Position numbers and translations under genes: made by a program. Under the pieces are notes generated by a model, which was not told the DNA's origin, did not search any database, and worked only from the letters and a program-made list of their open reading frames with translations. This document shows, one piece after another, positions 1 through 64,000 of a DNA stretch of 64,000 bases; positions within the stretch are counted from its first letter, which is position 1, and the number at the start of each line of letters is the position of its first letter. The stretch lies in sequence record PP301341.1, one strand, 5' to 3'. The DNA comes from Escherichia phage UE-S5b.

Positions 1-2321
1 CCACTGGTATTCTTACCAACAAACAAGCCATTGCCCGTAAGTTTGGTGTTAAGCAGAATGAGGTTGTTTACTTTGCTGTAGGTGTAGACTTAGGGGAATA
101 CAAGGTCATTTATGATAAGACTACCCAGCGAGCTTACTCATTACCTGCAGACCTTGGTTCAGGGGTTACTGCTGTAAGCCTTAATACTGCCGGTGTGTTA
201 GTTCACTCTACTGGTAATGTTGACCTGGGTGCACTAGCTGTTTCACGAGGAGAGTTTATAACAGTCCCTGGGTCCTTCTCTTTGGGTTATGAGATTAAAG
301 TAAAGAATGAATGTCTTGAATACCAGGGTGGGTTGTATCGATGGGATGGCGCACTGCCAAAGGTTGTAGATGCTGGGTCTGTTCCTGATATTGGTACAGG
401 AAAGTGGCTGAGCGTCGGTGATGCAGCCCTGCGCAGCCAGATTTCAGACCCGGATGGTGCGTCCAGTTACCCTGAATTGCAGATGGCAAGATGGCGTGAT
501 GAGGGTGATGTTCGAGGCTGGGGTGCTAAAGGGGATGGTGTAACAGATAGTACGGAGAATATAGCTGCTTCACTAAATTCTCAAAAAGCTGTCGTAGCAT
601 CAGACGGTGTATTCTCTAGTTCTGGTATTAATAGTAATTACTGTAACTTAGACGGTAGAGGCAGTGGTGTACTAAGTCACCGTTCAAGTACAGGTAACTA
701 CTTAGTATTTAACAATCTACGCTCAGGTCGCTTAAGTAATATTACGGTAGAAAGTAATAAGGCGACCGATACCACTCAAGGGCAGCAGGTATCTCTTGCT
801 GGTGGCAGTGATGTTACTATAAGTGATGTTAATTTCTCAAACGTTAAGGGCGCTGGTTTCAGTTTAATCACATACCCTAATGATGCACCCTCTGATGGGC
901 TTATGATTAAAGGCATTCGAGGTAGCTACTCCGGCTATGCTACTAATAAGGCGGCTGGATGCATACTTGCTGATTCCTCGGTTAACTCCCTCATAAATAA
1001 CGTCATTGCTAAGAACTACCCTCAGTTCGGGGCTGTAGAACTGAAAGGTACAGCCAGTTATAACATAGTCAGCAATGTTATAGGGGCAGACTGCCAGCAT
1101 GTAACTTACAACGGTACAAAAGGGTCAATAGCTCCCTCTAACAACCTTATCAATGGGGTAGTGGCTAATAATCCTAAATATGCAGCGGTTGTTGCAGGCA
1201 AAGGTAGTACCAACTTAATCTCAGATGTGCTTGTAGATTTCTCAATCTCTGACGCTAGTCAGGCTCACGGTGTTACAGTAGAAGGCTCTGATAACGTAAT
1301 AAGCAATGTGCTTATGTCAGGATGTGATGGTACTAACTCTTTAGGGCAAGCTCAAACTGCTACAATTGCGCGCTTTATAGATACAGCTAATAACAACTAT
1401 GCGTCTGTATTTCCTAGCTACAGTGCTACAGGTGTTATTACTTTCGAATCAGGTTCTACCCGTAACTTCGTAGAGGTAAAGCATCCGGGAAGGAGAAACG
1501 ACCTTCTCAGTGCTACTGGTACTATTGAAGGTGCAGTTACTATTGACGGCACTAGTAATAGCAACGTAGTGCACGCACCTGCCTTAGGACAGTACATAGG
1601 TAGTATGTCAGGTCGGTTCGAATGGCGGATTAAGTCCATGTCACTTCCGTCAGGCGTTCTTACCTCGGCTGATAAATACAGAATGCTTGGGGATGGTGCT
1701 GTGTCATTAGCTGTAGGCGGGGGTACTTCTTCTCAAGTTCGCCTATTTACTTCTGATGGTACTTCTCGGACAGTATCACTCACCAACGGTAACGTGCGTC
1801 TTCCTACCAGTAGCACAGGTTATTTGCAGTTAGGTTCTGATGCAATGACCCCAGATAGTACTAATACATACGCATTAGGTTCCGCAAGTAGAGCATGGTC
1901 TGGCGGTTTTACTCAATCAGCATTCACTGTTGTCTCAGATGCTAGGGATAAAACAGAGCCTCTTAATATCTCAGATGCTTTACTGGATGCTTGGTCTGAA
2001 GTTGACTTTGTGCAGTTTCAGTACTTGGACAGGATTGAGGAGAAGGGTGCAGACTCAGCCAGATGGCACTTTGGTATCATCGCTCAGCGAGCTAAGGAGG
2101 CTTTCGAACGTCACGGCATAGATGCACATCGCTATGGCTTCCTGTGCTTCGACAGTTGGGATGATGTATACGAGGAAGATGCCAATGGCTCTCGTAAACT
2201 GATTACACCAGCAGGTTCCCGCTACGGTATTCGTTACGAGGAAGTACTGATATTAGAGGCTGCGTTGATGCGGCGTACTATTAAGCGTATGCAGGAAGCA
2301 TTAGCTGTTATGTCTAAGTGA
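1..2321 (+). CDS. tail fibre/tailspike protein, 5'-truncated at window edge, with C-terminal intramolecular chaperone (peptidase S74-like) domain
   Basis: Frame 3 is open from position 3 with no stop, so the ORF-track GTG start at 195 is not the real start. Ser/Thr/Gly/Asn-rich repetitive beta-rich body typical of fibre/spike proteins. C-terminal SDARDK motif (1935-1952) followed by about 125 aa resembles autoproteolytic chaperone domains of T5 pb1 and K1F endosialidase. Confidence 0.7.
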   Translation, partial: TGILTNKQAIARKFGVKQNEVVYFAVGVDLGEYKVIYDKTTQRAYSLPADLGSGVTAVSLNTAGVLVHSTGNVDLGALAVSRGEFITVPGSFSLGYEIKVKNECLEYQGGLYRWDGALPKVVDAGSVPDIGTGKWLSVGDAALRSQISDPDGASSYPELQMARWRDEGDVRGWGAKGDGVTDSTENIAASLNSQKAVVASDGVFSSSGINSNYCNLDGRGSGVLSHRSSTGNYLVFNNLRSGRLSNITVESNKATDTTQGQQVSLAGGSDVTISDVNFSNVKGAGFSLITYPNDAPSDGLMIKGIRGSYSGYATNKAAGCILADSSVNSLINNVIAKNYPQFGAVELKGTASYNIVSNVIGADCQHVTYNGTKGSIAPSNNLINGVVANNPKYAAVVAGKGSTNLISDVLVDFSISDASQAHGVTVEGSDNVISNVLMSGCDGTNSLGQAQTATIARFIDTANNNYASVFPSYSATGVITFESGSTRNFVEVKHPGRRNDLLSATGTIEGAVTIDGTSNSNVVHAPALGQYIGSMSGRFEWRIKSMSLPSGVLTSADKYRMLGDGAVSLAVGGGTSSQVRLFTSDGTSRTVSLTNGNVRLPTSSTGYLQLGSDAMTPDSTNTYALGSASRAWSGGFTQSAFTVVSDARDKTEPLNISDALLDAWSEVDFVQFQYLDRIEEKGADSARWHFGIIAQRAKEAFERHGIDAHRYGFLCFDSWDDVYEEDANGSRKLITPAGSRYGIRYEEVLILEAALMRRTIKRMQEALAVMSK

Positions 2322-2400
2322 GTAATACTGGTACGGTTAGATCAGTAGAGTTGGTTAACAGTAGCCTACGTACTACCAGGCTATTACTTATCTAGGTATA

Positions 2401-2430
2401 AAACCCCGCTCAGGCGGGGTTTGTTTTTAT
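2401..2430. terminator. bidirectional rho-independent terminator
   Basis: Hairpin ACCCCGC-TCAG-GCGGGGT preceded by an A-run and followed by TTTGTTTTTAT; sits between the end of the + tail fibre gene and the end of the - gene 2447-3073. Confidence 0.6.
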
Positions 2431-2446
2431 CTATTAATAATATTTC

Positions 2447-3073
2447 TTATATAGAGTTTACTGTTTGCATTGCCCTAATTGATACTGCTGTTAGGGTAAT
2501 TACTTGTCCTGAGATATTAAACATACCTAACTGAATACCGTCTACCATGAAAGGGTCAGTTGAACCAAGTGTGTAAGTAGCCAGTACGTTATCTCTGTTA
2601 GCAATGTCTGTACCCTGTACTTTAACACTAGCATCTGAACCTACTATCGTAATTCCATTGGTTCGTCTTGTTTGTGTTCTCCATTCCCTTGCTGTACCTG
2701 CACCACCTGCAATAATTCCTGATATACGAACACTGAACATTACCTGGGTATTCCTGGTTCTAATGGGGAACTTAAGATTTCCTTCTTCAATTGTTAGTGC
2801 TGCTGTACCTCCAGGTGATTTAGTTATCCCTGGTAATGAAAAGTAATTGAACCAGGATTGGTCATTTACTGCCTGGCTCCCGGTCCATGTATACAAGTCC
2901 AGAAGNAATGTGTCTTCTAACTCTGTTGGTGGGAAAGGTAGTAGTTCTGGGGGGATCTCTGAGATGTTATTAGCAGAAACTATTCGTTCCCCATAACTTC
3001 CCACGACCAACAATCCCCCCTTCATTTTGCACACAACATCCNTACCACTTTGGAAAATATCTTTAATAGACAT
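2447..3073 (-). CDS. hypothetical beta-rich protein (possible tail/adsorption accessory), antisense to the late operon
   Basis: ORF 2447-3100; ATG at 3073 preceded by GAGGT (5 nt spacer), whereas the track start at 3100 is GTG. Contains two N-derived X residues. Confidence 0.45.
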   Translation of the reverse strand: MSIKDIFQSGXDVVCKMKGGLLVVGSYGERIVSANNISEIPPELLPFPPTELEDTXLLDLYTWTGSQAVNDQSWFNYFSLPGITKSPGGTAALTIEEGNLKFPIRTRNTQVMFSVRISGIIAGGAGTAREWRTQTRRTNGITIVGSDASVKVQGTDIANRDNVLATYTLGSTDPFMVDGIQLGMFNISGQVITLTAVSIRAMQTVNSI

Positions 3074-3197
3074 AGTTACCTCGCAGTTGATACCAGACAC
3101 TATGTCTGGATGTATCCCATCATACTAAGTATTATCTAAGAGTCATCTTATGATACGACCCTATTGGGGTTCTTAACTTTACAACTACGGTAATATT

Positions 3198-3527
3198 ATG
3201 AATGAATCGGGCGAACTGCTTCTAGTCAGACTGGAGGAACGATTGAAGACTCTGTTTGAGAATCAGACGAGAGACAGACAGGACCGTGAGAAACTGGAGG
3301 AAACTCTGGGAGAATTACGGGATTCAATCAATGACATAGGCAATAGACTAAAAAATGTGGAGGATAGCTTAGCTAAGAATGAACCTACTATTGAAGAGTT
3401 CATCACCATTAAGCATAAAGTTGTTGGTGCTGGAATTTTTGGTAAGTGGGTATGGGCTGGAGCAGGTGCAATTATTGGTGTATTGGCTGCTGCAAGACGG
3501 GAGATATTCGCATGGTTCGCAGGCTAA
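3198..3527 (+). CDS. coiled-coil protein with C-terminal glycine-zipper transmembrane helix (possible lysis regulator/holin-like)
   Basis: N-terminal charged heptad-rich 75 aa, C-terminal VVGAGIFGKWVWAGAGAIIGVLAAA hydrophobic helix; immediately upstream of the lysis genes. Confidence 0.5.
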   Translation: MNESGELLLVRLEERLKTLFENQTRDRQDREKLEETLGELRDSINDIGNRLKNVEDSLAKNEPTIEEFITIKHKVVGAGIFGKWVWAGAGAIIGVLAAARREIFAWFAG

Positions 3528-3772
3528 AAAGAAAAGTAGAGTTAGTACCTAACTGGAAAAGNTGNTGGAANTGGGCATCCATTCANATTAGTACNNTTGG
3601 TTTANTTCTATTNTCNGCTNTAGATATNATCCAACCAATGGTGACAGGATTACCTCGTCACATCTTGGAAGATATTCCCCATGGTTCCAATATTGCAATC
3701 GCACTGTTTGCCTTAAACATCATAGGCAGATTAATACGATTCCGACCAAAGGAAGATTCACATGAAAGCTAA
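3512..3772 (+). CDS. putative small holin (two predicted TM segments); sequence contains multiple N
   Basis: ATG at 3512 preceded by GGGAGA; basic N-terminus MVRRLKRK then two hydrophobic stretches (second is SNIAIALFALNIIGRLI); overlaps the endolysin start by 11 nt. Ambiguous bases at 3540-3630 make the frame uncertain. Confidence 0.35.
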   Translation: MVRRLKRKVELVPNWKXXWXWASIXISXXGLXLXXAXDXIQPMVTGLPRHILEDIPHGSNIAIALFALNIIGRLIRFRPKEDSHES

Positions 3773-4397
3773 ACAGAAACTTGCTGCAAAAGGTGGTGCA
3801 GTGGGAGGGGTTATCGCTGCTATTCTGGGGGCAGTGTTCTATATGGAAGGAGGTTATGTAAACAATCCTCGTGACCCAGGTGGGGAAACTAATCATGGTA
3901 TTACCCAATCAGTAGCTAAGACTCATAAAGAAGTTCTGGCTACTGAGTANGGTTGGGATGGTTCTATGAAGGGTTTATCTAAAGAGATGGCTGCTGAGAT
4001 ATACATTGATGACTATGTACTTAAACCTAACTTCGTAGCCTTCGCTGATATATCTCCTGCTGTAACGCATAAGCTAGTAGATGCTGGTGTTAATACTGGT
4101 GTAACCCGTCCTGCTAAGTGGTTGCAGATGTCTCTTAATGAAATGTCACGTAATGGCAAAGACTACCCTAAAATACAGGTTGATGGTAAAGTCGGTACAA
4201 GTACTGTTAATGCATATAAAGCATTACAGAAAAAACGGGGCAAAGTTGCAGCATGTCAGGTAATGATTAAGCTGCTTGATGCTAAACAACTGAACCACTA
4301 TACCTCATTAAACATGCCAGACTTTACGTATGGTTGGGTAGCTAACCGAATAGGCAATGTGCCACTGGAGGCATGTAATGAAGATGCTAATCTCTAA
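3762..4397 (+). CDS. endolysin, N-acetylmuramidase of glycoside hydrolase family 108 with C-terminal peptidoglycan-binding domain and N-terminal signal-anchor (SAR-like)
   Basis: Canonical GH108 motif EGGYVNNPRDPGGETNHGIT; N-terminal hydrophobic stretch AKGGAVGGVIAAILGAVFYM; position matches N4 gp61. Confidence 0.85.
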   Translation: MKAKQKLAAKGGAVGGVIAAILGAVFYMEGGYVNNPRDPGGETNHGITQSVAKTHKEVLATEXGWDGSMKGLSKEMAAEIYIDDYVLKPNFVAFADISPAVTHKLVDAGVNTGVTRPAKWLQMSLNEMSRNGKDYPKIQVDGKVGTSTVNAYKALQKKRGKVAACQVMIKLLDAKQLNHYTSLNMPDFTYGWVANRIGNVPLEACNEDANL

Positions 4398-4884
4398 AGG
4401 TTGGCCTTATCTTCTGGTGGTGGTCCTTGGGGCCACCATTTACTTTTGGGGCAATTCCAATGGGCAGTCTACTGTTCAAAAGAAATGGGATGCCCAAAAG
4501 GTCGAAGACCAAAAGGCAACGCAAAAATTACAGGACAAATACAATGCTCTCCAAAGAAACCATAGTTATGAAGTCGGGTTACTCACTTCCCGGTTGCAGA
4601 CGGCTGAGAGTAATTACGCAAGCGAGCTTGCTCGCGTTAGCAGTGATTACGACAGCCGGATGCAACAGTCTGAAAGACGAGCATCGGTATATAAACGTCA
4701 AGCCGAAGCCGGAACCCTTGAGTGCAGAAGTCTTGCAAGCCATGCAGCCAGACTCGACAATAGTCTTGAAGAAGGCAGACGTTTGGTTGAAGAACTCCGG
4801 GCAACTGTTAGACTCCGTGACAGCCAACTAATTGAGTTGGGTAAACAGATTCAGGCTGACCGTAAACTTTTTGAACAGGAATAA
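4378..4884 (+). CDS. i-spanin (Rz-like): N-terminal TM anchor plus periplasmic coiled coil
   Basis: ATG 4378 preceded by GGAGG; [26 protein letters not shown] helix followed by a charged coiled-coil region; directly follows the endolysin. Confidence 0.65.
4568..4831 (+). CDS. o-spanin (Rz1-like lipoprotein) embedded in the +1 frame of the i-spanin gene
   Basis: +1 frame ORF inside 4378-4884; hydrophobic signal followed by lipobox-like ITTAGC; proline-rich short mature part; classic embedded Rz/Rz1 architecture. Confidence 0.55.
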   Translation: MKSGYSLPGCRRLRVITQASLLALAVITTAGCNSLKDEHRYINVKPKPEPLSAEVLQAMQPDSTIVLKKADVWLKNSGQLLDSVTAN

Positions 4885-4886
4885 CT

Positions 4887-7157
4887 ATGGAACACCAAGA
4901 CACTTTTAAGCCTTTACCAGACCCGGCTCAATCAGAGAAGTTAACGGACTGGAAGAAGGAACCAAGTATCCAATTACTGAAGGGTGATTTGGAATCTGCT
5001 AAACCTGCTCACGATGCAATCATGGCACAGATTCGTGAGTGGAATGATTTAATGGAAGTAAAGGGTAAGGCTAAACCCCCAAAGGTTAAGGGACGCTCGC
5101 AAGTCCAGCCTAGACTGGTTCGCCGTCAGGCAGAGTGGCGTTATGCTCCATTGTCTGAACCATTCCTCTCGTCTAACAAACTATTTAAGGTAACTCCGGT
5201 TACTTTTGAAGATGAGTTAGCTGCACGCCAGAATGAGCTAGTTCTTAACTACCAATTCCGTACTCAGCTTAATAAAGTAAAACTGGTAGATGATTACGTG
5301 CATAGTGTCGTAGATGACGGTACTGGTATTGCTCGTATCGGTTGGGAACGTAAGACTATTAAGATTAAAACAGAAACTCCAGTCTTCCAGTTGTATCCAA
5401 TTGAGAACCAGGAACAAGCAGATGTTCTCCAACAGGCTTTGCAGCTTCAGGCAGAGAATCCCCGTGAGTATGACGAAACAATGCCAGAAGATATCAAAGA
5501 AGCTGTTAACTACTTCAATGAAACTGGAGAAGCTACTTATGCAATTCAGACAGGGGTCACTGAAGTAGAAGTAGAAAAAGCACTGGTTAACAGACCTACC
5601 GTTGAAATGCTTAATCCTAATAACGTAGTTATTGACCCGAGCTGCAATGGTGATTTGGATAAGGCTCTGTATGCAGTCATTTCCTTTGAGACTTGCAAAG
5701 CAGACCTTATGAAAAACAAAGACCGTTATCACAACCTAGATAAAATTGACTGGGAGAGTTCCAGCCCCATTACTGACCCAGACCATGAAAGTAAAACCCC
5801 TAGCGATTTCCAGTTTAAGGATGCACTTCGTAAGAAGGTAGTTGCTTATGAGTACTGGGGATTCTACGACATCAATGATGATGGTTCACTGGAACCAATT
5901 GTTGCTACCTGGATTGGTTCTACTCTTATTCGTATGGAGAAGAACCCATTCCCAGATGGTAAGTTACCATTGGTAGTTGTTCCTTATATGCCTCGTAAAC
6001 GTGAACTCTATGGTGAAGCTGATGCTGAATTGCTAGGAGATAACCAAGCAATTCTTGGTGCAACCATGCGTGGGATGATTGACCTGTTGGGCCGAAGTGC
6101 AAATGGTCAACGTGGTTATCCTAAAGGGATGTTAGATACCCTGAACCGTCGTCGATACGATGATGGACAAGACTACGAATATAACCCAATGCAGGGCAAT
6201 CCTAGTCAGGCCATTATGGAACACAAGTTCCCTGAGTTACCCCAGTCGGCAATAGTAATGACTCAGATGCAAAACCAGGAAGCAGAAGCACTAACGGGTG
6301 TTAAAGCATTCTCGGGTGGTGTAACTGGTGAAGCTTACGGAGATGTAGCTGCTGGTATTCGTGGTGTACTAGATGCAGCATCCAAACGTGAGATGGCAAT
6401 CCTTCGTCGATTAGCTAAGGGTATGGCAGACATTGGTACTAAGATTTGTGCAATGAATGCTGTGTTCTTATCTGAGAAAGAAGTAGTACGTATTACTAAC
6501 GAGCAGTACGTAGAGATTAACCGTGAAGACCTTAAAGGTAACTTCGACATTGAGGTTGATATTAACACTGCTGAAATTGATAACCAGAAGTCCCAGGATT
6601 TGGGCTTCATGGTTCAAACACTAGGCAACACAGTTGACCAGTCTATTACGTTATCTCTTGTAGCTAAGATTGCAGAACTTAAACGTATGCCAGACCTTGC
6701 TCATGAGTTACGTACATGGCAACCACAACCAGACCCTATGGAAGAACAGCTTAAGCAATTGGCAATTCAGAAAGCACAGCTTGAGAACGAAGAGCTGCAA
6801 AGTAAGATTGCACTCAATATGGCTAAGGCTAAAGAGGCTGCTTCTAGTGGTGACCTTAAAGATCTGGATTATCTGGAACAGGAATCTGGTACTAAACATG
6901 CTCGTGACATGGAAAAACAAAAAGCACAATCTCAAGGAAACCAGAACCTTCAGATAACTAAGGCGTTGACAACACCTACTAAAGAAGGTGAAACTACCCC
7001 CAACATATCTGCTGCTGTTGGATATAACGCTTTGACTAATGGGAACTCTATACCAGAACGTGACTTAGCTGCACAACAAGACCCAGCTTATTCACTTAGT
7101 TCCCAATTCTATGACCCTAGCCAAGACCCAGCATCGGCTCTTGGCATGAACTTGTAA
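4887..7157 (+). CDS. portal protein (N4 gp59-like)
   Basis: 756 aa, position between lysis genes and capsid genes, size matches N4 portal; assigned by synteny and size rather than a specific motif. Confidence 0.75.
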
Positions 7158-7170
7158 GGCAGACCTTCAC

Positions 7171-7515
7171 ATGAGTAAAGAATCAACAATCGCAGGACTG
7201 GAACATCGACTGGAAGCTGCTAAAGGTGCAGTTGCACACGCAGAAGATGTACGTAAACTTTTGGAGTATCCACTGTTCCGTAAAGTAATTCTTCGTCAGT
7301 TCTGTGTGGAAGATTGTGCACGTTACGTGCAGGAGTCTGGTGACCCACTGCTTGAACCTAATAACCGTGCAGATGCATTGAACATGGCTCAAGCTGCTGG
7401 TCACTTACGTCGTTGGCTCGACCTCGCCATTCGTATGGGNGAAAANGAAGCTGACGTTATTCTNCAGGTAGAAGAAGAACTCGANGCAGTTCGTGCTGAA
7501 CCTGAAGANGAATAA
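7171..7515 (+). CDS. hypothetical head-assembly protein (N4 gp58-like position)
   Basis: 114 aa ORF between portal and scaffold-like gene; 3' end contains N. Confidence 0.45.
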   Translation: MSKESTIAGLEHRLEAAKGAVAHAEDVRKLLEYPLFRKVILRQFCVEDCARYVQESGDPLLEPNNRADALNMAQAAGHLRRWLDLAIRMXEXEADVIXQVEEELXAVRAEPEXE

Positions 7516-7534
7516 TTAACCGGAGATATTTCCT

Positions 7535-8755
7535 ATGACTACGGAAGCTGCAACCACAGCTTCCGACATTCTCGCAATGTCGGATGATGAGATTCTGAAT
7601 ATGGAAGCCCCAGCAGTTATCGCTGAGGAAGATACTTCCACTCAGAACAACCCAGAAACCAACGGCGTACAGACTCCTGATGAAGAAGTTGACACCTCTG
7701 CTGTTGAAGACCTACCAACCGAAGAAACCTCCCCTGAAACCGAACCAGTTGAAGAAGATGNAGCAAATTCTTTAACTTCTGATAAAGTTGATGATAAAGT
7801 TGTTGACACAGAAGTTGATAGTAACGGTAAGCCGATTACTAAAGCTGAACCTTCTACTNCTGAACCNGGCCAGGAACAGAAAGAAGAAGGCAAACAGTCT
7901 GAAGGTCTGCCTGCTGACTTCAACTATAAGGAAGGTTACGAGAAGTTGATGGCTCCTTTTAAAGCTAACGGCAAAATGATTACTCCCCGTTCACCGGAGG
8001 AGGCCATTAGCCTGATGCAGATGGGTGCTAACTATACTCGNAANATGCAAGAACTNCAGCCNTACCGTAAGGTAATGCTGATGTTACAGAACAACGGTTT
8101 AATGGATGAGGACAAACTCTCTTTCCTGATTGACCTGGATAAGAAGAATCCTGAGGCCATTAAGAAGTTGCTCAAAGACTCTGGTACAGACCCTCTGGAC
8201 TTTAACCCAGATGAGGAAATTAACTACCAGGGTGGCAATCACCGTGTTACCGACACCGAAGCAGATTTTGCAACCGAAATTGACGACTTAAAGTCTACTC
8301 AAGAAGGACAAGCTACATTAGGTGTTATTGGCTCGACATGGGATGCTGCCAGTAAAGATGCTCTTTATCAGAATCGTGGCTTACTCCATACGATTCACGA
8401 ACAGCGTGAGAATGGTATTTATGACACCATTGCTAACGAAGTGAATCGTCTTCAGATGTTAGGTCAGATTCCGGTAGGTACTCCGTTCATTCAGGCTTAT
8501 AACTACGTTGGCAACCTCCTTGCACAACAGGGAGCATTTAACCAAGTAGCTAAGCCTGAGCCGGTACAAGCAGTTAAACCAGCGGTTCAGCCGGTAGTGC
8601 GTGTAGCACAACCTAAGCAGACTCTGGCTAACAACGAGCAAGCTAAAGCAGCTTCCCTTAATCGGGCTGCTACACGCAAAGCAACACCTATTGTAAACCC
8701 ACTCGCCATGAGTGATGAAGATTTCGCTAAACTCCCAGTACCGGGTAGTCTTTAA
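7535..8755 (+). CDS. putative scaffolding protein
   Basis: 406 aa, highly acidic Glu/Asp/Thr-rich N-terminus, position immediately upstream of the major capsid gene; several N in the sequence. Confidence 0.4.
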   Translation: MTTEAATTASDILAMSDDEILNMEAPAVIAEEDTSTQNNPETNGVQTPDEEVDTSAVEDLPTEETSPETEPVEEDXANSLTSDKVDDKVVDTEVDSNGKPITKAEPSTXEXGQEQKEEGKQSEGLPADFNYKEGYEKLMAPFKANGKMITPRSPEEAISLMQMGANYTXXMQEXQXYRKVMLMLQNNGLMDEDKLSFLIDLDKKNPEAIKKLLKDSGTDPLDFNPDEEINYQGGNHRVTDTEADFATEIDDLKSTQEGQATLGVIGSTWDAASKDALYQNRGLLHTIHEQRENGIYDTIANEVNRLQMLGQIPVGTPFIQAYNYVGNLLAQQGAFNQVAKPEPVQAVKPAVQPVVRVAQPKQTLANNEQAKAASLNRAATRKATPIVNPLAMSDEDFAKLPVPGSL

Positions 8756-8771
8756 ACAGGAATAATACGAT

Positions 8772-9974
8772 ATGTTAAACTATAACGCTCCAATTGACGG
8801 TCAGAAATCTAGCATTGATGGTGCTGGTTCCGATCAGATGAATACCTTTTACTGGCTGAAGAAAGCTATTATTCAGTCTCGTAAAGACCAGTACTTCATG
8901 CCACTGGCTAACACCATTAACATGCCTAAGAACTATGGTAAGACTGTTAAGGTGTATGAGTACGTTCCACTGCTCGACGATAAGAACATTAACGACCAGG
9001 GCATTGATGCTAATGGTGCTACCATCGTTAATGGTAACCTGTATGGTTCTTCTAAAGACGTAGGTAACATCACTTCCAAACTGCCTCTGCTGACAGAGAA
9101 TGGTGGTCGTGTTAACCGTGTAGGCTTTACCCGTCTGTCTCGTGAAGGCTCCATCCATAAGTTCGGTTTCTTCTACGAATTTACCCAAGAGTCCCTGGAC
9201 TTTGATTCTGATGATCAACTGAAAGAACACCTGTCTCGCGAACTGATGAACGGTGCTGTACAGTTGACTGAAGCTGTTCTCCAGAAAGACCTGCTTGCTG
9301 CTGCTGGTACTGTATTGTATGCAGGTGCTGCTACTTCTGATGCTACCATCACCGGTGAAGGTTCTACTCCGTCTGTAGTTTCTTATAAGAACCTGATGCG
9401 TCTTGACCAGATTCTTACTGAGAACCGTACCCCGACTCAGACTACTATTATCACTGGTTCTAAACTGACTGATACCAAAGTACTTGGTGGTACTCGTGTA
9501 ATGTACGTTGGTTCTGAATTGGTTCCAGAACTGAAAGCGATGAAAGATCTGTTCGGTAACAAAGCATTCATCGAAATTCAGCACTATGCTGATGCCGGTA
9601 CTCTGATGAATGGTGAAGTTGGTTGTATCGACAAGTTCCGTATTATCCAGGTTCCTGAGATGCTGCATTGGGCAGGTGCTGGTGCTCAGGCTACTTCTAA
9701 CCCAGGCTATCGTTCTACTATGGTTGGTGGTCAGGAACACTACGACGTATTCCCGATGCTGGTAGTTGGTGATGACTCCTTCTCTACCATTGGCTTCCAG
9801 ACTGATGGTAAGTCTGTTAAGTTCTCCATCATGACTAAGATGCCTGGTAAAGAAACTGCTGACCGTAATGACCCGTATGGTGAAACTGGCTTCAGTTCTA
9901 TCAAGTGGTACTACGGTATCCTGGTTAAACGCCCAGAACGTCTGGCTATGATTAAGACTGTTGCTCCTCTGTAA
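8772..9974 (+). CDS. major capsid protein (N4 gp56-like)
   Basis: 400 aa, strongly biased high-expression codon usage, followed by a strong terminator, size and position match N4 major coat protein. Confidence 0.75.
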
Positions 9975-9990
9975 TAGTCCGAAATAAAAC

Positions 9991-10016
9991 AAGGGGGACT
10001 AATGTCCCCCTCTTAA
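9991..10016 (+). terminator. rho-independent terminator after capsid gene
   Basis: Hairpin AAGGGGGAC-TAAT-GTCCCCCTCTT directly after the stop codon. Confidence 0.6.
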
Positions 10017-10041
10017 TAAAACTGAATGAACCACAGGAAAT

Positions 10042-10683
10042 ATGAACATGAGCATTAACGATAAACCGACCACTGACGTAGAAGTGAACGTACAGGGCAA
10101 CGAAGATACCGTTAACGATATTGCAATGCCTAGCGAACTTGAAGTTCTTAAGCAACGTGCAACGTTGATGAATATCAAGTTCTCTAACAACATTTCCGTT
10201 GAAAAGCTTCGTGAGAAGATTGAAGCTGCACAAGTAAAAGATGAACCAGTATTAGAAGAAGCTGCCGTTAATCCGCTGGGTGAAAAACAGGAAGCTGGTG
10301 TTAAGAAGATGACTCTTGGTCAAAAGATTCGTGCAGAACAGACTCGACTGATTCGTGTACGTATCCAGAACCTTGACCCTAAGAAGAAAGACCTGCCAGG
10401 TGAGATTATCACCGTAGCTAACGAATATATGGGTACTGTGCGTAAGTTTGTTCCATTCGGTGAAGTAACCGACAATGGTTATCACATTCCGTATTGTATC
10501 TANGAGTTCCTTAAAGAGCGTAAGTTCATCAACATTACGACCCGTAAAGGTAAGAATGGCTTACCGGATATTCGTGCAACTGAAGCACGAGAGTTCTCCA
10601 TTGAGGTACTGCCTCCGTTGACTGAAGCTGAATTAGCTCAACTAGCTCAGGCACAGATTGCTGCTGGTAGCCTGAACGATTAA
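10042..10683 (+). CDS. virion structural protein (N4 gp55-like position)
   Basis: 213 aa ORF following capsid gene; AGGAAA upstream; one N-derived X. Confidence 0.5.
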   Translation: MNMSINDKPTTDVEVNVQGNEDTVNDIAMPSELEVLKQRATLMNIKFSNNISVEKLREKIEAAQVKDEPVLEEAAVNPLGEKQEAGVKKMTLGQKIRAEQTRLIRVRIQNLDPKKKDLPGEIITVANEYMGTVRKFVPFGEVTDNGYHIPYCIXEFLKERKFINITTRKGKNGLPDIRATEAREFSIEVLPPLTEAELAQLAQAQIAAGSLND

Positions 10684-10703
10684 CGTATAAGCTACAGTTC
10701 AAC

Positions 10704-10741
10704 ACGGCTCACTGGGGTAACTCCGTGGGCCGTTTCTTTTT
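10704..10741 (+). terminator. rho-independent terminator
   Basis: 9 bp stem ACGGCTCAC/GTGGGCCGT (one G-U) followed by TTTCTTTTT. Confidence 0.6.
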
Positions 10742-10759
10742 GAACCAAGAGGAATGATT

Positions 10760-11596
10760 ATGTCTTGTTCTGCTGAGGTAGAAGCTAACCGACTCCTAGA
10801 AGAGTTAACTAAGGGTGATGACTTTACCCTTCCTGATGTTGATATGACTGGCCCCGAATGGGATATCCCTGGTGGGGATGCTTCCCCAATCTTTGGTGCT
10901 ATTGATAAAATATCCAATGAATCACTCACTACCCGTGAAGTTGGTGGTAGTGGTACGTTTGATGCATTAATGGAATCTGCACACAATCATCTGAAAGCTG
11001 AGTTTAAAGCTAACCGTATTACCGGTGGTGAATATACCAAAGCATACATTGCTATGATGGAATCTTGCATGAGCAATGCTGTTCAGTTCTTACTTGGTCG
11101 TGACCAGGCATACTGGGCTGCTGCTATGGCACAGATTCAGGCAGTTACTGCTCGTGTTCAACTGGCAACGTCTAAAGCACAGTTTGTGCTGGCTAAGATT
11201 CAGGCACTGTCTGCTAAGAGTGAGTATGCTCTTACTAAGATGAAGATTGCTACTGAGTCTGAAACATACTGTGCTGCATTGTTTAATGTTAGTCAGATGT
11301 TACCTCAACAGCTTAAATTGCTTACTGAGCAGACTGAAGCACAACGTGCACAGACACTTGATACCCGTAGTGATGGAGCTACTGTTACTGGTTCTGTAGG
11401 TAAACAGAAAGAGTTGTACTCACAACAGATTACTTCTTATCAACGTGATGCAGAGGTTAAAGCATCTAAGCTGTTTACTGATGCATGGATTACTCAGAAG
11501 ACTATTGATGAAGGCTTGAATCCACCAAATGGTTTCACTAACGCAAGTATTGACACCATTCTGACCAAGCTGAAGTCTAACAACGGGCTGAACTAA
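10760..11596 (+). CDS. virion structural protein (N4 gp54-like position)
   Basis: ORF 10754-11596; second ATG at 10760 has better spacing to AAGAGGAA. Gln/Ala-rich predicted helical protein. Confidence 0.5.
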
Positions 11597-11597
11597 T

Positions 11598-14252
11598 ATG
11601 GGCTTATTCAGTGGGAAGACCAAAGTATACGTAGCATCCTCTGTCTATAACATGGCAGGGGATATACATAAACGCCCTAACTATATGAAGACTGTAGTTA
11701 TAGGTAATATTGTTTCCAATACAGGATTCACTATGGCAGATACTATCTCTGATAGTTATCTGAATGGGCCAGGTATTCGTATGCGACTGTTCTCCAGCTG
11801 GAGTAAGAACCACTATGATTCAGTAGTTGGTATGGCTGGTTCTTCATTGGGTGTATTGGCTAAGATTGACCCTACCGTTATAGAGGGTCAAATTACACCC
11901 CCTGCTGGTGAATCAGTCTATGTTCAGGCAGCAGAGATTGGCTTTGCTGACTTTGAGCAATGGTGTGACCAGTATCTTTATGAGAATGCTCCAAGTCGAA
12001 TCATGGAACGATTCGACATAGATATTGATGAAGATACTAATGAAATCACTATGACCTCCTTAGATGGGGGCTCTACTATTACATTCACACCTACTAACTT
12101 TGAACCAGGTGCTTTATATCTCTATGCTGATTACTCATTCTATAAGNCCCCTTCTACTAATCCTCCGGTAGTAGGACCGACTACTGTCTATGATGATGAG
12201 GATGACTTACCTTCCACTTTGTTATGGACTACCGTCTCAAGTGATACGACGGCTAACACAACCAATCTTACTAAGACTATACATACTCATTCTGTTTACT
12301 CTGATGGCAGACCGGATGAAGACAGTACTGTCACAGAACCAAGTGTGGATAACTGGAACTCTTACGTTAAAGTTTATCGTAGAGGATTCACTGAGAAACC
12401 TGATGATGTGACTGTAGTTGTATCTGACAGGGTAATGACTCATACAAAATTTGGTGAGATTCAATCCAGTACTTCTGTAACTACTAATGTGGTTGATATA
12501 GGTGGAGGTGTTACTCGTACAGATACAATCACTACAACCACAGAGACACTGGTTCGTAAGTACTCATCCCAGACTACCCGTACTGATACCGAGATGACTG
12601 CTGTTAGTACACCTAAAATGCTTATTTATAAGCAGAACTCCGGTAACGTTGCACTGGATTCTTTGTTCGAGACTGAAGCTACTGATAACCGATTCTACCC
12701 ATTCATTCCAATCAGAAATGATAAGCAATGGGTAGAGAATGACCCAATCTACCCACACTGTAAGAAAGCCCTTTATAAAGCTACTGGTGGAAAAATTGAT
12801 AAAGTAGTCACAGAGCTTAAGAAGAATGATGACATAGGTGATATTCAGTACATCTATGGTTCATTTGGTGTATCCCTTAATACCCCCGAGGATAGTGCTA
12901 AGGAATACATCTATCGTTTCTTTCAGATGGCTACTGAAGCATTCCCACCTGACCCAACCTACCCAACACTGGAAGCAGTGATTGCAGGCTATCAGGCAGC
13001 AAATGATGCAGTTGACGCATATGTGGAATGGTGGAACAGGACTGAAGGGCATATTATTGGAACACCTCCACCACTGCCAGAATACCCAGTTATACCTAAG
13101 CGAGAGTTTAGGGTGCATAGTAATAAGCAGTACAAGTACGACATGACTATTGGCTGGAACTATGTATCTGAAACTACCCATTCAGGTCAAGCATGGTCTG
13201 GTGCTAAGCAGGGGCAACTTCGAGCCAGGTATGCAGGAGATATAACCCTTACTCGTAAGAACATAAGGACAGCTTCCAACTCCGGTTCTGCTAAGAAACT
13301 TGAGGTAACATACACATTCTATTCAATGCAGGAATACGAGTTGCTTTGGCAGGATGGTAATAATACCTATCGTAAACTTAGAGTACTGGGTCTAAATCAC
13401 AACAACAGGGTATATAAAAATAAGTCAGTGCACATTGATGTTGCCGAAGCAATGGGTGATGCAGAGGAGAGTGGATTCATTATTCCACTGCACACCAATA
13501 TCTACCGTTCAATGCCACTGGTTCGTAGCACTCAGTTATCCACTGCCTGCTCCTACTTAGTGATGAACTCATATAAGAAGGTTAAGCAGAAGTGGTATCA
13601 GACTGGGGCATTTAAAATTGTTGTTGTAGTGGTAGCTGTAGTTGTCTCTGTATTTACAGCAGGTGCTGGTGGTGCAGGTATACTTGGGGCATACGGTGCA
13701 GTCGGTGCATCACTTGGTTTTGTTGGATTAGCTGCTGTAATAGTTGGTGCTGTAGCAAACGCCATAGCTGCAATGATTCTGGTATCCATTATTACTAAAG
13801 TATCTACTTCACTGTTCGGTGATAAGCTAGGTTTTATCATTGCTGCTATTGCCTCAATGGTAGCCATGAACGTTGGTACTGCTTTGTCTACTGGTACATC
13901 CTTATCCTCTTTAGCTGGTGAAATGATGAATGCTCAAAACATCATGCAACTTACCAGTTCAGTGGGTAATGGCATTAGTCAGTATATTAATGCATCCACG
14001 GCTGCTACTATTCAGAAAGCAGAGAGTGTAATGCAGCAGTACAATACTGATATGATGGCAATCAATAAGCAGTATGAAGAGATGTTCGGTACTGCTGGAC
14101 AGGGTGTGATTGACCCCATGCAATTCGTGTCAATGGAGTCGTTGGATTCATTCTTGTCACGTACTCTCATGACTGGTTCAGATATAGCTGACTTGTCTTT
14201 AGACATGGTTGGCAACTACTCTGATATGACTCTTAATACTGACCTTGTTTAA
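11598..14252 (+). CDS. large virion protein with about 100 aa Gly/Ala-rich hydrophobic (multi-TM-like) segment; candidate ejection/channel protein (N4 gp53-like position)
   Basis: 884 aa; segment VVVVVAVVVSVFTAGAGGAGILGAYGAVGASLGFVGLAAVIVGAVANAIAAMILVSII... near residues 660-760. Confidence 0.6.
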   Translation: MGLFSGKTKVYVASSVYNMAGDIHKRPNYMKTVVIGNIVSNTGFTMADTISDSYLNGPGIRMRLFSSWSKNHYDSVVGMAGSSLGVLAKIDPTVIEGQITPPAGESVYVQAAEIGFADFEQWCDQYLYENAPSRIMERFDIDIDEDTNEITMTSLDGGSTITFTPTNFEPGALYLYADYSFYKXPSTNPPVVGPTTVYDDEDDLPSTLLWTTVSSDTTANTTNLTKTIHTHSVYSDGRPDEDSTVTEPSVDNWNSYVKVYRRGFTEKPDDVTVVVSDRVMTHTKFGEIQSSTSVTTNVVDIGGGVTRTDTITTTTETLVRKYSSQTTRTDTEMTAVSTPKMLIYKQNSGNVALDSLFETEATDNRFYPFIPIRNDKQWVENDPIYPHCKKALYKATGGKIDKVVTELKKNDDIGDIQYIYGSFGVSLNTPEDSAKEYIYRFFQMATEAFPPDPTYPTLEAVIAGYQAANDAVDAYVEWWNRTEGHIIGTPPPLPEYPVIPKREFRVHSNKQYKYDMTIGWNYVSETTHSGQAWSGAKQGQLRARYAGDITLTRKNIRTASNSGSAKKLEVTYTFYSMQEYELLWQDGNNTYRKLRVLGLNHNNRVYKNKSVHIDVAEAMGDAEESGFIIPLHTNIYRSMPLVRSTQLSTACSYLVMNSYKKVKQKWYQTGAFKIVVVVVAVVVSVFTAGAGGAGILGAYGAVGASLGFVGLAAVIVGAVANAIAAMILVSIITKVSTSLFGDKLGFIIAAIASMVAMNVGTALSTGTSLSSLAGEMMNAQNIMQLTSSVGNGISQYINASTAATIQKAESVMQQYNTDMMAINKQYEEMFGTAGQGVIDPMQFVSMESLDSFLSRTLMTGSDIADLSLDMVGNYSDMTLNTDLV

Positions 14253-14709
14253 CAGGAGAATCCCCATGGATTTGTCATTCTTAACAGGCAACCCAACTCC
14301 ACAGCCAGCTGCTATGTCTTGGATGTCTAATAACAATCAGAACTTTAATACCCCGGCTATGAACTATAACCCAGGTGCAACTATTGGTATGGGGGCAAAT
14401 ACAGGAGTAGCCTCCCCTACTTCTTTCCTGTCTGGTTCAGCTGATCAGTTGGGATTGAATGTACCTACCTTCCAATTAGGACTGGGTGCACTTGGTTCAT
14501 TAGCTAATATCTACAGTGGTTTCCAGGCTAATAAGTTAGCCAAAGACCAGTTGAACTTTACTAAGAGTGTTACTAACACTAACCTGAATAACCAGATTAA
14601 GTCTTATAACACTGCACTGGAAGATCGTGCTCGTAGCCGTGCTACAGCAGAGAACCGTGACCAGTCTACTGCTGATGCTTATATTGCAGCTAATAAATTA
14701 ACCCGTTAA
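14245..14709 (+). CDS. virion protein, hypothetical (N4 gp52-like position)
   Basis: 154 aa ORF overlapping the previous stop by 8 nt; Asn/Gly/Ser-rich. Confidence 0.5.
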   Translation: MFNRRIPMDLSFLTGNPTPQPAAMSWMSNNNQNFNTPAMNYNPGATIGMGANTGVASPTSFLSGSADQLGLNVPTFQLGLGALGSLANIYSGFQANKLAKDQLNFTKSVTNTNLNNQIKSYNTALEDRARSRATAENRDQSTADAYIAANKLTR

Positions 14710-14721
14710 TAGGAAACCATC

Positions 14722-16686
14722 ATGGCTCAAATTACATGGCGTAATGTTGATGCACCTAACTTCTCTGGAGTAGGTGACAGCATTCGCACATTTGGTAGCA
14801 TGATAGGTAACGCCACCTCCGGCTTAAGTGATGCACTGGGTAATTTCCAGAACGCTGCCAAGCAGGAGGCTGGCAATGCCGTCATGATGAATGCTATGCA
14901 GTATCAAGATCCTACTGAGTACCGTAATGCTTTGGCATCAGGTGCACTGTTTCAGGGGGTTGACCCTTCATTGGTAAACCAGCGTACTCTCCAGAATCTG
15001 GATGAGCGAGCAGGTACACTGCTGACTCAACAAGGACAGCAGGGAACCAATGACTACATTGCATATCGCTTTGGTCGCTTAAAGGATATTAACTCAGCAC
15101 TAGATAATGCTTCTCCGGCTATTCGTTTATTGTCTGAGGCTTATCAGTCTGGTGACCAGAATCGTATTAATACTGCATTGGGTCAGACTCGTGAGGCATT
15201 ATCTACGCTCCCAGCTGACCAACAGTTAGAATTGTTAGGTAGTTTACAAGGACAGGGTAGTGCTGCTATTAATCAGGCGAGCAATCGTTTTGATTTGGGT
15301 GTTGCTCAACGTAATGATGCCGATAGTCAGGCAGCTATGGGTGTAATGGCACAGATTACCCGTGGTGCTGAGAACCCTAATGATGCCCGTCTGTTGGCAG
15401 AAGCATACAGTAAGAACCTGTCTCCAGTTGCACAGGCACGCTTGCAGGGATTACTGGCTAATGCTTACCCGGGTGTTTACGGTAATGGTGTAGGTGCTAC
15501 GTCTGCTCCTGGTACTGCTGGTACTCGTCAGGGTTCACCTTACGATGTTACTTATCAGTTTGCTGGTACATCTACTCCTATTACTCAAATGAGTATTGGT
15601 GATGTAATTAAACACCAGGATGGTATGAAATCGAACCAGGGTGCTTCCCCTGTTGGTGCATTCCAGATTAACCAAGCTACCTTGAAAGACTTTGCCCCCA
15701 AAGTTCTTGGTTCAGATTGGCAGAACCAACCTCTTTCCCCTGAGAACCAGGAGAAGATTGGTAAGGCTATTTTTGAGGCTCGTAAGAATGGTAACCTTAA
15801 AGATACCTGGGCTGCTCTTCCTAACTCTACCCCAGGTGCTTATAAGGATATGACTTGGGAACAGATTAAACCTGTTATTGCCCAAGCTGAAGTAGGGGCT
15901 GACCCATTCGCTCTGATTCAGAATAATCAAGGAAATCAGGCAGTATCCACTCTGGCTCAGGGTATGATTGGTACTCGTTCTATGCAGGATAATACCGGTA
16001 GTCTTAATACTGACTTCCTTGGTACTGTCACTGATAATACTCCAGTAGGTGAAATTGCTAACCGTCTATTAGATGGTGACTTTAAAGGTGCTGACCGTAA
16101 CTGGGTACTGAACCGACTAACTGATATTTCTCAACGTGGAAATATGTCACCAGCTATGGCTGCTGCTGTTATGCAGCGTGCACAGACTGGTGTACCGGAA
16201 GGTTACATTAGCCGTGCTATTGATGCAGTTAACCCATTCATTACCAACGAAGCCGGTAATGGTATGCGTCTTAATGACCGTTTGGTAGATCAGTTAATTG
16301 AGGGTGTACAACGTGGTGAACCACTGGAAGGCAGTGTGCGTAATCTTGGACGTGCTCAAGCTATGCAGAACATTCAGGCAGCACAGACTGCTTATGATGC
16401 TGCTGTAGCTGCACTGACAAATACTCAGAACAAGATTAACACCGGACAAACAGGACTTACTGCATTGTTACCTGCACGTCAGGAAGCTGTTACTAAAGCT
16501 GCTGCAATGCTTCAAGCTGCACAAGCCCAAGTGCAAGCAGACCCAGCTAACCTGGCTCCAAGAGGTTTTCGGTCACAGGNTAGTGTGGACAGAGCACGAG
16601 CCAAGGAAGATGAAGAACGTGCTGCACGTTANCTACGTCAGGCACANGGTTTGCCTGAGTATATGCAACCNAGACAAAATCGGTAA
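14722..16686 (+). CDS. internal virion protein with possible lytic transglycosylase-like motif (N4 gp51-like position)
   Basis: 654 aa; segment GMKSNQGASPVGAFQINQATLKDF is reminiscent of the SLT signature (S..AGA.GLMQ..T); 3' end contains several N. Confidence 0.55.
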   Translation: MAQITWRNVDAPNFSGVGDSIRTFGSMIGNATSGLSDALGNFQNAAKQEAGNAVMMNAMQYQDPTEYRNALASGALFQGVDPSLVNQRTLQNLDERAGTLLTQQGQQGTNDYIAYRFGRLKDINSALDNASPAIRLLSEAYQSGDQNRINTALGQTREALSTLPADQQLELLGSLQGQGSAAINQASNRFDLGVAQRNDADSQAAMGVMAQITRGAENPNDARLLAEAYSKNLSPVAQARLQGLLANAYPGVYGNGVGATSAPGTAGTRQGSPYDVTYQFAGTSTPITQMSIGDVIKHQDGMKSNQGASPVGAFQINQATLKDFAPKVLGSDWQNQPLSPENQEKIGKAIFEARKNGNLKDTWAALPNSTPGAYKDMTWEQIKPVIAQAEVGADPFALIQNNQGNQAVSTLAQGMIGTRSMQDNTGSLNTDFLGTVTDNTPVGEIANRLLDGDFKGADRNWVLNRLTDISQRGNMSPAMAAAVMQRAQTGVPEGYISRAIDAVNPFITNEAGNGMRLNDRLVDQLIEGVQRGEPLEGSVRNLGRAQAMQNIQAAQTAYDAAVAALTNTQNKINTGQTGLTALLPARQEAVTKAAAMLQAAQAQVQADPANLAPRGFRSQXSVDRARAKEDEERAARXLRQAXGLPEYMQXRQNR

Positions 16687-16693
16687 TACTAAN

Positions 16694-16717
16694 AAAAGCC
16701 CTTCGGGGCTTTTTTCT
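16694..16717 (+). terminator. rho-independent terminator upstream of vRNAP gene
   Basis: AAGCCC-TTCG-GGGCTT followed by TTTTTCTT. Confidence 0.7.
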
Positions 16718-16724
16718 TACACAG

Positions 16725-16741
16725 GCTTACTGTAGAGTAAG
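16725..16741 (+). promoter_or_regulatory. perfect 7 bp inverted repeat with 3 nt loop upstream of vRNAP gene
   Basis: GCTTACT-GTA-AGTAAGC, 21 nt upstream of the vRNAP start codon region and downstream of a terminator. Confidence 0.3.
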
Positions 16742-16762
16742 CTTCCTATATACGATATAAGT

Positions 16763-19700
16763 TTGAACAGGAAACATGCTATGTCAACATTTGACCGTCT
16801 GGCAGGTTTCGCAGACAGCATCACTAATGCTAAGCAAGTCGATGTCTCTACTGCAACCTCTCAGAAGCAAGCTGCACAAGGGCAAAGCCCTTCCCAATTA
16901 ACCCCAGAGAATGCTTACAATCTCCAAACTGGTCGTGTAGGTAATCTTGGAATCGGTGCATTCGAACCAGGTTCACTTCAGGCAGATTTCACGCAAGCCT
17001 CCCCATTAGAAATTCTTAATAAATACGGTAATGAGCAAGGTCTACAGATTCTTAATAGCCGGGCTAATGCTGCTGATGCTGTACGTCAGGACTTATCTAA
17101 ACAACGTACTAACGCAGAAGCATTTGGTGATACTCTTTCTGGTGTTGGTCTTGGTGTTGCTAATACCCTTGGGGGCATTGCTGCTCTTGGCACAGGTCTG
17201 GTCAATGATAATGCCGGGGCATCCATTGCTTCCGGTATGGATTGGCTGAATGAAGGGGTACACAATCTACAGTCTGATGCTCTGAATGCTACCCGTAAGG
17301 TTGTTCAGAATCAGAACCAGATTTCTGCACAAAAGAACCAGAAACTCTACGAAGAAGACATTAAAAATGGAGAGAGCAGTTTGGTTGCCTCTCTGTCTCG
17401 TATTGGTCGTGATGCTTTTGATTCTGTTGCTAATACGCTTGATAATGGTATGGCTGCTACTGATGGGCTGAGTGAAGGTGTTGGTTCTCTCTTTACCGGT
17501 GGTCCATTAATTCGTGGTGTATCTGCACTCGGTAAAGTAATGGTAGGTGGTGATAAAGCTGTTAAGGGTATTACCTTAGCTGCTGAGTTAGGTTCACGTC
17601 CTGCACAGGTTGCATTGTCTGCTGGTCGTGTTGCTGCACCTGCTATTGCAATTGGTGGTATGGAAGCTGGTGGTGCATACCAACAGACTGCTTCCGAAAT
17701 CATGAAGATGTCCCATCAAGAATTGGCAAGTAAGTCTCCTGTTTATCAACAGCATATCGCTGATGGTTTATCTCCTGATGAAGCACGTCGCCAAACTGCA
17801 TCTGAAACGGGTATCATTGCTGCTGGCTTAACTGCTCCGGTTGCTGCTGCTACTGGTCCTCTGGTATCCAAATTTGAACTTAACCCACTTAAGGTAGGTT
17901 CGCTGGCTGGTGCTGGTTCTAACATGCTACGTGAAACAGTAGAAGAAGGTATTCAGTCTGGTACAAGTCAGTTTGCACAGAACAAGGCAATTCAGGGTAA
18001 TGTAGATGCTAAGCGTGATTTGCTTAAAGGTGTCGGTGAGCAAGCAGGTCTTGGTGCACTCTACGGCTTCGGTAGTGCTGGTGTTGCTCAGGCTCCAGGT
18101 ACAACTGTTAAAGCTGTTGGTGCTTCTGCTGGGCCTGCTTTACGTACTACTCTGGCTGGTGCTTCTCTGGTTGGTAGTGCATTAGCAAAAGCTGCCTCTC
18201 CTATTACTAACATCCTGGTTCAGCGTGGCGAAGAAGTTGCTAAGCGTAATGAACAAGCTTCCCCTGTATCTGATGCTACGGTTAATGCTGCTGCACAAGA
18301 AGCTACTGCTCAAGCAGAACAAGCACAAGCAACTGTACAAGAAGCAGTAGATGCAATGGATATTTCTCCTGAAGAGAAAGCTGCTGCTACTCAGTATGCT
18401 GCTGACTTAACTCAGGCAATGAAATTTGACCCAGTAGAACTGGAACAAGCTAACCCAGCAATCCGTGAAGCTGTTTCTGGTTCCACTAACCGTGTTGAAG
18501 CTATTCAGAAGATGGCTGACCTGGTTAATACTGCCGAAGACCCTAACGTTCAAATGGAAGCTGCAATCCAGATGTATGACAACATCATGTCTATGGATAG
18601 CTTCATTAACCGTGATCCTGGTGCTTTAGCTAATCTGGAACAGGGTTCTCCTGCTGCTAATATTGTTGACCAGTTCTCCGGCCTGATGGCTAACGTTCAG
18701 AATACACCAAAGGTACTTCGTGCATTCCGTGCCATCCATTCTATGATTCAGGAACAGGCTGAAGCAGGTAAACTGAAAGCTACCGAAGAAGCTAACCAAG
18801 CCCAAGCAAACAACATTGCTATGGCTGCTGATATGTCTCCAGAAGTACTGGATGCAGACTCAGTGAACATGGTTCTGAAACATGCAAGTGAAGGTAAGAT
18901 TACACTGGGGAATCGTCAGCGTGCTGCCCTGCAATCTGCTGCTGCTCTATTGCAAGGAGCACGAGAATTTGACGCTAAAGCAGAAGAACTAGGCTTACGT
19001 CCTCAAGACATTGTTAGTAAACAGATTAAAACCGACGAGTCTCGTTCTAATGAAGGTCAGTACTCTGCGTTGCAACATGCTAAACGCATTCGTTCTGCGT
19101 ACAACTCTGGTAACTTCGATTTGGCTTCCGCTTACCTCGACGACTTTATGAAGTTCGCCCAGCACATGCAGAATAAGGTCGGAGCGTTGAATGAGCATCT
19201 GATTTCTGGGAATGCGGATAAGAATAAGTCTGTCCATTATCAGGCTCTTACTCCCTCCCGTGAATGGGTACGTAGTCGTACTGGTCTTGGTGTCAATCCG
19301 TATGATACCAAGTCGGTTAAGTTTGCCCAGCAAGTAGGACTGGAGGCCAAAACCGTAGCTGATATTGCTAACGCACTTGCTACGGCTTACCCGGAGCTTA
19401 ATGTTTCTCATGTGAAGGTTACTCCATTAGATTCACGTCTGGACAAGCCTGCTGCCCAGGTAGTTAAAGAGTTCCGTCAAGGTGGTCTTGATGCCACTCA
19501 GTCTCAACAGACCAATGAACCAGTGAATCAGGTTGATGAAACTCCTGCACCAGCGCAAGAGACTACTACTACTGTACAGCCTAAAGCTAAACCAGTGGTA
19601 GAAAATAAGACTGTTCCTGTTAAAGAGGCTAGTTCAAAAGCAGAAGAAGTCTCTACTACTAAGTCTGAAACAGTAGATGCTACCCTCACCAATGAGGATA

Positions 19701-22700
19701 CCACTCAAAAAGTAGCTGAAACTAAAACGGAAATGGAAACAGTTTTCCCTGTCTATAACAATGACAAGACACCGAACCAGTTCCTGAAATCATTTACCCT
19801 GCCGGAAGAACCTAAGTCTCGCACCATTGGTTCTGAATCCCCTTTGACTGATATTAAGCAAGCACTGTCTTCTACTGCACGCTTTGAAGCATTCACTCAA
19901 AAAGAAAATAACGCTCTCACAAGTGATGTGATTAAGCGTTATCAGGACTTAATGGGCTTTGGTGAAACTCTGAAGACTACTCTGTCTGATCGTCTGGCTA
20001 AGTTTCTTGCTAATAAGAACGTTGGTAAACGCTTTGCAGAAGGCACAGAGGCTAACCGTTGGGTAGGTGGTAAGTTACTTAATATCGTAGAGAAAGACGG
20101 AGACACCTTTAAGTTCAATGACCAGTTGTTAGAGACTGCTGTACTTGCTGGTCTGCAATGGCGACTGACTGCTACACAGAATGCTGCTGTTAAAGACATG
20201 AAAGATGTAGCTGCTATTACTGGAGTAGAAGCATCCTTGTTACCTGAAGGTATCCTGGCTGAATTTGAGAATGCTCAGACTCTGGTTGAAGCTACTAACT
20301 CACTGGCTCAAAAGATTGAATCTTACTGGGGATTGAATCGTAATCCTAATGCACCACTGGGTTATACCAAAGGTATTCCAATGGCAATGGCTACAGAGAT
20401 TCTGTCTTCTCTCATTGAGATGGGTGAAGTTAAAGAGTCTATGCTTGATGTGTCTGAGATTGACCCAGACTCTAATAAGACCGTCGGTCTGTATACCATT
20501 GAGAAGCTGGATGATAACGATGCCATTAACAAGTTCCCTACTGCTATCGAGGAAGCTGTTCTCGTAGAACCAGAAGAGAAAATGTACTTTGGTGATGATA
20601 TTCCTTCCGTGGCTCAAACTCAGTTACGTAACCCTGCTGTTAAGAATACCCCAGAGCAGAAAGCTGCTCTTAAAGCAGAACAGGCTACCGAGTTCCGTGT
20701 ACACATGCCGATGGTTAACTTCTATGAAGCATTAGGTCGTGACAACATTCTGGAACTGATGGGTGCTGGTACTCTTAATCCTGAACTGCTGAACGTGAAC
20801 ACTGCTAAGTCACTGGAGGGTAAAAACCTGTCAGTGTCTATGGCATATGATTCCCTGTTCGGTGTAATCAACCAGTTACAGGAACAGGAGAATGGTCTGG
20901 ATACGCCTATTCACTATGGTTACAACATGACCCGTGTAGGTCGTATGCAGATGTTAGGTAAGAACAACCCACAGTCCAGCAAGCTGGTTCGTGAAGCAAT
21001 TCTGCCAACCTTCTCTACTATCGACTTAAGTAATGAAAACAGTCAGACGTTCTCTGATTTCCAGTTAGGTCTGTCTCAGGCATTAGGTATCAAGGTTCAT
21101 AATATGTCCCGTGAAGCTATGTCTGAAAAACTGACCAAAGCTCTGGAAGGTAATTTGAAACCTGCTGTTGATATGATGGTTGAGTTTGATAAGTCCGGGC
21201 ACTTACCAGCCGATGCAGTAGATATTCTTAAGACATCTCTGGGTGGTGATAAATCATTCGTAGCTCTTATGGCTCTTATGGAGTATGCCCGTTACCTGAA
21301 CAGTGATGACCGTGCCAACTTTAATACCCCACTGTACGTTGAAGCCGATGGTGTAACCAACGGACCAATCAACGCAATGGTATTAATGACTGGTGGTAAG
21401 TTCACTTCAGACTGGATTAAGAATACTGCTAAAGGTGGTCTGTTCTTCGGTAAAGCTGGTAAGACTATGAATGAACATCGTTCACAGGATGACAGTGTTG
21501 ACCTGTATGAAGCATCTACCAATGGTCTGCAACAAGCACTTAATGAGTTACGTACTACTTACCGTAACAACGTTCCGGTTATGAACCAAATGAATCATCT
21601 TCAGAAGTTAATGGACCTGTTTATTAAAGACTTTAACCTGAATGAAGACGGTACTCTGGACCTGAAACGTGGTATCGCTAAAAACCCACTGACCATTACC
21701 ATCTATGGTTCAGGTGCTCGTGGTATTGCTGGCAAGATGGTTAGTGCAATTACTGACACCATCTATGAACGATTCAGTGATGTTCTGCAAGCTCGTGCTG
21801 CTGACCCTAGTATTTCCCCAGCTATGGCAATGTTTGGTAAGGAGGCTGCGTCTGAGGCTGATGCTCAGGCTATGCTGGATACTTTCCTTACTTCTATGGA
21901 AGCACTGACTGGTAATGTTCCAGTTATGCGTAAAGGTGAATTGTCTATTCAACAGGTAGAAGGTGCTCTGACTGGTAAGTTAGACCCTCAGAAGTTTACC
22001 GTATCGGGTAATGCCCTGAAGAACTTACAAGAGAACATGCTTCACCTGTTCGTTGAACCAATGCGTACTGGTATCCGGAATACTGTTGGGGAAGGTCTGA
22101 TGCATTCTACTGAGAACTTGCAGAAGGCTACCCAGATTCAGTCTTTGGTTCTACAAGACATGTTCCAACAAGCAGTACAGGCTAAGCTGGCAGAAAAAGA
22201 AAAAGACCCAACCTGGAAGAAGGGTGATTTCTTAACACAGAAAGAACTGAATGAAATTCAGGAATCATTGTCTCCACTGGCTCCAATGATTGAGACTGGT
22301 TCACAGACTTTCTATATTGCTGGTAGTGAGAATACTGATGTTGCTAACCAGGTACTGGCTACCAACTTAGATGACCGTATGCGTGTGCCAATGAGCATCT
22401 ATGCTCCTTCTCAGGCAGGCGTTGCAGGTATTCCATTTATGACCATTGGCACTGGTGATGGCATGATGATGCAGACCCTTTCTACTATGAAAGGTGCTCC
22501 GAAGAATACCCTGAAAATCTTTGATGGTATGAACATTGGTATCAACAACATCACTGATGCAAGTCGTAAAGCTAACGAGGCTGTATACACTTCCTGGCAG
22601 GGTAACCCTATCAAGAATGTTTATGAGTCTTTTACTAAGTTCATGAAGAACGTAGACTTCAGCAAACTATCTGATGAAACCAAACAGGCTATCGCTAAAT

Positions 22701-25700
22701 CTGCTCTGGAATATGACCAGCGTGAAGGTGCTACCGATGACCTGTTACGTGTTGGTGCTGAACAGATTGAACGTAACCTGCGTAATATTGCTCTGGGTGT
22801 AGATATTCGTCACAAAGTAATGAACCAGGTACAGACTACTGTTGACCAGATGGCTGCTGTTGGTGCTCCTTATGTGAACAACGGTAAAATCTCTCTGGAA
22901 GGTCTGACCGTAGACCAACAAGTAGCTAAGCTAAATGAACTGTTCGATGCTGAATTAAACAAACGTCGTGATGCAGTACGTGCTGCTAAAGTAGAACCAG
23001 TGAAAGAAGTGCCAGCAATGGAACAGGTTGGTCGTGTACTGAAGTCTGGTGTACGCCTACTGTCTAATACTGCTATCTCTAAGCTGGCTAAAGAGATGTC
23101 TCCGGAACAGCAAGCAGTACTGAAAGAAGTACAGAAATCCCTTGCTGCTAAAGACTATAAGGTTGTTTACGGTACACCTTCCCAACTGGATGCTTATGCT
23201 ATTGAGAAGAATATTACTCGCCCAGCACCAGAAGATATTGAAGCTGCTGAAGCTGGTAATGCGTATGGTTGGACTAACTTTGAAGATAAGACCATCTACT
23301 TAGTTACCCCTTCCTTAGAGACTCTGGTTCATGAATTGGTGCATGCTTCTACTTTTGAATCTGTACTGGCTCACTATGAGGGTACTCCTAATGAAGCGGT
23401 CCAGAACATTGAAGACCTGATGAACCAGTTCCGTGCTCTGGATGTTAAGGATGAATCCCCGGCAGTTCGGGAAGCATATGCAGATGCTCTTAATACTATT
23501 AACGGTCATTTATCTAATGGCTTTATTGAGCCAGCAATGGCTAAAGCTGCTGCACTGAATGAGTACATGGCATGGGGTTTAACCAACCGTGAACTGATTA
23601 GTAAGCAGAAGAAAACCACTGCACTTAAGACTATGGTTCAGGCTGTATATGAAGCAATTAAACGTCTGGTATTCGGGCGTAAGAAAGCACCAGCTAATGC
23701 AGATGATATGTTCTCTGGCTTACTGTTTAACTCGTCCGTAGTTATGCGTGGGCAAGCTCCTACTGCTGCTGTAGCCAAAGATACTACTCTGTTCCATAAC
23801 AAAACGTATGGTGACAATACTCGTCTGGAAGAGCTAGGGAAAACCTTCGATAAACTGATTACTGACTACATTGGTTCTGAACCAGTACAGCAAGTAATTC
23901 GTAAAGGTAAGTTCTCTGATGCAGTGGTTAATGCGACTAAAGTAACTCGTGATGTTCAGGCTCATGGCTTCACTATGAATATGCAGGAACAACGTCTCTT
24001 TACTAACATTGTTGCTGCTCTGGCTACTGAGGCTGCTATTAATCCTGCTGCTCTGGCTCGTGCGCAGGAATACTACACACATGTTACTAAGAACCTGACC
24101 GTTGAGTCATTCATGNCTGACCCAGATAGTACTAACCCTGCTGACCGTTACTATGCACAGCAGAAGTTCGATACCATCATGGGTGCTAACAACATTGAGT
24201 TTGATTCACAAGGTCGTTCCTCCTTACTGCCTACCTTTATTGGTCTGGCGATGGTAAGTGAAGAGGTACGTAAAGTGCTGGCTGATATTCCAGTTATGAA
24301 AGTAGACAAGAAATCTGGCAATACCGCTGATGCAATGCTGACTAACATCGGTACTGCTGCAATGGCTAGTCTGAATGCTCGTGTAGCAGGAGATACTAAA
24401 GCTACCAACGTACAGGAAGGTATGGATGCACTGGCTCAGACAATCATGCAGACCAGTCTTAATGCACAATCCTTCTATGATTCCGTTGCTACTCCTACGG
24501 GTAATGCTATTGATCGTGCTAACCAGTATCTGGTGGACTCTATTGATGTACTGTCTACCCGTGCTTTAGAAGGTGCTCGTGAAGTTGCAGCTAATACCAA
24601 GAACCCGTTGGTTAAAGGTGCTGCCCATGCTGCACAATTAATAGCTGCTATTGCTACAGAGAAGAATGGTGCAATCGTAGCCGAAGGTGTTATGGCTGCA
24701 ATGAACCAGGGTAAGGTATGGCAACCTTTCCATGACCTGGTTAATGACTTAACTGGTCGTACTAAGAGCAATGCTTCTGTATATGATTTGATTAAAGCAG
24801 TGCGTGCACAGGTACAGGCTGACCGTCAACAGTTCCGTGAACATCTGCCCACCACTATTGCATCTAAGTTCAGCCGTAAGCTTACTAATGATGAGTGGAA
24901 AGCAATGCATACCGGTATGGGTAAAACCGACTTAGCTGTTCTGCGTGACACTATGTCTCTGGGTGAAATTCGTGACTTGCTGACTGACCAAAAGATTGTT
25001 GACCGTGAAGTGAATAAGCTGGAAGCAGATTTGCAGAAACAAGCAGGACGTAACTGGCCTTTGATTAGCCGTAAATCTAAGCAACTGGCTCAGTACATGA
25101 TTAATGGCACAGTTGGTAATAACTTGCTGCGTAATGCTACTGCAATCTCTCGTATGCTGGGTGAACGACAGGCTGCACGTTCTACTGTAGACGTAGCTCA
25201 ACTGGATAAACTGATTACTCTGTATGCACTGGAAGCAATGAGTAAGACTGACCGTGAGATGTTATCTTCACTGGCTCAATCAGAGATTGAAGGCATGGAC
25301 TTCGCTACTTCTTATCTGGTTGGTCAGCGTAAAGATGAAATGGCTAAAGCCAAATCTGATACTCGTGCAACTCTGAACCAGTACAAAGGGTATATTCCTG
25401 GTGAGACTAAACAGGGTGTTAACTTGATTGTTGCTGAAGATAGTCAGTTTGCTGATTTGATTGAGAAGTCCTATGTACGTCTGGGTACTTATCAGGGTAG
25501 CTCTGCTAATCGTGGTCCAGCACGTAGCTACTACTTTGCACCGGTACAGGCACAGGCTCCATTCTCGCAAGGTATCTTACAGAACGTTCGCAATACTGCT
25601 GGTGGTGTAGACCTTGGTACAGGCTTTACGATGGGTACAATGGTAGCTGGTCGTATCACTGACAAGCCTTCTGTAGACCGTATCACTAAAGCACTGGCTC

Positions 25701-27133
25701 GCGGTGAACGTGGTAATGAACCACTGCTGCCTGTATATGATGATAAAGGCAATGTGGTTGCTTATGAGCAATCTATTGACCCTAACATGCTGAAGCACAT
25801 TGAGGGTGAGAACCATCTCGCTCGTGCAATCGGTGTATGGCGTGGTCGTCAGGTAGAGGAAGCTAAGGCTCAGCGTTTCAACGATATGCTGATTGAGAAC
25901 CTGCATAGCATGTATAAAAACGACATTAAAATGTCTGCCTCTAACAAGTCACAGTACGTTAACCTTCTTGGTTCTAAACTGGACCCAGTAACTGCTGATG
26001 CCCTTAAGCTGATGAACAGTGAAACTCGTCAGAAAGCAGAAAGTCTGTTTGGTCCTGGTGAGTTGTGGGTACGTCGTGACATGCTGAATGATGCACTGGG
26101 CTATCGTGCAGCTTCCGTAGGTGATGCCTGGTCTGGCAATTCTCGTTGGTCACCAGAAACACTGGATACCTTCAAGAAAGCTATGTTGGGTGTATTCGGC
26201 AACCGTGCTTATAAGTATGTAATGGGTGGTGAGAACCTGGTTCAAAACTTAGTTAAAGAAGCCAAAACTCTGATTGTAGTTAAGTCAGTAGTTGTTCCTG
26301 CTGTTAACTTCCTGGCTAACCTTTACCAGATGGTTGGTCGTGGTGTACCTGTTAAGAACATTGCTAAGAGCATTCCACAGAAGACTGCTGAGATTAACCA
26401 GTACCTGAAATCTCGTCTGCGTCAGGTAGATGCAGAAGCAGANTTACGTGCAGCTACTAACCCGAACCAGATTCGTAAGCTTAAGGCTGAAATTCAGTCC
26501 ATCACTGATAGTCATAAGCGTATGAGTATCTGGCCTCTGTTAGAAGCTGGTGAGTTTTCTTCAATTGCAGATGCTGGTATTGGACGAGATGACATCCTGA
26601 TTACTGAAGGTAAACTTCACGAATACATGGATAAACTGGCTGATAAGTTACCTAAGTCTGTACGTAATGCTGGACGTTATGCCCTTATCACCAAGGATAC
26701 TGCTTTATTCCAGGGTATCCAGAAGACGGTTGAGTACTCTGACTTTATTGCTAAAGCAATCATCTATGATGATTTGACTCAGCGTAAAGGTAAGACTCGT
26801 GAAGAAGCACTTGGACGTGTAACGGAAGAGTTCATTAACTATGACCGTCTGCCTGGTCGCTTCCGTGGGTATATGGAAAGTGTTGGTCTTATGTGGTTCT
26901 ATAACTTTAAGATTCGTTCTGCAAAAATTGCAGTATCCATGATTCGTAACAACCCGGTACACGCAGCTATGGCTATGTTGGCTCCAACTCCTACCATGTT
27001 TGGTAATGTTGGTTTACCTATTCAGGACAACATCTTCAGTATTGCTGCACAAGGCAATCTCGGTTACTCCTGGGGCTTCGGTCAGGGACTTCGTGCCCAT
27101 AACCTTAACCCTTGGCTCAATCTAGCTAACTAA
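16763..27133 (+). CDS. virion-encapsidated RNA polymerase (vRNAP, N4 gp50-like)
   Basis: Single 3456 aa ORF, the hallmark giant protein of N4-like phages; last gene of the late operon; contains T7-RNAP-like motif B-like segment (PLTITIYGSG). Three isolated N. Confidence 0.9.
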   Translation: MNRKHAMSTFDRLAGFADSITNAKQVDVSTATSQKQAAQGQSPSQLTPENAYNLQTGRVGNLGIGAFEPGSLQADFTQASPLEILNKYGNEQGLQILNSRANAADAVRQDLSKQRTNAEAFGDTLSGVGLGVANTLGGIAALGTGLVNDNAGASIASGMDWLNEGVHNLQSDALNATRKVVQNQNQISAQKNQKLYEEDIKNGESSLVASLSRIGRDAFDSVANTLDNGMAATDGLSEGVGSLFTGGPLIRGVSALGKVMVGGDKAVKGITLAAELGSRPAQVALSAGRVAAPAIAIGGMEAGGAYQQTASEIMKMSHQELASKSPVYQQHIADGLSPDEARRQTASETGIIAAGLTAPVAAATGPLVSKFELNPLKVGSLAGAGSNMLRETVEEGIQSGTSQFAQNKAIQGNVDAKRDLLKGVGEQAGLGALYGFGSAGVAQAPGTTVKAVGASAGPALRTTLAGASLVGSALAKAASPITNILVQRGEEVAKRNEQASPVSDATVNAAAQEATAQAEQAQATVQEAVDAMDISPEEKAAATQYAADLTQAMKFDPVELEQANPAIREAVSGSTNRVEAIQKMADLVNTAEDPNVQMEAAIQMYDNIMSMDSFINRDPGALANLEQGSPAANIVDQFSGLMANVQNTPKVLRAFRAIHSMIQEQAEAGKLKATEEANQAQANNIAMAADMSPEVLDADSVNMVLKHASEGKITLGNRQRAALQSAAALLQGAREFDAKAEELGLRPQDIVSKQIKTDESRSNEGQYSALQHAKRIRSAYNSGNFDLASAYLDDFMKFAQHMQNKVGALNEHLISGNADKNKSVHYQALTPSREWVRSRTGLGVNPYDTKSVKFAQQVGLEAKTVADIANALATAYPELNVSHVKVTPLDSRLDKPAAQVVKEFRQGGLDATQSQQTNEPVNQVDETPAPAQETTTTVQPKAKPVVENKTVPVKEASSKAEEVSTTKSETVDATLTNEDTTQKVAETKTEMETVFPVYNNDKTPNQFLKSFTLPEEPKSRTIGSESPLTDIKQALSSTARFEAFTQKENNALTSDVIKRYQDLMGFGETLKTTLSDRLAKFLANKNVGKRFAEGTEANRWVGGKLLNIVEKDGDTFKFNDQLLETAVLAGLQWRLTATQNAAVKDMKDVAAITGVEASLLPEGILAEFENAQTLVEATNSLAQKIESYWGLNRNPNAPLGYTKGIPMAMATEILSSLIEMGEVKESMLDVSEIDPDSNKTVGLYTIEKLDDNDAINKFPTAIEEAVLVEPEEKMYFGDDIPSVAQTQLRNPAVKNTPEQKAALKAEQATEFRVHMPMVNFYEALGRDNILELMGAGTLNPELLNVNTAKSLEGKNLSVSMAYDSLFGVINQLQEQENGLDTPIHYGYNMTRVGRMQMLGKNNPQSSKLVREAILPTFSTIDLSNENSQTFSDFQLGLSQALGIKVHNMSREAMSEKLTKALEGNLKPAVDMMVEFDKSGHLPADAVDILKTSLGGDKSFVALMALMEYARYLNSDDRANFNTPLYVEADGVTNGPINAMVLMTGGKFTSDWIKNTAKGGLFFGKAGKTMNEHRSQDDSVDLYEASTNGLQQALNELRTTYRNNVPVMNQMNHLQKLMDLFIKDFNLNEDGTLDLKRGIAKNPLTITIYGSGARGIAGKMVSAITDTIYERFSDVLQARAADPSISPAMAMFGKEAASEADAQAMLDTFLTSMEALTGNVPVMRKGELSIQQVEGALTGKLDPQKFTVSGNALKNLQENMLHLFVEPMRTGIRNTVGEGLMHSTENLQKATQIQSLVLQDMFQQAVQAKLAEKEKDPTWKKGDFLTQKELNEIQESLSPLAPMIETGSQTFYIAGSENTDVANQVLATNLDDRMRVPMSIYAPSQAGVAGIPFMTIGTGDGMMMQTLSTMKGAPKNTLKIFDGMNIGINNITDASRKANEAVYTSWQGNPIKNVYESFTKFMKNVDFSKLSDETKQAIAKSALEYDQREGATDDLLRVGAEQIERNLRNIALGVDIRHKVMNQVQTTVDQMAAVGAPYVNNGKISLEGLTVDQQVAKLNELFDAELNKRRDAVRAAKVEPVKEVPAMEQVGRVLKSGVRLLSNTAISKLAKEMSPEQQAVLKEVQKSLAAKDYKVVYGTPSQLDAYAIEKNITRPAPEDIEAAEAGNAYGWTNFEDKTIYLVTPSLETLVHELVHASTFESVLAHYEGTPNEAVQNIEDLMNQFRALDVKDESPAVREAYADALNTINGHLSNGFIEPAMAKAAALNEYMAWGLTNRELISKQKKTTALKTMVQAVYEAIKRLVFGRKKAPANADDMFSGLLFNSSVVMRGQAPTAAVAKDTTLFHNKTYGDNTRLEELGKTFDKLITDYIGSEPVQQVIRKGKFSDAVVNATKVTRDVQAHGFTMNMQEQRLFTNIVAALATEAAINPAALARAQEYYTHVTKNLTVESFMXDPDSTNPADRYYAQQKFDTIMGANNIEFDSQGRSSLLPTFIGLAMVSEEVRKVLADIPVMKVDKKSGNTADAMLTNIGTAAMASLNARVAGDTKATNVQEGMDALAQTIMQTSLNAQSFYDSVATPTGNAIDRANQYLVDSIDVLSTRALEGAREVAANTKNPLVKGAAHAAQLIAAIATEKNGAIVAEGVMAAMNQGKVWQPFHDLVNDLTGRTKSNASVYDLIKAVRAQVQADRQQFREHLPTTIASKFSRKLTNDEWKAMHTGMGKTDLAVLRDTMSLGEIRDLLTDQKIVDREVNKLEADLQKQAGRNWPLISRKSKQLAQYMINGTVGNNLLRNATAISRMLGERQAARSTVDVAQLDKLITLYALEAMSKTDREMLSSLAQSEIEGMDFATSYLVGQRKDEMAKAKSDTRATLNQYKGYIPGETKQGVNLIVAEDSQFADLIEKSYVRLGTYQGSSANRGPARSYYFAPVQAQAPFSQGILQNVRNTAGGVDLGTGFTMGTMVAGRITDKPSVDRITKALARGERGNEPLLPVYDDKGNVVAYEQSIDPNMLKHIEGENHLARAIGVWRGRQVEEAKAQRFNDMLIENLHSMYKNDIKMSASNKSQYVNLLGSKLDPVTADALKLMNSETRQKAESLFGPGELWVRRDMLNDALGYRAASVGDAWSGNSRWSPETLDTFKKAMLGVFGNRAYKYVMGGENLVQNLVKEAKTLIVVKSVVVPAVNFLANLYQMVGRGVPVKNIAKSIPQKTAEINQYLKSRLRQVDAEAXLRAATNPNQIRKLKAEIQSITDSHKRMSIWPLLEAGEFSSIADAGIGRDDILITEGKLHEYMDKLADKLPKSVRNAGRYALITKDTALFQGIQKTVEYSDFIAKAIIYDDLTQRKGKTREEALGRVTEEFINYDRLPGRFRGYMESVGLMWFYNFKIRSAKIAVSMIRNNPVHAAMAMLAPTPTMFGNVGLPIQDNIFSIAAQGNLGYSWGFGQGLRAHNLNPWLNLAN

Positions 27134-27135
27134 AT

Positions 27136-27170
27136 GAAAAAGCCCCTCATTAGAGGGGCTTTAATTTTTA
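27136..27170. terminator. bidirectional rho-independent terminator at the convergent junction
   Basis: AGCCCCTC-ATTA-GAGGGGCT flanked by an A-run upstream and T-rich downstream; serves the vRNAP gene (+) and the DUF2829 gene (-). Confidence 0.7.
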
Positions 27171-27671
27171 CTAAACTAACACCCAGTCTTCAGCTAATAT
27201 ATCTGATTGGGATGGGACCCAAGGCATAAACTGGTCATCAACAGTTTTGATTCCTAACCATGGACGAGGTTTCAATTCATCAGCAAGTCCTGGACGCTCT
27301 AAGCTACTGCTATTCCATTCTTGAGCAGCAACGTACTCAATGTACATTCCTTTACCATTCCAGCCTTTACGGGCTAGTTTGAAGCCGGATTTGAGAAGCT
27401 CTACTGCATGACCAAAGGTGCAACCTTTTTCTACGTCATGGTACGCAGTTTCAAATGCAGATTTAGGTGACCAGCTAATATAGCCACGGAACTGAGGATG
27501 GTTAGACTTAGAGTCTGGGTACTCTACTAAGTAACCTTCTTCTAATGGGTCTTCATTAGCAGGTACATCCCAGCCACGAAGTTTGCAGTATGTTTCTTTG
27601 TTCATTCGGAAACCATTTACACACTTGGTTCCGATATAATTGGTAAAATGGACTTTAATTTCTTCTGACAT
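27171..27671 (-). CDS. DUF2829-like (Tad2-like) domain protein, candidate anti-defence protein
   Basis: C-terminal half FGHAVELLKSGFKLARKGWNGKGMYI...PWLGIKTVDDQFMPWVPSQSDILAEDWVLV matches the DUF2829 pattern as I recall it; ATG at 27671 preceded by GAGGT, whereas the track start at 27698 is GTG inside a hairpin. Confidence 0.6.
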   Translation of the reverse strand: MSEEIKVHFTNYIGTKCVNGFRMNKETYCKLRGWDVPANEDPLEEGYLVEYPDSKSNHPQFRGYISWSPKSAFETAYHDVEKGCTFGHAVELLKSGFKLARKGWNGKGMYIEYVAAQEWNSSSLERPGLADELKPRPWLGIKTVDDQFMPWVPSQSDILAEDWVLV

Positions 27672-27686
27672 AACTACCTCAAATGA

Positions 27687-27720
27687 GAAAGCCCTCACTA
27701 GGAGGGCTTGTTTTGTTTTG
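27687..27720. terminator. GC hairpin plus U-tract (strong in + orientation, weaker in - orientation)
   Basis: AAGCCCTC-ACTA-GGAGGGCTT followed by GTTTTGTTTTGG on +; lies between the gp49-like gene and the DUF2829 gene. Confidence 0.5.
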
Positions 27721-27789
27721 GCTTCATGAGCCTTACCACATGTCGGGTAGTTCAGTACCTTTCGGTAAAAACTACCTTACACTTTTGAA

Positions 27790-28170
27790 TCAGATTGTAC
27801 AACCACCACCATCACAGGTGTTGTTTTCTGCAAAGGAAGCCAGAGCTTTAGCAGTCTCTTCTTTCTCATGCAGTGCCTGACGTAGCAGGTAACCTTCTAA
27901 TTCCCAAATCTTATTGAATGCATTTTCATATGCATACTGACGGCCTTTTTGCTCATCATAGATAGCTGGGTCAACACAGGCAGATACACCTTCAACTTTG
28001 AAGCCATTTTCCAAGATGATAATGCAATAGGTTATNAGACCCAGGTTAGCCAAATCATCTGCCGGGAGTGCAGATGGATCAACAAATGCAGACTTCACTG
28101 CATCAGCTCCATTAAAATAGTAGACGCTCTTAATCTTAGCTTCGATTGCTTCTTTACTTACTGTTGCCAT
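27790..28170 (-). CDS. N4 gp49-like protein (Phage_gp49_66 family candidate)
   Basis: About 126 aa, adjacent to vRNAP as gp49 is in N4; ATG at 28170 preceded by GAGG; contains one X. Confidence 0.5.
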   Translation of the reverse strand: MATVSKEAIEAKIKSVYYFNGADAVKSAFVDPSALPADDLANLGXITYCIIILENGFKVEGVSACVDPAIYDEQKGRQYAYENAFNKIWELEGYLLRQALHEKEETAKALASFAENNTCDGGGCTI

Positions 28171-28339
28171 TATTAGCCTCATAGAGTGGTTTGAGTTTGT
28201 ACTTAAACATGACTGCGTTGTTATAGGCTACGCTACCTGCAAACACCAAAGACTTGCGTCCTCGATTATCCGTTACCTCATAGGCATACGGGGTTGAGAT
28301 TAGGTCAATCATATTGATTATCCAATTATTAATACTCAA
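28154..28339 (-). CDS. small hypothetical ORF (doubtful)
   Basis: 61 aa ORF with TTG start and no Shine-Dalgarno; overlaps the gp49-like start. Confidence 0.25.
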   Translation of the reverse strand: MSINNWIINMIDLISTPYAYEVTDNRGRKSLVFAGSVAYNNAVMFKYKLKPLYEANNGNSK

Positions 28340-28340
28340 A

Positions 28341-28376
28341 TAAAAAAGTCCCCCAGAGTGACGGCTCCAGGGGACT
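28341..28376 (-). terminator. putative terminator downstream of tRNA array
   Basis: GTCCCC/GGGGAC stem with 16 nt loop; followed by a U-run on the - strand. Confidence 0.4.
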
Positions 28377-28620
28377 TAGTACTATTTACCCATAGCTGGG
28401 AGGCTTTTGGTTCTTACCACGAAGACAGTCCACGCTGACNAGNCTTGGGATTGATAGTCCCGTTCCTGTGGTAATTACTCAGGCTAGGATTTAAGGAGTT
28501 CCTATTCTCCAGCGAAATTCCCGTCGANGGGAATAACAATACAATAGCAGNCACTGGACTGTCTTACCAGTGTTGTCTTTAGAGTGCNATGCAATCAGGA
28601 CTATGTTACTGCTGAATGGG

Positions 28621-28694
28621 TGTCCACTACTGGATTTGAACCAGTGACTTTCCGATTATTAGTCGGTTGCTTTCCCCGTCTAAGCTAAGTGGAC
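28621..28694 (-). tRNA. tRNA gene, canonical cloverleaf, anticodon loop CUAAUAA (apparent anticodon AAU, identity uncertain)
   Basis: Hand fold of - strand: acceptor GTCCACT/AGTGGAC (7 bp perfect), D-arm GCTT/AAGC, T-arm ACTGG-TTCAAAT-CCAGT, anticodon stem CCGA/TCGG. Confidence 0.55.
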
Positions 28695-28700
28695 TTATTA

Positions 28701-28776
28701 TGGTTACCCAGGCAGGATTCGAACCTGCGTCCTAGTTGGTTTACTAGTGGGGCTTTACCACTAAGCCTACTGGGTA
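28701..28776 (-). tRNA. tRNA gene with encoded CCA; anticodon loop appears 6 nt (AAACCA), identity unresolved
   Basis: Hand fold: acceptor TACCCAG/CTGGGTA, D-arm GGCT-TAGTGGTAA-AGCC, T-arm GCAGG-TTCGAAT-CCTGC, 3' ACCA; anticodon stem CTAGT/ACTAG leaves a 6 nt loop. Confidence 0.55.
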
Positions 28777-28779
28777 TTA

Positions 28780-29640
28780 ATAGGGGAGTCATGCCAGGCT
28801 TTAACTGGCTCCTTCTTCGCAATCCTTACATACCCCTACATAATTATTGCGTTAAGCTTTTTTGTTTAAGTTTAAGTGAAGGCGTTCTTGCTGACTCATA
28901 ATAGAGTGGGCGTTTGACGAATGACTAGTTCGTTACTACCCGTTTGCCATAAGTACCTGGCGACTTTGGTTTGAGGTGGGAGTCCGAGTCCTGTACAGCC
29001 TTACCGTTCACACATTGGCAGCGTATCTAGAGTTGCACTTCCGGCAACTGGATTTAACTGTTACACCTCAAATAGGCAGTGGGGGATGGAATCGAACCAT
29101 CAGTATTAAGTCTTATTCGTGCACCAAGCACGCTAGTAGATTACTCTACCGGAGGGAATCGAACCCTATCTACTTCACCAGACCCACCATAATTCTTCCA
29201 ATTTAGAGTAGCATTGTCACGGTGGGTGCTTTAAATGCCGGGAAACATTTAAATATACAATGCTACTTTGAATTGGTTATCAGTGAAGGATTCGAACCTC
29301 CGGTTGGAGTCTATAGCTTACCGCAGCAGCCCTCCAATCTAGCGGTGTCACACTTAGTCCAAACTTGAACATGTCAAGCCATCTCGTGCAACTGATAATT
29401 GGTTCCGGCGTCTGGACTCGAACCAGAACACTCATGCCGTGCACGACACTAGTACCTACACCGGAATTAATTGCCAGGGATTCCACCTGGCTCCATCTGT
29501 TTTTATAGTCACTCAGATATCGTCTGGACTGTAGGCATGGGTGGGAATCGAACCCACAAACCATTCAGCACTGTAGCCTCACGCTCTACCTATTTGAGCT
29601 ATCACATACCATTGATTAACTCCCCGTTTCTAATACATGG
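28780..29640 (-). other. array of tRNA-like elements (at least five more T-arm signatures), several with non-canonical lengths
   Basis: T-arm signatures on - strand at 29085-29101, 29152-29168, 29285-29301, 29411-29427 and 29541-29557. Perfect acceptor-type 7 bp pairings at 29278-29284/29391-29397 (120 nt apart) and 29404-29410/29459-29465 (66 nt element ending in CCA). A D-arm-like GCTC-AAATAGGTA-GAGC lies near 29585-29601. Confidence 0.4.
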
Positions 29641-29649
29641 ACGGGGACA

Positions 29650-30290
29650 CTCCACGGTCGTTTGATAATCAGGACGACTCACTCCTGACTGACGCTTGGC
29701 TTATTAGGCTGCCATCAGAACAACATCATCGTTTGCATTTATGTTATTGGTTCGTTTCTAAAAAACCGCATAATCGCTTACGAAAACTATCAAAGAGTAC
29801 ACTAGCTCTGGGCCACGCTTGTGGANATCGGCCTACCTTCCACAGCTAATCAACTAATGCACTCACTGATAGCCCATAATAGGGGGGAGGGGACGAATCC
29901 TCCCTTTATACCCTATATTGCATGTAAGATCTAACAGTTCGATGTTGTAGGTAGCTAGGCTATCCGACATTTAACCCAGCCCATATAGGGGCTTATGTGA
30001 TTAGAATGCTCAACATTGAGCGGTTAGTTTGATAAGGGATCTGAAGCCTTATCCTAAAGATACTAACCTTTGGGATATAGCCTAAGATTCAGAAATGGCC
30101 CCTATAGGAAGAGGCCATTGATTAACCCGAATGTTGCTTTACATTTTCTGTGATAACCGATTCTTAAAATAGTCTGTCTGACGGATGGGGGGCCACCCCT
30201 AGCGTCAGTGCCATACGGCAAAGATTAAGTTAAGAAAGGTTATGATAGGAGTTCCTATCTCAAAGGATTCTAACAGAACCCTTCACGATA
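29650..30290. promoter_or_regulatory. non-coding region with repeated GCCCATA(A/T)AGGGG-type palindromic motifs and hairpins
   Basis: Motif at 29871-29892 and 29978-29993 and in inverted orientation at 30097-30108 within hairpin AATGGCC...GGCCATT; GGGG-CCA-CCCC at about 30187-30198; no convincing ORF. Confidence 0.3.
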
Positions 30291-30461
30291 TTAACTACTC
30301 TTTTTTAATGCCTTTACTTCACCATCTTTATACCAAGCATATGGTATTAAGATTTTGCAACCTTCTGAATCAATGTGGAATGCTTTGTTCCCTTCAACAG
30401 GTTCTCCACCCACGAAAGAACTAACCTTTCCATTGAGCCAGTGAATAGTAAATTTGTTCAT
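30291..30461 (-). CDS. small hypothetical protein (56 aa), not in ORF track
   Basis: Hand translation MNKFTIHWLNGKVSSFVGGEPVEGNKAFHIDSEGCKILIPYAWYKDGEVKALKKSS; no clear Shine-Dalgarno (NN upstream). Confidence 0.3.
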   Translation of the reverse strand: MNKFTIHWLNGKVSSFVGGEPVEGNKAFHIDSEGCKILIPYAWYKDGEVKALKKSS

Positions 30462-30692
30462 GTTAACCNNGTTTGAACCAATCCCCTTCNGAGAGTATTA
30501 AAGGGGACTGGTTCGGTTGTTGTTATTCTGGCGGCTTGTCACCACCGTGTTTACCACTGCATTTCCACAGGATAATGACAGTGATGATAAAAGCTATGTA
30601 TGGAGCCGACACGTCTATAATCCTGACCAGTAGTAGCATCAGGACTATAAACACTACCACACCTAGCAGCAGCTTCTGAGCCACCTACCAGA

Positions 30693-31136
30693 TTAACTAC
30701 GTTTAAGGCCAGCGAACAGTGAAGGTTTCGCAGCAGGTTTCTCTGCTGGTTCTTCAGCCTTAACCTCTTCCTGCACAACTTCTTCTTGTGCTTCTGGTTC
30801 AGTTACTGCTTCTTCTTCAGGTTCCGGCGTAGAACTCTCGTTCGGACCACCAGTAGAGGTCTGGATTTCTTCTCCCTTTACCNCTTCAACCACTTCTTCT
30901 GGTTCCGGTTCTACCGGACGGTGTTTAGCTTCCTGAGGGTTCTTACGAGAACGACGTGTCTTCTTCTCTACCAAGGGCGGAGTATCATCGTTATGACTTA
31001 CCTCTTCGTTAATACCAACGGAGGCTGTACCATCTGCATTGATGACAATACTAATGTCTCCAGCAAGATTGATTTGATCATCGACATAAGCCTGTACAGC
31101 AGCTTCTACTTCGGACTGGTTCAAAATGATTTGCAT
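30693..31136 (-). CDS. acidic low-complexity protein, hypothetical
   Basis: 147 aa, Glu/Pro-rich C-terminal half (PEPEEEAVTEPEAQEEVVQEEVKAEEPAEKPAAKP). Confidence 0.5.
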   Translation of the reverse strand: MQIILNQSEVEAAVQAYVDDQINLAGDISIVINADGTASVGINEEVSHNDDTPPLVEKKTRRSRKNPQEAKHRPVEPEPEEVVEXVKGEEIQTSTGGPNESSTPEPEEEAVTEPEAQEEVVQEEVKAEEPAEKPAAKPSLFAGLKRS

Positions 31137-31137
31137 A

Positions 31138-31692
31138 TTACGCCTTTATTAAATTAAGAAGGTTTTGGAAAGCTGGGAGATTTACACCAGCGTGGATTGC
31201 ACCGATTGCATCTGCTAAGTGCTCATTCTTATTCAGAAGTTTACCTTTTTTATCTGTGAGCCAGTTGGCTTCTGGATAGATAGCATGGGCAGCACGAATC
31301 ATCGTGTCTTTGGATGCAGTTTTATCACCGACCAGTGCAAGTTTATTTTCAATTGGGGATACTTCAAAGATTGGACAACCCAATGCACGAAATGCACCAA
31401 TTAATCCTACGCATACGCCATAGGATTTCATACCGTTAGCAGACTGAGAGCCTACTGGTACTTCTACGAATACTGCTTTAGCAGACCGTAACCATTCTTC
31501 ACAACCAAGAAACAAATCGTGAGCGGCTTGTATATCTTTGGAGTTGGTTCGAACTTGTTTGTTGTGGTCAACTTCAGTTTGAACCAGTTTAAGTTCGACC
31601 TGCTCGAAGACGCCGGACTCAATGTCCAGCATCCCACGAGCTAAACCCCAATTGCGGAGACTAATGTCTGCACCAACAATTGGGATTTTCAT
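31138..31692 (-). CDS. RuvC-like Holliday junction resolvase
   Basis: N-terminal MKIPIVGADISLRNWGLARG and C-terminal EHLADAIGAIHAGV resemble the RuvC/RNase H-fold resolvase pattern. Confidence 0.6.
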   Translation of the reverse strand: MKIPIVGADISLRNWGLARGMLDIESGVFEQVELKLVQTEVDHNKQVRTNSKDIQAAHDLFLGCEEWLRSAKAVFVEVPVGSQSANGMKSYGVCVGLIGAFRALGCPIFEVSPIENKLALVGDKTASKDTMIRAAHAIYPEANWLTDKKGKLLNKNEHLADAIGAIHAGVNLPAFQNLLNLIKA

Positions 31693-32489
31693 TAACGTTT
31701 ACCGAACAGTGATTTACCACCAGCAGGAGCAGTACCCGTGCCAGCACTTGGTTTAGGAGGCAAGCCACCTTTGCCATTACCACCAGCAGAACCCTTGGTC
31801 TTATCACGGGTTTTACCCTTGTTCTTTTCTAACCATGCTGCATAAAATACAGCCAGTTCTGGGGTCAGTTCTTTCTCAGCCTTCTCTGCTTCCTGAGCCT
31901 CGACGACTGTGACCAGCAGTTCCGGGTGAAACACTTTCTGAATCTCGTTTACTTCACGGGTTTCACCGGAATCAACGTAACCGTTGTCACCCTTAACCTG
32001 CTTAGATTCCAGAACCTTTTCCAGGGCGAAGGTAACAGTCTGACCAACCAGGTCTACTGGAACCATGACAGATTTATTAACTTCTGCTTTAGCATCGAAG
32101 TCATAGACTTTAACAATCTTCTCTTCGAAGTCAGCTTCAGGCAGTTCCGTACCGGTAGCCATCAGCATCATGTCGTTAATGACGGTGTATCCCGGCAGGA
32201 AGTATTCTTTACCGTTCTTCTCGTAAGTAGGCTTATTGCCTTTAGAATTACCAGAAGTGAAGTACACCTGTGAACGGAACTCGCCAGCATCATTACCATC
32301 AGAACCTTTCAGGTTTTCAATGATTAACTGCATCCAGTCTGCACCAGAGTCAGCTTTACCTACGTAAGCTACTTTTACAGTACCGGTGTAGATATCTGAC
32401 TCCTTTGCACCGAAGCCACCACCACCAAGGGAGTCTTTTACAGCTTCAACGTTTTTGGTTTTTTCTTTCAAGTTACTGAACAGTGACAT
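31692..32489 (-). CDS. single-stranded DNA-binding protein (N4 gp45-like)
   Basis: 265 aa; Gly-rich termini; position after the primase and ATPase genes matches N4 SSB; assignment mainly by synteny and size. Confidence 0.55.
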   Translation of the reverse strand: MSLFSNLKEKTKNVEAVKDSLGGGGFGAKESDIYTGTVKVAYVGKADSGADWMQLIIENLKGSDGNDAGEFRSQVYFTSGNSKGNKPTYEKNGKEYFLPGYTVINDMMLMATGTELPEADFEEKIVKVYDFDAKAEVNKSVMVPVDLVGQTVTFALEKVLESKQVKGDNGYVDSGETREVNEIQKVFHPELLVTVVEAQEAEKAEKELTPELAVFYAAWLEKNKGKTRDKTKGSAGGNGKGGLPPKPSAGTGTAPAGGKSLFGKR

Positions 32490-32529
32490 AATATTTTTCC
32501 TAATAAGTGATTAACAACCAGGCAAACGC

Positions 32530-33282
32530 TTAAGCGTAGTATTCAGCCAGATGGTCTAAGAGTTTCTGGGCATCATTATCAATGTAAGTCTCAGACTTAT
32601 CGAACATACCCATTGGGGAACGTAGACGTTTACCAACAGACTTCTTGGTTGGGCGAGTCTGGAATACGTGCTTATAACCTAAGTCACGTTCTTCTTCGGT
32701 AATTTCAAGCATCTTGTTGCCATACTTCTCCAGCTCTTTAATGTCTACACGCTCTGCGTAAACCACTGTAGAGAAGTAAGCCTCAAGACCATTGTTCTTC
32801 AGAGAACCTTTCACTGGGATGAATGTTTTAATCACACCAGCAGCTTCGTCGAGTTCATCTTTGGCATGGGCAGTAATAATTACTGGCTTACCAAATTTAA
32901 CAACTTTCTGTTGCAGCAGTATTTTAAAGAACTGTGCAAAATCTCCCCATGCCTTCTGAGTATTAGCAGATGGCAGTACATACTGAGATTCCAGCATATC
33001 CATCATGAAGGTAGCAGAGTCGATAATGATTCCATCAACATCGTCTGCCATTTCACCACCTGGGGATGCAACATCAAATGCTTCCCAAATCTGATATGGG
33101 TCTTCAATGTTGTAGGTATTGAATTTGTTACGGAAGGGTAGACGTTTGCCCGCTTCAGTATTCAGATATAGCCAGCGTTCCTGGTTCCTGATGTTACGCA
33201 GTGATGCTGATTTACCACTCGCTGAGAATCCTGCAATCAGGATTAGCTGAGTGTTCATATCATTGGAGATTTCTTCGGACAT
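32530..33282 (-). CDS. RecA-fold ATPase (Sak4-like/AAA_24-like)
   Basis: Walker A GFSASGKS, Walker B-like GIIIDS. Confidence 0.6.
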   Translation of the reverse strand: MSEEISNDMNTQLILIAGFSASGKSASLRNIRNQERWLYLNTEAGKRLPFRNKFNTYNIEDPYQIWEAFDVASPGGEMADDVDGIIIDSATFMMDMLESQYVLPSANTQKAWGDFAQFFKILLQQKVVKFGKPVIITAHAKDELDEAAGVIKTFIPVKGSLKNNGLEAYFSTVVYAERVDIKELEKYGNKMLEITEEERDLGYKHVFQTRPTKKSVGKRLRSPMGMFDKSETYIDNDAQKLLDHLAEYYA

Positions 33283-33338
33283 TATTTTTCCTCGTTTAAT
33301 TTAGGAGTCCTTCAAACCAAAGAAAGACTCCTGTTTAC

Positions 33339-35492
33339 TTATTTGCCAGCGTAGCGTTTAGCCACGGTGACCATTACGGTTGCATTCAATTCATCATCTG
33401 GTAATGGATTAGCCAGTTTCTTATTGAATGTGTGGACGGCTTGCTGTACTTGAGCAAAGTCCCAACCACTGTCAACCAATGCCAGTGCGTACTTAATCAT
33501 TTGATTATTACGATTACCGGAGGCAATACGACTAGCGAACCAACGCTCCAGATTATCCAACGACTGTACTTCCTTCATCTGGTTCTGGAACTGCTCGTTC
33601 TTACTAGTACGAGGAATAAAGTCACGCACATCTAACAGATTCGCATCAAGATTGTAATGATAGGAACCAGTCTCACAGGACATCCACTTCTTGGCTCGTT
33701 GGTTAGCAGACTCATCTGTTTCAAATGGTAGCCAAGCCATAACGTTATTCATGAACTCTTTGTATTCCTCAGTGTCGAGGTGTAACTCATAGTTCATTGG
33801 AATAATCAGACGGAAGCGGTTCTCTTCATCAGTATGACGCTTGGTGGTATAGGTCATGAACTTATATTCCTTCATTAGTTCATGGCACGTATGCAGGGGT
33901 ACTCCACCATCACAGTCAATAACAATCATGTTAAATCCTGGGATAACATTTTCTTCAGAACGATGCCCATTCTTCATGTGATGGTTTACCCAGTGCATAC
34001 CGGGAGCTTGGGTTAATACATGCAACTGGTCGAACGGTACACGTTCACCAATGTAGTCATAAGCAAAGCTATCACTATACGCCACAATCATCTCATTGAT
34101 GTCTGTCTCTTTAAGAGTTTCACCACGGAAGAACTCAATACCTTCATTGAAGGTCTTCTTAATGATGATGTGCTGCTTGTAACCCCATGCTGTAGCAAGA
34201 GTCATCATCTCATTACGAGCTGCATTACCACTCTTATAGAATGGTAAAGACTCCACCAAATCAGCATGGGTTACTTCTTTACCTACAGAAGCAATGTACT
34301 TAGCCAGCTTCACATAAGCCTTCTCACGATTGAGGATTGTCTGAAATGCTGCTCCAGATTCTTCTACAAGCAGAATTGCTTGTTTAAGGTGGGTCATCTC
34401 AATGAATGAACTTTGGTCAACAAACGCCAGTGCACCTGCCAGCTTAAGTGCTTTGAAATAACGGTGAGAAATTTCAGCTTTACGAATATCTTCATGGTCA
34501 GCCATAGCTTCTGCTTGCTTCTCACAATCAATTTTGTAAGCAATCAGAGCAATACCCACGGCATCTTCTACAACCATCTTAAAACCAAACAGGTTTGGGT
34601 CAGCCAGACTATGGAAATGGTTAGCCCACTTATCAAGAGTCTGTACGTTATCTTGTTTAATCAGGTTACGGTAGATTTCTTCCGGGGTTAGTGTTGCATG
34701 TGCTCTCTTGTCTAAGTGACCAGTAGCAAACAGACAGCGACGTGCATACCCTATATCGAGAAAGCCATAGAACTGGTCTTCAGTCTGACCACCATCCAGC
34801 AGCTTACTCGGAGTACCGAACAGCAGCAGGTTAGTTGGAGTTTTTCCATCCAATTCTTCACCACGAACGCTTTCAGCAGTATTCTTGGTTAGCTTCTGTT
34901 TTACTTTTCCCTGGTCATATAACTCCAGGAATAGGGTTAGTACATCCATGTTAGCCAACAGGTTCGAACCAATTTCATCAATCTGAAGATTGATTGAACC
35001 ACACCCAGCCATTAACAGCTTATGCCGTAGCTGTTTAACTGCTGGTGGAGTACCAGAGTCAAACGTAAACGGATATGCCCCGGCACGTTTATACTCTGCT
35101 TCAACTTTATCAAACTCTTCCTGCTGGTCAGTACCCTGACGAGCAGAACGTTCGTTAGCAATCTTCCATAGACGATCATTTGCAATGACGGGCATGGTGT
35201 CTTCCATAAAGCGTTTACGGAAGCCAGACATGAACCCGTCTTCAATGATATTTACTGAGTGACCTTTACCGAAACCAGATGTAGCCAACGCTATAGCGTA
35301 GATGTTTACCGGCAGGTCACCACGGTCTTTAGTTACAATGGTTGCACCCATGCAGGATGCCATTTTAGCCAAGAAGTAGGCTACTTCGACACGGAAGAAT
35401 CCCCGGTCATTATTCTGGGTTTTATTGCAGAGCACATCTACGATTTCTTCAATCGCCTGATGATGCACTACTCCGGTAAGGTCAATACTCAT
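33339..35492 (-). CDS. DNA primase with C-terminal PriCT-1-like domain (N4 gp43-like)
   Basis: About 717 aa from ATG 35492; VIDCDGG motif; C-terminal segment NQMIKYALALVDSGWDFAQVQQAVHTFNKKLANPLPDDELNATV resembles primase C-terminal domain. Confidence 0.6.
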   Translation of the reverse strand: MSIDLTGVVHHQAIEEIVDVLCNKTQNNDRGFFRVEVAYFLAKMASCMGATIVTKDRGDLPVNIYAIALATSGFGKGHSVNIIEDGFMSGFRKRFMEDTMPVIANDRLWKIANERSARQGTDQQEEFDKVEAEYKRAGAYPFTFDSGTPPAVKQLRHKLLMAGCGSINLQIDEIGSNLLANMDVLTLFLELYDQGKVKQKLTKNTAESVRGEELDGKTPTNLLLFGTPSKLLDGGQTEDQFYGFLDIGYARRCLFATGHLDKRAHATLTPEEIYRNLIKQDNVQTLDKWANHFHSLADPNLFGFKMVVEDAVGIALIAYKIDCEKQAEAMADHEDIRKAEISHRYFKALKLAGALAFVDQSSFIEMTHLKQAILLVEESGAAFQTILNREKAYVKLAKYIASVGKEVTHADLVESLPFYKSGNAARNEMMTLATAWGYKQHIIIKKTFNEGIEFFRGETLKETDINEMIVAYSDSFAYDYIGERVPFDQLHVLTQAPGMHWVNHHMKNGHRSEENVIPGFNMIVIDCDGGVPLHTCHELMKEYKFMTYTTKRHTDEENRFRLIIPMNYELHLDTEEYKEFMNNVMAWLPFETDESANQRAKKWMSCETGSYHYNLDANLLDVRDFIPRTSKNEQFQNQMKEVQSLDNLERWFASRIASGNRNNQMIKYALALVDSGWDFAQVQQAVHTFNKKLANPLPDDELNATVMVTVAKRYAGK

Positions 35493-36618
35493 GATGGAAA
35501 ATATCTCTCTCTTTGTTTGCAAATGGATGCGACAGGGCAGTATAAACAACGCTTAACCTGCCCCTCCACGACCTTGATAGCACCCTTGCCACCTTTTTCA
35601 GCCATGAAGATACGAGCAGATGCCATATCGTCAAAGTTTTTGGTACTTCTGGCTCCAGGCATATCTACCTTAGAAGCATCAGAGAAGTATTTGAACTGTG
35701 GCTCTGTTCGCCACAACTCCTCGTCAGTACATTCAGGAATTTCCTCTTCAGGAGCATCCCAGTACTTTTCGATGAGATGTATCTTCTCTTCTACCCAACG
35801 TTCAGTCTTATCGACAGATAACAACGGAATATCCTTATGCATAATACGATTAGCAGGATAGTTCGGATTGCTATTAGCCATGTGTTTCATGAAGTCAGTG
35901 AAGATGTAGTTAATACGGATTACATCCTCGGTAATGATGTCGTTGTGAATCCAACGGTACAAGCTACCTTGCATCTTGTGTTCATCATCACGGGAACCAG
36001 CAACCCAGGAATAGGTTGAGGTAGACTTAAAGTCTTGCAATAGACCTTCTGTTACGATGTCGAACTTACCCCCGATAGTCCAACCCTTAACTACCCTGGT
36101 TCCACGTTGTTCAATGTAGATTGGGATAAGGTCAGGGTTAGCATCAAAGTCTGCTTTGGTTGGGTTAATGACTACTGCATCAATTACTCGCTGAGGGTAA
36201 CCCAACTTCTTCAATGCAGTCTTATGTCCTAGCTTCCAGGCTTTCTCGATAGAATCATGCAAGCCAGTACCCATTGATGTGGAGACNTAGCATCAAAGTC
36301 TGCTTTGGTTGGGTTAATGACTACTGCATCAATTACTCGCTGAGGGTAACCCAACTTCTTCAATGCAGTCTTATGTCCTAGCTTCCAGGCTTTCTCGATA
36401 GAATCATGCAAGCCAGTACCCATTGATGTGGAGACGAAATCCATAACATCAATAGACTGGTCACTAAGGTCTACACGATGTTTCATGACGATTTGCTTAA
36501 GTGGCTTAAGCAATGTAGTTACAGACAGATACTTGGGATTGTCTACATAATCATACTCGTCATGTAATAGCCATACAGCCAGGGCCAGCGAGACATCATG
36601 GTTGTTGGTTATCTTCAT
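35489..36618 (-). CDS. PD-(D/E)XK nuclease (Cas4/RecB-like), reading frame split by a tandem duplication
   Basis: Track ORFs 35489-36274 and 36229-36618 share identical peptide MGTGLHDSIEKAWKLGHKTALKKLGYPQRVIDAVVINPTKADFDA; contains QGSLY (QhxxY-like) motif and C-terminal CLYCPVASIC cysteine cluster. Confidence 0.55.
36139..36435. repeat. perfect tandem duplication (2 x 148 bp) with N at the junction (36287)
   Basis: Unit TAGCATCAAAGTCTGCTTTGG...GATGTGGAGAC at 36139-36286 and again at 36288-36435. Confidence 0.85.
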
Positions 36619-37348
36619 CAGTAAGTAATCCTGTATCTATGCACCTGGTTCCAACGAATACTCTCTACCTCATCGAAGCTATAGCTGACTATGTTATCTA
36701 GTTCACCTTTGTACGCTACCTCAATGAACTGAAAGTTCACTGTTAGATAAGGCTTTCCATTCCCCGGGTAATGCCAGCATCTCCCAGTAGCAGTGATATC
36801 TGTGGCAGGTAATTCATCTACTAACTTCTCTTTAGTAAGAATACGATTAGCGTAATGAACCAATTTCTCACAGTCATAAACTGAAGTGTTTCCAGGTTTA
36901 CCATTACCCATACGGGCAGCAGCATTTCGCCATAGAGCTTTAAAGGCACAACCTTCATCGAAGGTCATGCCCAGTGCTTGGATAATATCCTCACACTCTG
37001 CTNTGTTAGATAAGGCTTTCCATTCCCCGGGTAATGCCAGCATCTCCCAGTAGCAGTGATATCTGTGGCAGGTAATTCATCTACTAACTTCTCTTTAGTA
37101 AGAATACGATTAGCGTAATGAACCAATTTCTCACAGTCATAAACTGAAGTGTTTCCAGGTTTACCATTACCCATACGGGCAGCAGCATTTCGCCATAGAG
37201 CTTTAAAGGCACAACCTTCATCGAAGGTCATGCCNAGTGCTTGGATAATATCCTCACACTCTGCTTGGTATGGCTCTTGCTCTTTCCGTTGGGGATTCTT
37301 AATTGTAACTACATAGTAGTTATTAAGACCACCGGAGAGCTTAGTCAT
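36618..37348 (-). CDS. DUF3310-like protein, reading frame split by a tandem duplication
   Basis: Track ORFs 36618-37043 and 36965-37348 share peptide AECEDIIQA.GMTFDEGCAFKALWRNAAARMGNGKPGNTSVYDCEKLVHYANRILTKE, resembling the DUF3310 pattern as I recall it. Confidence 0.5.
36741..37266. repeat. tandem duplication (2 x 263 bp) with N at the junction (37003) and one N in copy 2 (37235)
   Basis: Unit TGTTAGATAAGGCTTTCCATTCCCCGGG...CACACTCTGCT at 36741-37003 and repeated at 37004-37266. Confidence 0.85.
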
Positions 37349-37653
37349 TATTCCCCCTTGGGAATCATGTTTGCCTGGAACTCTGGTTCAGACATCAGGC
37401 CCAGGTTGTTAATAGATAGATAAACAATATCTTTCAAATCAACTGAGGTATCGAAACGCTGATCCAGACTAATCTTCAGTGAGTGATTGGCACGAGCCAA
37501 ATCTTTATAGGTCACATGAGGTTCGTCAGTGAGCAGCATTGTGTTCATGGTAAGCAGGGAGCCATCATCAGCTTTAGGAAGCTGGAAGATTACCTGTGCT
37601 GCCACCATCCAATGATACTTTTTGACTACAGTTTCTTTAGTACTTTTGGTCAT
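37348..37653 (-). CDS. hypothetical protein
   Basis: 101 aa ORF, start overlaps the DNA polymerase stop. Confidence 0.45.
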   Translation of the reverse strand: MTKSTKETVVKKYHWMVAAQVIFQLPKADDGSLLTMNTMLLTDEPHVTYKDLARANHSLKISLDQRFDTSVDLKDIVYLSINNLGLMSEPEFQANMIPKGE

Positions 37654-40229
37654 GCGAATGCCTTTTGAATTATTTGATGAACTTCTTCTGGGGTAGCGTG
37701 ATTTGGAATTTCAATCTCGTTAGCCCACGTTGGGTAAAACAAGGATAGTTCCCCACCCAAACCAACTTCTGGATGAGCAATATCAGGATGATCCTGCCAG
37801 TTAACGGCTTCAACCAAGTGCTTGTTCGTATACTGCAAGGTGTCCATGTTATCGCGAATCATGAAGTATTGGGCATCATGAATGTGAATACAAGGGCGTA
37901 TATCTAACCTGAACTCACTGGTTCTGACTTTACGCATAAACTCTGAGCCAGCACGGTTATTCAGTAGACACCAGCTTTGACCTAATGCGTTACCAGCAGT
38001 TCTGCCTTCTGCTTCTGCTTCATATGGAGTCTTACATGTCCCACGTAATACCTGAGCCAGTAAAGGAGTACGCACTCTCAAACCAAATGCAGCAGTTACA
38101 TAACCAGTCTTAGCAGCTTCATCTAGCTTAGCCTGAACCCACATATCACTAACTACATAGAGATCGTGATAACGTTTCTCTGTAGTCTTAGCCTTCTCTT
38201 CGGAGAAGCCACAGTTTTTCATTAAGCCCATATAAGTACCACCATAGGTAAGTAAGAAGGTTGGAGCCTTCGAGTCACTACGCAATGATTTGTACTTATG
38301 CTGAATGGAGTTAATGGATTCTACTGTGTCTTCAATGTCTGGCATCTGCTCACCAAAATAAGCATATGCGCGAAGACTATGACCGTCATAACCATCGGTA
38401 TATACCTTAAGCTTCTGTGGGTCTTTAGTCGTCAGTGCAGAGATTCTGTCTTCCAGCGAGGCGAAATCCAAGCCGCAAAATATCCAGCCTGGAGGAGCTT
38501 CGAAGCATTTCTTAATCTTCTTGGCATATTTAGAGCCGGATGGANTTGTTTGTAGATTTGGCTCTGAAGCCGATAACCTACCGGAGACTGTGCCTCCCAG
38601 ATTGAGGTTACCGAACAGGTAGTGCCAGCCATCTGGTCCCGGTTGGGCATTCCTGAAAGCTGGTATAAAGCTAGTGATAATCTTATCCACGAGCTTATAG
38701 TCGATAAGTGCATTGAGCAGTTCCTTAACATCTTCACTCTGCGTATGTGTACGCAGTGCTTTAATAGTGTCACCGTCAGTAGCAGGTTGCTTGCTCTTAG
38801 TAAGACCAAGAACCGGTAAGCCGATATAATCAAATAACAACTTCTGTAGTTGTGGACCAGAGTTAGGATTAAACTCGATGTCACAATCAGCCAGTGTTAC
38901 CTGTTTCTTTTTCAACTTAGCATTCTTATCGTCTACCCATTCCTGACGAAGCATCAGGGTAAAGTTCTTCATGAGGTTAGACTCACGAATAGTTTTCAGA
39001 GCCTGGTTCCTGTCAGTTTCCATTTCTTCAGCTACTTGGTTAACGGTTTCCATATTCATGGGCATACCGGTTAACTGCATCTGAATAATGTCTTCACAGG
39101 CTGGTTTAAAGATGTTGTTGTAAACATCTAGTTGGTCATCGGCAATGAGAGTATCCCAGTGCTTCTCATAAGTGTACCAAGTACACAATCCATCAATGAG
39201 GTTGTAGCGTAGCAATTGCTCATTGGGTATAAGACGTATGTCTTTAATATCATCCTGAGCATAGTTACCAGCATATTCCTGAGCCTGGTCTTTCAGACTA
39301 AGGTGATTACCAGCACAACTGTTAGTAGCCAAGTAGGTAATTAACTTAGTACAGTCCCAATTGCGTAGCATGATCTCCATGCCGTGCAGTAAGCCTTCCG
39401 TATCAATCAGGTTATCCATGAACAGCTGATAGATAAGTATGTACACGTCATAGCTAATGTTGTGATACATCTGCCGTTGGGTGTACTTAATGAAGAACTC
39501 ACGCAGAAGGTTTCGAACAATATCATTACGGTTGATACGCCCGTATGGTGCTTCTGTAGCCCCAGGAATTGGCTCGTAGTCCACATTAAAGGCTATGCCT
39601 TGTGTCTTACTCCAACAGAATGTAATTGTTCCTATACCAGCGTTATAATGCTTTAAACCGAATGCTTCGATGTCTATAGCCAAAGGCTTATTCATCTCAA
39701 GCAACTGGTCTAACCAGGCTTTAATCTTCTCAGGAGTATCTGGATAGGCTTCAAACTCAATGATTCCCTGACCTGGTTCAGCATACTGCCCACGTATATG
39801 GTTGAGTAATGCATCCATACCCTGAGCAATCTTGGATTTCACTACAGGTGGGTCATAAAATACCTGCCTGTAGCTAGGCGTATAGATAACCTTCTGCTTA
39901 CCCCATACTGAGTCACAAACATAGCCGAGGTTAGCCTCTGCTTTAGCTTCCTTAGTCAGTATTTTAAAGTAGTCAGAATCGGTACAGATAATGTATTGAG
40001 TTTCCGCATCATCCAGTACTTGTTGCAGTTCCTGCTGTATGAACTCCTTAATCTCCCTTGCAGGAGTCTTCTTCTTGCCTGGAGCAGAATGAAGTTCAAT
40101 GAAGATGAAGTCTTCCATGCTTAGGTCATAAGGCAGCAGGTAGGTTTTAATCATCTCCTCCCTTCGGATTTGATGACCGAGGATAGCAATAGGATACTTA
40201 CCAGTATCCTGAGAGGTGATGTAACGCAT
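37650..40229 (-). CDS. DNA polymerase, family A, with 3'-5' exonuclease domain (N4 gp39-like)
   Basis: 859 aa; Exo I-like AIDIEAFG, motif A-like DFASLEDRI, motif B-like K..FLLTYGGTY, motif C-like IHIHDA. Confidence 0.85.
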   Translation of the reverse strand: MRYITSQDTGKYPIAILGHQIRREEMIKTYLLPYDLSMEDFIFIELHSAPGKKKTPAREIKEFIQQELQQVLDDAETQYIICTDSDYFKILTKEAKAEANLGYVCDSVWGKQKVIYTPSYRQVFYDPPVVKSKIAQGMDALLNHIRGQYAEPGQGIIEFEAYPDTPEKIKAWLDQLLEMNKPLAIDIEAFGLKHYNAGIGTITFCWSKTQGIAFNVDYEPIPGATEAPYGRINRNDIVRNLLREFFIKYTQRQMYHNISYDVYILIYQLFMDNLIDTEGLLHGMEIMLRNWDCTKLITYLATNSCAGNHLSLKDQAQEYAGNYAQDDIKDIRLIPNEQLLRYNLIDGLCTWYTYEKHWDTLIADDQLDVYNNIFKPACEDIIQMQLTGMPMNMETVNQVAEEMETDRNQALKTIRESNLMKNFTLMLRQEWVDDKNAKLKKKQVTLADCDIEFNPNSGPQLQKLLFDYIGLPVLGLTKSKQPATDGDTIKALRTHTQSEDVKELLNALIDYKLVDKIITSFIPAFRNAQPGPDGWHYLFGNLNLGGTVSGRLSASEPNLQTXPSGSKYAKKIKKCFEAPPGWIFCGLDFASLEDRISALTTKDPQKLKVYTDGYDGHSLRAYAYFGEQMPDIEDTVESINSIQHKYKSLRSDSKAPTFLLTYGGTYMGLMKNCGFSEEKAKTTEKRYHDLYVVSDMWVQAKLDEAAKTGYVTAAFGLRVRTPLLAQVLRGTCKTPYEAEAEGRTAGNALGQSWCLLNNRAGSEFMRKVRTSEFRLDIRPCIHIHDAQYFMIRDNMDTLQYTNKHLVEAVNWQDHPDIAHPEVGLGGELSLFYPTWANEIEIPNHATPEEVHQIIQKAFA

Positions 40230-40238
40230 AGCTTTACC

Positions 40239-40769
40239 TTAGAAAATCAGATGGGAAGCTGCATAGTACTCAATAGAAGGCAGAATCTTCTCATACTGCT
40301 TAATTGCCATAGCATCACCAGCAAGTGTCCAGGCTGCTTCACGAATACGTGGCAGTTCCTTGTACTTACCAGTCTGGTCTTGGGCTACCAGACACTCAGG
40401 TAAAGCATCACGTACATCCTGATAGGACATACAACCACGAACCAGACGATATACAGTCTGGTTCACAAGGTGTACTTCCATAATCAAACGACTGGAGGCT
40501 TTCAGATACTTGTCCATTGCAGGCCATAGTTCTGGATTAAGAGTTAGCCGCTCACCGTAGGTGGGAGGTCTGGTAGCATTAGAACGCTGATAGAACTCTC
40601 CCTGGTGAAGGAATCCAGCCGATACATCTACACCGTTAATACGGTCATTCTTATCAATAATACTGTTTAACACACCATCAAGACGAACCAGTTCTGCTAA
40701 GAACAGGTGTTTGACTATCTCGCTGCTATTGGCAACCTGACCAATAGTCGCTGAACCAATCTGAGGCAT
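40239..40769 (-). CDS. hypothetical protein
   Basis: 176 aa ORF between helicase and polymerase. Confidence 0.5.
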   Translation of the reverse strand: MPQIGSATIGQVANSSEIVKHLFLAELVRLDGVLNSIIDKNDRINGVDVSAGFLHQGEFYQRSNATRPPTYGERLTLNPELWPAMDKYLKASSRLIMEVHLVNQTVYRLVRGCMSYQDVRDALPECLVAQDQTGKYKELPRIREAAWTLAGDAMAIKQYEKILPSIEYYAASHLIF

Positions 40770-40779
40770 ATATCCTCCC

Positions 40780-42090
40780 TTAGAAAGTTAGACCACCATA
40801 CTTACTGGCAAGATTGCCATAGAACACTACACGCTTACGAGCGCGAGACACAGCGACGTAAAGCAGACGGGCAACCATATCTGGTTGGCGACAGCTTGAG
40901 AGGTCATTTGCATCAATGAAGATTGTGTCGTAAGTAGAGCCTTGTGATTTATGGACAGTACATGCATGAGTAGCACGCAGGTCTGGAATGGTTTCTTTAA
41001 GACGGAAGTAAGGTTCCCAGTTCTTCTCCTTACCTAACCACTTAACCAAACGGTTGAAGTAGTCTGGGTCAGTAGGTACTGGAACTTCACTTACAATGCC
41101 ACCATAGCCTAGGTCAAGAGTACTATCACGAACTTCCAGTTCCAGGTCACCTGTAACCTTAATCATGCGAGTACTACTATCCTGGTCAATGAGTTTTACG
41201 TCCTGTTCAATAGATAAACGATTATCCACACCCAAGCGAACAGCAGAGTTAGAAACTAACTGTTCACCGATGGAGTATTCACCCACATAACCGTTAGCTT
41301 CACGAATGTAGTTATTGTAATTAATAACCTGGTCATTTGTGTAAGCAACAATACGGCTGTTGGTAGGTTGAGTGAAGTGACTGAGAACCAATTTCTCCAT
41401 CTCTTCCTCCTGTACCCAGTCAATGATACCTGGGATACATTTAATTGGCAGGAAGCCTGTCTTACCTTCCACCGTATCACGCAATTGCTGGTGCAATACT
41501 TTAAGTTCCGGTGCATCAGTACGCATCTGTTCAGTCAGATAGTGTGTTGGGATATTACCTGCGTATACCGGAGACTTATTCTCTTTAACAGGCAAAAGCT
41601 GAGAAGCATCACCTACAAATACCAGTTTGCACTGGTGAGTACCTTCACGAGCATACTTAAGTAACTGACGGTCAATCATGGATGCTTCGTCTACGAAGAT
41701 GATTTTGTTCTTCTTAATATTGAATGATTTAGACGGCACTACGTTAGCCTCACCAGTCTTAAAATCATTCTTAACAATCAGACCCTGGAAGGAGTGATAG
41801 GTAGATGTTGGACGTCCTGTAGCTTGAGCCAGTACTTCAGCAGCTTTGTTCGTGGTCGCAGTCATGACAACTTCGTTATACAGAGGCTTGGTTCCCATAA
41901 GGGAGCAAGTTTCCATATATGCAGGCATAGTGTCATCAATGAGGTGCGACATCAGGAATGTCTTACCAGTACCACCTGGGCCTGAAATTCCAAATTCGGT
42001 AGCATTAGGGTCGAGCAGGAAGTCGAAGAACTCCTTCGCAACCGCTTCTTGCCCCTTGTTCAGTGGGGCTTTGGTAGGTTTGGAAAACAT
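40780..42090 (-). CDS. SF1 DNA helicase (Dda/RecD-like)
   Basis: Walker A GPGGTGKT, Walker B IFVDEASMID; 436 aa. Confidence 0.8.
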   Translation of the reverse strand: MFSKPTKAPLNKGQEAVAKEFFDFLLDPNATEFGISGPGGTGKTFLMSHLIDDTMPAYMETCSLMGTKPLYNEVVMTATTNKAAEVLAQATGRPTSTYHSFQGLIVKNDFKTGEANVVPSKSFNIKKNKIIFVDEASMIDRQLLKYAREGTHQCKLVFVGDASQLLPVKENKSPVYAGNIPTHYLTEQMRTDAPELKVLHQQLRDTVEGKTGFLPIKCIPGIIDWVQEEEMEKLVLSHFTQPTNSRIVAYTNDQVINYNNYIREANGYVGEYSIGEQLVSNSAVRLGVDNRLSIEQDVKLIDQDSSTRMIKVTGDLELEVRDSTLDLGYGGIVSEVPVPTDPDYFNRLVKWLGKEKNWEPYFRLKETIPDLRATHACTVHKSQGSTYDTIFIDANDLSSCRQPDMVARLLYVAVSRARKRVVFYGNLASKYGGLTF

Positions 42091-42100
42091 TAAAATCTCC

Positions 42101-42124
42101 AGTAAAAAACCCTCCGTAGAGGGT
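42101..42124 (-). terminator. rho-independent terminator
   Basis: ACCCTC-CGTA-GAGGGT with A-run on + (U-run on -), overlapping the stop of gene 42124-42591. Confidence 0.5.
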
Positions 42125-42591
42125 TAGATGTAAGGGGTTAAATCCGGGGGAGTGTAGTCTTTCCCCTTCATGACTTTCTTATTCTCATTGAAGACAGGTT
42201 CCCCATCTTCAAACTTAGAATAGTTAGAGCGATTGACTTCATTCAATGCTCCAGGGACATTCATCCCAAGGAAAGTACCGACGCCGGTTGCTGTAACAAT
42301 CTGGTCAGCAAGACTATCAAGGATAGCTAAACGATGGCTGTTCGGTGCATATACCTCTTTGTCATCTTTTTTCATTAAATCAGACAATTCGGTTAATGCT
42401 GCAATGGCATTGTGAAGAATATCGTAAGCATCTTCTGAGTTAGCGTATAACTCGTCTAGCATCTCTACTACTTCTTCCAGATGACAACCAATCTGGGTAC
42501 TAATATTCTTACTCGTCGGATTTGGTACTGCTTTCCGGAACCAGGCTTCCGTATTTGCCAGCGTACAAACGGATGAACTTGTCATGCTCAC
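42124..42591 (-). CDS. putative MazG-like nucleotide pyrophosphohydrolase (tentative)
   Basis: All-alpha pattern GCHLEEVVEMLDE...LADQIV..TG...ALNEVNRSNYSKF reminiscent of MazG/HisE-type NTP pyrophosphatases. Confidence 0.35.
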   Translation of the reverse strand: MSMTSSSVCTLANTEAWFRKAVPNPTSKNISTQIGCHLEEVVEMLDELYANSEDAYDILHNAIAALTELSDLMKKDDKEVYAPNSHRLAILDSLADQIVTATGVGTFLGMNVPGALNEVNRSNYSKFEDGEPVFNENKKVMKGKDYTPPDLTPYI

Positions 42592-42904
42592 TCTCTTGGT
42601 TAAGGTGGCGATTATTATATGCCTCCAGAATTAAGTCTCTTACGTATGAGCGAATCTCATAAGCAGGACCAACTTGTTCTGATAGCCAATCAGCCACATG
42701 GGTTGGTAAAGGACGTAATACGTTTTCCATGAATGTCCGACGTGTGTCGGCTGGTTCAATGTTTAAAGAACGCAATCGCAAAGTAACCGTAGTGGGGTGA
42801 ACCCCCAACGTCTTAGCGATAGTTGCGAGGGATAGCCCAACAGCATTCATACGAATGATGTCTTCATCAGTTGCTTTGCGATTACTTCTGAATACTTTAC
42901 TCAT
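42509..42904 (-). CDS. helix-turn-helix DNA-binding protein
   Basis: ATG 42904 preceded by AGAGGAA; HTH-like segment IIRMNAVGLSLATIAKTLGVHPTTVTLRLRSL. Confidence 0.5.
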   Translation of the reverse strand: MSKVFRSNRKATDEDIIRMNAVGLSLATIAKTLGVHPTTVTLRLRSLNIEPADTRRTFMENVLRPLPTHVADWLSEQVGPAYEIRSYVRDLILEAYNNRHLNQESEHDKFIRLYAGKYGSLVPESSTKSDE

Positions 42905-42966
42905 AGTACAATTCCTCTTCAAATTTACCCTCACTTTATTACAAGTGAGGGCATTTGAACAGGCTA

Positions 42967-45027
42967 TTACTTAACTGCTTTAACCAGCTTGGTAGCTAAT
43001 TTAGCTTCTTCTTCAGTCAGACCCATTGCAGTGAATGACTTCTTAGCATGACGTTTATAGTCTTGCAGAGCATGGCCTTTCTGATAGTCAGAATATGACG
43101 TATCGTTCAGGATGCTACGCAGATTATCAACGTGTTTACCAGAAGGAGCTACTTTAGAAGCAGCAGCAGAACGTGTAGGTTTAACTGTCTTATCCTGCTT
43201 AACAGCTTTAGGTTTACCAATAGGCTTAATTGTATAGGTAGCACGTACATCAGCAATCTTAGCTACCACGTCACTACCTACATCAAATGCAGCCCAAGGC
43301 TTACGAGCTTTGGAACGCAGTTCTACCAGAAGGTCAGCAGCAGCTAACTTATCTTCTGGTGTTGTTGCATTAAGGAACTCTTTAACCAGTTCCTGGATTT
43401 GTTCTTTCACAGTAGGAGCCTTCTTAATAACGGGTTTAAGGTCAGTAGCCTTCACTGGTTCAGCAGCTACAGCTTCATTCAGTGACTCTTCCATGTCCAG
43501 TGCTTCTTTGCTAGCAACTGTACGGAATTGTTCTACAGAACCAGATGTGAGATTGGTGTATTTGAGGTTAGTACCACGATGTCCACCAACCATAATAAGT
43601 GTGGTAGGTGAACTATGGTTCCCAACGATGGCATCATTAAGTAGTTTCTTACCTACTTCAGTTTTAGACAAATAGATACCACTGTTAACGTTATTACGTT
43701 CCTCTTCCGGCAGTTCAGCAATAATGTGATACGCAGATACACGCATCTTATTAGTGCTGTACTGAGGAACAGCAAATACATCTTCTGGTGCTACTTTACC
43801 AAGGATAGTTACGTTACCACCGAAGCTACGAATATAGCTCATGGATGCTACATGCAGACCGTTAGAACAGTCCTGACGACGGTCAGGATCTACCAGGTCT
43901 TCCCGTACCTGCACTTTACAGCCTACCCACTGTTTGATGTTACCTGAGTGACAGTCAACGAATACACGTTTACCATCTTCTTTCCCTTTATACTGAAGGC
44001 GTTTAAGGAACAGGATTGAACCATCATCAGCGATAGGCAATTCAGCAGTTTCCATGAACTTCATCAGGTCTTCTACTGAGTGCAGACGGTCTTTAATAAC
44101 CGGAGCCAGACGCTCAAGGAACTTAGTGAAGCCCTTGTAGTCTTTCAACTTGGCAGACTGACGTAAGTGACGTTGCAGGTTCTCAACTCCAGGGATAACC
44201 CCATCGTTGGTAACAGCAACAACCACTTCATCTTCCTTCACATCAGTGTGAAAGTTAGCGTTATCAGTACTAATAGCACCTAATGCAGCTAATTTCTCGG
44301 ATGCAGCAGCCAGCTTATCCTGGTTCGTAGTTTTAGCTACTTCAATGTAAGGTGGTGGGGTATGTTTACGGCTGGTAAATACAATATGTACACCTTTGAT
44401 ATGCTTGGCTTGTTTAGCAAACTCACCCATTTCATCATCGGATACTGCACGAACTGCAACAGGCCATTCCTGTCTGAGCATGGTGTTGGTTTGTTCATAC
44501 CCCCAACCCATTACGTCGTTAATAAAACGAACCAGTGCAGGATAGTTATGGTCCTTATCCCAGCCAGTAATCCACATCAGATTGTCACGTCTGTCGTAGC
44601 AACCATCTGATACTGTTACTTCTGGTTCATTAGCTTGTACAGCCAGGAATGTATCCATAGCTTTAGATACTAATGTCTTGGTGGGATTGCCTAGCTTAAT
44701 ATCAGAAACGGCTTGGGTAGGTTGAACATCTGTACCATCCTGGAAGAACTCTTTGAGTTTAGCTTTAGCTACCTTGAAGAAACGGACGAATCCATTAGTG
44801 TTCTTCTCTGCTTCCAGATACTCATTACGCAGTGATACTTCTGGTGCAATGTTTACTTCTATCAGGTCTTTGGTAATTCCCAAGCCTTTGGTTTGTGCTT
44901 CAGATACGATACGAGCAACCCGTGGGTCGCTCTGTGGATATACAATTGTGGAGCCATCAGGCTTCCACAATGTTAAGTTTCGACTGTCAACTGCCAGTGC
45001 GATGATAGAAATCAGTTCGATTTTCAT
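42967..45027 (-). CDS. rIIB: rIIB-like protein
   Basis: 686 aa ORF immediately downstream of the rIIA-like gene; assigned by pairing and size. Confidence 0.5.
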   Translation of the reverse strand: MKIELISIIALAVDSRNLTLWKPDGSTIVYPQSDPRVARIVSEAQTKGLGITKDLIEVNIAPEVSLRNEYLEAEKNTNGFVRFFKVAKAKLKEFFQDGTDVQPTQAVSDIKLGNPTKTLVSKAMDTFLAVQANEPEVTVSDGCYDRRDNLMWITGWDKDHNYPALVRFINDVMGWGYEQTNTMLRQEWPVAVRAVSDDEMGEFAKQAKHIKGVHIVFTSRKHTPPPYIEVAKTTNQDKLAAASEKLAALGAISTDNANFHTDVKEDEVVVAVTNDGVIPGVENLQRHLRQSAKLKDYKGFTKFLERLAPVIKDRLHSVEDLMKFMETAELPIADDGSILFLKRLQYKGKEDGKRVFVDCHSGNIKQWVGCKVQVREDLVDPDRRQDCSNGLHVASMSYIRSFGGNVTILGKVAPEDVFAVPQYSTNKMRVSAYHIIAELPEEERNNVNSGIYLSKTEVGKKLLNDAIVGNHSSPTTLIMVGGHRGTNLKYTNLTSGSVEQFRTVASKEALDMEESLNEAVAAEPVKATDLKPVIKKAPTVKEQIQELVKEFLNATTPEDKLAAADLLVELRSKARKPWAAFDVGSDVVAKIADVRATYTIKPIGKPKAVKQDKTVKPTRSAAASKVAPSGKHVDNLRSILNDTSYSDYQKGHALQDYKRHAKKSFTAMGLTEEEAKLATKLVKAVK

Positions 45028-45031
45028 CAGA

Positions 45032-47599
45032 TTAGTTACCTTTCAGTTTATTTAGACGATTACGGTAGAGGGACTTAAACCCAGGAATATCCTCTGGATT
45101 TTTCTTGAGGTGTTTAACTAAACTCCCCAAGTCCAGACTCTGTAGTATGTCACCAGCACTCCAGCTATAGCTGAATAACCCCTTGTACTGATTAAGTATT
45201 TCAAAGTACTTATGATTACGCGGATTAACCATCATTGTATATGGCTCTAAGTCATCAACTGACTTAATACAACCCATTTCAACAAGTTTTTCTTTGTTGT
45301 TATGTGGTCGATTCCGTAGAAAGTCATATGCCCATTCATACTCTGGTTTAAAAATCAGATTCTGTAATGGTTTGAATGTTAGACCAAGAATATCGAGGAT
45401 TTCCCAGTATTCCCTGTCATCTAATCCTACATATTCCAGAATACCAATACGGTGTTCAGTAACATATTTCTTGAAGCCTTTGCTGGTAATAACTGGCATC
45501 AGCTCCATAAAACGAACGTCATCAATGTGAATAGCACCACGTCGTTTAGCTTTGTTAGCTTCAATTTGATTGCGACAGACAACAGTCTCTGCTTTCATCT
45601 CGTCAGATAACTCATACCATTTCCACATGGTTCCAATCCGAGCAGTTACAGGACTACCAGAACTAACCTGATTGGCTAGTACGTAGTACTTAGGCTGTTC
45701 CACTTCAACGAAACCGTACTTCTCATGGAAGCTTGGGTCAGTAAAATCCTTGTCAATGTACGGCTTAGAATCCCAATCCCCACTTTTATTTCGTACAGGA
45801 GTAGTACCGAGAACTGCATTCAACGAAATCAGAGCATTAGTTTTACCCCCTGCTTTGGTTTTATTGGCAGCTATCGTCTTAGCTCGTTTCTCAGCAGCTA
45901 TCTTAGCTTGTTCTCTGCGGTAGTTAGTTGGTTTGTCCCACTCATTATATTGAGTGAGGTCAATTACCCGATAACCCATAGCAGTGAACTTAGCTACAGC
46001 TTCTTCTGCTGCACCCTTTTTAGGACTAACGACGTGAACAAAAGCTGTACGCTCCAGGTCACCTCGGTTGTACTCAGGGAAGTATGAGAAAGAGTCTGCA
46101 CAGTCAGATAAACGTCGAGTAACTACAACGTTCTTGGTAGTGAATATACCAATACTCTGGTGGGAGTTATGGTACATCTTAAAGTAGTCAGTAAGTTTGC
46201 CTTTTATCAGGTCTACAAAGTTACCCTGGTTCATTATGTAACCAGACCATTTAATGCCAGTAGCTTTTAAATCAGCAAGCTGAGGTAAGTGCAGATGACG
46301 ATATACTAATTCCTGGAATGAGGAATATGTATTTGCTTCACGAGTATCCTTAAGGGCACGCATAGCCTTACCATACAACTTCTTAAGACCTGCATATTCG
46401 GGACGAGCTAGTAATGCTTTGTTAGATAAGTTACGCCAGTGCTTGATGTGATGCTTACGTTGCTTAGCCCATAAACTAGAGGACATATAACTTTGAACAA
46501 TTGGGTCTGTAACAGCAAGTAGGAAAGATGGATACTCCCAAAAGCGAGTAGAGGATTTAGAGGCGTATTCTTCAACCTGCTTAATAGCTTCAGGAATTTT
46601 AGCCCTAATCTCTTTCTCCATACGGTCTACTAAATCTACACACAGAGTAGTAATACCATCGTCAGTTAACTTCTGGTTAGACAGTGTTTCTCGACTAGGA
46701 GCAATAGCTAGAGTATCAGGTGCAGCCTGAACCACCAGATTAGAAGCACCAATGATATTCATAAAGTTGAGGATAAGACCTACAGCCTCTTCACTAGCTG
46801 GGCTGGATACAATTGGGTACATTACGTTACCGTAACGAACGAATATGTTACTGTTACCCATATAGCCTTGATACCATCTATCAGACATATCGTATGAACC
46901 AGGTTCAAATGACATTCCTAGTGTATTCAGTAGAGTGTAGTCACCTTGCTGAATACTATTACCTTCTTCTGTTTTAACGAGTTTAGGGATACTAAGTTCA
47001 GCTTTAATCTCACCGTTAAATACTATTGATGTGATGTAATGTACAAAGGTATTTAAATCATGCTTGCCTAACTGGAATTTAACTTCCAGCCCAGATTCCT
47101 CAGTAGGAATATTAGTAACAATAGGAACAATGCCTGGTTTACCGTCATTCTCAATCGCAGCTTTAGCTACGTTATATACCGACATCTTTCCCTGGTTCCA
47201 TGAAGTAACCTGGAAGCTATCTGTATAAGCGAACGGGGATTTACATCCCAGACCAAAACCACCAGTAACACTACTGTTGGCTTTCTTAGTAGATGCACCA
47301 TAGACACCATAAATGGAACCAATGAGTTCATCGGGGATGCCATTACCAAAGTCACGGAAGGTAATAAAGTTGTCTGTATCAATAGTGATACGAATAGGGG
47401 TATCAGTCTTACCTGCTTCAATATGAGCATCCCAACTGTTACAGATAGTCTCACGGACTACTGCCAGAGTAGGATTGTTATATAAGGAAGTACTTAATAC
47501 ATGGAAGAATGCCGGGTCATCAGAGATGCCAAAGGCAATTGTTTCTTTGCCACCCAGTGTCGCTGAGGTAGCTACTTCATTGGTATCTGCAACTAACAT
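45032..47599 (-). CDS. rIIA: rIIA-like protein with N-terminal GHKL-type ATPase fold
   Basis: 855 aa; N-box-like ETICNSWDAH and G-rich GGFGLGCKSPF near the N-terminus. Confidence 0.65.
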   Translation of the reverse strand: MLVADTNEVATSATLGGKETIAFGISDDPAFFHVLSTSLYNNPTLAVVRETICNSWDAHIEAGKTDTPIRITIDTDNFITFRDFGNGIPDELIGSIYGVYGASTKKANSSVTGGFGLGCKSPFAYTDSFQVTSWNQGKMSVYNVAKAAIENDGKPGIVPIVTNIPTEESGLEVKFQLGKHDLNTFVHYITSIVFNGEIKAELSIPKLVKTEEGNSIQQGDYTLLNTLGMSFEPGSYDMSDRWYQGYMGNSNIFVRYGNVMYPIVSSPASEEAVGLILNFMNIIGASNLVVQAAPDTLAIAPSRETLSNQKLTDDGITTLCVDLVDRMEKEIRAKIPEAIKQVEEYASKSSTRFWEYPSFLLAVTDPIVQSYMSSSLWAKQRKHHIKHWRNLSNKALLARPEYAGLKKLYGKAMRALKDTREANTYSSFQELVYRHLHLPQLADLKATGIKWSGYIMNQGNFVDLIKGKLTDYFKMYHNSHQSIGIFTTKNVVVTRRLSDCADSFSYFPEYNRGDLERTAFVHVVSPKKGAAEEAVAKFTAMGYRVIDLTQYNEWDKPTNYRREQAKIAAEKRAKTIAANKTKAGGKTNALISLNAVLGTTPVRNKSGDWDSKPYIDKDFTDPSFHEKYGFVEVEQPKYYVLANQVSSGSPVTARIGTMWKWYELSDEMKAETVVCRNQIEANKAKRRGAIHIDDVRFMELMPVITSKGFKKYVTEHRIGILEYVGLDDREYWEILDILGLTFKPLQNLIFKPEYEWAYDFLRNRPHNNKEKLVEMGCIKSVDDLEPYTMMVNPRNHKYFEILNQYKGLFSYSWSAGDILQSLDLGSLVKHLKKNPEDIPGFKSLYRNRLNKLKGN

Positions 47600-47642
47600 T
47601 TATTTACTCTCCAGATTAAATGTTGCTTCTTGGTTATGACTA

Positions 47643-47867
47643 TTAAGAATCTAATGCTGATTTACAGGCTTCAAAGATTACTTTACGTAATTCCCGTTCT
47701 TTTTCCGGTTCCTCGTGGGGACTGTAACCAAAGGGACTGTTTTGCATAAAACTAGCCAGAATTAGTAAATCTTCTTCAGATAGACCATCAATAGCGATGG
47801 AGTATTGGTTTTTGCTTTTTACTGTAGCGTTAGCCATTTCGTTTCTCCGCCATTGCTTGTAGTACAA
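47643..47867 (-). CDS. hypothetical small protein
   Basis: 74 aa ORF. Confidence 0.4.
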   Translation of the reverse strand: MYYKQWRRNEMANATVKSKNQYSIAIDGLSEEDLLILASFMQNSPFGYSPHEEPEKERELRKVIFEACKSALDS

Positions 47868-48192
47868 ATACTACAGCATCTGAAATTTGGTCATCGGTTG
47901 GTTCAACTAATTGACCATTCTCATCATACATTTCTTTCAGAAGTGCATTCAGTTCAGCCATACCAGCCAATACCATTTCCTTACTTGGTTCCAGCCATAA
48001 CTTACGTTCCTCTGCCAATGCAGCAATGCACATACACAGGGACGCAATATTTGCTGGGCAAGCAGCAATATCACCAGTTACCACAATTTCACTAAGTGGA
48101 ACAGCTTTACCGGTTTTACTATGAATAACTTCAGGATTAATCATGGATTTGCTCCAGGTTATGAGCAGGAATAGGGAAGCATGGATAGTCAC
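47830..48192 (-). CDS. hypothetical protein
   Basis: 120 aa ORF. Confidence 0.4.
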   Translation of the reverse strand: MTIHASLFLLITWSKSMINPEVIHSKTGKAVPLSEIVVTGDIAACPANIASLCMCIAALAEERKLWLEPSKEMVLAGMAELNALLKEMYDENGQLVEPTDDQISDAVVFVLQAMAEKRNG

Positions 48193-48379
48193 CGGTAGGG
48201 TCCAGTGTTACTGATACATGCAGTGTATTTGTCATTTGGGTTAACATCAGAGCAGCATTGAAATCGTCCTGGATACAGGCATATACAATGTCACCCTTCT
48301 CTCCCTCACACATTACAGGTGTGTCTTTGATACGGTATTTAGCAGGCATATGCCCTCCTAAAAGAGTTAATAGAATCAA
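48137..48379 (-). CDS. hypothetical small protein
   Basis: 80 aa ORF. Confidence 0.4.
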   Translation of the reverse strand: MILLTLLGGHMPAKYRIKDTPVMCEGEKGDIVYACIQDDFNAALMLTQMTNTLHVSVTLDPTGDYPCFPIPAHNLEQIHD

Positions 48380-48383
48380 AAAA

Positions 48384-48403
48384 AGACCTCCCGGAGGAGG
48401 TCT
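48384..48403 (-). terminator. rho-independent terminator
   Basis: AGACCTCC-CGGA-GGAGGTCT with A-run on +. Confidence 0.5.
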
Positions 48404-48408
48404 TAGGT

Positions 48409-48648
48409 TTACTTACGACTTCCTTCTACGAAAAGTCGTATTTGTTTTTTCACTTCTTCTTTCTCACGTATTGCTTCGTAGTCACGAGCAAAGTAGTAAA
48501 CACACCATAATCCAATTTCACTTACAAAGAACAGAATACTAGCTCGAATGAACTGCATATCTGTTTCTACTACAAAGGCAACTTTGTATGCGTAGGTAAG
48601 TGTTAATAGGGTACTAATTAGCATTGCGTACAGAGCTAGTTTTTTCAT
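48409..48648 (-). CDS. small membrane protein
   Basis: 79 aa with two hydrophobic helices. Confidence 0.4.
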   Translation of the reverse strand: MKKLALYAMLISTLLTLTYAYKVAFVVETDMQFIRASILFFVSEIGLWCVYYFARDYEAIREKEEVKKQIRLFVEGSRK

Positions 48649-49589
48649 TCAGTAATAGTCTCACCAGGAATTAACTTACGGAATTGGATAAAGTGAAGCA
48701 GGTTACCTGAGTACAGATTCCCTTCTTTATCCATGGATGTAACACCTTGTTCCCATGTAACTGGGTTCATGTTATTTACATACTTCTCACCAAGGTTCAT
48801 AGGTGTAGCCTGATGTTCCGTTGGGGAAGCATGAATAGGTTGGTTTTCCACTAACTTAGCGAATAAGCCAAGGTCTTCCTCGATAGTAGATGGTCGTCCT
48901 TCGAAGTTGTTATAGGAAGCACGAGCACAGCGTGCAGCACTTACTTTGAGAAGTAGTCCATGCACTTCTGCATCACTTGGTTCATCGCGTGTAACTCGAT
49001 TGCGTTTGCAGAAATTGTAAGCCCCAACACGGTCAATATGAGCAATNTANGGCANATGCCATTGCCCATATGGTAATGCTCTNGGTGTNCTTTCTTCCTG
49101 TGCCTTACGCATTGCTTGAGCCAGTTCACGAATCTCTGGTTGTGCATCTTTGTGGTCACGCAGTCCATAGAAATTAGCCCAGCTGGTTGAAGTTACCACT
49201 ACACGAATATGCGTGAATGGTTCCAGAATACGGTTAACAATCTGCTTATGTACTTGCCCACGTCGTAGCTGTTCTGCATACACAGCAGCAGCAGATGCAG
49301 CGTTATCCCAGATAAACTTAGCATCCTCAATCTCCATAGGAGTGAGTTCTTCTTCTGCTTGCATACCTTTCTGGTTCTTGCCCCAGTGACTAGGCATCAC
49401 TGGTTCATTACGAACTTGTTCGATGAACTTAGCCGTGGGAATAGCACGACTGCTTGANGCATTACGGTTGAATACACGGTGNGTCATAAACTCACTGTGA
49501 ATGAATCGGGGATAAACCAATTCAAAGGTAGTAATACGAGTTCCTGTTTCTGGGTGAACGGAATCTGCAATGACAGTTGCCTTAATCAT
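48645..49589 (-). CDS. thyX: flavin-dependent thymidylate synthase (ThyX-like)
   Basis: ThyX-type motif HRVFNRN.SSSR (RHR-x7-S like); 314 aa; several N. Confidence 0.6.
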   Translation of the reverse strand: MIKATVIADSVHPETGTRITTFELVYPRFIHSEFMXHRVFNRNXSSSRAIPTAKFIEQVRNEPVMPSHWGKNQKGMQAEEELTPMEIEDAKFIWDNAASAAAVYAEQLRRGQVHKQIVNRILEPFTHIRVVVTSTSWANFYGLRDHKDAQPEIRELAQAMRKAQEEXTXRALPYGQWHXXXIAHIDRVGAYNFCKRNRVTRDEPSDAEVHGLLLKVSAARCARASYNNFEGRPSTIEEDLGLFAKLVENQPIHASPTEHQATPMNLGEKYVNNMNPVTWEQGVTSMDKEGNLYSGNLLHFIQFRKLIPGETITE

Positions 49590-49921
49590 TAGAATGACCT
49601 TAGATAGTTGGTGATACCACTACGGTTTTCTGTAATTTTCTTAACCTGAACATATACCAGCTTAAACTCACTACGGGGTAGTTCTTGTAATACTGCTACA
49701 CCTTCAGTAAGGGCCACAGAACACGCTACAGCGGTTTCTTTTTTAAAGGAGTATAAGTCTTCATACATGAGGGCTTCATACTCCCTGCGGAGCATACAGA
49801 GAGCATCTCTTGCCTTATCACTTACTTCTTGTGAACCAGCAGACATAGCTAAGCTGTATATGATAAAGATTTGTTCAAAAACAAAGTCCAGTAATCGCTT
49901 TACGGTTGAGTTCATACTCAT
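49589..49921 (-). CDS. hypothetical protein
   Basis: 110 aa ORF. Confidence 0.45.
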   Translation of the reverse strand: MSMNSTVKRLLDFVFEQIFIIYSLAMSAGSQEVSDKARDALCMLRREYEALMYEDLYSFKKETAVACSVALTEGVAVLQELPRSEFKLVYVQVKKITENRSGITNYLRSF

Positions 49922-49984
49922 CCTCTATGCCTTTATTATAAAGAACAGGATTTCGCTCCCTTTTCCGTAGGAATGGGATACGCA

Positions 49985-50365
49985 TTAGTATTTACTACCT
50001 CTTCTATACCAAGGGTAATGATGGGTAGTGCTCTTGCCTTTGAATACATCCTTAGTACGAGGATTCTTTTGTATTTGAGCCAGGTAAAGATACGTATCAT
50101 CCCTACATGGGCTAAGCCAGAACTTATCTATGATTCGGTCTACCTTAGATTTCAGATGAGGTTCCGGAGGAATGTATGAAGGAAAAGGTCTGCTAATAGT
50201 CCATCCTTTTTGAACAAGAGCCTGCATTGTCGTGTAAAGATCTAACTCAATTTCATTCTCTACTTGATCATGGATAGTTTTACCTAGAGTAAGCATTGCA
50301 GTTTGTTCTAGCTTACTTAAGTCCAGCCCTTGCAGGATAGACTTACCATTTTGTCTGCTTGACAT
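49985..50365 (-). CDS. hypothetical protein
   Basis: 126 aa ORF. Confidence 0.45.
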   Translation of the reverse strand: MSSRQNGKSILQGLDLSKLEQTAMLTLGKTIHDQVENEIELDLYTTMQALVQKGWTISRPFPSYIPPEPHLKSKVDRIIDKFWLSPCRDDTYLYLAQIQKNPRTKDVFKGKSTTHHYPWYRRGSKY

Positions 50366-50381
50366 AAGAGTACCTGTAAAT

Positions 50382-50407
50382 AAAAAAGCCCACGGGTTAG
50401 GTGGGCT
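50382..50407 (-). terminator. rho-independent terminator
   Basis: AGCCCAC-loop-GTGGGCT with A-run on +. Confidence 0.5.
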
Positions 50408-50459
50408 TGGGTTAGGAGATGGATAAGCAATGAGCTGGAAGTAACTTCCACAAGCATCA

Positions 50460-50762
50460 CTATGTAATGATGCTTAGGTTAGTTACTCTGANTTTACTGC
50501 CACCATTGGTTTGAACAACAGTTACGTTTGTAACTTGGTTCTGACCTTTGTTGGACAGTGACCAAATCAGTGCTACTACCCAGAAGACTAAAGACCAGCC
50601 TAATACAATATTAAGCACACCAATGCCCCACTTGGAGGCATGGCCTCGTGCAAAAGCAATGATAGTAGGGATGAGGTATACAGCTAATACAAACAACATA
50701 ACAAGGATTGCTGCTAAAGATTCCATGATGGTTCCTATGTGAGGTTGAGTTAGTTTCTTCAC
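50460..50762 (-). CDS. membrane protein (two TM helices)
   Basis: 100 aa; hydrophobic stretches LAAILVMLFVLAVYLIPTIIAF and IGVLNIVLGWSLVFWVVALIW. Confidence 0.45.
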   Translation of the reverse strand: MKKLTQPHIGTIMESLAAILVMLFVLAVYLIPTIIAFARGHASKWGIGVLNIVLGWSLVFWVVALIWSLSNKGQNQVTNVTVVQTNGGSKXRVTNLSIIT

Positions 50763-50799
50763 AAATAGCCCAACTATGCTGGGCTATTTAGGCAGCTAC

Positions 50800-51009
50800 T
50801 TACTCAGCATCTTTGCTTGCAGGAGCAAGAGCTTTCTTCAGGTAATTGCGTACTGAACGATAGGTTTCTTTAGTATCCATAGCACTATCATTTACGAAAG
50901 TGATACGTGCACAATCAGACAGCGGAATCTGCTCCACTGCAATTACATTTGCAGCATTAATGGTTACACGTACATCTGAGGTTGCATGAGTTACTTGAAA
51001 TACTGACAT
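50800..51009 (-). CDS. hypothetical small protein
   Basis: 69 aa ORF. Confidence 0.4.
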   Translation of the reverse strand: MSVFQVTHATSDVRVTINAANVIAVEQIPLSDCARITFVNDSAMDTKETYRSVRNYLKKALAPASKDAE

Positions 51010-51039
51010 GTTGTTTCCTTAATTAAGCCGGATAGCCTT

Positions 51040-51546
51040 TTATTTTGAAGGTCTAGCAGCTACTGGTTTGTTTTCCTGATTCTGATACTTACCATTGTAA
51101 TTAGCAGGTTCTTGAACCAGATGAAATAATACTTGAGCTATCCCAGCACCAGCCGGGATATGCAATTTCTTACGACCGTGATAGACCAGTTCGAGGGTAA
51201 GATACCCTTTCCATCCTGGTTCTATTACGGTATTGAACACTGATAATGCACGTCTTGCCCATGTAGACTTATCGTGAACGATTGCTACACAGGACGGGGA
51301 CATGTTGAACTTCTCAATTGCTGAGGCCAAGGCGAACTTACCGAGATGGCGTGATACTTGATTTCCATCAACGACTTTCACCATTGGAATCAGCCCAAAT
51401 AAGCGATAGAAGGTAATATCTTGTTTGATACGAATATCATAACCAGCTTCACCTAATCCATAGCTTACACCATGCTCTGATACCTTATGGTCTGGGACAT
51501 CCAGCAACTGAGATGAACGGTATAGAGAATTACCATTAACAACCAT
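51040..51546 (-). CDS. dCTP deaminase-like (dUTPase fold)
   Basis: Pattern GYDIRI...IEPGWKGYLTLEL...AGIAQVLF typical of dCTP deaminase family. Confidence 0.6.
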   Translation of the reverse strand: MVVNGNSLYRSSQLLDVPDHKVSEHGVSYGLGEAGYDIRIKQDITFYRLFGLIPMVKVVDGNQVSRHLGKFALASAIEKFNMSPSCVAIVHDKSTWARRALSVFNTVIEPGWKGYLTLELVYHGRKKLHIPAGAGIAQVLFHLVQEPANYNGKYQNQENKPVAARPSK

Positions 51547-52721
51547 TATTTCATTCCTTTAGGGATATGAACTACCTCCCCAAAAGGTACGGTAGCATTG
51601 GGATTATTCAGAACACACCAGATGATAGGAATATCAAATGGTAATTCTTCCATTGGACGAACATACATATCGGAGAATATGATTGCAGCGGTTGGTTTAT
51701 TCTTAATAATCCACTCGCGTACTGGTTCCAGGTTTGTACCACCACGACCGGTAATCTTAATCTCTTCAAAAGTATCTTCTTCAGTGATGTCTATCTCTTC
51801 TTGGATAATATCGTCGAAGGTAATTAAGGACATCTTCTTAGGATTGAACTGGCTCTTAACGTAGGCAACCTCTGAGTTAAAACGCAGAGAGTCAGCACTA
51901 CTAATAGAACCAGATACATCCTCAAAGTAGGCTAAGTGTCGTAAGCGTCCTTCATCATCTTCCATGGAAGGTAGATAGATGTCAGTAAAACGACGGTTAG
52001 GTCTGGCCCACGTATAATGAGTATCGTCAATGTCGGTAAAGAAGTTCATGAGGACTTCCTGCCATGGAACCACTGGTTTAAGGAATTGGGTAATAACCTC
52101 TTCCATACGACCAGCACCCTTACCGGGCATCTGTCCACCAGCCATTTTCTGGCTCTGCATTGCTCGTACTACGTTGTTGACGACAGCACCCTGGGACTGC
52201 CCCGAAGTGGGGGATTTCATGTCGCCAGCAAGACCTGCTCCAGCACCCCCTGACGGCTTCTGCCTTTTCTGAGGGTTCTTCATCAGGTCATCGTAGATGT
52301 CTTCTTCGACCCATCCTTTATATTGAGGGTCTTTGCAAATACCTTTATCAATGCCAGTGAACTTATAACCATCTTCTTCTAACTGAAGGTTAATGAAGTG
52401 GTCACACGCCTGGTTCCAGATTTCTGGGTCACGGCTTCCACGACGGATGCCATGCAGATATGCCACATGCCAAAGTTCATGCATTAACACTGTTTCTCTG
52501 GCATCTGGACACATCCAGATAAAGAAATCTGGATTGAAGTGAAGTTCTATCCCATCAGTACATGCAGTGGGACAATTCTCACGTTTCCATGAGAACTTAA
52601 GACTACATAGTAATGAACCAAAGAACGCAGCACTGCGTCCGAGAAATGCGTTGGCCTGTATTCTATCGTATTCCCTCATTAACTGTTCATCAGTGAGGTT
52701 ATGTGGTGGTATGTTATTCAT
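51546..52721 (-). CDS. VWA-type protein with N-terminal HExxH-like metallopeptidase-like region (partner of AAA+ ATPase)
   Basis: HELWH motif (MHELWHVAYLHG); 391 aa; pairs with the MoxR-like ATPase. Confidence 0.5.
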   Translation of the reverse strand: MNNIPPHNLTDEQLMREYDRIQANAFLGRSAAFFGSLLCSLKFSWKRENCPTACTDGIELHFNPDFFIWMCPDARETVLMHELWHVAYLHGIRRGSRDPEIWNQACDHFINLQLEEDGYKFTGIDKGICKDPQYKGWVEEDIYDDLMKNPQKRQKPSGGAGAGLAGDMKSPTSGQSQGAVVNNVVRAMQSQKMAGGQMPGKGAGRMEEVITQFLKPVVPWQEVLMNFFTDIDDTHYTWARPNRRFTDIYLPSMEDDEGRLRHLAYFEDVSGSISSADSLRFNSEVAYVKSQFNPKKMSLITFDDIIQEEIDITEEDTFEEIKITGRGGTNLEPVREWIIKNKPTAAIIFSDMYVRPMEELPFDIPIIWCVLNNPNATVPFGEVVHIPKGMK

Positions 52722-53197
52722 TAAGATGCTCCATGATTTATATGGTAACCCAATAATTTTTCTGCTTCCTTTCTGGCTGTAATGGCCTCTTGTTTACTGT
52801 TAAACTTTCCTAAGTAAATTTGTTTACCATTATCATTTATATGGGCAGCCCAGATTTTATCTCGGGTGTGCCAGTAAACTCCTGTCACACCTGATGTATT
52901 TGTAATTCTCTTGGTTTGATTTTTGCAATTAATCGAGTTTGTTACTAAACGGAAATTGCTTGGGTAATTATTTAATCTATTATGGTCAATATGGTCTACC
53001 TGCATACCGTCAGGAATTGGTCCAATCTCCATTTCATAAATTATGCGGTGAACTAAATGCATTTTCTTGTTACATTTAACACGCAAATACCCACTGTTAT
53101 CCAAACAACCGGCAATGGCACCTGCTTTTACGCAGCCCCTGCTTACTTTCCAGTAGAGGGAACCATTGCTATAAACAAATAGTTCATGCCAATTCAT
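52721..53197 (-). CDS. HNH-AP2 homing endonuclease
   Basis: HNH core (HRIIYEM...VDHIDHNRLNN) plus AP2-like region (VTGVYWHTRDKIWAAHINDNGKQIYLGKF...EAITARKEAE). Confidence 0.7.
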   Translation of the reverse strand: MNWHELFVYSNGSLYWKVSRGCVKAGAIAGCLDNSGYLRVKCNKKMHLVHRIIYEMEIGPIPDGMQVDHIDHNRLNNYPSNFRLVTNSINCKNQTKRITNTSGVTGVYWHTRDKIWAAHINDNGKQIYLGKFNSKQEAITARKEAEKLLGYHINHGAS

Positions 53198-53201
53198 TAT
53201 T

Positions 53202-54254
53202 TTATCCGTGAATGTAACGAGAGATATTAGCAGCAGCCTTACGCCATTCAGGTGTAGCCTGAAGTTCTGGCAATGCTCTGCCTACTGTACGGAAGTACAG
53301 AATCTTATGGGTGAACGTTTTAAAGCGTTCAATGTACTGAAGAACATCAGAGAAGTTTTCTTCAGTAGTTTTGTTAGCCAGGTGGTTAACAGTAGCCCAA
53401 CACAGGTTGTTATCTTCCGGTAGTGCACAGCCCAGAGGGTCTTTGACTACTTTCTCAATCGTAATCATACGATTGTATACCTGAGTGAATTGAACAAACT
53501 CTGTAGCCTTACCAGCAGTAACATGTCCTGCGTAGTAGATAGAATCTTCATCTGGCAGAGCACCTTCAGGACGGTTCTTGAGGTCTTTGTTAACAAAGTC
53601 CCAGGTGCGTGGGCAACAGAACGTTTTGTTCTTATGGGCTGGGTCGAAGTCATGCAGATAACCTGGGTTAGCATGTAAGAATGCAACCAGACGTTCATCC
53701 CATTCTTGTGGAATCATTACATCTTCAACAAAGATGTCGAAGTTAAGTTCCATTTCGAAGTGAACCACGCGAGACTGCATTGCAGTGCCCAGTGGGTTAA
53801 CAATGGCACGGTCAGTAGCTTTGTTACCAGCACATATAATCATCACATTAGGATGGAGTTTTTTCTGACCAGTCATACGGTCCAGAATCAGTTTGTATGC
53901 AGCAGCTACTACTTCTTTTCTGGCTGAGTTGAACTCATCAAGGAACAGGAGCCAACCATTATATCCTTCCGGTATCTCATCCCCCTCAATAGGGAATAAG
54001 TCAGCGAATGGGATAAACTCTGCACGGTCACCATTACGGAATGGTAGACCAGACAAATCCTCTGGGGCAGAAGTAGACAGACGATGGTCTATCAGTTTCA
54101 TACCAAATTCTTCTGCAACAGAGCGAATAATTGCAGATTTACCCATTCCCGGTGATGAAGTCAGGAACGGTACGTTACCTGCTTGCAGGGCACGGATAAT
54201 AAAGTTACGGGCCTGACGTGTATTACATACGGTCAGTGAGTCAATGCTCGCCAT
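53202..54254 (-). CDS. AAA+ ATPase, MoxR-like
   Basis: Walker A SPGMGKS, Walker B LFLDEFN; 350 aa. Confidence 0.7.
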   Translation of the reverse strand: MASIDSLTVCNTRQARNFIIRALQAGNVPFLTSSPGMGKSAIIRSVAEEFGMKLIDHRLSTSAPEDLSGLPFRNGDRAEFIPFADLFPIEGDEIPEGYNGWLLFLDEFNSARKEVVAAAYKLILDRMTGQKKLHPNVMIICAGNKATDRAIVNPLGTAMQSRVVHFEMELNFDIFVEDVMIPQEWDERLVAFLHANPGYLHDFDPAHKNKTFCCPRTWDFVNKDLKNRPEGALPDEDSIYYAGHVTAGKATEFVQFTQVYNRMITIEKVVKDPLGCALPEDNNLCWATVNHLANKTTEENFSDVLQYIERFKTFTHKILYFRTVGRALPELQATPEWRKAAANISRYIHG

Positions 54255-54288
54255 TTACTTACTCTCCTAAAGTTAATGGAATTACTAA

Positions 54289-54615
54289 TTAAGATTTAAT
54301 ACATGGGTAGGCTGTATCAATTGCCATCAGAACCATGTCTGATGGTACTTTTACTGCATTAACCTTTCTGTCATACAGAATAATAGTGGCTACTTTGTCA
54401 AAGACATTTCCTAACTTCAAACTATCTGGTACGCAGTTCTTACCTGCTTCTACACCCATAGTAACCATGCCCATAAAGTAACCCTGGTTCACAAAGTTTG
54501 CATTATTGGCTTTGTAGTCAGCAGCAGCGTCTAACAGAGTTTCACGGCTGGATGCTTGAGCATTGAATGACAGAACTGATAAAGCTACTACAGCAACAGC
54601 AATTAAAGTTTTCAT
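54289..54615 (-). CDS. small secreted/periplasmic protein
   Basis: Signal peptide MKTLIAVAVVALSVLSFNAQASS; two Cys in mature part. Confidence 0.5.
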   Translation of the reverse strand: MKTLIAVAVVALSVLSFNAQASSRETLLDAAADYKANNANFVNQGYFMGMVTMGVEAGKNCVPDSLKLGNVFDKVATIILYDRKVNAVKVPSDMVLMAIDTAYPCIKS

Positions 54616-54801
54616 TTAGTTACCTTTTAACTCGTTGAGTTGAAGTACTCCAGTAGGGGTTAATGACCACCCAAGACCAGCATTGAACTGCACTAAGCCC
54701 AGTTTCTTAAGAGACTGTGCGGTTTTATTATTGCGGTTGCTGGTGGCAGAACCACCTTGAACCATACGAAGGAAGATTGCTTGGGACTGGGTTAATTTCA
54801 C
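54616..54801 (-). CDS. hypothetical small protein
   Basis: 61 aa ORF. Confidence 0.4.
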   Translation of the reverse strand: MKLTQSQAIFLRMVQGGSATSNRNNKTAQSLKKLGLVQFNAGLGWSLTPTGVLQLNELKGN

Positions 54802-55058
54802 TCATCTTCTCCTTCATCTGGGAGTGGTGATAAATCTACACATAAATGCTCAAAGCGTTTTTCTAAGACAGCAATTCTCTTTTGATAAAATGACAGCAGT
54901 TCAGGAAGTATTCTTGTACGAGCTTGCGGTCCTAAATCCGTACCATTGAATGATACTTTCACCATATGTGGTGACTTCTTCAAACTAGCTAATTGCTGTC
55001 GGTTGTCGTTGTATTCTTCGTACAGTTTCTCAACCAAACGTAGATTGTGGATATTCAT
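54798..55058 (-). CDS. hypothetical small protein
   Basis: 86 aa ORF. Confidence 0.4.
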   Translation of the reverse strand: MNIHNLRLVEKLYEEYNDNRQQLASLKKSPHMVKVSFNGTDLGPQARTRILPELLSFYQKRIAVLEKRFEHLCVDLSPLPDEGEDE

Positions 55059-55243
55059 TTTTTCTCCGGTACGAACTGCATTACACAGTTTTGATTACGA
55101 GGGATATTCAATTCACATTCATGCTTGAGGGTTTGTGTTACAGAATTTGGAGTAGAACCAAAGTAGGTATTAGAAATAGCTACAAATCCTGCACCTAATA
55201 AACCGCCTAGTAAGAATGAGAAAAATGCAATCTCTTTATACAT
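55055..55243 (-). CDS. small membrane protein
   Basis: 62 aa, one hydrophobic helix FFSFLLGGLLGAGFVAI. Confidence 0.4.
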   Translation of the reverse strand: MYKEIAFFSFLLGGLLGAGFVAISNTYFGSTPNSVTQTLKHECELNIPRNQNCVMQFVPEKK

Positions 55244-55268
55244 TTCCTGGCTCCAGAATGTTTAAGTC

Positions 55269-55298
55269 AAAAAAAGACCTCCCTTCATCTGGGAGGTC
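55269..55298 (-). terminator. rho-independent terminator
   Basis: GACCTCCC-TTCATCT-GGGAGGTC with A-run on +. Confidence 0.55.
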
Positions 55299-55348
55299 AA
55301 GCTTGGGAGTTTTATATCAGGGTTTACAACCCCAAATAAAGGCTACCT

Positions 55349-56182
55349 TTATTCTACAACAGTAATAGCGATGGTTACATCGACCTTACCGTTGGTAACT
55401 ACTACAGAAGTAGCTTCACCAGCAGCCACTGGTTTAACCGTCAATACGTTACCGGCAATGGTAGCCGTAGCACGGGCAGAATCTGGGGTAGTCTTAATAG
55501 ACAAAGTACCAGCAGATGAACCAACAGGCATAGCAGCAATGGTTACAGTCTTACCGGCAGCAGTATCATCAGCAACAGACAGAGCCAGTGAATCAGGAGT
55601 AGCTACCAGTGAGCTTGCTTCATAGTAGCCTACTGCCAGCAACGACGTATCTTCTACAGTGGTTCCATTGGCATCAGTAACAATCACTTTATAAGTACCA
55701 GCAGAAGCAGCGGTTACGTTATTAAGAGTCAACGTTGCAGTAGCAGCAGATGCGTTATCACCAGAATCAATATCAGTGAATACTGCACCAGCGGTATCGG
55801 CTTTAAATTGCCATTTATAAGTAAACGGTGCTTTACCACCTGCTACATCAACATGCCAGTTAATATCTTCGCCTTCGATAGCAGAGATTACACGAGGCAG
55901 TTTAGTAGCAACAGTCAGTCGTGGAGTAGCTTTCATGTCAATAGAGATGGCTTGCATATCCACGATGTTGTTAGGCCAGAAGCCTGCTTCAGCAGGGTTT
56001 TTAGCAGAACGTTTATACAGCAGATTACGTACACCGTGAAAGATAACTAAACTATCCGGGTAAGTGGCATCTGGATGCACAAAAGTACCTACCTCTACGG
56101 AACCACCTGGGATAGAACCCCCTGCATCCAGTACAGTTGCAACATTGGTGGTTTTGTTAAAACCTACTTTTAAAGTTGGCAT
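55349..56182 (-). CDS. capsid decoration protein with Ig-like domains (N4 gp17-like)
   Basis: ATG at 56182 preceded by GAGGAAA; Thr/Ala/Val-rich beta-sandwich-like repeats; located after RNAP II genes as gp17 is in N4. The first 43 aa of the track ORF are rejected. Confidence 0.55.
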   Translation of the reverse strand: MPTLKVGFNKTTNVATVLDAGGSIPGGSVEVGTFVHPDATYPDSLVIFHGVRNLLYKRSAKNPAEAGFWPNNIVDMQAISIDMKATPRLTVATKLPRVISAIEGEDINWHVDVAGGKAPFTYKWQFKADTAGAVFTDIDSGDNASAATATLTLNNVTAASAGTYKVIVTDANGTTVEDTSLLAVGYYEASSLVATPDSLALSVADDTAAGKTVTIAAMPVGSSAGTLSIKTTPDSARATATIAGNVLTVKPVAAGEATSVVVTNGKVDVTIAITVVE

Positions 56183-56229
56183 ATGAATTTCCTCATAAGT
56201 AAATAGCAGGATTAGTATACATGACATGT

Positions 56230-56258
56230 AAAAAAATAAACCCTCCGTTAAGAGGGTT
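56230..56258 (-). terminator. rho-independent terminator
   Basis: AACCCTC-CGTTAA-GAGGGTT with flanking A/T runs. Confidence 0.5.
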
Positions 56259-56454
56259 AGTTGTTTACACAGTAGATAGCAAAAGCTATCCATCCTGCCA
56301 TTACAAAGCATCCTAGTGAGTATGCTCCATAGTAGCAGTAAGCAAACTTAGACTTGTGGGCACGAACTATCGTAGCCAGAATCAGTACAGATAAAACTAT
56401 CAGTATTAGCTGAGAGATTACTTCAAAATTGATAAGCATAGTTGCTACCTCCAA
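56257..56454 (-). CDS. small membrane protein
   Basis: 65 aa, two hydrophobic helices. Confidence 0.4.
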   Translation of the reverse strand: MEVATMLINFEVISQLILIVLSVLILATIVRAHKSKFAYCYYGAYSLGCFVMAGWIAFAIYCVNN

Positions 56455-56497
56455 GCAAAAAATAAAGCCCCACTCCCGAAGGAATGAGGCTAGTTTA

Positions 56498-57715
56498 TTA
56501 ACTTAATGCATAATCTGTTTCTAGAATGTCTTGCCAGAGGCTGTCATCCAGCTTACCAGCAGAGAACTCTTGTCCCAGTACTTGAGACAGAATGAAGCCC
56601 AGTAAGTCACTCTTAGCAATGTCAGACAGAATCTGATTGTACTGACGACGCAGGTCATTACCATAGTTAGGGTGGCAACGGAAGCAATCATGTACAGTCA
56701 TTACAGGGAATGGTTTCTTAGGCATAGTGTCGATCATATCTGCTACTACTTGACGGTCTACCAATGCAATAGTATTCGGGTCAAGGAAGTCTAGGATAGA
56801 TAGCGACAGGAATCCTGACCTTTCATAATGATTCCAGATTTCCATAGTCTTCTCTTGGTTCCCCTCAATAACGGGGTATTCACTTGGCCCGATATCGCAC
56901 AGTTCCCGTACATAGGCAACCAGTTTAGGGTCGAAGTTACAACGACGCAGCATCTCACGTACTACCATCCCATCAATAGAGTGAGTGATGTTAGCAGAGA
57001 GCATACGGGTCTTCTCTTCAGTACCCTGAACCATACGAGTGATGTCAAATGGTTTACCCAAGAAGTTAACAGTCTGTACTTCAAGAACCATGACTTTAAT
57101 GACAGCATGGAAGTTGTCAGGGAGTACCCATATGTAACGGTTAGCATCCGGGTTACCACATTGCAGTAAGAACTTGTTAAGTGCCCAAGGACCACTTGCA
57201 ACTGTTTCCATTACATTTTCAAAAGTCTTGAGACGGATACCTTCCCCGAATACTTCTTTAGGTTTGGCTTCTGAACCGTAGAATGCAGTCATAACTGCCT
57301 GCTTGGTATCACTACGTTTAATACGGGATGCTTCACCAAGGATGTCCAGCATCTTGTGATATATAACTGTATAAGCATCACGTCGTAATGGCTTACCATT
57401 CTCTCCCATGTAATTAACTACGTTACACAGTTCAGCAGCAGAGCGGTCACCAGTCAGGCAGGCCAGTAACTGCAAGCCTGATGATGTAGCATCCAGGGCT
57501 ACGGCATATCCGATAGGCTTACCTGCTTTCATATCTTTCCATGCGTTTATGCCAGCATAGAATAGTGCAGATTCCTCAGCTTCATCTACCAGATTAAGCA
57601 AGTTAGCTTCATTCTCATCGAACCAAGCAATACGCTCATTCCAGGTCTTTTTATCCAGACCATAGTTATTGGCGATATCTACTTTCAGGTATTCACGAGC
57701 GGTTAACAGTTGCAT
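56498..57715 (-). CDS. RNA polymerase II large (catalytic) subunit, T7-like single-subunit RNAP C-terminal half (N4 gp16-like)
   Basis: 405 aa; T7 RNAP motif A-like ALDATSSGLQ, motif B-like K..VMTAFYGS, motif C-like VHDCF. Confidence 0.8.
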   Translation of the reverse strand: MQLLTAREYLKVDIANNYGLDKKTWNERIAWFDENEANLLNLVDEAEESALFYAGINAWKDMKAGKPIGYAVALDATSSGLQLLACLTGDRSAAELCNVVNYMGENGKPLRRDAYTVIYHKMLDILGEASRIKRSDTKQAVMTAFYGSEAKPKEVFGEGIRLKTFENVMETVASGPWALNKFLLQCGNPDANRYIWVLPDNFHAVIKVMVLEVQTVNFLGKPFDITRMVQGTEEKTRMLSANITHSIDGMVVREMLRRCNFDPKLVAYVRELCDIGPSEYPVIEGNQEKTMEIWNHYERSGFLSLSILDFLDPNTIALVDRQVVADMIDTMPKKPFPVMTVHDCFRCHPNYGNDLRRQYNQILSDIAKSDLLGFILSQVLGQEFSAGKLDDSLWQDILETDYALS

Positions 57716-57772
57716 TTTATGTTCCTTTTGCTTCTTGGCTCCTCACTATGAAGAGCCTGCTTATTGGATGGA

Positions 57773-58012
57773 TTAGCCAGCATTAAATGATGACAATACT
57801 ATTCCTGGTTCCACACCTTCTGTGGCAATACCCAGGTACTCGACGTGCACTTTATCAGGGGAAGAACACCAAGCGGAAGATAGATTCCATTCTCCGTCTG
57901 GATTAATAAGGCGAGCTTCTTCCTTAGTTGTAGTAGCTACCACTGCGGAATCGTATGTATCCCATCCTGTATTCTCTTCCTGGCTAATGAGCCATAGTTT
58001 TAACCTACTCAT
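57773..58012 (-). CDS. hypothetical small protein
   Basis: 79 aa ORF between the two RNAP II genes. Confidence 0.35.
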   Translation of the reverse strand: MSRLKLWLISQEENTGWDTYDSAVVATTTKEEARLINPDGEWNLSSAWCSSPDKVHVEYLGIATEGVEPGIVLSSFNAG

Positions 58013-58823
58013 CGTTTACTAACTCCTTATCAGCGAACTCCAGTACAGCTTTGTTGTAGCTGGTTCCCTGATAGTTGATGTGATAGCCCTGAGCGTAAGT
58101 ACGCCCACGTTTGTCATATTTGTGACCCAGTGAGAAGTTATTACCTTCTTTGGTCACTAACTCCATTACTTCCTTAGCAGTACGGCTGTACTTCTCAAAG
58201 GCTTTAACACGTTTCTCATATTCCTGACGGGTTTCACCCTCTTTGGGNTTATCCATATTAGGACGAGAGTCTTTTACATAGTTAGCAACGTCCCAGTTNA
58301 TNCTTAGACGNTGATTATTCATACGGTTGATGTGATCAAGACAGACATCCATCTCATGATGGTTCTTCTTGAGGATGATACTTCCCCTGCTCTCGTAGTA
58401 ACCTGTATCACGGTTACACAGAACAGGCTTAGGAGCACTTACGATAGGTAATGGATACTGGAATGCTTCCAGTTCCATCTGAACATCTTCACTAATCTCG
58501 TAGATAACACCGAACTTGTCGATGGTAGGGTCATAGTTGAAGCAGTCATTCTCTGCCATCTTATACAGACAGTCAGCGATGTACTGAGCATCATCTGAAT
58601 GGCTCATAAGAGAGCCAATCATAGTCTGAAGGTCAGCACGTTTATGTAGGGCAATCTGCACCATTGCATCAATGAGCAGCTTATAATCAATTTCCAAATA
58701 GGCAGCGAATGCCTTAAAGTCAATTTCTTCGGAGTCCTCAAATTCCTTCCTCATGCGAGGGAGTAATTGATTTTTGTTGAAAAGAATTTCGAGTTGCTTC
58801 TGATGTTCAATGGATGAGTACAT
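58005..58823 (-). CDS. RNA polymerase II small subunit, T7-like RNAP N-terminal half (N4 gp15-like)
   Basis: 272 aa, immediately upstream of the catalytic subunit; AGGAGA Shine-Dalgarno; size matches N4 gp15; contains several N. Confidence 0.6.
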   Translation of the reverse strand: MYSSIEHQKQLEILFNKNQLLPRMRKEFEDSEEIDFKAFAAYLEIDYKLLIDAMVQIALHKRADLQTMIGSLMSHSDDAQYIADCLYKMAENDCFNYDPTIDKFGVIYEISEDVQMELEAFQYPLPIVSAPKPVLCNRDTGYYESRGSIILKKNHHEMDVCLDHINRMNNXRLXXNWDVANYVKDSRPNMDXPKEGETRQEYEKRVKAFEKYSRTAKEVMELVTKEGNNFSLGHKYDKRGRTYAQGYHINYQGTSYNKAVLEFADKELVNDE

Positions 58824-58854
58824 CGCTTATTCTCCTAAATGTGATTAATAACCA

Positions 58855-58869
58855 AAAGCTGCGGAGCAG
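58855..58869 (-). promoter_or_regulatory. vRNAP-type early promoter hairpin (N4 P-like)
   Basis: Template (+) strand CCAAAAG-AGCTGC-GGA-GCAGCT: 6 bp stem, 3 nt GGA loop, 32 nt upstream of the RNAP II small-subunit start. Confidence 0.6.
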
Positions 58870-58876
58870 CTATTAC

Positions 58877-59137
58877 CTAACGTTTAGTCCAAAAGGTAAT
58901 ACGAATACTGTTCTCTTGACCAAGGTAGTCAATACGTACATATAAACCATTACCACTAAACTCGTTATTTTTCTTCTGGTAAGGCCATACCAGACTACGC
59001 ATAGGTATTTTAATTAAACCAGATATGTGACCTAGTTTAGTACGATCCTTTAGTTCGTTTTGTAATGCACAATAGATATCATGCCGTGTAAGTGCTCTGG
59101 CTCTGACTTGAGCAGTCCACAGTTCTTCATAAGTCAT
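58877..59137 (-). CDS. hypothetical small early protein
   Basis: 86 aa ORF. Confidence 0.4.
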   Translation of the reverse strand: MTYEELWTAQVRARALTRHDIYCALQNELKDRTKLGHISGLIKIPMRSLVWPYQKKNNEFSGNGLYVRIDYLGQENSIRITFWTKR

Positions 59138-59139
59138 TA

Positions 59140-59490
59140 TTAACTCCAGTAGTTGTAAGCATCGCCTAAGTGTTTACGCCATGCTTCGGGTAACAGTACA
59201 TTTCCGGTTACATTAATGAACTGGTATGGGTCCAGGTAGTCATTACTCATGACTTTGAAATCCCATTGTGGATTGGCAGATGCATAAGCAATAAAGCCCT
59301 CAATGAAGCCATAGATAGCACCCTCTTTGATACGGTTACCATTGCCATCTCTTACTGGAATAGCAAAGCTATTACCATAATGACCATAGGCCATACCCCA
59401 ACGAGCACCATGCTTCTTATAAGCTAACTTGGCAGAAGCATTGGTATGTTGTCCTAGTGTATTGGTAGTGAATACGAATATTTCTTTCAT
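59140..59490 (-). CDS. hypothetical early protein (possible Rossmann-like nucleotide-binding fold)
   Basis: 116 aa ORF; domain guess is weak. Confidence 0.4.
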   Translation of the reverse strand: MKEIFVFTTNTLGQHTNASAKLAYKKHGARWGMAYGHYGNSFAIPVRDGNGNRIKEGAIYGFIEGFIAYASANPQWDFKVMSNDYLDPYQFINVTGNVLLPEAWRKHLGDAYNYWS

Positions 59491-59493
59491 TAG

Positions 59494-59874
59494 TTACCCC
59501 TTTGGATTCTCCACAAAGTAGTTATACATAGCTTTTACTAGCTTCTCTTTAATAACCTCACCATGACATGGTTTCGGATAACAGAAGCACTGTAAGGCCA
59601 ACCCTTTCTCATCAATGGCTTTATTACCAAGACGATTAAGTTCATCCAATACAGCTTGATTCTTCCTCATGATTTGTTCATTAAGCCATACTCGATATTT
59701 GGTTATAACCTGTTCTCTTGAACCGTCTTTACCAATAACGAATGGATTTCCTAATGGTGAACCACGTCCGATATACTCACCGGATTTACCGTGATGTTTA
59801 TTAACAATGATAATTGGACGTGCAGCTACACCCAGCAAAGCATTGGTGTCGTCCCCTAATGTAATAGTCTTCAT
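59494..59874 (-). CDS. DUF4326-like protein
   Basis: RGSPLGNPF and C-terminal CFCYPKPCHGEV motif resembling the DUF4326 pattern. Confidence 0.5.
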   Translation of the reverse strand: MKTITLGDDTNALLGVAARPIIIVNKHHGKSGEYIGRGSPLGNPFVIGKDGSREQVITKYRVWLNEQIMRKNQAVLDELNRLGNKAIDEKGLALQCFCYPKPCHGEVIKEKLVKAMYNYFVENPKG

Positions 59875-60113
59875 GGTTTTAATGCCTCAATAGATGTACT
59901 TACTTTACATACAGTAGTTCCTTCTAATGCGTCTATTTTGTAAGCTAACCCTCTTGTTAACATTACCCCGTTCATTACTTTATTAACCTCTTCTAGGTTA
60001 GGTACAGAAAATGCTTCATTTAATACGGGAGTTGTATGCCAATCTATATAATCATCCGGCATAGCTATAAAATCATCCCCCTTTTTGAATACATAATATT
60101 CTTCATAAATCAT
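59871..60113 (-). CDS. hypothetical small early protein
   Basis: 80 aa ORF. Confidence 0.4.
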   Translation of the reverse strand: MIYEEYYVFKKGDDFIAMPDDYIDWHTTPVLNEAFSVPNLEEVNKVMNGVMLTRGLAYKIDALEGTTVCKVSTSIEALKP

Positions 60114-60424
60114 GGCTTAAGTACCTGGAATGCGAACACAGGACGTTTACTACGCCACTGGTTCATAGCTAGTTCACTAGTTTCAGAACCATCATGTAAG
60201 TTATAAATGAATGAGATTACATAGTCTGGTTCTTCCGGGAAGTTCTCTGTAGAGAATGGTAGACCTGATTCTTTAAGGATAGGAACCAGTGGAGATTCAG
60301 CATTGCAGTAGAGGGTAAATTCTTCATTGAATGCCTGGCTTGTTTGAGATACATAATCAATATTACGCATCATTTTATCTACATCTGTAAATGTAGAATC
60401 ATGAACTACTAGAATAGTTTTCAT
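60110..60424 (-). CDS. hypothetical early protein
   Basis: 104 aa ORF. Confidence 0.4.
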   Translation of the reverse strand: MKTILVVHDSTFTDVDKMMRNIDYVSQTSQAFNEEFTLYCNAESPLVPILKESGLPFSTENFPEEPDYVISFIYNLHDGSETSELAMNQWRSKRPVFAFQVLKP

Positions 60425-60675
60425 ACCTTTCTCAATGTCCCATAGATGTTATTATCGACAATACTCAAATCACAAAAACCAATTTCTTCTTGTCTCCCAG
60501 AGGATACCCAGATATTGTTTTCTGTTAGCTTAGGCTTCTTAGAGAATCCTATTAATGAGGTATTAGCACTTTTATATTGACGTGGTAATAAAGCTATATA
60601 CTTAACCCAGTGAGGTACTTGAATGGTGTGCTTCATATATTCCACAGTCTTGCCTGTAGGATATGTAATAATCAT
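60421..60675 (-). CDS. hypothetical small early protein
   Basis: 84 aa ORF. Confidence 0.4.
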   Translation of the reverse strand: MIITYPTGKTVEYMKHTIQVPHWVKYIALLPRQYKSANTSLIGFSKKPKLTENNIWVSSGRQEEIGFCDLSIVDNNIYGTLRKV

Positions 60676-61032
60676 TTAGTACCTCACAACGTATACGGGT
60701 TTATTAAGCCTATACATGATATCAATCATGTGCTTGGTTCCTTTGGAATTACCATCCCAGAAACATACAGCAGCATCTGCAAATTCACCCATTTCCAGGT
60801 TACGTTTATAACCAGCACATTTACCATGTTTATCCCAGTTTGCTGGGAAATTATGAATAGGCATTTTGTTATTAGCCCATAGACTATATGCAAGCATATC
60901 TGCTCCACGAGCCATACCACATACTAATTCCGGACATTCAGGTATATTCCCTGAATTTACTAACTTCTGTAATTCCTCAATCATAAGATTGGTATTTACG
61001 AAGTCTCTTCCACCAGCTACGATTAGTCTCAT
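60676..61032 (-). CDS. SLOG/DUF2493-like Rossmann-fold protein (predicted nucleotide-binding)
   Basis: IVAGGRDF and VCGMARGAD glycine-rich motifs; 118 aa. Confidence 0.45.
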   Translation of the reverse strand: MRLIVAGGRDFVNTNLMIEELQKLVNSGNIPECPELVCGMARGADMLAYSLWANNKMPIHNFPANWDKHGKCAGYKRNLEMGEFADAAVCFWDGNSKGTKHMIDIMYRLNKPVYVVRY

Positions 61033-61250
61033 TTCTGATACCCCTGTATATAGTTAATACGGCGAATACGTTGAGTAGATGCCTTAACAGCCATCTGTTG
61101 ATTTTCTTCTTTACGCTGGTTTTCCAACAGCTTATCCCATTCTTTCTGGTTCCGTTGTTTCTGTAATATACGACTACAACGCTTATGATTAGCAACTCCT
61201 TTACGTTTGTTACATACAGGGCAAACACCATAATCAGTTGAGTACATCAT
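61029..61250 (-). CDS. small basic protein with CxxC zinc-ribbon-like motif
   Basis: 73 aa; GVCPVCNKRKG. Confidence 0.4.
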   Translation of the reverse strand: MMYSTDYGVCPVCNKRKGVANHKRCSRILQKQRNQKEWDKLLENQRKEENQQMAVKASTQRIRRINYIQGYQK

Positions 61251-61251
61251 T

Positions 61252-61497
61252 TTAGTTGAATCCGTAATAGTTAAAGTAAGGAGCCTTTCTGTCTTCAGTT
61301 GATTTGATAATCACTGATTCATCTAGAAAATACATCTCATTATTAATACGTACTTCTCTGTAAGATAACTTACCAAAGTTACGTATATATACCTTTCTAA
61401 CATATACCTTACGGGTATGCTTTAGCATGAACCAGGCATACCCTTTGGGATTTACTAATATTGTTTTATCTACGATGACATCACTAAGATTGTTCAC
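61252..61497 (-). CDS. hypothetical small early protein
   Basis: 81 aa ORF. Confidence 0.4.
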   Translation of the reverse strand: MNNLSDVIVDKTILVNPKGYAWFMLKHTRKVYVRKVYIRNFGKLSYREVRINNEMYFLDESVIIKSTEDRKAPYFNYYGFN

Positions 61498-61798
61498 CGA
61501 GTGCCTCCATCAGTATTTTACGAATAACGTTAACATCAGATTCAGTACCAATTAAACCAACAGGTTTACCTGTACTATCAGTTACAAAGCCAGCAATCCT
61601 TTCCATCTCTGCTGTAATTAACTTGTCACCATTAATAAGACGATTACGAAGGTAAGCTTCATAAGCTACCTCTATATCTTCTACTGTGGTTCTTTCATTA
61701 CGAGCAAATGGATTACTTAATGGGAATGGTAAATGTACCCGTATATTCCTGTCAGCTACTTTAGCTTGGTGAGGAAGTATACATACTATTTCATTCAA
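61484..61798 (-). CDS. hypothetical early protein
   Basis: 104 aa ORF. Confidence 0.4.
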   Translation of the reverse strand: MNEIVCILPHQAKVADRNIRVHLPFPLSNPFARNERTTVEDIEVAYEAYLRNRLINGDKLITAEMERIAGFVTDSTGKPVGLIGTESDVNVIRKILMEALGEQS

Positions 61799-62169
61799 GA
61801 TTATTTCTCCTATTTAAATACATATCTAACTATTCAAAAATAAAAAATAGGAGCCTCCTATTGGAGGACTCCTTACTATTTGATACATGGATGATTGTAA
61901 GTAACAATCTTACGTACTGGTTCAGATGTCTGTTGCTTAGCAGCCAGACGTTCCTTCATCTTCTGTACGTCAGCTTTGGTTCCCATGATTAATGACTTAC
62001 GCATGTTTGGTACTCCACATAAAGTTAAAAGGCTTGTTGTTGTTACGTACAATTCTTACAACCATTTGATAGCCATTGAGTTGTACAACACCATAGTGTC
62101 GTTTCTGTACACCAGTGTGATATCTACGAAAGATACATTCTTCAATGGCATCCTCAATGTTAGTGAATA

Positions 62170-62388
62170 TCACTGGTTCCTCTTTGCAAACTCTTCTGCT
62201 TCTTTAGCCCAGAGTTGCTTACGTACCTCTTTAGCTATGATGGAAGCAAACAGACACTTAACGAATACAACTGGTAACTTACAAATAAGTACCAGCTTAG
62301 TTCTTACCCACTTGGCTCCATTGAGAATGTAACCACGTAGGCGATACAGCACATAACAGAGTATTACAAACGCAATGAAGTCCAACAT
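62170..62388 (-). CDS. small membrane protein
   Basis: 72 aa; N-terminal hydrophobic helix FIAFVILCYVLYRL. Confidence 0.4.
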   Translation of the reverse strand: MLDFIAFVILCYVLYRLRGYILNGAKWVRTKLVLICKLPVVFVKCLFASIIAKEVRKQLWAKEAEEFAKRNQ

Positions 62389-62392
62389 AGTC

Positions 62393-62578
62393 TTACACCT
62401 TATGAAGTTTACGGATTTGTTTACGAGTAGGTTTAGCTACAAAGAAGTGGTCATAATGCTGACCATTCTTATCTTCTACAGATACCTGCCAACGAGCATT
62501 AAGAGACATCTTACTACCCCAAGGTTGTAACATAACAATCAACTTTTGTGAGTTATAACGGTTACATACTGTACGCAT
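62393..62578 (-). CDS. hypothetical small early protein
   Basis: 61 aa ORF. Confidence 0.35.
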   Translation of the reverse strand: MRTVCNRYNSQKLIVMLQPWGSKMSLNARWQVSVEDKNGQHYDHFFVAKPTRKQIRKLHKV

Positions 62579-62682
62579 AATGGTTACTCCTTCATCTAAT
62601 ATAAATCTATATCTATCTGGTTACTGTTTCAGTACCCTTCGTCTAAAGATACTCAAAAAGTAGAAATAGATTATCGTCTAGT

Positions 62683-62711
62683 TAAAAATAAAAGACTCCC
62701 CGAAGGGAGTC
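62683..62711 (-). terminator. rho-independent terminator
   Basis: GACTCCC-CGAA-GGGAGTC preceded on + by an A-run (U-run on -). Confidence 0.55.
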
Positions 62712-62721
62712 TAGTGGTTGA

Positions 62722-63106
62722 TTAGAAAGTCAGTTTACGAGCATATTTATTCTCGTCTGCTGGGATGTCAGCAGCCTCTGCTTTCACACGACGAAGTTGA
62801 ACTTGCAGGTTAATGATACCTTCTTCACCTGGTTCCAGGTTCTGAGCATATTCAATTAACTGTTCCAACAGGTCGTTCTGTGCACAACGCATAGCACGGA
62901 AGTCAGCATTGCTGCTATTAGTAGGCAGCGGCTCCTGAGTATCCAAAGGAATACCAGTAGGCAATGAGATGAATTTCTCATCATCAGAGCCTTCATTAGC
63001 TACATAACCAATGTTCAGCCAGAACTGAGCTTTAGGCTTATCAGTTTTAGCAGTAGAAGTAGCAGCAGCGTTAGATTGACCGAAAGTGAATTTTTGAATA
63101 GACATT
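62722..63106 (-). CDS. hypothetical early protein
   Basis: ATG at 63106 preceded by GGAGAG; track start at 63204 would give a weak 33 aa extension. Confidence 0.45.
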
Positions 63107-63217
63107 TTGTACTCTCCAGATAAATGATTGTTTGATTTATGGGTTTGTCCGTCGGTGACTAAACCCAAGAAAAGACTTAAGATTTCAATGATTAGTGGAT
63201 GCATTTAAATCATCCAT

Positions 63218-63234
63218 AAGACGCGGAGCGTCTT
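63218..63234 (-). promoter_or_regulatory. vRNAP-type early promoter hairpin (N4 P-like)
   Basis: Template (+) strand CCATAAG-ACGC-GGA-GCGTCTT: 7 bp stem, 3 nt GGA loop, upstream of gene 62722-63106. Confidence 0.6.
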
Positions 63235-63238
63235 GGTT

Positions 63239-63442
63239 TTAACTGTTATTAGGTCGGTGCTGTTTGATAGCTTTAAGCAAGGCTATCATGTCATCAATTT
63301 CTTTCTCGTTAAGTTTCCATAATATGGAATCCCCATCAGGGTAACCTTTAGCGGAACCATGATTCACGAGAACTACCCCGTCTACAATTGCTCCAAATAG
63401 TTTTCCTCTTTGGATAGCAATCTTCTCTATGTTAAATGCCAT
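63239..63442 (-). CDS. hypothetical small early protein
   Basis: 67 aa ORF. Confidence 0.4.
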   Translation of the reverse strand: MAFNIEKIAIQRGKLFGAIVDGVVLVNHGSAKGYPDGDSILWKLNEKEIDDMIALLKAIKQHRPNNS

Positions 63443-63534
63443 AAATAGGATTCTCTTAAAGTAGAATAACTATCTACTTTTGACTATCTATCTAATGTTC
63501 AAAACAGGAGACTCCGAAGAGCCTCCTAGGTGAC

Positions 63535-63858
63535 TTAGTTTTTAGTCAGGATGTCAATTACTTTTGAATATTCTGCGTTATAGATACGAGCGTTTTCTTT
63601 ATCCTTACAGAATTCTTCAATACTTTTCTTACGCAGAGTCTCAGTCATAGCTGTCTCCTCTGCCAGTTTATTAACAAAGGTATGCATTTCTAATTTAGTA
63701 CGGATGGCTTGTTTCTCTGCCATAGTACTTACATATGAATTAAGCATACCTACTGCTTTAGTTGCTGTACCGAATGTATCTGCAACAGTAGTAGCAGCTG
63801 AGTTAACAGTACCAAGTAAAGTTCCTGCGGTCATACGTACAGTAGCTTGAGTAGTCAT
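63535..63858 (-). CDS. hypothetical early protein
   Basis: 107 aa ORF; no clear Shine-Dalgarno. Confidence 0.4.
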   Translation of the reverse strand: MTTQATVRMTAGTLLGTVNSAATTVADTFGTATKAVGMLNSYVSTMAEKQAIRTKLEMHTFVNKLAEETAMTETLRKKSIEEFCKDKENARIYNAEYSKVIDILTKN

Positions 63859-63900
63859 GATGATAGCTCCAATAGTTGATGATAGGACGACATGTCCATA

Positions 63901-63915
63901 ACATGCGGAGCATGT
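63901..63915 (-). promoter_or_regulatory. vRNAP-type early promoter hairpin (N4 P-like)
   Basis: Template (+) strand CCATAAC-ATGC-GGA-GCATGT: 6 bp stem, 3 nt GGA loop, 43 nt upstream of gene 63535-63858. Confidence 0.55.
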
Positions 63916-64000
63916 GTAACGTGTAAGGTGGGGTAGGGTAGTGGCTACACCGTCAACATACCGGGGGGGNTNGTTGAGTGTAAGGGTGTAGCCCCAGCCA

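Follow-up and report, generated by a model that had tools for sequence, protein, structure and literature searches.

A K5 lyase-type tailspike gene with a C-terminal S74 chaperone domain at the start of a DNA segment of Escherichia phage UE-S5b

The stretch of Escherichia phage UE-S5b DNA that we analysed (record PP301341.1; 64,000 nucleotides, hereafter the window) opens inside a long gene, which an earlier note, made from the sequence alone, had described as a tail fibre ending in an autoproteolytic intramolecular chaperone domain. This raises the questions of what the gene encodes, whether its C-terminus is a domain of this kind, and how such a protein would be carried by the virion. The sequence identities, domain matches, alignment of the catalytic dyad and genomic position described below were established directly; we consider it highly probable that the gene encodes a four-module secondary (branch) tailspike of a G7C-like N4-type coliphage (genus Gamaleyavirus) that carries a self-cleaving chaperone. 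The features of the locus are collected in Table 1.

Table 1. Features of the first gene of the window and of the adjoining DNA (aa, window numbering)
Feature	Position	Strand	Support
K5 lyase-type tailspike CDS, 5'-truncated	1..2321	+	frame +3, 772 codons plus TGA; comparison with UE-M6 WWE95585.1
Attachment module of the G7C gp63.1 / CBA120 TSP1-TSP3 type, aa 1-87	3..263	+	PDB matches; Bp4 DNA
Tail_spike_N (PF18668), aa 79-140	237..422	+	Pfam, E=8e-12, 45.5 bits against a cut-off of 25
Body of the K5 (heparosan) lyase type, aa 172-645	516..1937	+	matches to 2x3h, Y10025 and K1-5 gp46
Intramolecular chaperone domain, Peptidase_S74, 128 aa, 14.8 kDa	1935..2318	+	Pfam, PDB, IME177 and K1-5 matches
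SDARDK, S74 dyad Ser645 + Lys650	1935..1952	+	alignments to 3gw6 and 3gud
DNA match to Gamaleyavirus Bp4 orf13	3-260		79% identity
DNA match to Kayfunavirus IME177	404-2337		93.7% identity
DNA match to K1-5 gp46	543-2325		91.9% identity
Intrinsic-terminator-like hairpin, AAACCCCGC-TCAG-GCGGGGTTT then T-run	2401..2432	+	between the lyase gene and ORF 2447-3100(-)
DNA match to the Bp4 backbone resumes	from 2443		91% identity

Extent and identity of the first gene

Translation of positions 3-2321 of the plus strand in frame +3 gave 772 open codons followed by a TGA stop at 2319-2321, and the two remaining forward frames of the gene region contained many stops. The window holds 64 N bases, none of them within 1-2321. 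Over its first 6 kb, the window shares 99.7% identity with Escherichia phage UE-M6 and 99.0% with both UE-S5a and UE-M3, three members of the genus Gamaleyavirus (Schitoviridae), and the "K5 lyase" of these three phages (PMC11927229) is essentially the same gene, with the same position and neighbours. The UE-M6 counterpart (WWE95585.1), annotated as "K5 lyase", is 784 aa long and begins 34 nt upstream of window base 1; from its residue 13 onward it is identical to the window protein at 770 of 772 positions, the two differing residues being K373 and T590 in window numbering. Since the UE-M6 coding sequence has this length and start, 12 codons are missing from the window gene, and the truncation by the window edge pointed out in the earlier note is real at the 5' end, but amounts to 34 nt, or 12 codons, only. 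Residues Ser645 and Lys650 of the window numbering are thus Ser657 and Lys662 of the full-length protein. An internal GTG at position 195 was rejected as a gene start, since no stop interrupts the frame from base 3 on and the UE-M6 start lies upstream. Seven ORFs of 41-78 aa that are nested in 1-2321, on both strands, were judged to be spurious because they lie wholly inside this strongly supported gene.

The central region of the protein corresponds to the sequence of the KflA crystal structure (PDB 2x3h, "K5 lyase" of coliphage K5A), which runs through the catalytic region and the C-terminal portion as far as the cleavage serine. Residues 69-542 of 2x3h match aa 172-645 with E=2.6e-279, and the 2x3h chain ends exactly at the equivalent of Ser645. 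In tblastn comparisons, the lyase body and chaperone taken together (aa 171-772) were 92-93% identical to KflA and K1-5 gp46, with values of 92.7% for the K5A K5 lyase (Y10025) and 92.5% for K1-5 gp46. The same body, 91-93% identical, is present in several phages of Kayfunavirus and Vectrevirus, and an 843-aa "tail spike protein" in the PDB (9vvr) matches aa 90-772 almost perfectly; a literature search with the PDB codes 9VVR, 9D80, 9D83 and 9D84 gave no relevant match. The earlier note had considered it probable that the region upstream of the chaperone has receptor-binding or depolymerase activity, and the 92.7% identity to KflA, together with the 2x3h match, allows this body to be named as a K5 heparosan lyase, a specificity that we infer from close homology.

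In PHROGs, the protein falls into tail-spike families (phrog_14895, E=0). Judged by these comparisons of sequence, the first gene encodes a K5 heparosan lyase tailspike and not a fibre. The earlier note was right about the S74 domain, but the product that it called a tail fibre is a beta-helix tailspike. The presence of an S74 domain in K5 lyases was reportedly shown by Schwarzer et al. in 2007. The finding of a K5 lyase gene with an S74 chaperone is correct but already known, the gene being annotated in GenBank and named in the paper on the UE phages (PMC11927229). The word "chaperone" is absent from the text of that paper; its accessible parts name the K5 lyase with no mention of a chaperone domain or of a chimeric build, and do not discuss a branched scaffold bearing both enzymes, the K1 endosialidase and the K5 lyase (PMC11927229).

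The C-terminal chaperone domain and its predicted processing

The proposal of an S74-type domain had been based on an SDARDK motif, located at 1935-1952 and followed by about 125 residues. A Pfam search identified Peptidase_S74 (PF13884, "Chaperone of endosialidase") at aa 645-705, covering profile positions 1-57 of 58 with a score of 52.9 bits (E=4.6e-14), well over the gathering cut-off of 22 bits. The lack of an S74 match, which the earlier note had named among the observations that would speak against its reading, was thus not what the search gave. The coordinates of the motif are exact: bases 1935-1952 (TCAGATGCTAGGGATAAA) encode S-D-A-R-D-K, which occurs a single time in the protein, and the length given for the region that follows agrees with the 122 residues counted past the lysine and the 128 counted from the serine.

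When the last 168 residues were compared with PDB sequences, matches were obtained to the GA-1 neck-appendage chaperone (3gud, its residues 1-120, E=1.7e-23), to the K1F endosialidase chaperone construct (3gw6, E=5.3e-21) and to T5 pb1 (4uw8, E=6.3e-10), as well as to the tail spike/fibre entries 6eu4 and 7y5s. The likeness to the chaperones of T5 pb1 and K1F endosialidase on which the earlier note had relied is thus borne out by 4uw8 and 3gw6. Ser645 pairs with endoNF position 911, which is an alanine in chain 3gw6 (presumably the uncleavable S911A mutant), and Lys650 pairs with Lys916; in the alignment to 3gud, Ser645 pairs with residue 1 and SDARDK with the GA-1 sequence SDERHK. Both the serine-lysine dyad and the C-terminal position of the domain were therefore correctly recognized, Ser645 and Lys650 being aligned with known dyads and the domain forming the last 128 residues of the protein. 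The equivalent dyad of T5 pb1 is Ser1264/Lys1269, and K1-5 and K5 are among the phages presumed to use an S74-type chaperone domain (PMC4690869). The window domain belongs to the same MEROPS/Pfam S74 family as the chaperones of K1F endosialidase (3gw6), the GA-1 appendage (3gud) and T5 pb1 (4uw8), and shares with them a Ser-x4-Lys dyad at the domain start, after an intertwined trimeric stalk, whereas the passenger domains that precede those chaperones (sialidase, appendage and fibre tip, respectively) are unrelated to the lyase body.

The chaperone domain is identical to that of Kayfunavirus IME177 at all 128 positions and to that of K1-5 gp46 at 122 of 128; the latter protein has its serine at the equivalent position and likewise ends in a 128-aa domain. 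The mass computed for K1-5 gp46 is 66.7 kDa for the full-length chain and 52.0 kDa for the chain as far as the serine. A review lists this protein as "67 / mature form 52" (PMC5380687), and a homologous K5 depolymerase, once purified, runs at 52 kDa "after proteolysis" (PMC5696595). Both values equal the mass computed to the serine, which indirectly supports cleavage at this residue. For the window protein, an 82.9-kDa precursor is predicted to give products of 68.1 kDa (residues 1-656) and 14.8 kDa (residues 657-784, full-length numbering), and the chaperone domain is expected to come off once the trimer has folded. With regard to the side of the serine on which the chain would be cut, PDB constructs point both ways, as 2x3h ends with it and 3gud starts with it; in T5 and K1F, the serine leaves together with the chaperone (PMC4690869). 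LC-MS/MS detected the K5 lyase among the proteins associated with the particles of each of the four UE phages (PMC11927229).

For annotation, the first gene of the window can be described as that of a K5 heparosan lyase-type tailspike that lacks 12 codons; cleavage is predicted at Ser657 of the full-length protein. The processed boundary would mark the end of the mature enzyme for experimenters; anti-capsule therapy is a candidate use of K5 depolymerases (PMC5696595).

The N-terminal module and attachment to a branched spike

The N-terminus of the protein resembles tailspikes whose enzymatic parts are different. CBA120 TSP1 (4oj5) matches aa 1-192 (E=4.1e-62), an 859-aa tail fibre protein (4qnl) that we take to be G7C gp63.1 matches aa 1-148 (E=6.3e-49), and further matches were found to 9d84 ("Gp48", over aa 2-155) and to CBA120 TSP3 (6nw9 and 5w6f). 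The alignments to 4oj5, 6nw9, 5w6f, 4qnl and 9d84 all begin at residues 12-14 of these proteins. The module is thus homologous to that of the G7C gp63.1 esterase tailspike and of CBA120 TSP1 from residue ~13, whereas the enzymatic body is a lyase here and an O-antigen deacetylase or glycosidase in G7C gp63.1 and CBA120 TSP1. The similarity to Bp4 orf13 is confined to aa 1-154, and the C-terminus of that protein is different and has no counterpart of the chaperone domain.

The proteins that share the lyase body, in contrast, begin differently. The 843-aa Kayfunavirus tailspikes (IME177; 9vvr has the same length) are 91.7% identical over aa 91-772, while their first ~155 residues, presumably a T7 gp17-type tail-binding N-terminus, have no match in the window protein. 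The N-terminus also differs from that of K1-5 gp46, which consists of a short peptide, MAKLTKP, docking onto a separate adaptor protein (PMC6872550); in its place, the window protein carries ~170 aa formed by the gp63.1/TSP-type module plus the Tail_spike_N domain.

A module of this type enables G7C gp63.1 to attach to the T4gp10-like domain of gp66, the primary spike, and not straight to the virion (PMC6872550). The gene for a primary-spike partner would be located outside the window, on its upstream side; the evidence for it comes only from near-identical genomes. In UE-M6, the protein encoded directly upstream of the K5 lyase (gp010) has a gp66-like N-terminus, matched by 9d80_D and 9d83_D over aa 1-376, and its remainder is an endosialidase with four out of four endosialidase Pfam domains, matches to endoNF structures at E=0 and an S74 domain of its own. 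The possibility that this "endosialidase" is a mis-annotation driven by the S74 domain was rejected, given the matches to all four Pfam domains and to endoNF structures. In G7C-like genomes, the corresponding gene is the second of two spike genes and precedes the lysis cassette. By homology, the window protein would be attached to the virion through the primary spike.

Taken together with what is known of close homologues, from which the lyase specificity, the cleavage and the primary-spike attachment are drawn, these features suggest how the spike could mature and function. The chaperone domains of three nascent chains would associate and template the folding of the intertwined stalk, and correct folding of the trimer would position the Ser657/Lys662 dyad, with Ser657 as nucleophile and cleavage site and Lys662 as general base, so that the chain would be cut at the serine. 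This cut would release the 14.8-kDa fragment and leave a mature spike subunit of ~68 kDa. By analogy with G7C, the mature trimer would dock by its gp63.1/CBA120-TSP-type N-terminal module on the T4gp10-like branching domain of a gp66-like primary spike, the Tail_spike_N domain acting as a linker. The KflA-type lyase body, with its intertwined C-terminal stalk, would then bind the K5 heparosan capsule of E. coli, and the lyase would cut K5 heparosan by beta-elimination at adsorption, making the outer membrane reachable.

Each of these three proposals has a competitor. The spike could bind the tail directly, at the adaptor or portal region, rather than through a gp66-like primary spike, an arrangement for which the location of the partner gene outside the window leaves room. 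We regard it as quite unlikely, given that homology to the G7C gp63.1-type and CBA120 TSP modules extends over the N-terminal ~150 aa, that modules of this type bind T4gp10-like branching domains (PMC6872550), and that the near-identical UE-M6 encodes a gp66-like protein immediately upstream. It is hardly credible that the C-terminal domain escapes cleavage and serves the mature spike as a tip with a structural or receptor-binding role: the chain deposited as 9vvr does include this domain, though a deposited sequence need not mean a modelled one, but both the Ser and the Lys of the dyad are intact in the window protein, its domain is nearly the same as that of K1-5 gp46 (122/128), and K5 depolymerase was purified at the cleaved 52-kDa size.

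The lyase body, for its part, might have kept its fold and chaperone and drifted to a polysaccharide other than K5 heparosan. Approximately 7-8% of its residues differ from those of KflA and K1-5 gp46, two substitutions are private with respect to UE-M6, and the UE phages are reported to infect a UPEC O25:H4 strain for which the accessible parts of the paper state no capsule type (PMC11927229). Such a change of substrate nevertheless appears highly improbable, in that a whole-body identity of >92% to two proven K5 enzymes usually means the same substrate, and the same body recurs at 91-93% in several Kayfunavirus and Vectrevirus phages. A K5 lyase spike that is cleaved at the serine and borne by a primary spike remains the reading that we prefer, and we met no observation at odds with it.

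Mosaic structure of the locus and origin of the cassette

The surroundings of the gene are those of an N4-like phage. On its 3' side lie a convergent 217-aa ORF (2447-3100, minus strand), the lysis cassette and the portal gene, an arrangement also found in other Gamaleyaviruses, Bp4 among them, and a 3456-codon ORF at 16763-27133 has the size of an N4-type virion RNA polymerase, which fits the family assignment. The pattern of DNA matches (Table 1) delimits a lyase-plus-chaperone cassette by two junctions, one at about nt 260-404 and the other at about nt 2337-2443. The first of these falls within the Tail_spike_N domain, which spans the junction between Gamaleyavirus-type and Kayfunavirus-type sequence.

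The same cassette is common to two genera of Autographiviridae, the family of K5A and K1-5, whereas the window belongs to a member of the Schitoviridae. Given DNA identities of 92-94% to Kayfunavirus and Vectrevirus spikes, a cross-family transfer from Autographiviridae is the probable origin of the cassette. The locus would represent a further documented case of a depolymerase-plus-chaperone cassette swapped between phage families and, if this origin is true, a clean natural example of a chaperone domain travelling with its passenger domain.

Mildly notable is the placement of this lyase-plus-chaperone cassette on an N4-like scaffold, beside what in relatives is a K1 endosialidase spike. Each of the two enzymes keeps an S74 chaperone of its own. 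Whether the Gamaleyavirus lineage has built a dual depolymerase apparatus like that of K1-5, with a K1 endosialidase on a gp66-type spike and a K5 lyase on a gp63.1-type spike, is in our judgement evenly balanced; if both spikes are active, a dual specificity for K1 and K5 capsules would exist outside the SP6-like phages.

We also observed that the hairpin downstream of the lyase gene, a strong terminator-like structure at 2401-2422, falls in the 3' junction region of the cassette.

A second depolymerase beside the K5 lyase in UE-M6

In UE-M6, a Gamaleyavirus whose genome is near-identical to that of UE-S5b, a chimeric primary spike gene lies upstream of the point that matches the start of the window. 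Residues 1-376 of its product correspond to an anchor/branching N-terminus resembling gp66, the primary spike of phage G7C, and these are accompanied by a complete K1F-type endosialidase with its own S74 intramolecular chaperone domain. This spike is the neighbour of the K5 lyase tailspike; K1 and K5 depolymerases would thus be paired in the lineage, as they are in phage K1-5.

The 3' flank of the lyase gene

The recombination junction at the 3' end of the lyase cassette contains a hairpin that, since it sits between the convergent lyase gene and 217-aa ORF, could terminate transcription in both directions. The latter ORF gave no Pfam match and is kept in the Gamaleyavirus backbone, its counterpart in phage Bp4 being orf14. 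The corresponding CDS of the related phage UE-S5a bears the note 'gene 9'; a 'G-9 protein', which may or may not be the product of this ORF, figures in the UE phage paper as one of the candidate receptor-binding proteins (PMC11927229). Related records label the 109-aa ORF as 'tail length tape-measure protein T' in some cases and as 'tail needle protein gp26' in others; both names look unsupported, as the ORF matches just one PHROG, whose function is unknown, and scores below threshold in Pfam.

Features in the window and in UE-M6
Feature	Coordinates	Strand	Basis or remark
Hairpin, 9-bp, GC-rich	2401-2432		A-run upstream, T-run downstream
217-aa ORF, convergent to lyase gene	2447-3100	-	phrog_17779 (unknown function)
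109-aa ORF	3198-3527	+	PHROG of unknown function
3456-codon ORF	16763-27133	+	Size and position
tRNA-Ile(AAU), normal	28619-28694		6 nt from tRNA-like gene
tRNA-like gene, abnormal anticodon arm	28701-28776	-	ARAGORN, Infernal, RNAfold
Clusters of N (examples)	3562-3628, 7440-7509, 8041-8062, 16580-16693, 28440-28588, 49047-49089
Chimeric primary spike gene	UE-M6 5899-9546		Upstream of match to window start

Apparently masked bases

The window carries 64 N bases at 62 tightly clustered sites, and when these were counted throughout its length none fell within the lyase gene. The first 6 kb hold 14 N positions, 12 of which coincide exactly with sites at which UE-M6 and UE-S5a differ, and for this reason the sequence looks like the consensus of a mixed M6-like and S5a-like population in which polymorphic sites were masked.

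Large ORF and tRNA-like gene

In size and position the 3456-codon ORF is what would be expected for the N4-type virion RNA polymerase, in agreement with assignment of the window to the Schitoviridae. In the tRNA-like gene, ARAGORN recognizes an anticodon of only two bases, and Infernal scores it at 42.8 bits while skipping the anticodon arm. The fold predicted by RNAfold is a cloverleaf that has a loop of 6 nt (AAACCA), and the CCA end is encoded.

What the first reader, a model, noticed from the sequence alone, without database searches (positions are those of the whole stretch)
2401..3197. Opposite-strand gene inside the late region, sharing a bidirectional terminator with the tail fibre gene
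The ORF at 2447-3073 runs antisense to the entire late operon, has a good Shine-Dalgarno, and lies in a divergent arrangement with the lysis genes. Such orientation flips in phage late regions often mark accessory or host-range determinants acquired separately (inference). The protein is beta-rich with no recognisable motif.
Basis: inference. Interest (0 to 1): 0.45.

Follow-up and report, generated by a model that had tools for sequence, protein, structure and literature searches.

The report
Accessory knob protein gene of an N4-like phage
The opposite-strand ORF is a real, expressed, dispensable phage gene whose protein joins a short N-terminal piece shared with a solved capsid-decoration protein to a TNF/C1q-like "knob", so it is most likely a small trimeric appendage on the virion; its function has not been tested.

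Summary
ORF 2447-3073(-) is the only minus-strand gene in the late block of a Gamaleyavirus (G7C/N4-like; 99.8% identical to Escherichia phage UE-S5a). It has a GAGG Shine-Dalgarno, converges on the tailspike gene across one hairpin (2401-2422), and diverges from the lysis cassette.

It is a true gene:
- dN/dS is 0.15 against Bp4.
- It matches PHROG 17779 full length.
- Its product ("G-9 protein") was detected by LC-MS/MS in particles of four near-identical phages.

The gene is not a recent insertion. Its position, convergent with the tailspike gene, is conserved across two Schitoviridae subfamilies, and its GC content is ordinary. It is accessory: most Gamaleyaviruses keep only a deleted remnant.

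Best reading: a trimeric virion-surface knob, probably capsid-anchored, binding a conserved ligand. Where it attaches and what it binds are inferred, not shown. Moderate interest; a new variant of a known kind.

The parts
2447..3073 (-). Coding sequence of the 208-aa accessory protein (stop at 2447-2449; ATG at 3073-3071). PHROG 17779; called 'G-9 protein', 'tail needle knob' or 'hypothetical' in UE-S5a/UE-M3, and orf14 in Bp4.
   Evidence: dN/dS 0.15; MS detection
2933..3073 (-). N-terminal module, residues 1-47 (K..GG..VG..GE.V..A...SE.P). Homologous to the N-terminus of Shigella phage B2 capsid decoration protein gp45 (PDB 9D82) and of B2 gp46. Low AF2 confidence (pLDDT 53-64).
2906..2932 (-). 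Proline-rich, length-variable linker, residues 48-56 (LPFPPTELE); lowest pLDDT (47-52).
2450..2905 (-). C-terminal TNF/C1q-like jelly-roll knob, residues 57-208, with the invariant motif GGAGTxREWRTQTRR. The 3' ~280 nt (2443-2722) also survive as unannotated remnants in Ackermannviridae genomes.
3079..3082 (-). Shine-Dalgarno GAGG, 5 nt upstream of the ATG.
   Evidence: conserved in Bp4
3119..3146 (-). Sigma-70-like promoter candidate for the ORF (ATGACT-16-TATGAT, 9 of 12 matches). Not validated, and conserved even in phages where the ORF is deleted.
3093..3109 (.). Conserved inverted repeat CCAGACA-CTA-TGTCTGG (7-bp stem, 3-nt loop) in the putative 5' leader of the ORF. Single copy in the window. 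Role unknown.
2401..2422 (.). G+C-rich hairpin between the convergent stop codons of the tailspike gene and the ORF; terminator-like on both strands.
195..2321 (+). Convergent neighbour: tailspike (Tail_spike_N anchor, K5-lyase-type body, S74 chaperone). It is incomplete at the window's 5' end; the full gene is 2355 nt in UE-S5a.
3198..3527 (+). Divergent neighbour: N4 gp63 homologue (pinholin in N4), first gene of the lysis cassette.

Best explanation
The ORF encodes a small, non-essential structural protein built from two modules.

- An N-terminal anchor of about 47 residues is specific to Schitoviridae. It is homologous to the N-terminus of the B2 capsid decoration trimer gp45.
- A proline-rich linker joins it to a C-terminal TNF/C1q-type jelly-roll knob. 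This is the domain that caps many phage fibres, such as the Sf6 tail needle and PRD1 P5.

Proposed mechanism (inferred): the protein is made late from its own promoter in the 3101-3197 spacer. It trimerises through the knob and docks by its anchor onto the virion surface, most probably the capsid lattice as gp45 does. The displayed knob would act as a weak adhesin or lectin for a conserved envelope component. It would help adsorption or retention but not define host specificity, which the swappable tailspikes provide.

Shown: the gene is real, it is translated, the two homologies and the fold hold, synteny is conserved, and the gene is dispensable. Inferred: trimer state, attachment site, ligand and timing.
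For: Gene and expression:
- Purifying selection, dN/dS 0.15.
- The 'G-9 protein' was found by LC-MS/MS in purified particles of UE-S5a, S5b, M3 and M6, which are 99.8-100% identical to the window.

Anchor module:
- A profile of the ORF family alone hits PDB 9d82_J 'B2 Dec Gp45' at E 3.4e-8 over residues 1-47. Pairwise, identity is 41% over 37 aa.
- In B2 the Dec gene gp45 is followed directly by gp46, a full-length homologue of the ORF (52% identity). gp46 shares 49% identity with gp45 over its first 45 aa.
- The rest of gp45 (residues 55-99) is a generic phi29-type head-fibre C-terminus, PF11133, shared with many unrelated phages. Its N-terminus is confined to Schitoviridae. That is the pattern expected of a particle-specific anchor joined to an exchangeable distal part.
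- The major capsid proteins of B2 and the window are 59% identical.

Knob module:
- AF2 gives a confident jelly roll.
- Foldseek adds the HS1 knob and the trimeric TNF-like lectins PLTL and BC2L-C.
- The domain sits at the extreme C-terminus of nearly all of about 150 listed representative proteins (159 hits at E <= 0.001). Its fusion partners include collagen repeats, tail-fibre repeats and a GDSL esterase.
- In the epsilon15-like phage PAT1, a knob-only relative is encoded between the portal and capsid genes.
Against: - No structure or localisation exists for this protein.
- The UE particle proteomes list 44-56 proteins, including holin, endolysin, rII and replication enzymes. Detection therefore proves translation, not virion attachment.
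- The B2 virion MS table does not list B2 gp46.
- The window phage also encodes an intact N4 gp17-type Ig decoration protein at 55352-56182. N4 gp17 domain I sits on every quasi-3-fold axis. The Moo19/B2 paper says the gp17-type and gp45-type proteins bind the same capsid positions. A gp45-like docking site may therefore already be occupied.
- gp17 is present in Gamaleyaviruses with and without the ORF, so there is no co-variation.
- Which part of gp45 touches the capsid could not be read with these tools.
- The anchor is modelled with low confidence.
Confidence: 0.45

Rival explanations
1. Tail-associated auxiliary receptor-binding protein. The knob trimer attaches to the tail or tailspike complex and helps recognise the cell surface. 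This is implied by the GenBank and paper labels 'tail needle knob' and 'G-9 protein, receptor binding protein'.
For: - The closest fold is the Sf6/HS1 tail-needle knob.
- Many relatives of the knob are tail-fibre tips.
- The gene always lies next to, and convergent with, a Tail_spike_N tailspike gene in four lineages.
- It was detected in particle preparations.
- A tail site would avoid the clash with gp17 on the capsid.
Against: - The protein has no gp26-like needle: no coiled coil and no gp10-binding N-terminus.
- The only homologue of its N-terminus is a capsid protein.
- It has no Tail_spike_N or other known tail-anchor domain.
- The knob is far more conserved than the neighbouring tailspikes.
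- Phages without the gene, such as G7C and St11Ph5, are fully infective, and the solved tails of Moo19 and B2 assign no such component.
Confidence: 0.22
2. Non-virion late protein. It would be a soluble trimeric lectin-like factor released at lysis or acting in the infected cell, for example on envelope glycans, aggregation or exclusion. In this reading it appears in particle preparations only as a contaminant.
For: - In Humphriesvirinae it lies in the same operon as holins, endolysin and spanin.
- The particle proteomes are clearly contaminated with non-structural proteins.
- B2 gp46 is not listed among B2 virion proteins.
- TNF-like lectins exist as free proteins.
Against: - There is no signal peptide or transmembrane segment in the sequence (by inspection).
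- The N-terminal module is shared with a protein solved on the capsid, encoded in that same operon.
- There are no PADLOC, Pfam or NCBIfam hits pointing to defence or enzymatic roles.
Confidence: 0.2
3. Protease, as labelled in several GenBank and NCBI records (Salmonella phages S5 and TR2, CLB_P1, Gekk3-15).
For: Database labels only. In PAT1 the knob-only relative sits next to a gene annotated 'putative endoprotease', which may be where the label came from.
Against: - There is no protease family hit in Pfam, NCBIfam or PHROGs.
- The fold is a TNF-like jelly roll with no peptidase among the top structural neighbours.
Confidence: 0.03
4. Chance antisense ORF or decaying pseudogene with no function in this phage.
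For: Long antisense ORFs do occur by chance in this genome, and the gene has been lost by deletion in many relatives.
Against: - dN/dS is 0.15.
- The reading frame is intact across 52-100% identical homologues.
- Peptides were detected.
- The Shine-Dalgarno sequence is conserved.
Confidence: 0.02

Closest known systems
Shigella phage B2 gp45 capsid decoration ('head fiber') protein, PDB 9D82 (Subramanian et al. 2024, PMC11654681)
   Same: - The N-terminal ~45 residues are homologous (E 3.4e-8 by profile; 41% pairwise).
- Both belong to Schitoviridae with 59% identical capsid proteins.
- Both are encoded between the lysis genes and the tailspike genes.
- gp45 is a trimer, and the knob fold of the ORF is trimeric in all its structural relatives.
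   Different: - gp45 is 99 aa and ends in a phi29-type head-fibre helix segment (PF11133). The ORF is 208 aa and ends in a TNF-like jelly roll.
- gp45-type phages lack gp17, whereas this phage has gp17.
- Capsid binding of the ORF product is untested.
B2 gp46 / Salmonella phage SP154 WIC41543 / FSL SP-058 homologues (uncharacterised; PHROG 17779)
   Same: True orthologues: full length, 52-67% identity, the same two modules, and the same position convergent with the tailspike gene.
   Different: In Ithacaviruses the gene is co-oriented with the lysis cassette and preceded by the paralogous gp45. In the window it stands alone on the opposite strand from all its neighbours.
Sf6 / HS1 tail-needle knob (gene 9 protein C-terminal domain; PDB 3RWN, 4K6B)
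   Different: Sequence identity is only 14%, with no Pfam-level sequence match. There is no needle coiled coil or tail-hub plug domain, and the N-terminal attachment module is different.
PRD1 P5 spike, BclA / C1q / TNF family, and TNF-like lectins (PLTL, BC2L-C)
   Same: The same trimeric jelly-roll fold placed at the distal end of a short stalk. Relatives of the ORF knob are fused to collagen-like repeats, exactly as in P5, BclA and C1q.
   Different: No sequence relationship is detectable, and no ligand-binding residues could be compared.
N4 gp17 / T4 Hoc-type Ig-like decoration proteins
   Same: Non-essential, surface-displayed, and possibly adhesive head proteins. gp17 is also encoded on the strand opposite to the late genes.
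   Different: The fold is unrelated (Ig domains). gp17 is present in this same genome, at 55352-56182.

Membership tests
PHROG 17779 (phage protein family, unknown function) | Full-length profile match | tested here: met
   E 4e-111; residues 1-207 match profile positions 4-207 of 208
B2 gp45-type capsid decoration / head-fibre protein | N-terminal ~45-residue module | tested here: met
   Profile of the ORF family against PDB 9d82_J: E 3.4e-8 over residues 1-47; BLASTP 41% over 37 aa, E 9e-8
B2 gp45-type capsid decoration / head-fibre protein | C-terminal phi29-type head-fibre segment (PF11133) | tested here: not met
   gp45 residues 55-99 hit PF11133; the ORF has no Pfam hit and carries a jelly roll instead
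B2 gp45-type capsid decoration / head-fibre protein | Binds the capsid lattice as a trimer | not testable with these tools
   Single-chain prediction only, and no coordinates of 9D82 were available. MS detection in particles is not specific.
Sf6-type tail needle (gp26/gene 9) knob | TNF-like jelly-roll fold of the knob | tested here: met
Sf6-type tail needle (gp26/gene 9) knob | Knob carried on a trimeric coiled-coil needle with an N-terminal tail-hub plug | tested here: not met
   Only ~56 residues precede the knob, and they match B2 gp45, not a needle
Sf6-type tail needle (gp26/gene 9) knob | Sequence-level family membership | tested here: not met
   No Pfam or NCBIfam hit at E <= 0.1 to 1; 14% identity in the structural alignment
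C1q/TNF superfamily | Ten-strand jelly roll forming a trimer | tested here: inconclusive
Protease (database label) | Recognisable peptidase domain or catalytic motif | tested here: not met
   No hits in Pfam, NCBIfam or PHROGs, and no peptidase among the top-ranked fold matches
Core N4-like (Schitoviridae) structural gene set | Present in N4 and in essentially all relatives | tested here: not met
   tblastn found 61 phage records, and N4 was not among the 60 listed. Most Gamaleyaviruses have only a deleted remnant.
Anti-phage defence / exclusion proteins (PADLOC) | Match to any defence-system model | tested here: not met
   0 families at E <= 1

The most novel reading that the evidence does not exclude
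Schitoviridae may have a modular 'anchor plus payload' system for capsid display. The same ~45-residue anchor would carry either a short helical cement or fibre (B2 gp45) or a TNF-like lectin knob (this ORF and B2 gp46). The head of these podophages would then bear a sub-stoichiometric adhesin, invisible to icosahedral averaging, that coexists or competes with the main decoration protein (gp17 or gp45). This would be a head-borne TNF-like adhesin in an N4-like phage, and a ready-made scaffold for phage display.
Probability: 0.35. Interest if true: 0.55.

Novelty: new variant of a known kind. Interest (0 to 1): 0.4.

Why it matters
Gamaleyaviruses and Ithacaviruses are being developed as therapeutic phages against UPEC, Shigella and Salmonella, and this gene is variously mislabelled in their records (hypothetical, tail needle knob, protease).

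- If the product is a head- or tail-displayed lectin knob, it is a second, conserved layer of surface binding beside the swappable tailspikes. It could affect adsorption, mucus or biofilm retention, and immunogenicity.
- The shared anchor with a solved decoration protein gives a concrete hypothesis that cryo-EM can test, and a possible display handle.
- Independently of function, the 3' end of the gene marks one boundary of a tailspike cassette exchanged between Schitoviridae and Ackermannviridae. This is useful for predicting and engineering host-range swaps.

Tried and rejected
- Pfam, NCBIfam and PADLOC scans of the ORF gave nothing.
- An Rfam scan of 2000-3600 gave only sub-threshold hits driven by the terminator hairpin.
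- The 'protease' label was rejected: no domain and no supporting fold.
- 'Recent foreign insertion' was rejected because of ordinary GC and GC3, conserved synteny in two subfamilies, and remnants in genomes that lack the gene.
- I searched for a second copy of the anchor module, that is, a gp45-like small Dec. Only the ORF itself was found in the 64-kb window and in the stretch of Bp4 examined (4625-17482). The ~6 kb of the UE-S5a genome that lies outside both the window and L001 was not scanned.
- A word-indexed protein search with the anchor alignment returned only fragments and was uninformative.
- I tested whether B2 gp47 equals the window's gp63 homologue, which would have implied a simple inversion. 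They show no similarity.
- I looked for co-variation between ORF presence and the gp17 allele. There is none: gp17 is present and 81-97% identical in carriers and non-carriers.
- The UE proteomics supplementary tables (peptide counts) are not held, so abundance could not be judged. The Moo19/B2 supplement holds no MS lists.
- Foldseek against the PDB did not recover 9D82 for the low-confidence N-terminus.
- The source of four Kayfunavirus megablast hits was not resolved; they did not recur.

Full report
**Context**

The window is a Gamaleyavirus (G7C-like, N4-related podophage, Schitoviridae). Bases 2300-3300 are 99.8% identical to Escherichia phages UE-S5a, UE-M3 and UE-M6, and 91-93% identical to Bp4, pSb-1 and nithesis.

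Around the finding the plus strand carries, in order:
- a tailspike gene at 195-2321, with a Tail_spike_N anchor, a K5-lyase-type body and an S74 chaperone;
- the lysis cassette: the gp63 homologue at 3198-3527, a holin, a GH108 endolysin at 3762-4397 and a spanin;
- the portal gene at 4887-7157, and so on.

**The observation**

ORF 2447-3073 on the minus strand encodes 208 aa from ATG 3073. The mechanical ORF starts at GTG 3100.
- GAGG at 3082-3079 sits 5 nt before the ATG and is conserved in Bp4. Homologues begin at the equivalent methionine, so ATG 3073 is the likely start.
- In Bp4's annotation the gene (orf14) is the only reverse-strand gene between terminase and vRNAP.
- A 9-bp G+C-rich hairpin at 2401-2422 lies between the two convergent stop codons. 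It folds well on both strands (-20.2 and -15.2 kcal/mol; z -5.1 and -4.1). It is followed by GTTTTT on the plus strand and by only UUUU on the minus strand.
- The divergent spacer 3101-3197 holds a sigma-70-like match on the minus strand (ATGACT-16-TATGAT, 3146-3119) and a mirror TATGAT at 3149-3154 on the plus strand.

The description is therefore accurate. The promoters remain unproven consensus matches.

**Is it a gene?**

Yes.
- It matches PHROG 17779 end to end (E 4e-111).
- A search of 5.8 billion proteins found 39 clusters at 57-92% identity, mostly on 70-75 kb contigs, with no frameshifts.
- Between UE-S5a and Bp4, dN is 0.042, dS is 0.286 and dN/dS is 0.15.
- Niaz et al. 2025 (PMC11927229) ran LC-MS/MS on purified particles of UE-S5a, S5b, M3 and M6. 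They report the 'G-9 protein' in all four.
- Those lists also contain holin, endolysin, rIIA/B and replication enzymes. They prove translation, not virion attachment.

**What the protein is**

It has two modules.

(a) The knob, residues 57-208. AlphaFold2 on a 16-sequence alignment gives a confident beta jelly roll (pLDDT mostly 70-95).
- Foldseek adds the HS1 knob, the phi812 central-spike knob and the trimeric TNF-like lectins PLTL and BC2L-C.
- BFVD matches include phage proteins annotated as Sf6-type knob, C1q or collagen-like.
- An exhaustive HMMER search of 1.84 billion representatives found 159 proteins of 44-1457 aa. The domain lies at the extreme C-terminus in nearly all of the 150 listed.
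- Fusion partners include a GDSL esterase, tail-fibre repeats and collagen repeats.

(b) The anchor, residues 1-47. A profile built only from the ORF family hits one solved structure, 9d82_J 'B2 Dec Gp45' (E 3.4e-8, residues 1-47 to 1-48). Pairwise identity is 41% over 37 aa.

B2 gp45 is the 99-aa homotrimeric capsid decoration protein of the Ithacavirus Shigella phage B2 (PMC11654681). The PDB entry holds nine gp45 chains alongside nine capsid chains per asymmetric unit.

The B2 genome shows that gp45 is followed directly by gp46. gp46 is a 211-aa full-length homologue of the ORF (52% identity). Its first 45 residues are 49% identical to gp45. The structure paper does not mention B2 gp46, and it is absent from their virion MS table.

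The C-terminal half of gp45 is a phi29-type head-fibre segment (PF11133) shared with many unrelated 'head fiber' proteins. Its N-terminus occurs only in Schitoviridae. This is what one expects if the N-terminal module is the particle-specific anchor and the C-terminal part an exchangeable distal domain.

By analogy with phi29 gp8.5, whose N-terminal base binds the capsid (my recollection of Xiang and Rossmann 2011, not checked here), the ORF would be the same anchor carrying a knob.

**Evolution and synteny**

The gene is not a recent insertion.
- Its GC content (41%) and GC3 are ordinary.
- The same gene lies convergent with a Tail_spike_N tailspike gene in another Gamaleyavirus-type contig, in Ithacaviruses and in a third metagenomic lineage.
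- In the Humphriesvirinae the whole lysis cassette shares its orientation. In Gamaleyaviruses the lysis cassette runs with the structural genes, and only this gene keeps the old direction.

It is dispensable.
- Of about 21 distinct Gamaleyaviruses matched, 8 have the intact gene.
- The rest keep the complete upstream spacer joined to a 35-107 nt remnant of the 3' end. ECBP1, ZQ2, PE007, PW8, PD205 and EC1-UPM share one breakpoint.

The knob is more conserved than the anchor (77% against 48% mean pairwise identity), unlike the neighbouring tailspikes, which differ between Bp4 and UE-S5a. That argues for a conserved ligand or partner, not a strain-specific receptor.

**Mechanism and its weak points**

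The best-supported reading is a trimeric surface appendage anchored like gp45 and displaying a lectin-type knob.

The main objection is that this phage also has an intact gp17-type Ig decoration gene at 55352-56182.
- N4 gp17 domain I occupies every quasi-3-fold axis.
- The Moo19/B2 paper states that gp17-type and gp45-type proteins bind the same capsid positions.
- gp17 occurs in carriers and non-carriers of the ORF alike, and no Salmonella phage record (most of the Ithacaviruses) appears among the organism names of the gp17 hits.

So either the ORF product competes sub-stoichiometrically with gp17, or it binds elsewhere on the particle (a tail site is the main rival), or it is not structural. 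I put these at roughly 0.45, 0.22 and 0.20.

**Comparison and novelty**

- The sequence family is already in databases and has been seen by MS, but it is functionally uncharacterised and inconsistently labelled.
- The link between its N-terminus and a solved capsid decoration protein was not mentioned in any paper read here, nor was the paralogy between B2 gp45 and gp46.
- The architecture (Dec-type anchor plus TNF-like knob) is a new variant of known head-fibre, decoration or fibre-knob proteins, not a new kind of system.

**Verdict**

The gene is accessory and related to surface binding. It was not separately acquired, it is not a variable host-range module, and it is not motif-less.
- Interest: 0.40.

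Noticed in passing
window 2443-2722 (3' third of the ORF); L003:4001-4268 (SKML-39): At least 10 Ackermannviridae genomes carry an unannotated remnant of the ORF's 3' end at 84-91% nt identity, directly downstream of a tailspike gene: SKML-39, A221, RPN242, PC3, PH4, LHE287, YX22, fGh-Ecl02, CAU_YEP3 and ZQ1. Most share the breakpoint at about window 2722. In SKML-39 the first ~500 nt of that tailspike gene also match the Gamaleyavirus tailspike anchor (75-78% nt). Two conserved arms therefore flank a variable tailspike body, which is the signature of cassette exchange between the two phage families.
   Followed up: partly
window 3093-3289 and 2390-2492, compared with Escherichia phage AV101 (OQ973471.1): The Ackermannviridae phage AV101 carries both the ORF-distal flank (terminator plus ORF 3' end) and the spacer plus gp63 5' region of the Gamaleyavirus locus, at two separate places about 2.4 kb apart.
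   Followed up: no
window 3093-3109: A perfect inverted repeat CCAGACA-CTA-TGTCTGG (7-bp stem, 3-nt loop) overlaps the alternative GTG start. It is single-copy in the window and fully conserved in ECBP1 and St11Ph5, where the ORF itself is deleted. It may belong to the divergent promoter or regulatory region. Its function is unknown.
   Followed up: partly
window 3042 (and 63 other N positions, e.g. 3562-3628, 7440-7509): The window contains 64 scattered Ns. The one at 3042 falls in codon 11 of the ORF. That is the single position reported to vary in the 'G-9 protein' among the UE phages, so the Ns may mark polymorphic sites of a consensus.
   Followed up: partly
window 3198-3527 (+): The divergent neighbour is the N4 gp63 homologue. 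A 2025-26 preprint (10.1101/2025.11.12.688109) shows N4 gp63 to be a C-terminally anchored pinholin that controls lysis timing. GenBank relatives nevertheless label it 'tail needle protein gp26' or 'tail length tape-measure protein', which looks like a misannotation.
   Followed up: partly
L004:6609-7621 (Shigella phage B2 gp45-gp46): The solved decoration protein gp45 and the adjacent uncharacterised gp46 share a paralogous N-terminus (49% over 45 aa). gp46 is not discussed in the structure paper and is not in its virion MS table. A minor second capsid ligand may have been averaged out.
   Followed up: partly
window 8775-9992 (-): A 405-aa TTG-initiated ORF runs antisense across the whole major capsid gene (8772-9974, +). 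It is probably a chance ORF, and it shows that ORF length alone is weak evidence in this genome.
   Followed up: no
L006:3917-4462 (Salmonella virus PAT1, Uetakevirus): A knob-only relative (181 aa, 55% identical to ORF residues 55-205) is encoded in the head module of an epsilon15-like phage, between the portal gene and a gene annotated 'putative endoprotease' that is followed by an unannotated 328-aa gene. That neighbour may be the origin of the spurious 'protease' label.
   Followed up: no

Follow-up and report, generated by a model that had tools for sequence, protein, structure and literature searches.

The window, that is, the whole stretch of 64,000 nucleotides of Escherichia phage UE-S5b (PP301341.1) that was analysed, carries five tightly overlapping genes on the + strand between positions 3198 and 4884. 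ORF analysis of the window orders them as a 109-aa coiled-coil/transmembrane (TM) protein, an 86-aa two-TM protein, a 211-aa muramidase, a 168-aa i-spanin and an embedded o-spanin. A preliminary description, made from the letters alone, had proposed a lysis cassette here, and all the features that it described were found where it had placed them. The successive overlaps of 16, 11 and 20 nt, together with Shine-Dalgarno sequences situated within the upstream genes, suggest translationally coupled expression of the cassette from one late transcript. On its 5′ side the first gene is preceded by a divergently oriented 217-aa ORF and a K5-lyase tailspike. A sigma-70 promoter scan of 2300-5200 returned three promoter-like sites, fewer than in shuffled sequence (5.9), and no + strand candidate in the 97-nt region upstream of the first gene; terminator-like matches within the coding regions of the same interval are probably due to chance.

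When 3100-4950 was compared without gaps, position by position, with Escherichia phage UE-S5a (Gamaleyavirus, Schitoviridae), 12 differences emerged, all of them N in the window, and every called base of the cassette equals that of UE-S5a. These 12 N explain the identity shortfall against UE-S5a, for which, as for UE-M3 and UE-M6, 99.3-99.4% is listed over this interval. Filling the N from UE-S5a leaves all cassette ORFs intact and discloses no hidden indels. Approximately 50 other Gamaleyavirus genomes are 94-97% identical over the same interval and carry endolysin, holin or Rz-like spanin annotations. In BLASTP, the window proteins are 69, 67, 71 and 57% identical to gp63, gp62, gp61 and gp60 of phage N4, a similarity far greater than chance would give (E values of 1e-54, 1e-44, 4e-111 and 4e-60, respectively). 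The stretch very likely represents the late-gene lysis cassette of a G7C-like, N4-related coliphage of the genus Gamaleyavirus, each gene having its orthologue in N4 gp63-gp62-gp61-gp60/gp60a. What the sequences show directly is the organization of the genes, their homology and domains, the hydrophobic segments, the lipobox and how far these are conserved.

The first gene (3198-3527, +) encodes the gp63-like protein, which matches phrog_5211 (E=2.7e-50) and corresponds to the coiled-coil protein with a C-terminal glycine-zipper TM helix that had been recognized previously. Its N-terminal ~79 residues are charged and helical and are described as a cytoplasmic coiled coil, and its sole hydropathy peak (aa 80-98, IFGKWVWAGAGAIIGVLAA) marks a C-terminal Gly/Ala-rich TM helix (aa ~80-99, nt ~3435-3494, +), in which G90, G94 and A98 have small-xxx-small spacing. 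A juxtamembrane 'LIN-domain' region holds the conserved PTIEEFITIKHK (aa 63-74). The protein was aligned with its N4 and St11Ph5 counterparts and with 45 IMG/VR homologues; the related IMG/VR loci were fetched with the pattern PTIEEFI, so the invariance of PTIEEFI in the family alignment is partly by construction. Alignment with N4 gp63 shows near-identity through the TM and LIN regions, with the N4 rapid-lysis residues T65, I70, T71 and I72 kept and S62 replaced by N. With full-length homology, a single C-terminal TM domain (TMD) and the LIN region, the protein is, on sequence grounds, an orthologue of the N4 gp63 pinholin, and it would by orthology form small holes.

Basic residues flank the TM helix of the gp63-like protein on both sides (KHK before, RRE after), which leaves its topology ambiguous, and predictors also disagree on the topology of gp63 (bioRxiv 10.1101/2025.11.12.688109). 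A single-sequence AlphaFold2 model is all-helical, but a mean pLDDT of 53, with values below 50 over residues 64-109, is too low for it to be informative. Searches of Pfam and PHROG gave no holin match for this protein, and its one C-terminal hydrophobic segment after an ~80-aa soluble domain differs from the S21-type pinholin (class II, two TMDs, TMD1 SAR-like). The gp63-like protein may thus work like a pinholin without belonging to the S21 family. An in-frame TTG (3243-3245, +), at the position of N4 gp63 Met17 and with GGAGG 5 nt upstream, is a possible second start, and the UE-S5a record sets the gene start there. A conserved dual start was considered and rejected, as ATG or TTG occupies this codon in only 10 of 34 distinct gp63 homologues, and in the G7C group it is CTG, with no Shine-Dalgarno sequence. 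S62N was likewise rejected as the cause of absent lysis inhibition in G7C-like phages, because G7C itself (locus L018) has Ser there and all five N4 LIN residues.

The second gene (3512-3772, +) encodes the gp62-like holin, the two-TM small ORF of the preliminary description, whose hydropathy profile peaks twice (aa 22-40 and 59-77). Described there as N-rich, the ORF contains 11 N at 3562-3628, which fall within its first TM segment. The protein matches Pfam DUF7940 (PF25612; E=1.3e-8, 35.7 bits against a cut-off of 27) and the holin family phrog_1356 (E=2.6e-22). A basic N-terminus, an acidic loop between the TM segments and a basic C-terminus suggest an N-in/C-in topology. We place the start at ATG 3512, which has GGAG 8 nt upstream, and not at GTG 3446 of the mechanical ORF list. 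The latter would give a 108-aa protein, and N4 gp62 is given in a 109-aa form (bioRxiv 10.1101/2025.11.12.688109); the 22-codon extension is open in N4 and close relatives. However, distant relatives lack it, a stop four codons before the ATG interrupts it in related loci L013, L016 and L017, and it overlaps the strongly constrained TM-coding region of gp63; for these reasons it is probably not a conserved coding feature.

The third gene (3762-4397, +) encodes the gp61-like endolysin, in which the proposed GH108 muramidase identity is borne out by a Glyco_hydro_108 match (PF05838; E=5.6e-20, 72.1 bits against a gathering cut-off of 21.2) and the catalytic EGGY motif at aa 29-32. A C-terminal PG_binding_3 domain (PF09374; E=1.1e-7, 32.4 bits against 24.6) follows, PHROG likewise gives an endolysin match, and N-acetylmuramidase activity on peptidoglycan is predicted; the biochemistry itself belongs to N4 gp61 (as cited in bioRxiv 10.1101/2025.11.12.688109). 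A SAR-like segment, GGAVGGVIAAILGAVFYM (aa 11-28; with EGGY, 3792-3857, +), was delimited by composition and homologue comparison. It comprises 18 uncharged residues, 50% of them G/A/S/T, between the Lys-rich KAKQKLAAK and the catalytic Glu, and in every GH108 homologue in related loci 14-19 uncharged residues, ~50% G/A/S/T, abut E-G-G. The earlier assignment of a SAR-type N-terminus thus agrees with both the composition of the stretch and its relationship to N4 gp61, experimentally a SAR endolysin, whose rapid-lysis site G12 is conserved here. Judged on composition and N4, SAR characteristics of the muramidase N-terminus are supported, and Sec-dependent tethering and depolarization-triggered release would be expected by analogy with gp61.

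The i-spanin gene (4378-4884, +) encodes an Rz-like protein (phrog_6197, E=1.3e-77) with a TM segment (aa ~9-24), seen as a hydrophobic peak in the N-terminal ~29 residues, and a helical domain in the periplasm. The gene shares its first 20 nt with the endolysin gene, and 2 nt separate its end from the portal gene. Its start was corrected to ATG 4378 (GGAGG 6 nt upstream), the one used in related records; ATG 4357 of the mechanical ORF list has no Shine-Dalgarno sequence. Wholly inside it, in the +1 frame, lies the o-spanin (Rz1-like) gene (4544 or 4568-4831, +), encoding a precursor of 95 aa from ATG 4544 (AGGA 8 nt upstream) or 87 aa from ATG 4568. The lipobox ITTAG-C, with the Cys codon at 4661-4663, gives a mature lipoprotein of 56 aa; it fits the PROSITE-type pattern [LVIMFWSTAG]2-[LIVMFYSTAGCQ]-[AGS]-C, with a Thr at position -3 that is less canonical than Leu. 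The preliminary description had made the o-spanin depend on the lipobox surviving sequence correction, and it remains intact once the N are filled. All 44 related IMG/VR loci with Rz keep the Cys (40 with the strict pattern, four with a near-variant), and the mature protein has 56 aa in most of them and 54-63 aa overall, down to ~35% Rz identity. Apart from the lipidated residue the mature o-spanin lacks Cys, and the periplasmic part of the i-spanin contains just one. The embedded Rz/Rz1 type, recognized early from the +1 frame lipoprotein ORF, is supported by these sequences, and by orthology with N4 gp60/gp60a the pair would disrupt the outer membrane.

The N4 cassette has been tested genetically in a 2025-26 preprint, which assigns the pinholin role to gp63, that of a late-triggering canonical holin to gp62, and SAR endolysin and embedded spanin functions to gp61 and gp60/gp60a, respectively, with the gp63 and gp62 roles based on complementation and CCCP assays (bioRxiv 10.1101/2025.11.12.688109). 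Orthology to N4 gp63 and gp62 therefore provides an experimental answer for the roles of the two upstream membrane proteins, for which the preliminary description had listed holin, antiholin or pinholin-like, a range that included the N4 answer. In the same study, N4 gp61 functioned in a phage 21 hybrid lysogen, gp60/gp60a complemented lambda Rz/Rz1 ambers, the mature form of gp60a had 56 residues, and a gp62 deletion in the phage was not complemented from a plasmid, so that the authors themselves do not take some of the gp62 results as conclusive (bioRxiv 10.1101/2025.11.12.688109). Rapid-lysis (LIN) mutations affected S62, T65, I70, T71 and I72 of gp63 and G12 of gp61. G7C reportedly lacks the lysis inhibition seen in N4 (bioRxiv 10.1101/2025.11.12.688109), and because G7C is of the same genus, lysis regulation in UE-S5b may differ from that in N4.

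With functional roles carried over from N4 at 57-71% identity, a likely lysis mechanism can be outlined by orthology. Sec would export the GH108 muramidase, whose weakly hydrophobic, Gly/Ala-rich N-terminal SAR domain would hold the enzyme inactive in the inner membrane, while the gp63-like protein, with its C-terminal TM helix as anchor, would build up and then trigger as a pinholin. Triggering would depolarize the membrane, leading to synchronous release and refolding of the endolysin and degradation of the murein, and the two-TM gp62-like protein would act as an accessory, later-triggering large-hole holin. The i-spanin, an inner-membrane type II protein, and the embedded o-spanin, an outer-membrane lipoprotein, would form a periplasm-spanning complex that disrupts the outer membrane once the murein mesh is gone. 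We infer topology, triggering, enzymatic activity and lysis timing in UE-S5b in the same way.

The roles of the two upstream proteins could be reversed or otherwise different from the N4 model, with the gp62-like protein as the real holin and the gp63-like protein as an antiholin, a timing regulator or a 'releasin'-like activator of the SAR endolysin, not a hole-former. Names in GenBank point this way, as the gp62 homologue is called 'holin' and one record (Stenotrophomonas phage Piffle) calls the gp63 homologue a 'putative antiholin'; earlier thesis work suggested gp63 as a gp61 activator (cited in bioRxiv 10.1101/2025.11.12.688109), and the clustering of LIN mutations in N4 gp63 makes it a regulatory target. 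Distant relatives, in addition, retain gp63 and the spanins, with the GH108 SAR enzyme replaced by an apparently soluble Hydrolase_2, Amidase_2 or Phage_lysozyme endolysin and a different small membrane protein, and pinholes alone could not release such enzymes. However, N4 gp63 alone kills >99% of cells and complements an S21 pinholin defect but not the defect of a large-hole holin, and deletion of gp62 leaves cassette-driven lysis unchanged, whereas deletion of gp63 delays lysis by 20 min and selects SAR-domain suppressors (bioRxiv 10.1101/2025.11.12.688109). Since the window protein is 69% identical to N4 gp63 and near-identical through the TM and LIN regions, we regard such a reassignment of roles as quite improbable. 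A broader function is unlikely, though somewhat less so: given its retention in distant relatives whose endolysin has been exchanged, the gp63-like protein might be a general C-tail-anchored lysis trigger and timer for Schitoviridae, not merely a SAR-endolysin partner, in which case S62N and/or the TTG-16 internal start, with its strong GGAGG, could tune lysis timing via two isoforms in the Gamaleyavirus lineage, whose type phage G7C reportedly shows no lysis inhibition although its LIN domain is identical.

The muramidase N-terminus could instead be an ordinary cleavable Sec signal peptide giving a soluble periplasmic enzyme, as in the Oenococcus fOg44 Lys44 type, regulated by membrane energization alone; signal peptides, too, show a basic n-region and then a hydrophobic stretch. 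Yet the 18-residue stretch, half of it Gly/Ala/Ser/Thr, shows no obvious A-x-A cleavage site when judged by eye, and the catalytic Glu of EGGY follows it without a gap. Because residue 24, still within the hydrophobic stretch, is where both the Pfam GH108 match and the PDB 6v3z alignment start, a cut behind this stretch would remove part of the fold. N4 gp61, moreover, is membrane-associated and works with the pinholin, and the single acidic change G12E in its segment leads to rapid lysis (bioRxiv 10.1101/2025.11.12.688109). A cleaved signal is very unlikely, and the SAR anchor that had been proposed in place of one is retained.

These results carry little weight for discovery: the cassette is already known, being present in deposited genomes, and its N4 counterpart has been genetically dissected. 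Their practical value is in annotation. We recommend gp63-type pinholin as the label of the first gene, in place of 'tail length tape-measure' or 'tail needle' protein, addition of the embedded o-spanin, and starts at 3512 for gp62 and 4378 for Rz. Comparing this G7C-type cassette with that of N4, a phage with strong lysis inhibition, could help to locate lysis-inhibition determinants, given that the two have essentially one and the same gp63 LIN region.

The closest characterized system is N4 (NC_008720; bioRxiv 10.1101/2025.11.12.688109), with the same five genes, order and overlaps, an adjacent portal gene, a 56-aa mature o-spanin, the SAR pattern abutting EGGY and near-identical gp63 TM and LIN regions. 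The two differ in the LIN domain, where N4 Ser62 is Asn in UE-S5b, in gp63 Met13 and Met17 of N4, both Leu in UE-S5b (TTG at position 17), and in the lipobox, TIVG-C in N4 and ITTAG-C here; upstream of gp63, N4 has gp64/gp65 in place of the divergent ORF and K5-lyase tailspike. From the other Gamaleyavirus records (UE-S5a/UE-M3/UE-M6, St11Ph5, Bp4, G7C) the present cassette differs only in annotation. The St11Ph5 and G7C records already annotate both spanins (the o-spanin as gp60.1 and gp60′, respectively), the muramidase and a putative holin. The gp63 homologue, usually misnamed in GenBank, appears in these records as 'tail needle protein', 'tail length tape-measure protein' or 'hypothetical', and the embedded o-spanin is missing from many, with Bp4 annotating only a 74-aa Rz fragment.

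The canonical pinholin-SAR systems are those of phage 21, with the S21 pinholin and the R21 SAR endolysin, and of phage P1, with Lyz. In phage 21, as in the N4-type cassette, a small-hole holin depolarizes the membrane and frees a tethered endolysin. The gp63-like protein is nevertheless unrelated to S21 in sequence: its single TMD lies at the C-terminus, behind a cytoplasmic coiled coil of ~80 aa, whereas S21 combines two TMDs, of which the first is SAR-like, with a dual-start antiholin. Nor are the endolysins R21 and P1 Lyz GH108 enzymes; both have the T4-lysozyme fold (GH24). Lambda Rz/Rz1 has the same architecture as the UE-S5b spanins, with the o-spanin lipoprotein gene wholly in the +1 frame of the i-spanin gene, but belongs to a different sequence family (UE-S5b falls in phrog_6197, the N4 gp60 type). 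The Salmonella proteins 6v3z ('Sen1395') and 6v40, which we take to be TtsA-type typhoid-toxin secretion muramidases, have the same two-domain GH108/PG_binding_3 fold family as the window muramidase, with phmmer E values of 4.7e-27 and 4.4e-20, respectively, over residues ~24-197. They are domesticated bacterial secretion-associated enzymes, whereas the window muramidase sits in a complete phage lysis cassette.

The lysis cassette consists of five plus-strand genes, the first three named after their counterparts in phage N4, which overlap one another slightly and fill window 3198–4884, from the start of the gp63-like gene to the stop codon of Rz, exactly the bounds proposed in the preliminary description. 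They are the gp63-like gene (3198–3527, 109 aa), the gp62-like gene (3512–3772, 86 aa; overlapping gp63-like by 16 nt), the gp61-like muramidase gene (3762–4397, 211 aa; 11 nt shared with gp62-like), the gene of the Rz-like inner-membrane spanin (i-spanin; 4378–4884, 168 aa; 20 nt overlap with the muramidase gene) and that of the Rz1-like outer-membrane spanin (o-spanin), which runs from 4544 or 4568 to 4831 (95 or 87 aa) in the +1 frame, wholly within Rz. Next comes the portal gene (Pfam SU10_portal, E=1e-150), which begins 2 nt past the stop codon of Rz. Shine–Dalgarno-like sequences precede ATG 3512, ATG 3762, ATG 4378 and ATG 4544, and the gp63-like gene lacks one before its first ATG. An in-frame TTG at 3243 of this gene, equivalent to N4 Met17, has a strong GGAGG Shine–Dalgarno at 5 nt and is the gene start in the record of the relative Escherichia phage UE-S5a; of 34 distinct homologues, only 10 have a codon there that could serve as a start, and this alternative start is not conserved in the family. 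Similarly, GTG 3446 is a potential alternative gp62 start that would lengthen the gene by 22 codons, like the 109-aa form described in N4, and this extension is not conserved across the family. The conserved Rz1 start is ATG 4544, the position of ATG 4568 being Thr in two related loci (L005 and L007).

The 64 N in the window are clustered rather than scattered (3562–3628, 7–8 kb, 16–17 kb, 28–29 kb and 49–50 kb). Twelve fall within 3100–4950, 11 of them at 3562–3628, in the first transmembrane segment of the gp62-like gene. An ungapped comparison with UE-S5a over these 1851 bases returned the 12 N as the sole differences and no hidden indel in the cassette, and every cassette ORF is intact after N filling, with no frame disrupted by N. 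Elsewhere, ARAGORN called two neighbouring genes on the minus strand (28619–28694 and 28701–28776), a tRNA-Ile whose anticodon, AAT, is unusual and a tRNA-like gene whose two-base anticodon was left undetermined; these odd calls may be due to N in the region.

Megablast matched 88 phage records, with UE-S5a, UE-M3 and UE-M6 listed at 99.3–99.4% identity and about 50 further Gamaleyavirus members (Schitoviridae, Enquatrovirinae) at 94–97%. A giant ORF in the window (16763–27133, 3456 aa), which presumably encodes the virion RNA polymerase, is an N4 hallmark. The matching records carry the labels endolysin or N-acetylmuramidase, holin and Rz-like spanin, and the embedded second spanin gene is annotated in St11Ph5 (gp60.1) and G7C (gp60'). 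Among relatives' GenBank records, the gp63 homologue is widely mislabelled as a 'tail length tape-measure protein' or 'tail needle protein' (e.g. L001 3644–3928, L003 1599–1928), the embedded o-spanin is often unannotated, and in the Bp4 record Rz is represented by no more than a C-terminal fragment of 74 aa. The cassette is already known: its DNA is in GenBank, its genes are (imperfectly) annotated in relatives and its N4 orthologue has been characterized experimentally. Nothing in it should surprise a specialist.

Upstream of the cassette, an ORF open at the window start (195–2321) encodes a tailspike with Tail_spike_N and a Peptidase_S74 chaperone, labelled 'K5 lyase' in UE-S5a. Its body (404–2337) shares about 93% DNA identity with the tailspike genes found in T7-like phages of Kayfunavirus and Vectrevirus, as if unrelated podophage families had exchanged a receptor-binding module. 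Between tailspike and cassette lies a minus-strand 217-aa ORF (2447–3100; phrog_17779, unknown function; no Pfam match), present in UE-S5a and Bp4 and absent in St11Ph5 and G7C, which is possibly a moron, an accessory gene specific to the lineage; it and the convergent tailspike gene are separated by a GC-rich hairpin that has a T-run (2401–2422).

Family matches and hydropathy scans characterize each product. The gp63-like protein matches only PHROG 5211, of unknown function, and has a single C-terminal, Gly/Ala-rich hydrophobic segment (aa 80–98, G90-x3-G94-x3-A98). The gp62-like protein has two hydrophobic segments, a DUF7940 match over the Pfam cut-off and a match to PHROG 1356 ('holin'). 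Rz (PHROG 6197 'Rz-like spanin', E=1.3e-77) has one N-terminal segment, and the Rz1 precursor carries a signal-like segment that closes with ITTAG|C. Scanning IMG/VR with an alignment of gp63 gave 50 loci at 36–99% identity, retrieved by the peptide patterns KTLFEN[QN] and PTIEEFI, so that the invariance of PTIEEFI there is partly by construction; in most of them tblastn recovered the downstream order of the window. All 44 loci having an Rz homologue contain a fully embedded +1-frame ORF whose hydrophobic signal terminates in a Cys of lipobox type (strict lipobox in 40, a near-variant in 4), and the mature o-spanin spans 54–63 aa, mostly 56, with the conserved core LQAMQP(D/N)ST...LLDSV. This answers the first objection raised in the preliminary description, namely an o-spanin frame that would lack a functional lipobox once the sequence is corrected.

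By orthology, the cassette very probably represents a pinholin/signal-anchor-release (SAR) endolysin/two-component-spanin system with an accessory large-hole holin, in which these roles would fall to the gp63-like protein, the gp61-like muramidase, Rz/Rz1 and the gp62-like protein, respectively. N4 has the identical order gp63-gp62-gp61-gp60 adjoining portal gp59, with BLASTP identities of 69%, 67%, 71% and 57% (E=1e-54, 1e-44, 4e-111 and 4e-60), and an equivalent lipoprotein, 56 residues long when mature, is encoded in the +1 frame of N4 gp60. Cloned N4 gp60-63 lyse E. coli at about 25 min, and gp60/gp60a complement lambda Rz/Rz1 (bioRxiv 10.1101/2025.11.12.688109). N4 gp63, with a C-terminal anchor and a cytoplasmic coiled coil, kills >99% of cells on its own (bioRxiv 10.1101/2025.11.12.688109) and therefore qualifies as a pinholin; it is mainly these genetics that contradict gp63 being a regulator and not a hole-former, which we consider improbable.

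The muramidase matches Glyco_hydro_108 (E=5.6e-20) and PG_binding_3 (E=1.1e-7), both exceeding the Pfam gathering score, has EGGY at residues 29–32 and one N-terminal hydrophobic segment, and is nearest to the solved structures 6v3z (E=4.7e-27) and 6v40 (E=4.4e-20). All GH108 homologues in the related loci carry 14–19 uncharged N-terminal residues, about 50% G/A/S/T, which follow basic residues and directly abut E-G-G. Because residue 24, within this uncharged segment, is where both the Pfam match and the alignment to 6v3z start, the hydrophobic segment seems to belong to the mature fold, and on these sequence features it appears to fit a SAR domain and not a cleaved signal. A cleavable signal at this N-terminus is highly improbable and is contradicted mainly by the N4 genetics: gp61 complements endolysin defects in lambda and phage-21-hybrid lysogens, behaves as a SAR endolysin, and yields rapid-lysis mutants in which an acidic residue is put into the SAR domain, e.g. 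G12E (bioRxiv 10.1101/2025.11.12.688109). N4 G12 matches a conserved Gly in the window muramidase.

What is mildly interesting is found only beyond the window, in G7C (below) and in some distant Schitoviridae that pair gp63-like and Rz/Rz1 genes with other endolysin families. Such distant loci (L036 3588–4019, L031 669–1097 and L044 3309–3863, also L041 and L043) retain gp63-like and embedded Rz/Rz1 and have the GH108 SAR enzyme swapped for Hydrolase_2, Amidase_2 or Phage_lysozyme endolysins. These substitutes lack the N-terminal hydrophobic segment, look soluble and could not be released by a pinholin alone; L031 and L044 encode an additional, different small membrane protein.

The rapid-lysis mutations of N4 gp63 cluster at S62, T65, I70, T71 and I72, the 'LIN domain' (bioRxiv 10.1101/2025.11.12.688109). 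Compared with N4, the window protein keeps T, I, T and I and has Asn at the S62 position, unlike both N4 and G7C (L018, NC_015933), which agree with each other at all five positions (window 3378–3419 equivalent). Since G7C reportedly shows no lysis inhibition yet has the N4-identical LIN domain, the determinants of LIN probably lie outside this gp63 motif.

Follow-up and report, generated by a model that had tools for sequence, protein, structure and literature searches.

Tail plugs of N4 and DEV

The basic picture of the tail plug of N4-like phages is already known, since the family was solved by cryo-EM in 2025-2026 and described for both N4 and DEV. A study by Zheng et al. (Structure, 2025) is reportedly also concerned with the N4 gp53 tail plug. 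In the cryo-EM structures, N4 gp53 and DEV gp74 are single-copy tail plugs (PDB 9YFT, 9ZE4; PMC13434306, PMC12892993). The N4 structure paper (Bellis et al., Nat Commun 2026; PMC13434306) places one gp53 per virion at the tip of the tail, with a 12:6:1 mismatch; there, six short helices from residues 29-56 and 670-716 make up a 'hydrophobic knot' that corks the dodecameric tail tube. The N4 model covers residues 9-724 (724 corresponds to residue 728 of the protein studied here), and the last ~160 residues are unresolved in the tail lumen (PMC13434306). The plug is anchored via domains D9-D10 of the sheath/receptor-binding protein gp65; empty particles still show plug density, and a re-seating of the tethered plug was proposed by the authors (PMC13434306). 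The envelope channel was attributed to gp52, gp51 and the N-terminus of gp50 (PMC13434306), with gp52, which shows bilayer conductance, acting as the outer-membrane pore in N4 and DEV (PMC13434306, PMC11445570), and gp51 as a T7 gp15-like periplasmic tunnel in N4 (PMC13434306).

In DEV, the plug gp74 is anchored by a receptor-binding fibre, gp56-gp55-gp54, which recognises LptD, and deletion of gp56 led to DNA leakage (PMC12892993). According to the N4 paper, DEV gp74 is devoid of the 'beta-feather' (PMC13434306).

A gp53-type gene and its neighbours in UE-S5b

The window analysed here is a stretch of 64,000 nucleotides from Escherichia phage UE-S5b (PP301341.1), and the gene under study occupies nt 11598..14252 on the plus strand, with an ATG start and 884 codons plus stop; an ambiguous base at nt 12147 gives an X at aa 184. 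We put the probability at roughly 87% that its product is the plug of the tail in an N4-like phage of the Gamaleyavirus type (Schitoviridae, Enquatrovirinae). The protein was found to belong to the N4 gp53/DEV gp74 plug family (PHROG 2220, E=0, residues 1-883), and in the PDB it matched N4 Gp53 over its full length (9yft_FA, E=0, residues 1-883) as well as the DEV 'N4 gp53-like protein' (9ze4_M). No family was obtained when Pfam was searched with the protein, even at E<=0.1. It is colinear with N4 gp53 (884 vs 885 aa) at 55% identity, and the two share the knot segments, the beta-feather region, a conserved C-terminal tail and identical gene neighbours. DEV gp74 (9ZE4 chain M), in contrast, has 740 aa and about 13% identity over the structural alignment. 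Shigella phage Moo19 is the closest structurally studied relative; its gp70 ('similar to N4 gp53', 96 kDa) is ~70% identical overall, and its tail is of the same sheath-less, tailspike-bearing type as that of UE-S5b, with a weak, unmodelled plug density at the tube tip and no atomic model (PMC11654681).

The neighbouring genes were found in the order MCP-gp55-gp54-gp53-gp52-gp51-gp50 of N4, those of the gp54, gp52, gp51 and gp50 types lying on the plus strand like the plug gene, which has gp54-type and gp52-type neighbours. Upstream lies the gp54-type tail tube gene (10760..11596), which is 66% identical to N4 gp54 from nt 10760 and whose stop codon is 1 nt ahead of the plug ATG. Its product matched the Moo19 tail tube (9d80_C, 8.6e-149), N4 Gp54 (9lc0/9yf4/9yft, 3.2e-124) and DEV gp75 (5.4e-19); the C-terminal ~100 aa is the portion that still matches DEV gp75 and B2 gp34, and in DEV the corresponding part of gp75 makes up the distal tube. 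Downstream are the genes of a gp52-type small ejection protein (14266..14709; 9yf4_OA, 1.8e-45; DEV gp73 8vxq_A, 7.9e-4), a gp51-type ejection protein (14722..16686; PDB 11mn_A '66 kDa protein', 1.8e-129; ~50% identical to N4 gp51) and a gp50-type virion RNA polymerase (16781..27133). The true start of gp52 is the ATG at 14266, with an AGGAG Shine-Dalgarno sequence, and not the TTG at 14245; N4 gp52 aligns from 14266. The gp50 gene is an ORF of 3456 aa; in phage UE-S5a, which is 99.9% identical, it is annotated as RNA polymerase, and its start coordinate was taken from there. No promoter or terminator of note was seen inside the plug gene.

The gene had been assigned to a block of internal virion proteins, a placement that did not hold, as gp53 and gp54 are parts of the tail, plug and tube respectively. 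That the product is a virion protein agrees with mass spectrometry, which detected orthologs in the virions of N4 (PMC13434306), Moo19 (gp70; PMC11654681) and LIT1 (gp74; PMC3715699); in the UE-S5a study 54 of the 89 proteins were called particle-associated, so that survey is not specific. The order around the plug gene is also maintained in a distant short-form family member and in a Rhizobium phage. The Rhizobium phage match that spans two features is a boundary overlap only. In the record of Shigella phage pSb-1 the plug gene is broken, and we considered whether this was a natural domain split; this was rejected, as the break is overlapping and frameshift-like, and the gp52 homolog is also split in the same record, which points to an artefact of sequence quality.

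A conserved hydrophobic module

A Gly/Ala/Val-rich hydrophobic segment of about 100 aa had been noticed in the protein, and it was recovered at aa 674-770 (nt 13617-13907, 97 aa; IVVVVVAVVVSVFTAGAGGAGILGAYGAVGASLGFVGLAAVIVGAVANAIAAMILVSIITKVSTSLFGDKLGFIIAAIASMVAMNVGTALSTGTSLS), where G+A+V make up 53% of the residues vs 20% in the remainder. The mean Kyte-Doolittle value of this stretch is 1.71; in 2000 shuffles of the whole protein the best 97-aa window reached 0.45 +/- 0.14 (maximum 1.09), which puts the natural stretch about 9 SD above the shuffles. K734, D742 and K743 are the only charged residues inside it. The earlier prediction of several membrane helices holds as an expectation from sequence alone, since simple scales gave four non-overlapping TM-like 19-mers (674-692, 695-713, 714-732 and 744-762). 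Their summed dG on the Hessa scale lies between -0.7 and +2.6 kcal/mol, the median for the protein being 19, and both their length and their hydrophobicity would suffice to cross a bilayer.

Few parts of the family are as well conserved as the hydrophobic module. In 260 members (728-991 aa long) the most hydrophobic 90-aa window always starts 219 +/- 5 aa before the C-terminus, with a Kyte-Doolittle value of 1.71 +/- 0.14, a distance that is independent of protein length. Because its position and hydrophobicity are constant across these members, the stretch is neither drift nor artefact. The UE-S5b protein has both the charge-poor module ~220 aa from its C-terminus and the conserved N-terminal segment, and over aa 674-720 charged residues make up a mean fraction of 0.02 in the family. 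Conservation is highest in two blocks, aa 1-30 and 601-750, which take in both knot segments and their flanks, and it is much lower in the exposed middle of the protein; this pattern is in keeping with a plug-tube interface that stays fixed while the outer face varies.

Alignment with N4 divides the stretch into two halves. The first (aa 674-720, nt 13617..13757) is equivalent to N4 knot residues 670-716, the C-terminal numbering being offset by +4, and is 68% identical to N4 and 96% to Moo19. The second (aa 721-770, nt 13758..13907), which carries the TM-like windows 714-732 and 744-762, is 78% identical to N4 and was modelled by AF2 with pLDDT <50. The other knot segment, the N-terminal helices at aa 29-56 (nt 11682..11765), aligns to N4 29-56 in the same numbering with 71% identity (93% to Moo19), and AF2 placed helices at 29-40 and 46-55 with pLDDT 72-83. 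Behind the stretch follows a polar/amphipathic helical tail (aa 771-884, nt 13908..14249), equivalent to the lumenal part unresolved in N4, for which AF2 helices 779-830, 849-856 and 860-879 are of low confidence. Within this tail the family-invariant motif ESxDxFLxRTLMTGSDIA was mapped to aa 847-865 (nt 14136-14192); among 74 sequences E847, R855, T856 and G860 are invariant and F852 is present in at least 90%, and the motif is recognisable in DEV gp74 too.

The 'beta-feather' (aa 211-334, nt 12228..12599) was modelled as four very long antiparallel strands (211-234, 241-269, 272-302 and 305-334) with pLDDT ~80-91. It is the least conserved part of the protein (37% identity to N4), being absent or shortened in family members of ~730-850 aa. 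Weak Foldseek matches to aerolysin-type beta-pore-forming toxins (E 2e-4, TM <0.1) and to maturation proteins of ssRNA phages (E ~1e-4, TM <0.15) were rejected as evidence for a pore, because they mirror the long beta-hairpins of the feather. The globular core of the model agrees in fold with a solved plug. The pLDDT values of the individual parts come from an MSA-based AF2 model, a single-sequence run having been discarded at pLDDT 32; for aa 688-884 pLDDT is <50, so that helices are predicted there and the knot is not independently reproduced. Covariation (MI-APC) between aa 20-60 and 665-730 gave 0 of the 200 top pairs against 1.6 expected, with indels of the beta-feather dominating the signal and the knot too conserved to be informative. 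The hydrophobic segment is helical and not a beta-rich core.

The initial annotation had gone further and proposed an envelope-spanning conduit, that is, a multi-helix membrane protein that would itself form the passage for the virion RNA polymerase and DNA. The three to four TM-like segments and the adjoining ejection genes would suit such a role, and homologs are entered as 'membrane protein' in some GenBank records and as 'TMhelix containing protein' in BFVD. However, the N4 ortholog is a single-copy cork at the tail tip that is kept on empty particles, and channel activity and tunnel structures belong to gp52 and gp51, both of which are encoded here. No oligomeric channel fold was found among the structural matches, and we infer that a single molecule, with no more than four hydrophobic helices, could not line a ~35 A channel. 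A likeness to the T7 ejection proteins was likewise unsupported: when a 74-sequence profile was compared by hhalign with T7 gp14, gp15, gp16 (first 1302 aa) and gp7.3, the probabilities were 0.1-0.8%, a weak test with single sequences on the T7 side. T7 gp14/gp15/gp16 share with this system their place in a podophage ejection apparatus, but many copies of them are stored in the core of the capsid, whereas gp53 occurs once, at the tip of the tail, and the true counterparts of the T7 proteins here are gp52, gp51 and gp50. The conduit is scarcely credible, since the structures of N4 and DEV contradict it; by the N4 evidence, it does hold that the protein lies on the ejection path and controls ejection.

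It is also conceivable that the stretch serves mainly during assembly, a reading compatible with the plug. It would then act either as an SRP-type signal-anchor that places gp53 in the inner membrane of the infected cell or by binding to a chaperone, and gp53 would be held in this way until it is enclosed by the tube. The first segment, IVVVVVAVVVSVF, appears hydrophobic enough for membrane targeting, a free greasy segment of 97 aa would presumably need shielding before assembly, and AF2 cannot fold the stretch in isolation. On the other hand, a chaperone gene was not identified next to the plug gene, and the tight coupling to gp54 through the 1-nt spacer suggests immediate co-assembly with the tube; we regard an assembly role as very unlikely.

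Proposed plugging and release in a tail with tailspikes

The anchor of the plug sets UE-S5b apart from N4. When the N4 proteins were used in tblastn (E<=1e-3), no homologs of gp64 or gp65 were found in the window, in UE-S5a nt 1512-44166 (from the terminase to the virion RNA polymerase and beyond) or in Moo19, and UE-S5b has tailspikes, an endosialidase and a K5 lyase, instead. The N4 sheath is also lacking in G7C-type phages. The gating mechanism of N4, where gp65 serves as anchor, is thus not transferable unchanged. Candidate anchoring partners here are the endosialidase/gp66-like spike, the K5-lyase spike and a homolog of N4 gp63 at nt 3246-3527 of the window.

Homology, synteny, core fold, family-wide conservation and the fixed position of the hydrophobic module were all computed for the UE-S5b protein itself; copy number, location, the knot and retention on empty particles would carry over by analogy with the cryo-EM of N4 and DEV. 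On this basis, a single plug copy per virion would close the dodecameric gp54 tail tube at its distal end, with the large N-terminal part (about aa 7-665, the globular core and the four-strand beta-feather) outside the tube. Residues 29-56 and 674-720 would pack as a compact, almost charge-free helical knot wedged in the tube mouth, where it may retain the DNA and the lumenal ejection protein gp52, and the remaining hydrophobic stretch with the C-terminal tail (about 729-884) would reach up the lumen. Upon receptor binding by the adsorption apparatus, the presumed trigger of unplugging here, the plug would be displaced, and gp52, gp51 and gp50 could then exit and assemble the trans-envelope channel.

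A second function after release may be imagined for the same plug, in which aa 674-884 would unfold upon the receptor signal and insert into the host outer membrane, anchoring the tail or priming the gp52 pore. The four TM-competent 19-mers and the Gly/Ala-rich composition are consistent with this, as are the ~160 lumenal residues, which lie directly ahead of gp52 and would have to exit first (PMC13434306), and the invariant residues of the C-terminal tail, which imply a specific role other than filling space. There is also a precedent in phi29 gp9, whose L-loops are kept as a bundle of helices inside the knob lumen and, on exit, form a hydrophobic barrel (PMC6542822); they resemble gp53 in one respect, as hydrophobic helices in the distal tail lumen that occlude a podophage tail before ejection (PMC6542822). 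The gp9 protein differs, however, in that six copies exit as a ~32 A helix barrel whereas gp53 is a single copy, and gp9 and gp53 have no relation in sequence or fold. Single-copy occurrence and the plug density of empty N4 particles, with its proposed tethering and re-seating, argue against insertion; the strong positional conservation is explained by a fixed contact between proteins no less well than by exposure to lipid, and what surrounds the first half of the segment in N4 virions is a protein tube and not lipid. We therefore consider membrane insertion after release unlikely. Its specific form, in which the triggered plug would be pulled or pushed out so that its Gly/Ala-rich helices enter the outer membrane, hold the tail in place and seed the gp52 pore, coupled in the sheath-less Gamaleyaviruses to a different trigger protein, is likewise assigned a low probability.

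With the tail plug as the preferred reading, the practical value of these results lies in annotation, as the gene can now be named tail plug. It is a 'hypothetical protein' in all closest phage records among those listed, and more distant homologs are sometimes named 'membrane protein' or 'baseplate wedge protein'. Judging from the alignment, the start of Moo19 gp70 has probably been annotated 15 codons downstream of its true position.

The probable plug gene and its hydrophobic stretch

The plug gene, a homolog of N4 gp53, was found exactly where the initial annotation had placed it, as an ATG-started open reading frame (ORF) of 884 aa at 11598..14252 on the + strand. A single ambiguous base, at 12147, leaves an X at residue 184. 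The 64 N bases of the window lie in small clusters (e.g. 3562-3628, 7440-7509, 8041-8062, 16580-16693, 28440-28588, 49047-49089 and 58248-58311), several of them where gp51 ends and the vRNAP gene begins. The N bases seem to be masked or polymorphic sites and not gaps in the assembly.

The Gly/Ala/Val-rich hydrophobic segment described earlier was present at aa 674-770 (97 residues), and its mean Kyte-Doolittle (KD) value of 1.71 exceeded that of all 2000 shuffles of the protein, in which the top 97-aa window reached 0.45 ± 0.14 on average and 1.09 at most. Gly, Ala and Val made up 53% of this segment vs 20% of the remaining protein, and the only charged residues within it were K734, D742 and K743. 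Several membrane helices had also been predicted; four non-overlapping 19-mers (674-692, 695-713, 714-732 and 744-762) were indeed of transmembrane (TM) grade on simple scales, the Hessa scale among them. The property was family-wide: 260 members of at least 700 aa were retrieved, and in every one the 90-aa window of highest hydrophobicity began 219 ± 5 aa before the C-terminus, independently of total protein length, with a KD of 1.71 ± 0.14, a G+A+V fraction of 0.49 and 3-4 TM-like 19-mers.

Identity, family and gene neighbourhood

The window belongs to an N4-like phage. The DNA of the plug gene is already in GenBank at 99.9% identity, as 'hypothetical protein' genes of Escherichia phages UE-S5a, UE-M3, UE-M6, PBM-2 and PBM-3, and UE-S5a is classified in Gamaleyavirus, Enquatrovirinae, Schitoviridae. 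The protein matched PHROG 2220 ('unknown function') over its full length (E=0), and a Pfam search with it returned no family. In the PDB, it matched 9YFT chain FA 'Gp53' over residues 1-883 (E=0) and 9ZE4 chain M 'N4 gp53-like protein', chiefly over residues 601-870. The feature is real and correctly located, yet already explained by the published structures of close homologs.

The comparison with N4 gp52-gp54 that had been suggested proved productive, as the protein aligned colinearly with N4 gp53 (NC_008720; 884 vs 885 aa) at 55% identity and 71% positives; identity to gp70 of Shigella phage Moo19 was about 70%. The major capsid protein gene (8772-9974) is followed by a gp55 homolog, the tail tube gene gp54 (10760-11596; Moo19 tube 9d80_C, 8.6e-149; N4 Gp54, 3.2e-124; Pseudomonas phage DEV gp75, 5.4e-19), the plug gene, gp52 (14266-14709), gp51 (14722-16686) and a vRNAP ORF of 3456 aa, which is the N4 order and confirms the orthology of the plug gene. 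A Rhizobium schitovirus shares this order, and so do the surroundings of a remote metagenomic family member of 742 aa. When 1.84 billion cluster representatives were searched with the profile, 2417 family members were retrieved at E≤1e-3, of which 1104 reached ≤1e-30. They fall into two size classes: a long one of ~890 aa and a shorter one of ~730-850 aa, in which part or all of profile positions ~190-335, the beta-feather, is missing. DEV gp74 was likewise reported to lack the feather (PMC13434306). All 13 strong matches in a BFVD structure search were podophage proteins, and those with names came from N4-like phages.

Only one base separates the tail tube stop codon from the plug ATG, and no strong Shine-Dalgarno sequence was seen on inspection of this start; such an arrangement would suit a protein produced in few copies along with the tube. 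An AGGAG lies seven bases 5' of the gp52 ATG at 14266. Together with the N4 alignment, this Shine-Dalgarno sequence places the real start of gp52 at ATG 14266; a mechanical ORF list (14245-14709) has it begin within the plug gene, at TTG 14245.

Plug, channel and anchor

The asymmetric N4 tail tip was solved by Bellis et al. (Nat Commun 2026; PMC13434306), with the bulk of gp53 outside the tail tube and a 12:6:1 tail-gating complex in which the plug core is bound by domains D9-D10 of gp65. In the same study, N4 gp52 and gp51 formed channels in planar bilayers, and gp51 was a decameric, T7 gp15-like tube. The results, figure legends and model of that paper assign the outer-membrane complex to gp52 and the periplasmic tunnel to gp51; its abstract reverses these roles (gp51 outer-membrane complex, gp52 tunnel), and the body version is adopted here. 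By alignment, N-terminal residues carry the same numbers in the window protein as in N4, and in the C-terminal third the window number is that of N4 plus 4. The knot, the hydrophobic helical cork of N4 gp53, maps to aa 29-56 and 674-720, so the cork itself would be roughly the first half of the hydrophobic stretch. The N4 model ends at the equivalent of aa 728, and aa 721-770 (including the TM-like window 744-762) with the polar tail 771-884 would be the equivalent of the N4 lumenal part outside the model.

We consider it highly probable (about 0.87) that the product is a tail plug, present once per virion, with its hydrophobic module as the cork closing the tail tube; receptor binding would release the plug, and the channel would then be built by gp52, gp51 and gp50 (vRNAP). 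The envelope-spanning ejection channel proposed in the initial annotation is contradicted on five counts: the single copy, the location, the retention on empty particles, the attribution of the channel to other proteins and the lack of similarity to ejection proteins. In the suggested comparison with T7 ejection proteins, the plug family profile showed no similarity to single sequences of T7 gp14, gp15, gp16 and gp7.3. By analogy with the L-loops of phi29 gp9, which are kept as a bundle of helices inside the knob before inserting into the membrane (PMC6542822), the knot and tail might enter the outer membrane once outside the tube, but this is unlikely given that there is one copy only and that the plug is seen re-seated in empty N4 particles. 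A use of the hydrophobic segment in membrane- or chaperone-assisted assembly would be compatible with the plug role and has a low probability too.

The plug orthologs of Moo19 (gp70, 96 kDa; PMC11654681) and LIT1 (gp74, 5 peptides; PMC3715699) were detected in virions, and the tip of the Moo19 tube held only weak, unmodelled density (PMC11654681). In N4 the plug is anchored by the sheath proteins gp64 and gp65, whereas the window phage lacks both homologs and has tailspikes instead. A tblastn search with N4 gp64 and gp65 gave no match in the window, in nt 1512-44166 of the near-identical UE-S5a (terminase through vRNAP) or in Moo19, and gp67, gp63, gp54, gp53, gp52 and gp51 were all matched; the N4 gating partner is therefore absent here. 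That unrelated proteins can take over the anchor role is known from DEV, where the plug gp74 is held by the gp56-gp55-gp54 receptor-binding fibre and deletion of gp56 yields DNA-leaking virions (PMC12892993).

At the gp66 position of UE-S5a, upstream of the window, an endosialidase is annotated. Window positions 1-2321 (+) encode a tailspike that combines a K5-lyase domain with a chaperone-like domain at its C-terminus (9vvr_A, E=0; 2x3h K5 lyase, 1.9e-279), which indicates a K5-capsule-specific host range. In UE-S5a this gene starts 33 nt before the window, so the window lacks its 5' end and the GTG listed as a start at 195 is an artefact of this truncation. An N4 gp63 homolog at 3246-3527 (+; 70% identity), a small conserved late protein, is a candidate tail-tip component; its annotation is inconsistent between relatives, with 'predicted tail length tape measure protein' for gp80 of Moo19 and 'tail needle protein gp26' for the UE-S5a homolog.

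Conservation, fold and minor observations

Among 72 non-redundant homologs (<80% identity), the best-conserved blocks were aa 1-30 (mean top-residue frequency 0.76) and aa 601-750 (0.63-0.70), against 0.48 for aa 61-600; the hydrophobic stretch is thus conserved position by position, with G694, L696, G697, V702, G703, G707, G710, A713, G717, A720, N721, A724 and A725 at ≥90%. Such a pattern fits specific packing or an interface rather than mere greasiness. A further motif, ESxDxFLxRTLMTGSDIA (aa 847-865, nt 14136-14192; E847, R855, T856 and G860 invariant in the family), sits in the C-terminal tail, the part of N4 gp53 outside the model in the tail lumen, and can still be made out in DEV gp74.

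With 74 sequences as input, AF2 gave a model (mean pLDDT 74) that was confident for residues 7-665, including four strands of 24-31 residues at 211-334, the beta-feather; residues 688-884 were modelled as helices only, at pLDDT below 50, which fits a segment folding only in the setting of the tube. The feather (12228-12599) was the least conserved region (37% identity to N4, 43% to Moo19). Foldseek gave weak matches for it among ssRNA-phage maturation proteins and aerolysin-type beta-pore-forming toxins (TM <0.15 despite E of 1e-3 to 4e-5), and these matches probably reflect only very long beta-hairpins in the model.

Moo19 gp70 (26849-29491, - strand) is annotated with 865 aa, but alignment to N4 and an MGLFS... 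start further upstream in the same frame indicate 880 aa; the deposited gene probably begins 15 codons too late. In Shigella phage pSb-1 (KF620435), the plug and gp52 genes are each annotated as two CDS, most likely through frameshift errors in the record, and both plug fragments are separate BFVD entries (V5UQE7 and V5UR75). Finally, GC-rich, terminator-like hairpins with T-runs, reported on the - strand and near-palindromic, were found at 9991-10012, directly after the capsid gene, and at 16694-16713, directly before the vRNAP gene; both may be attenuators that set late-operon stoichiometry.
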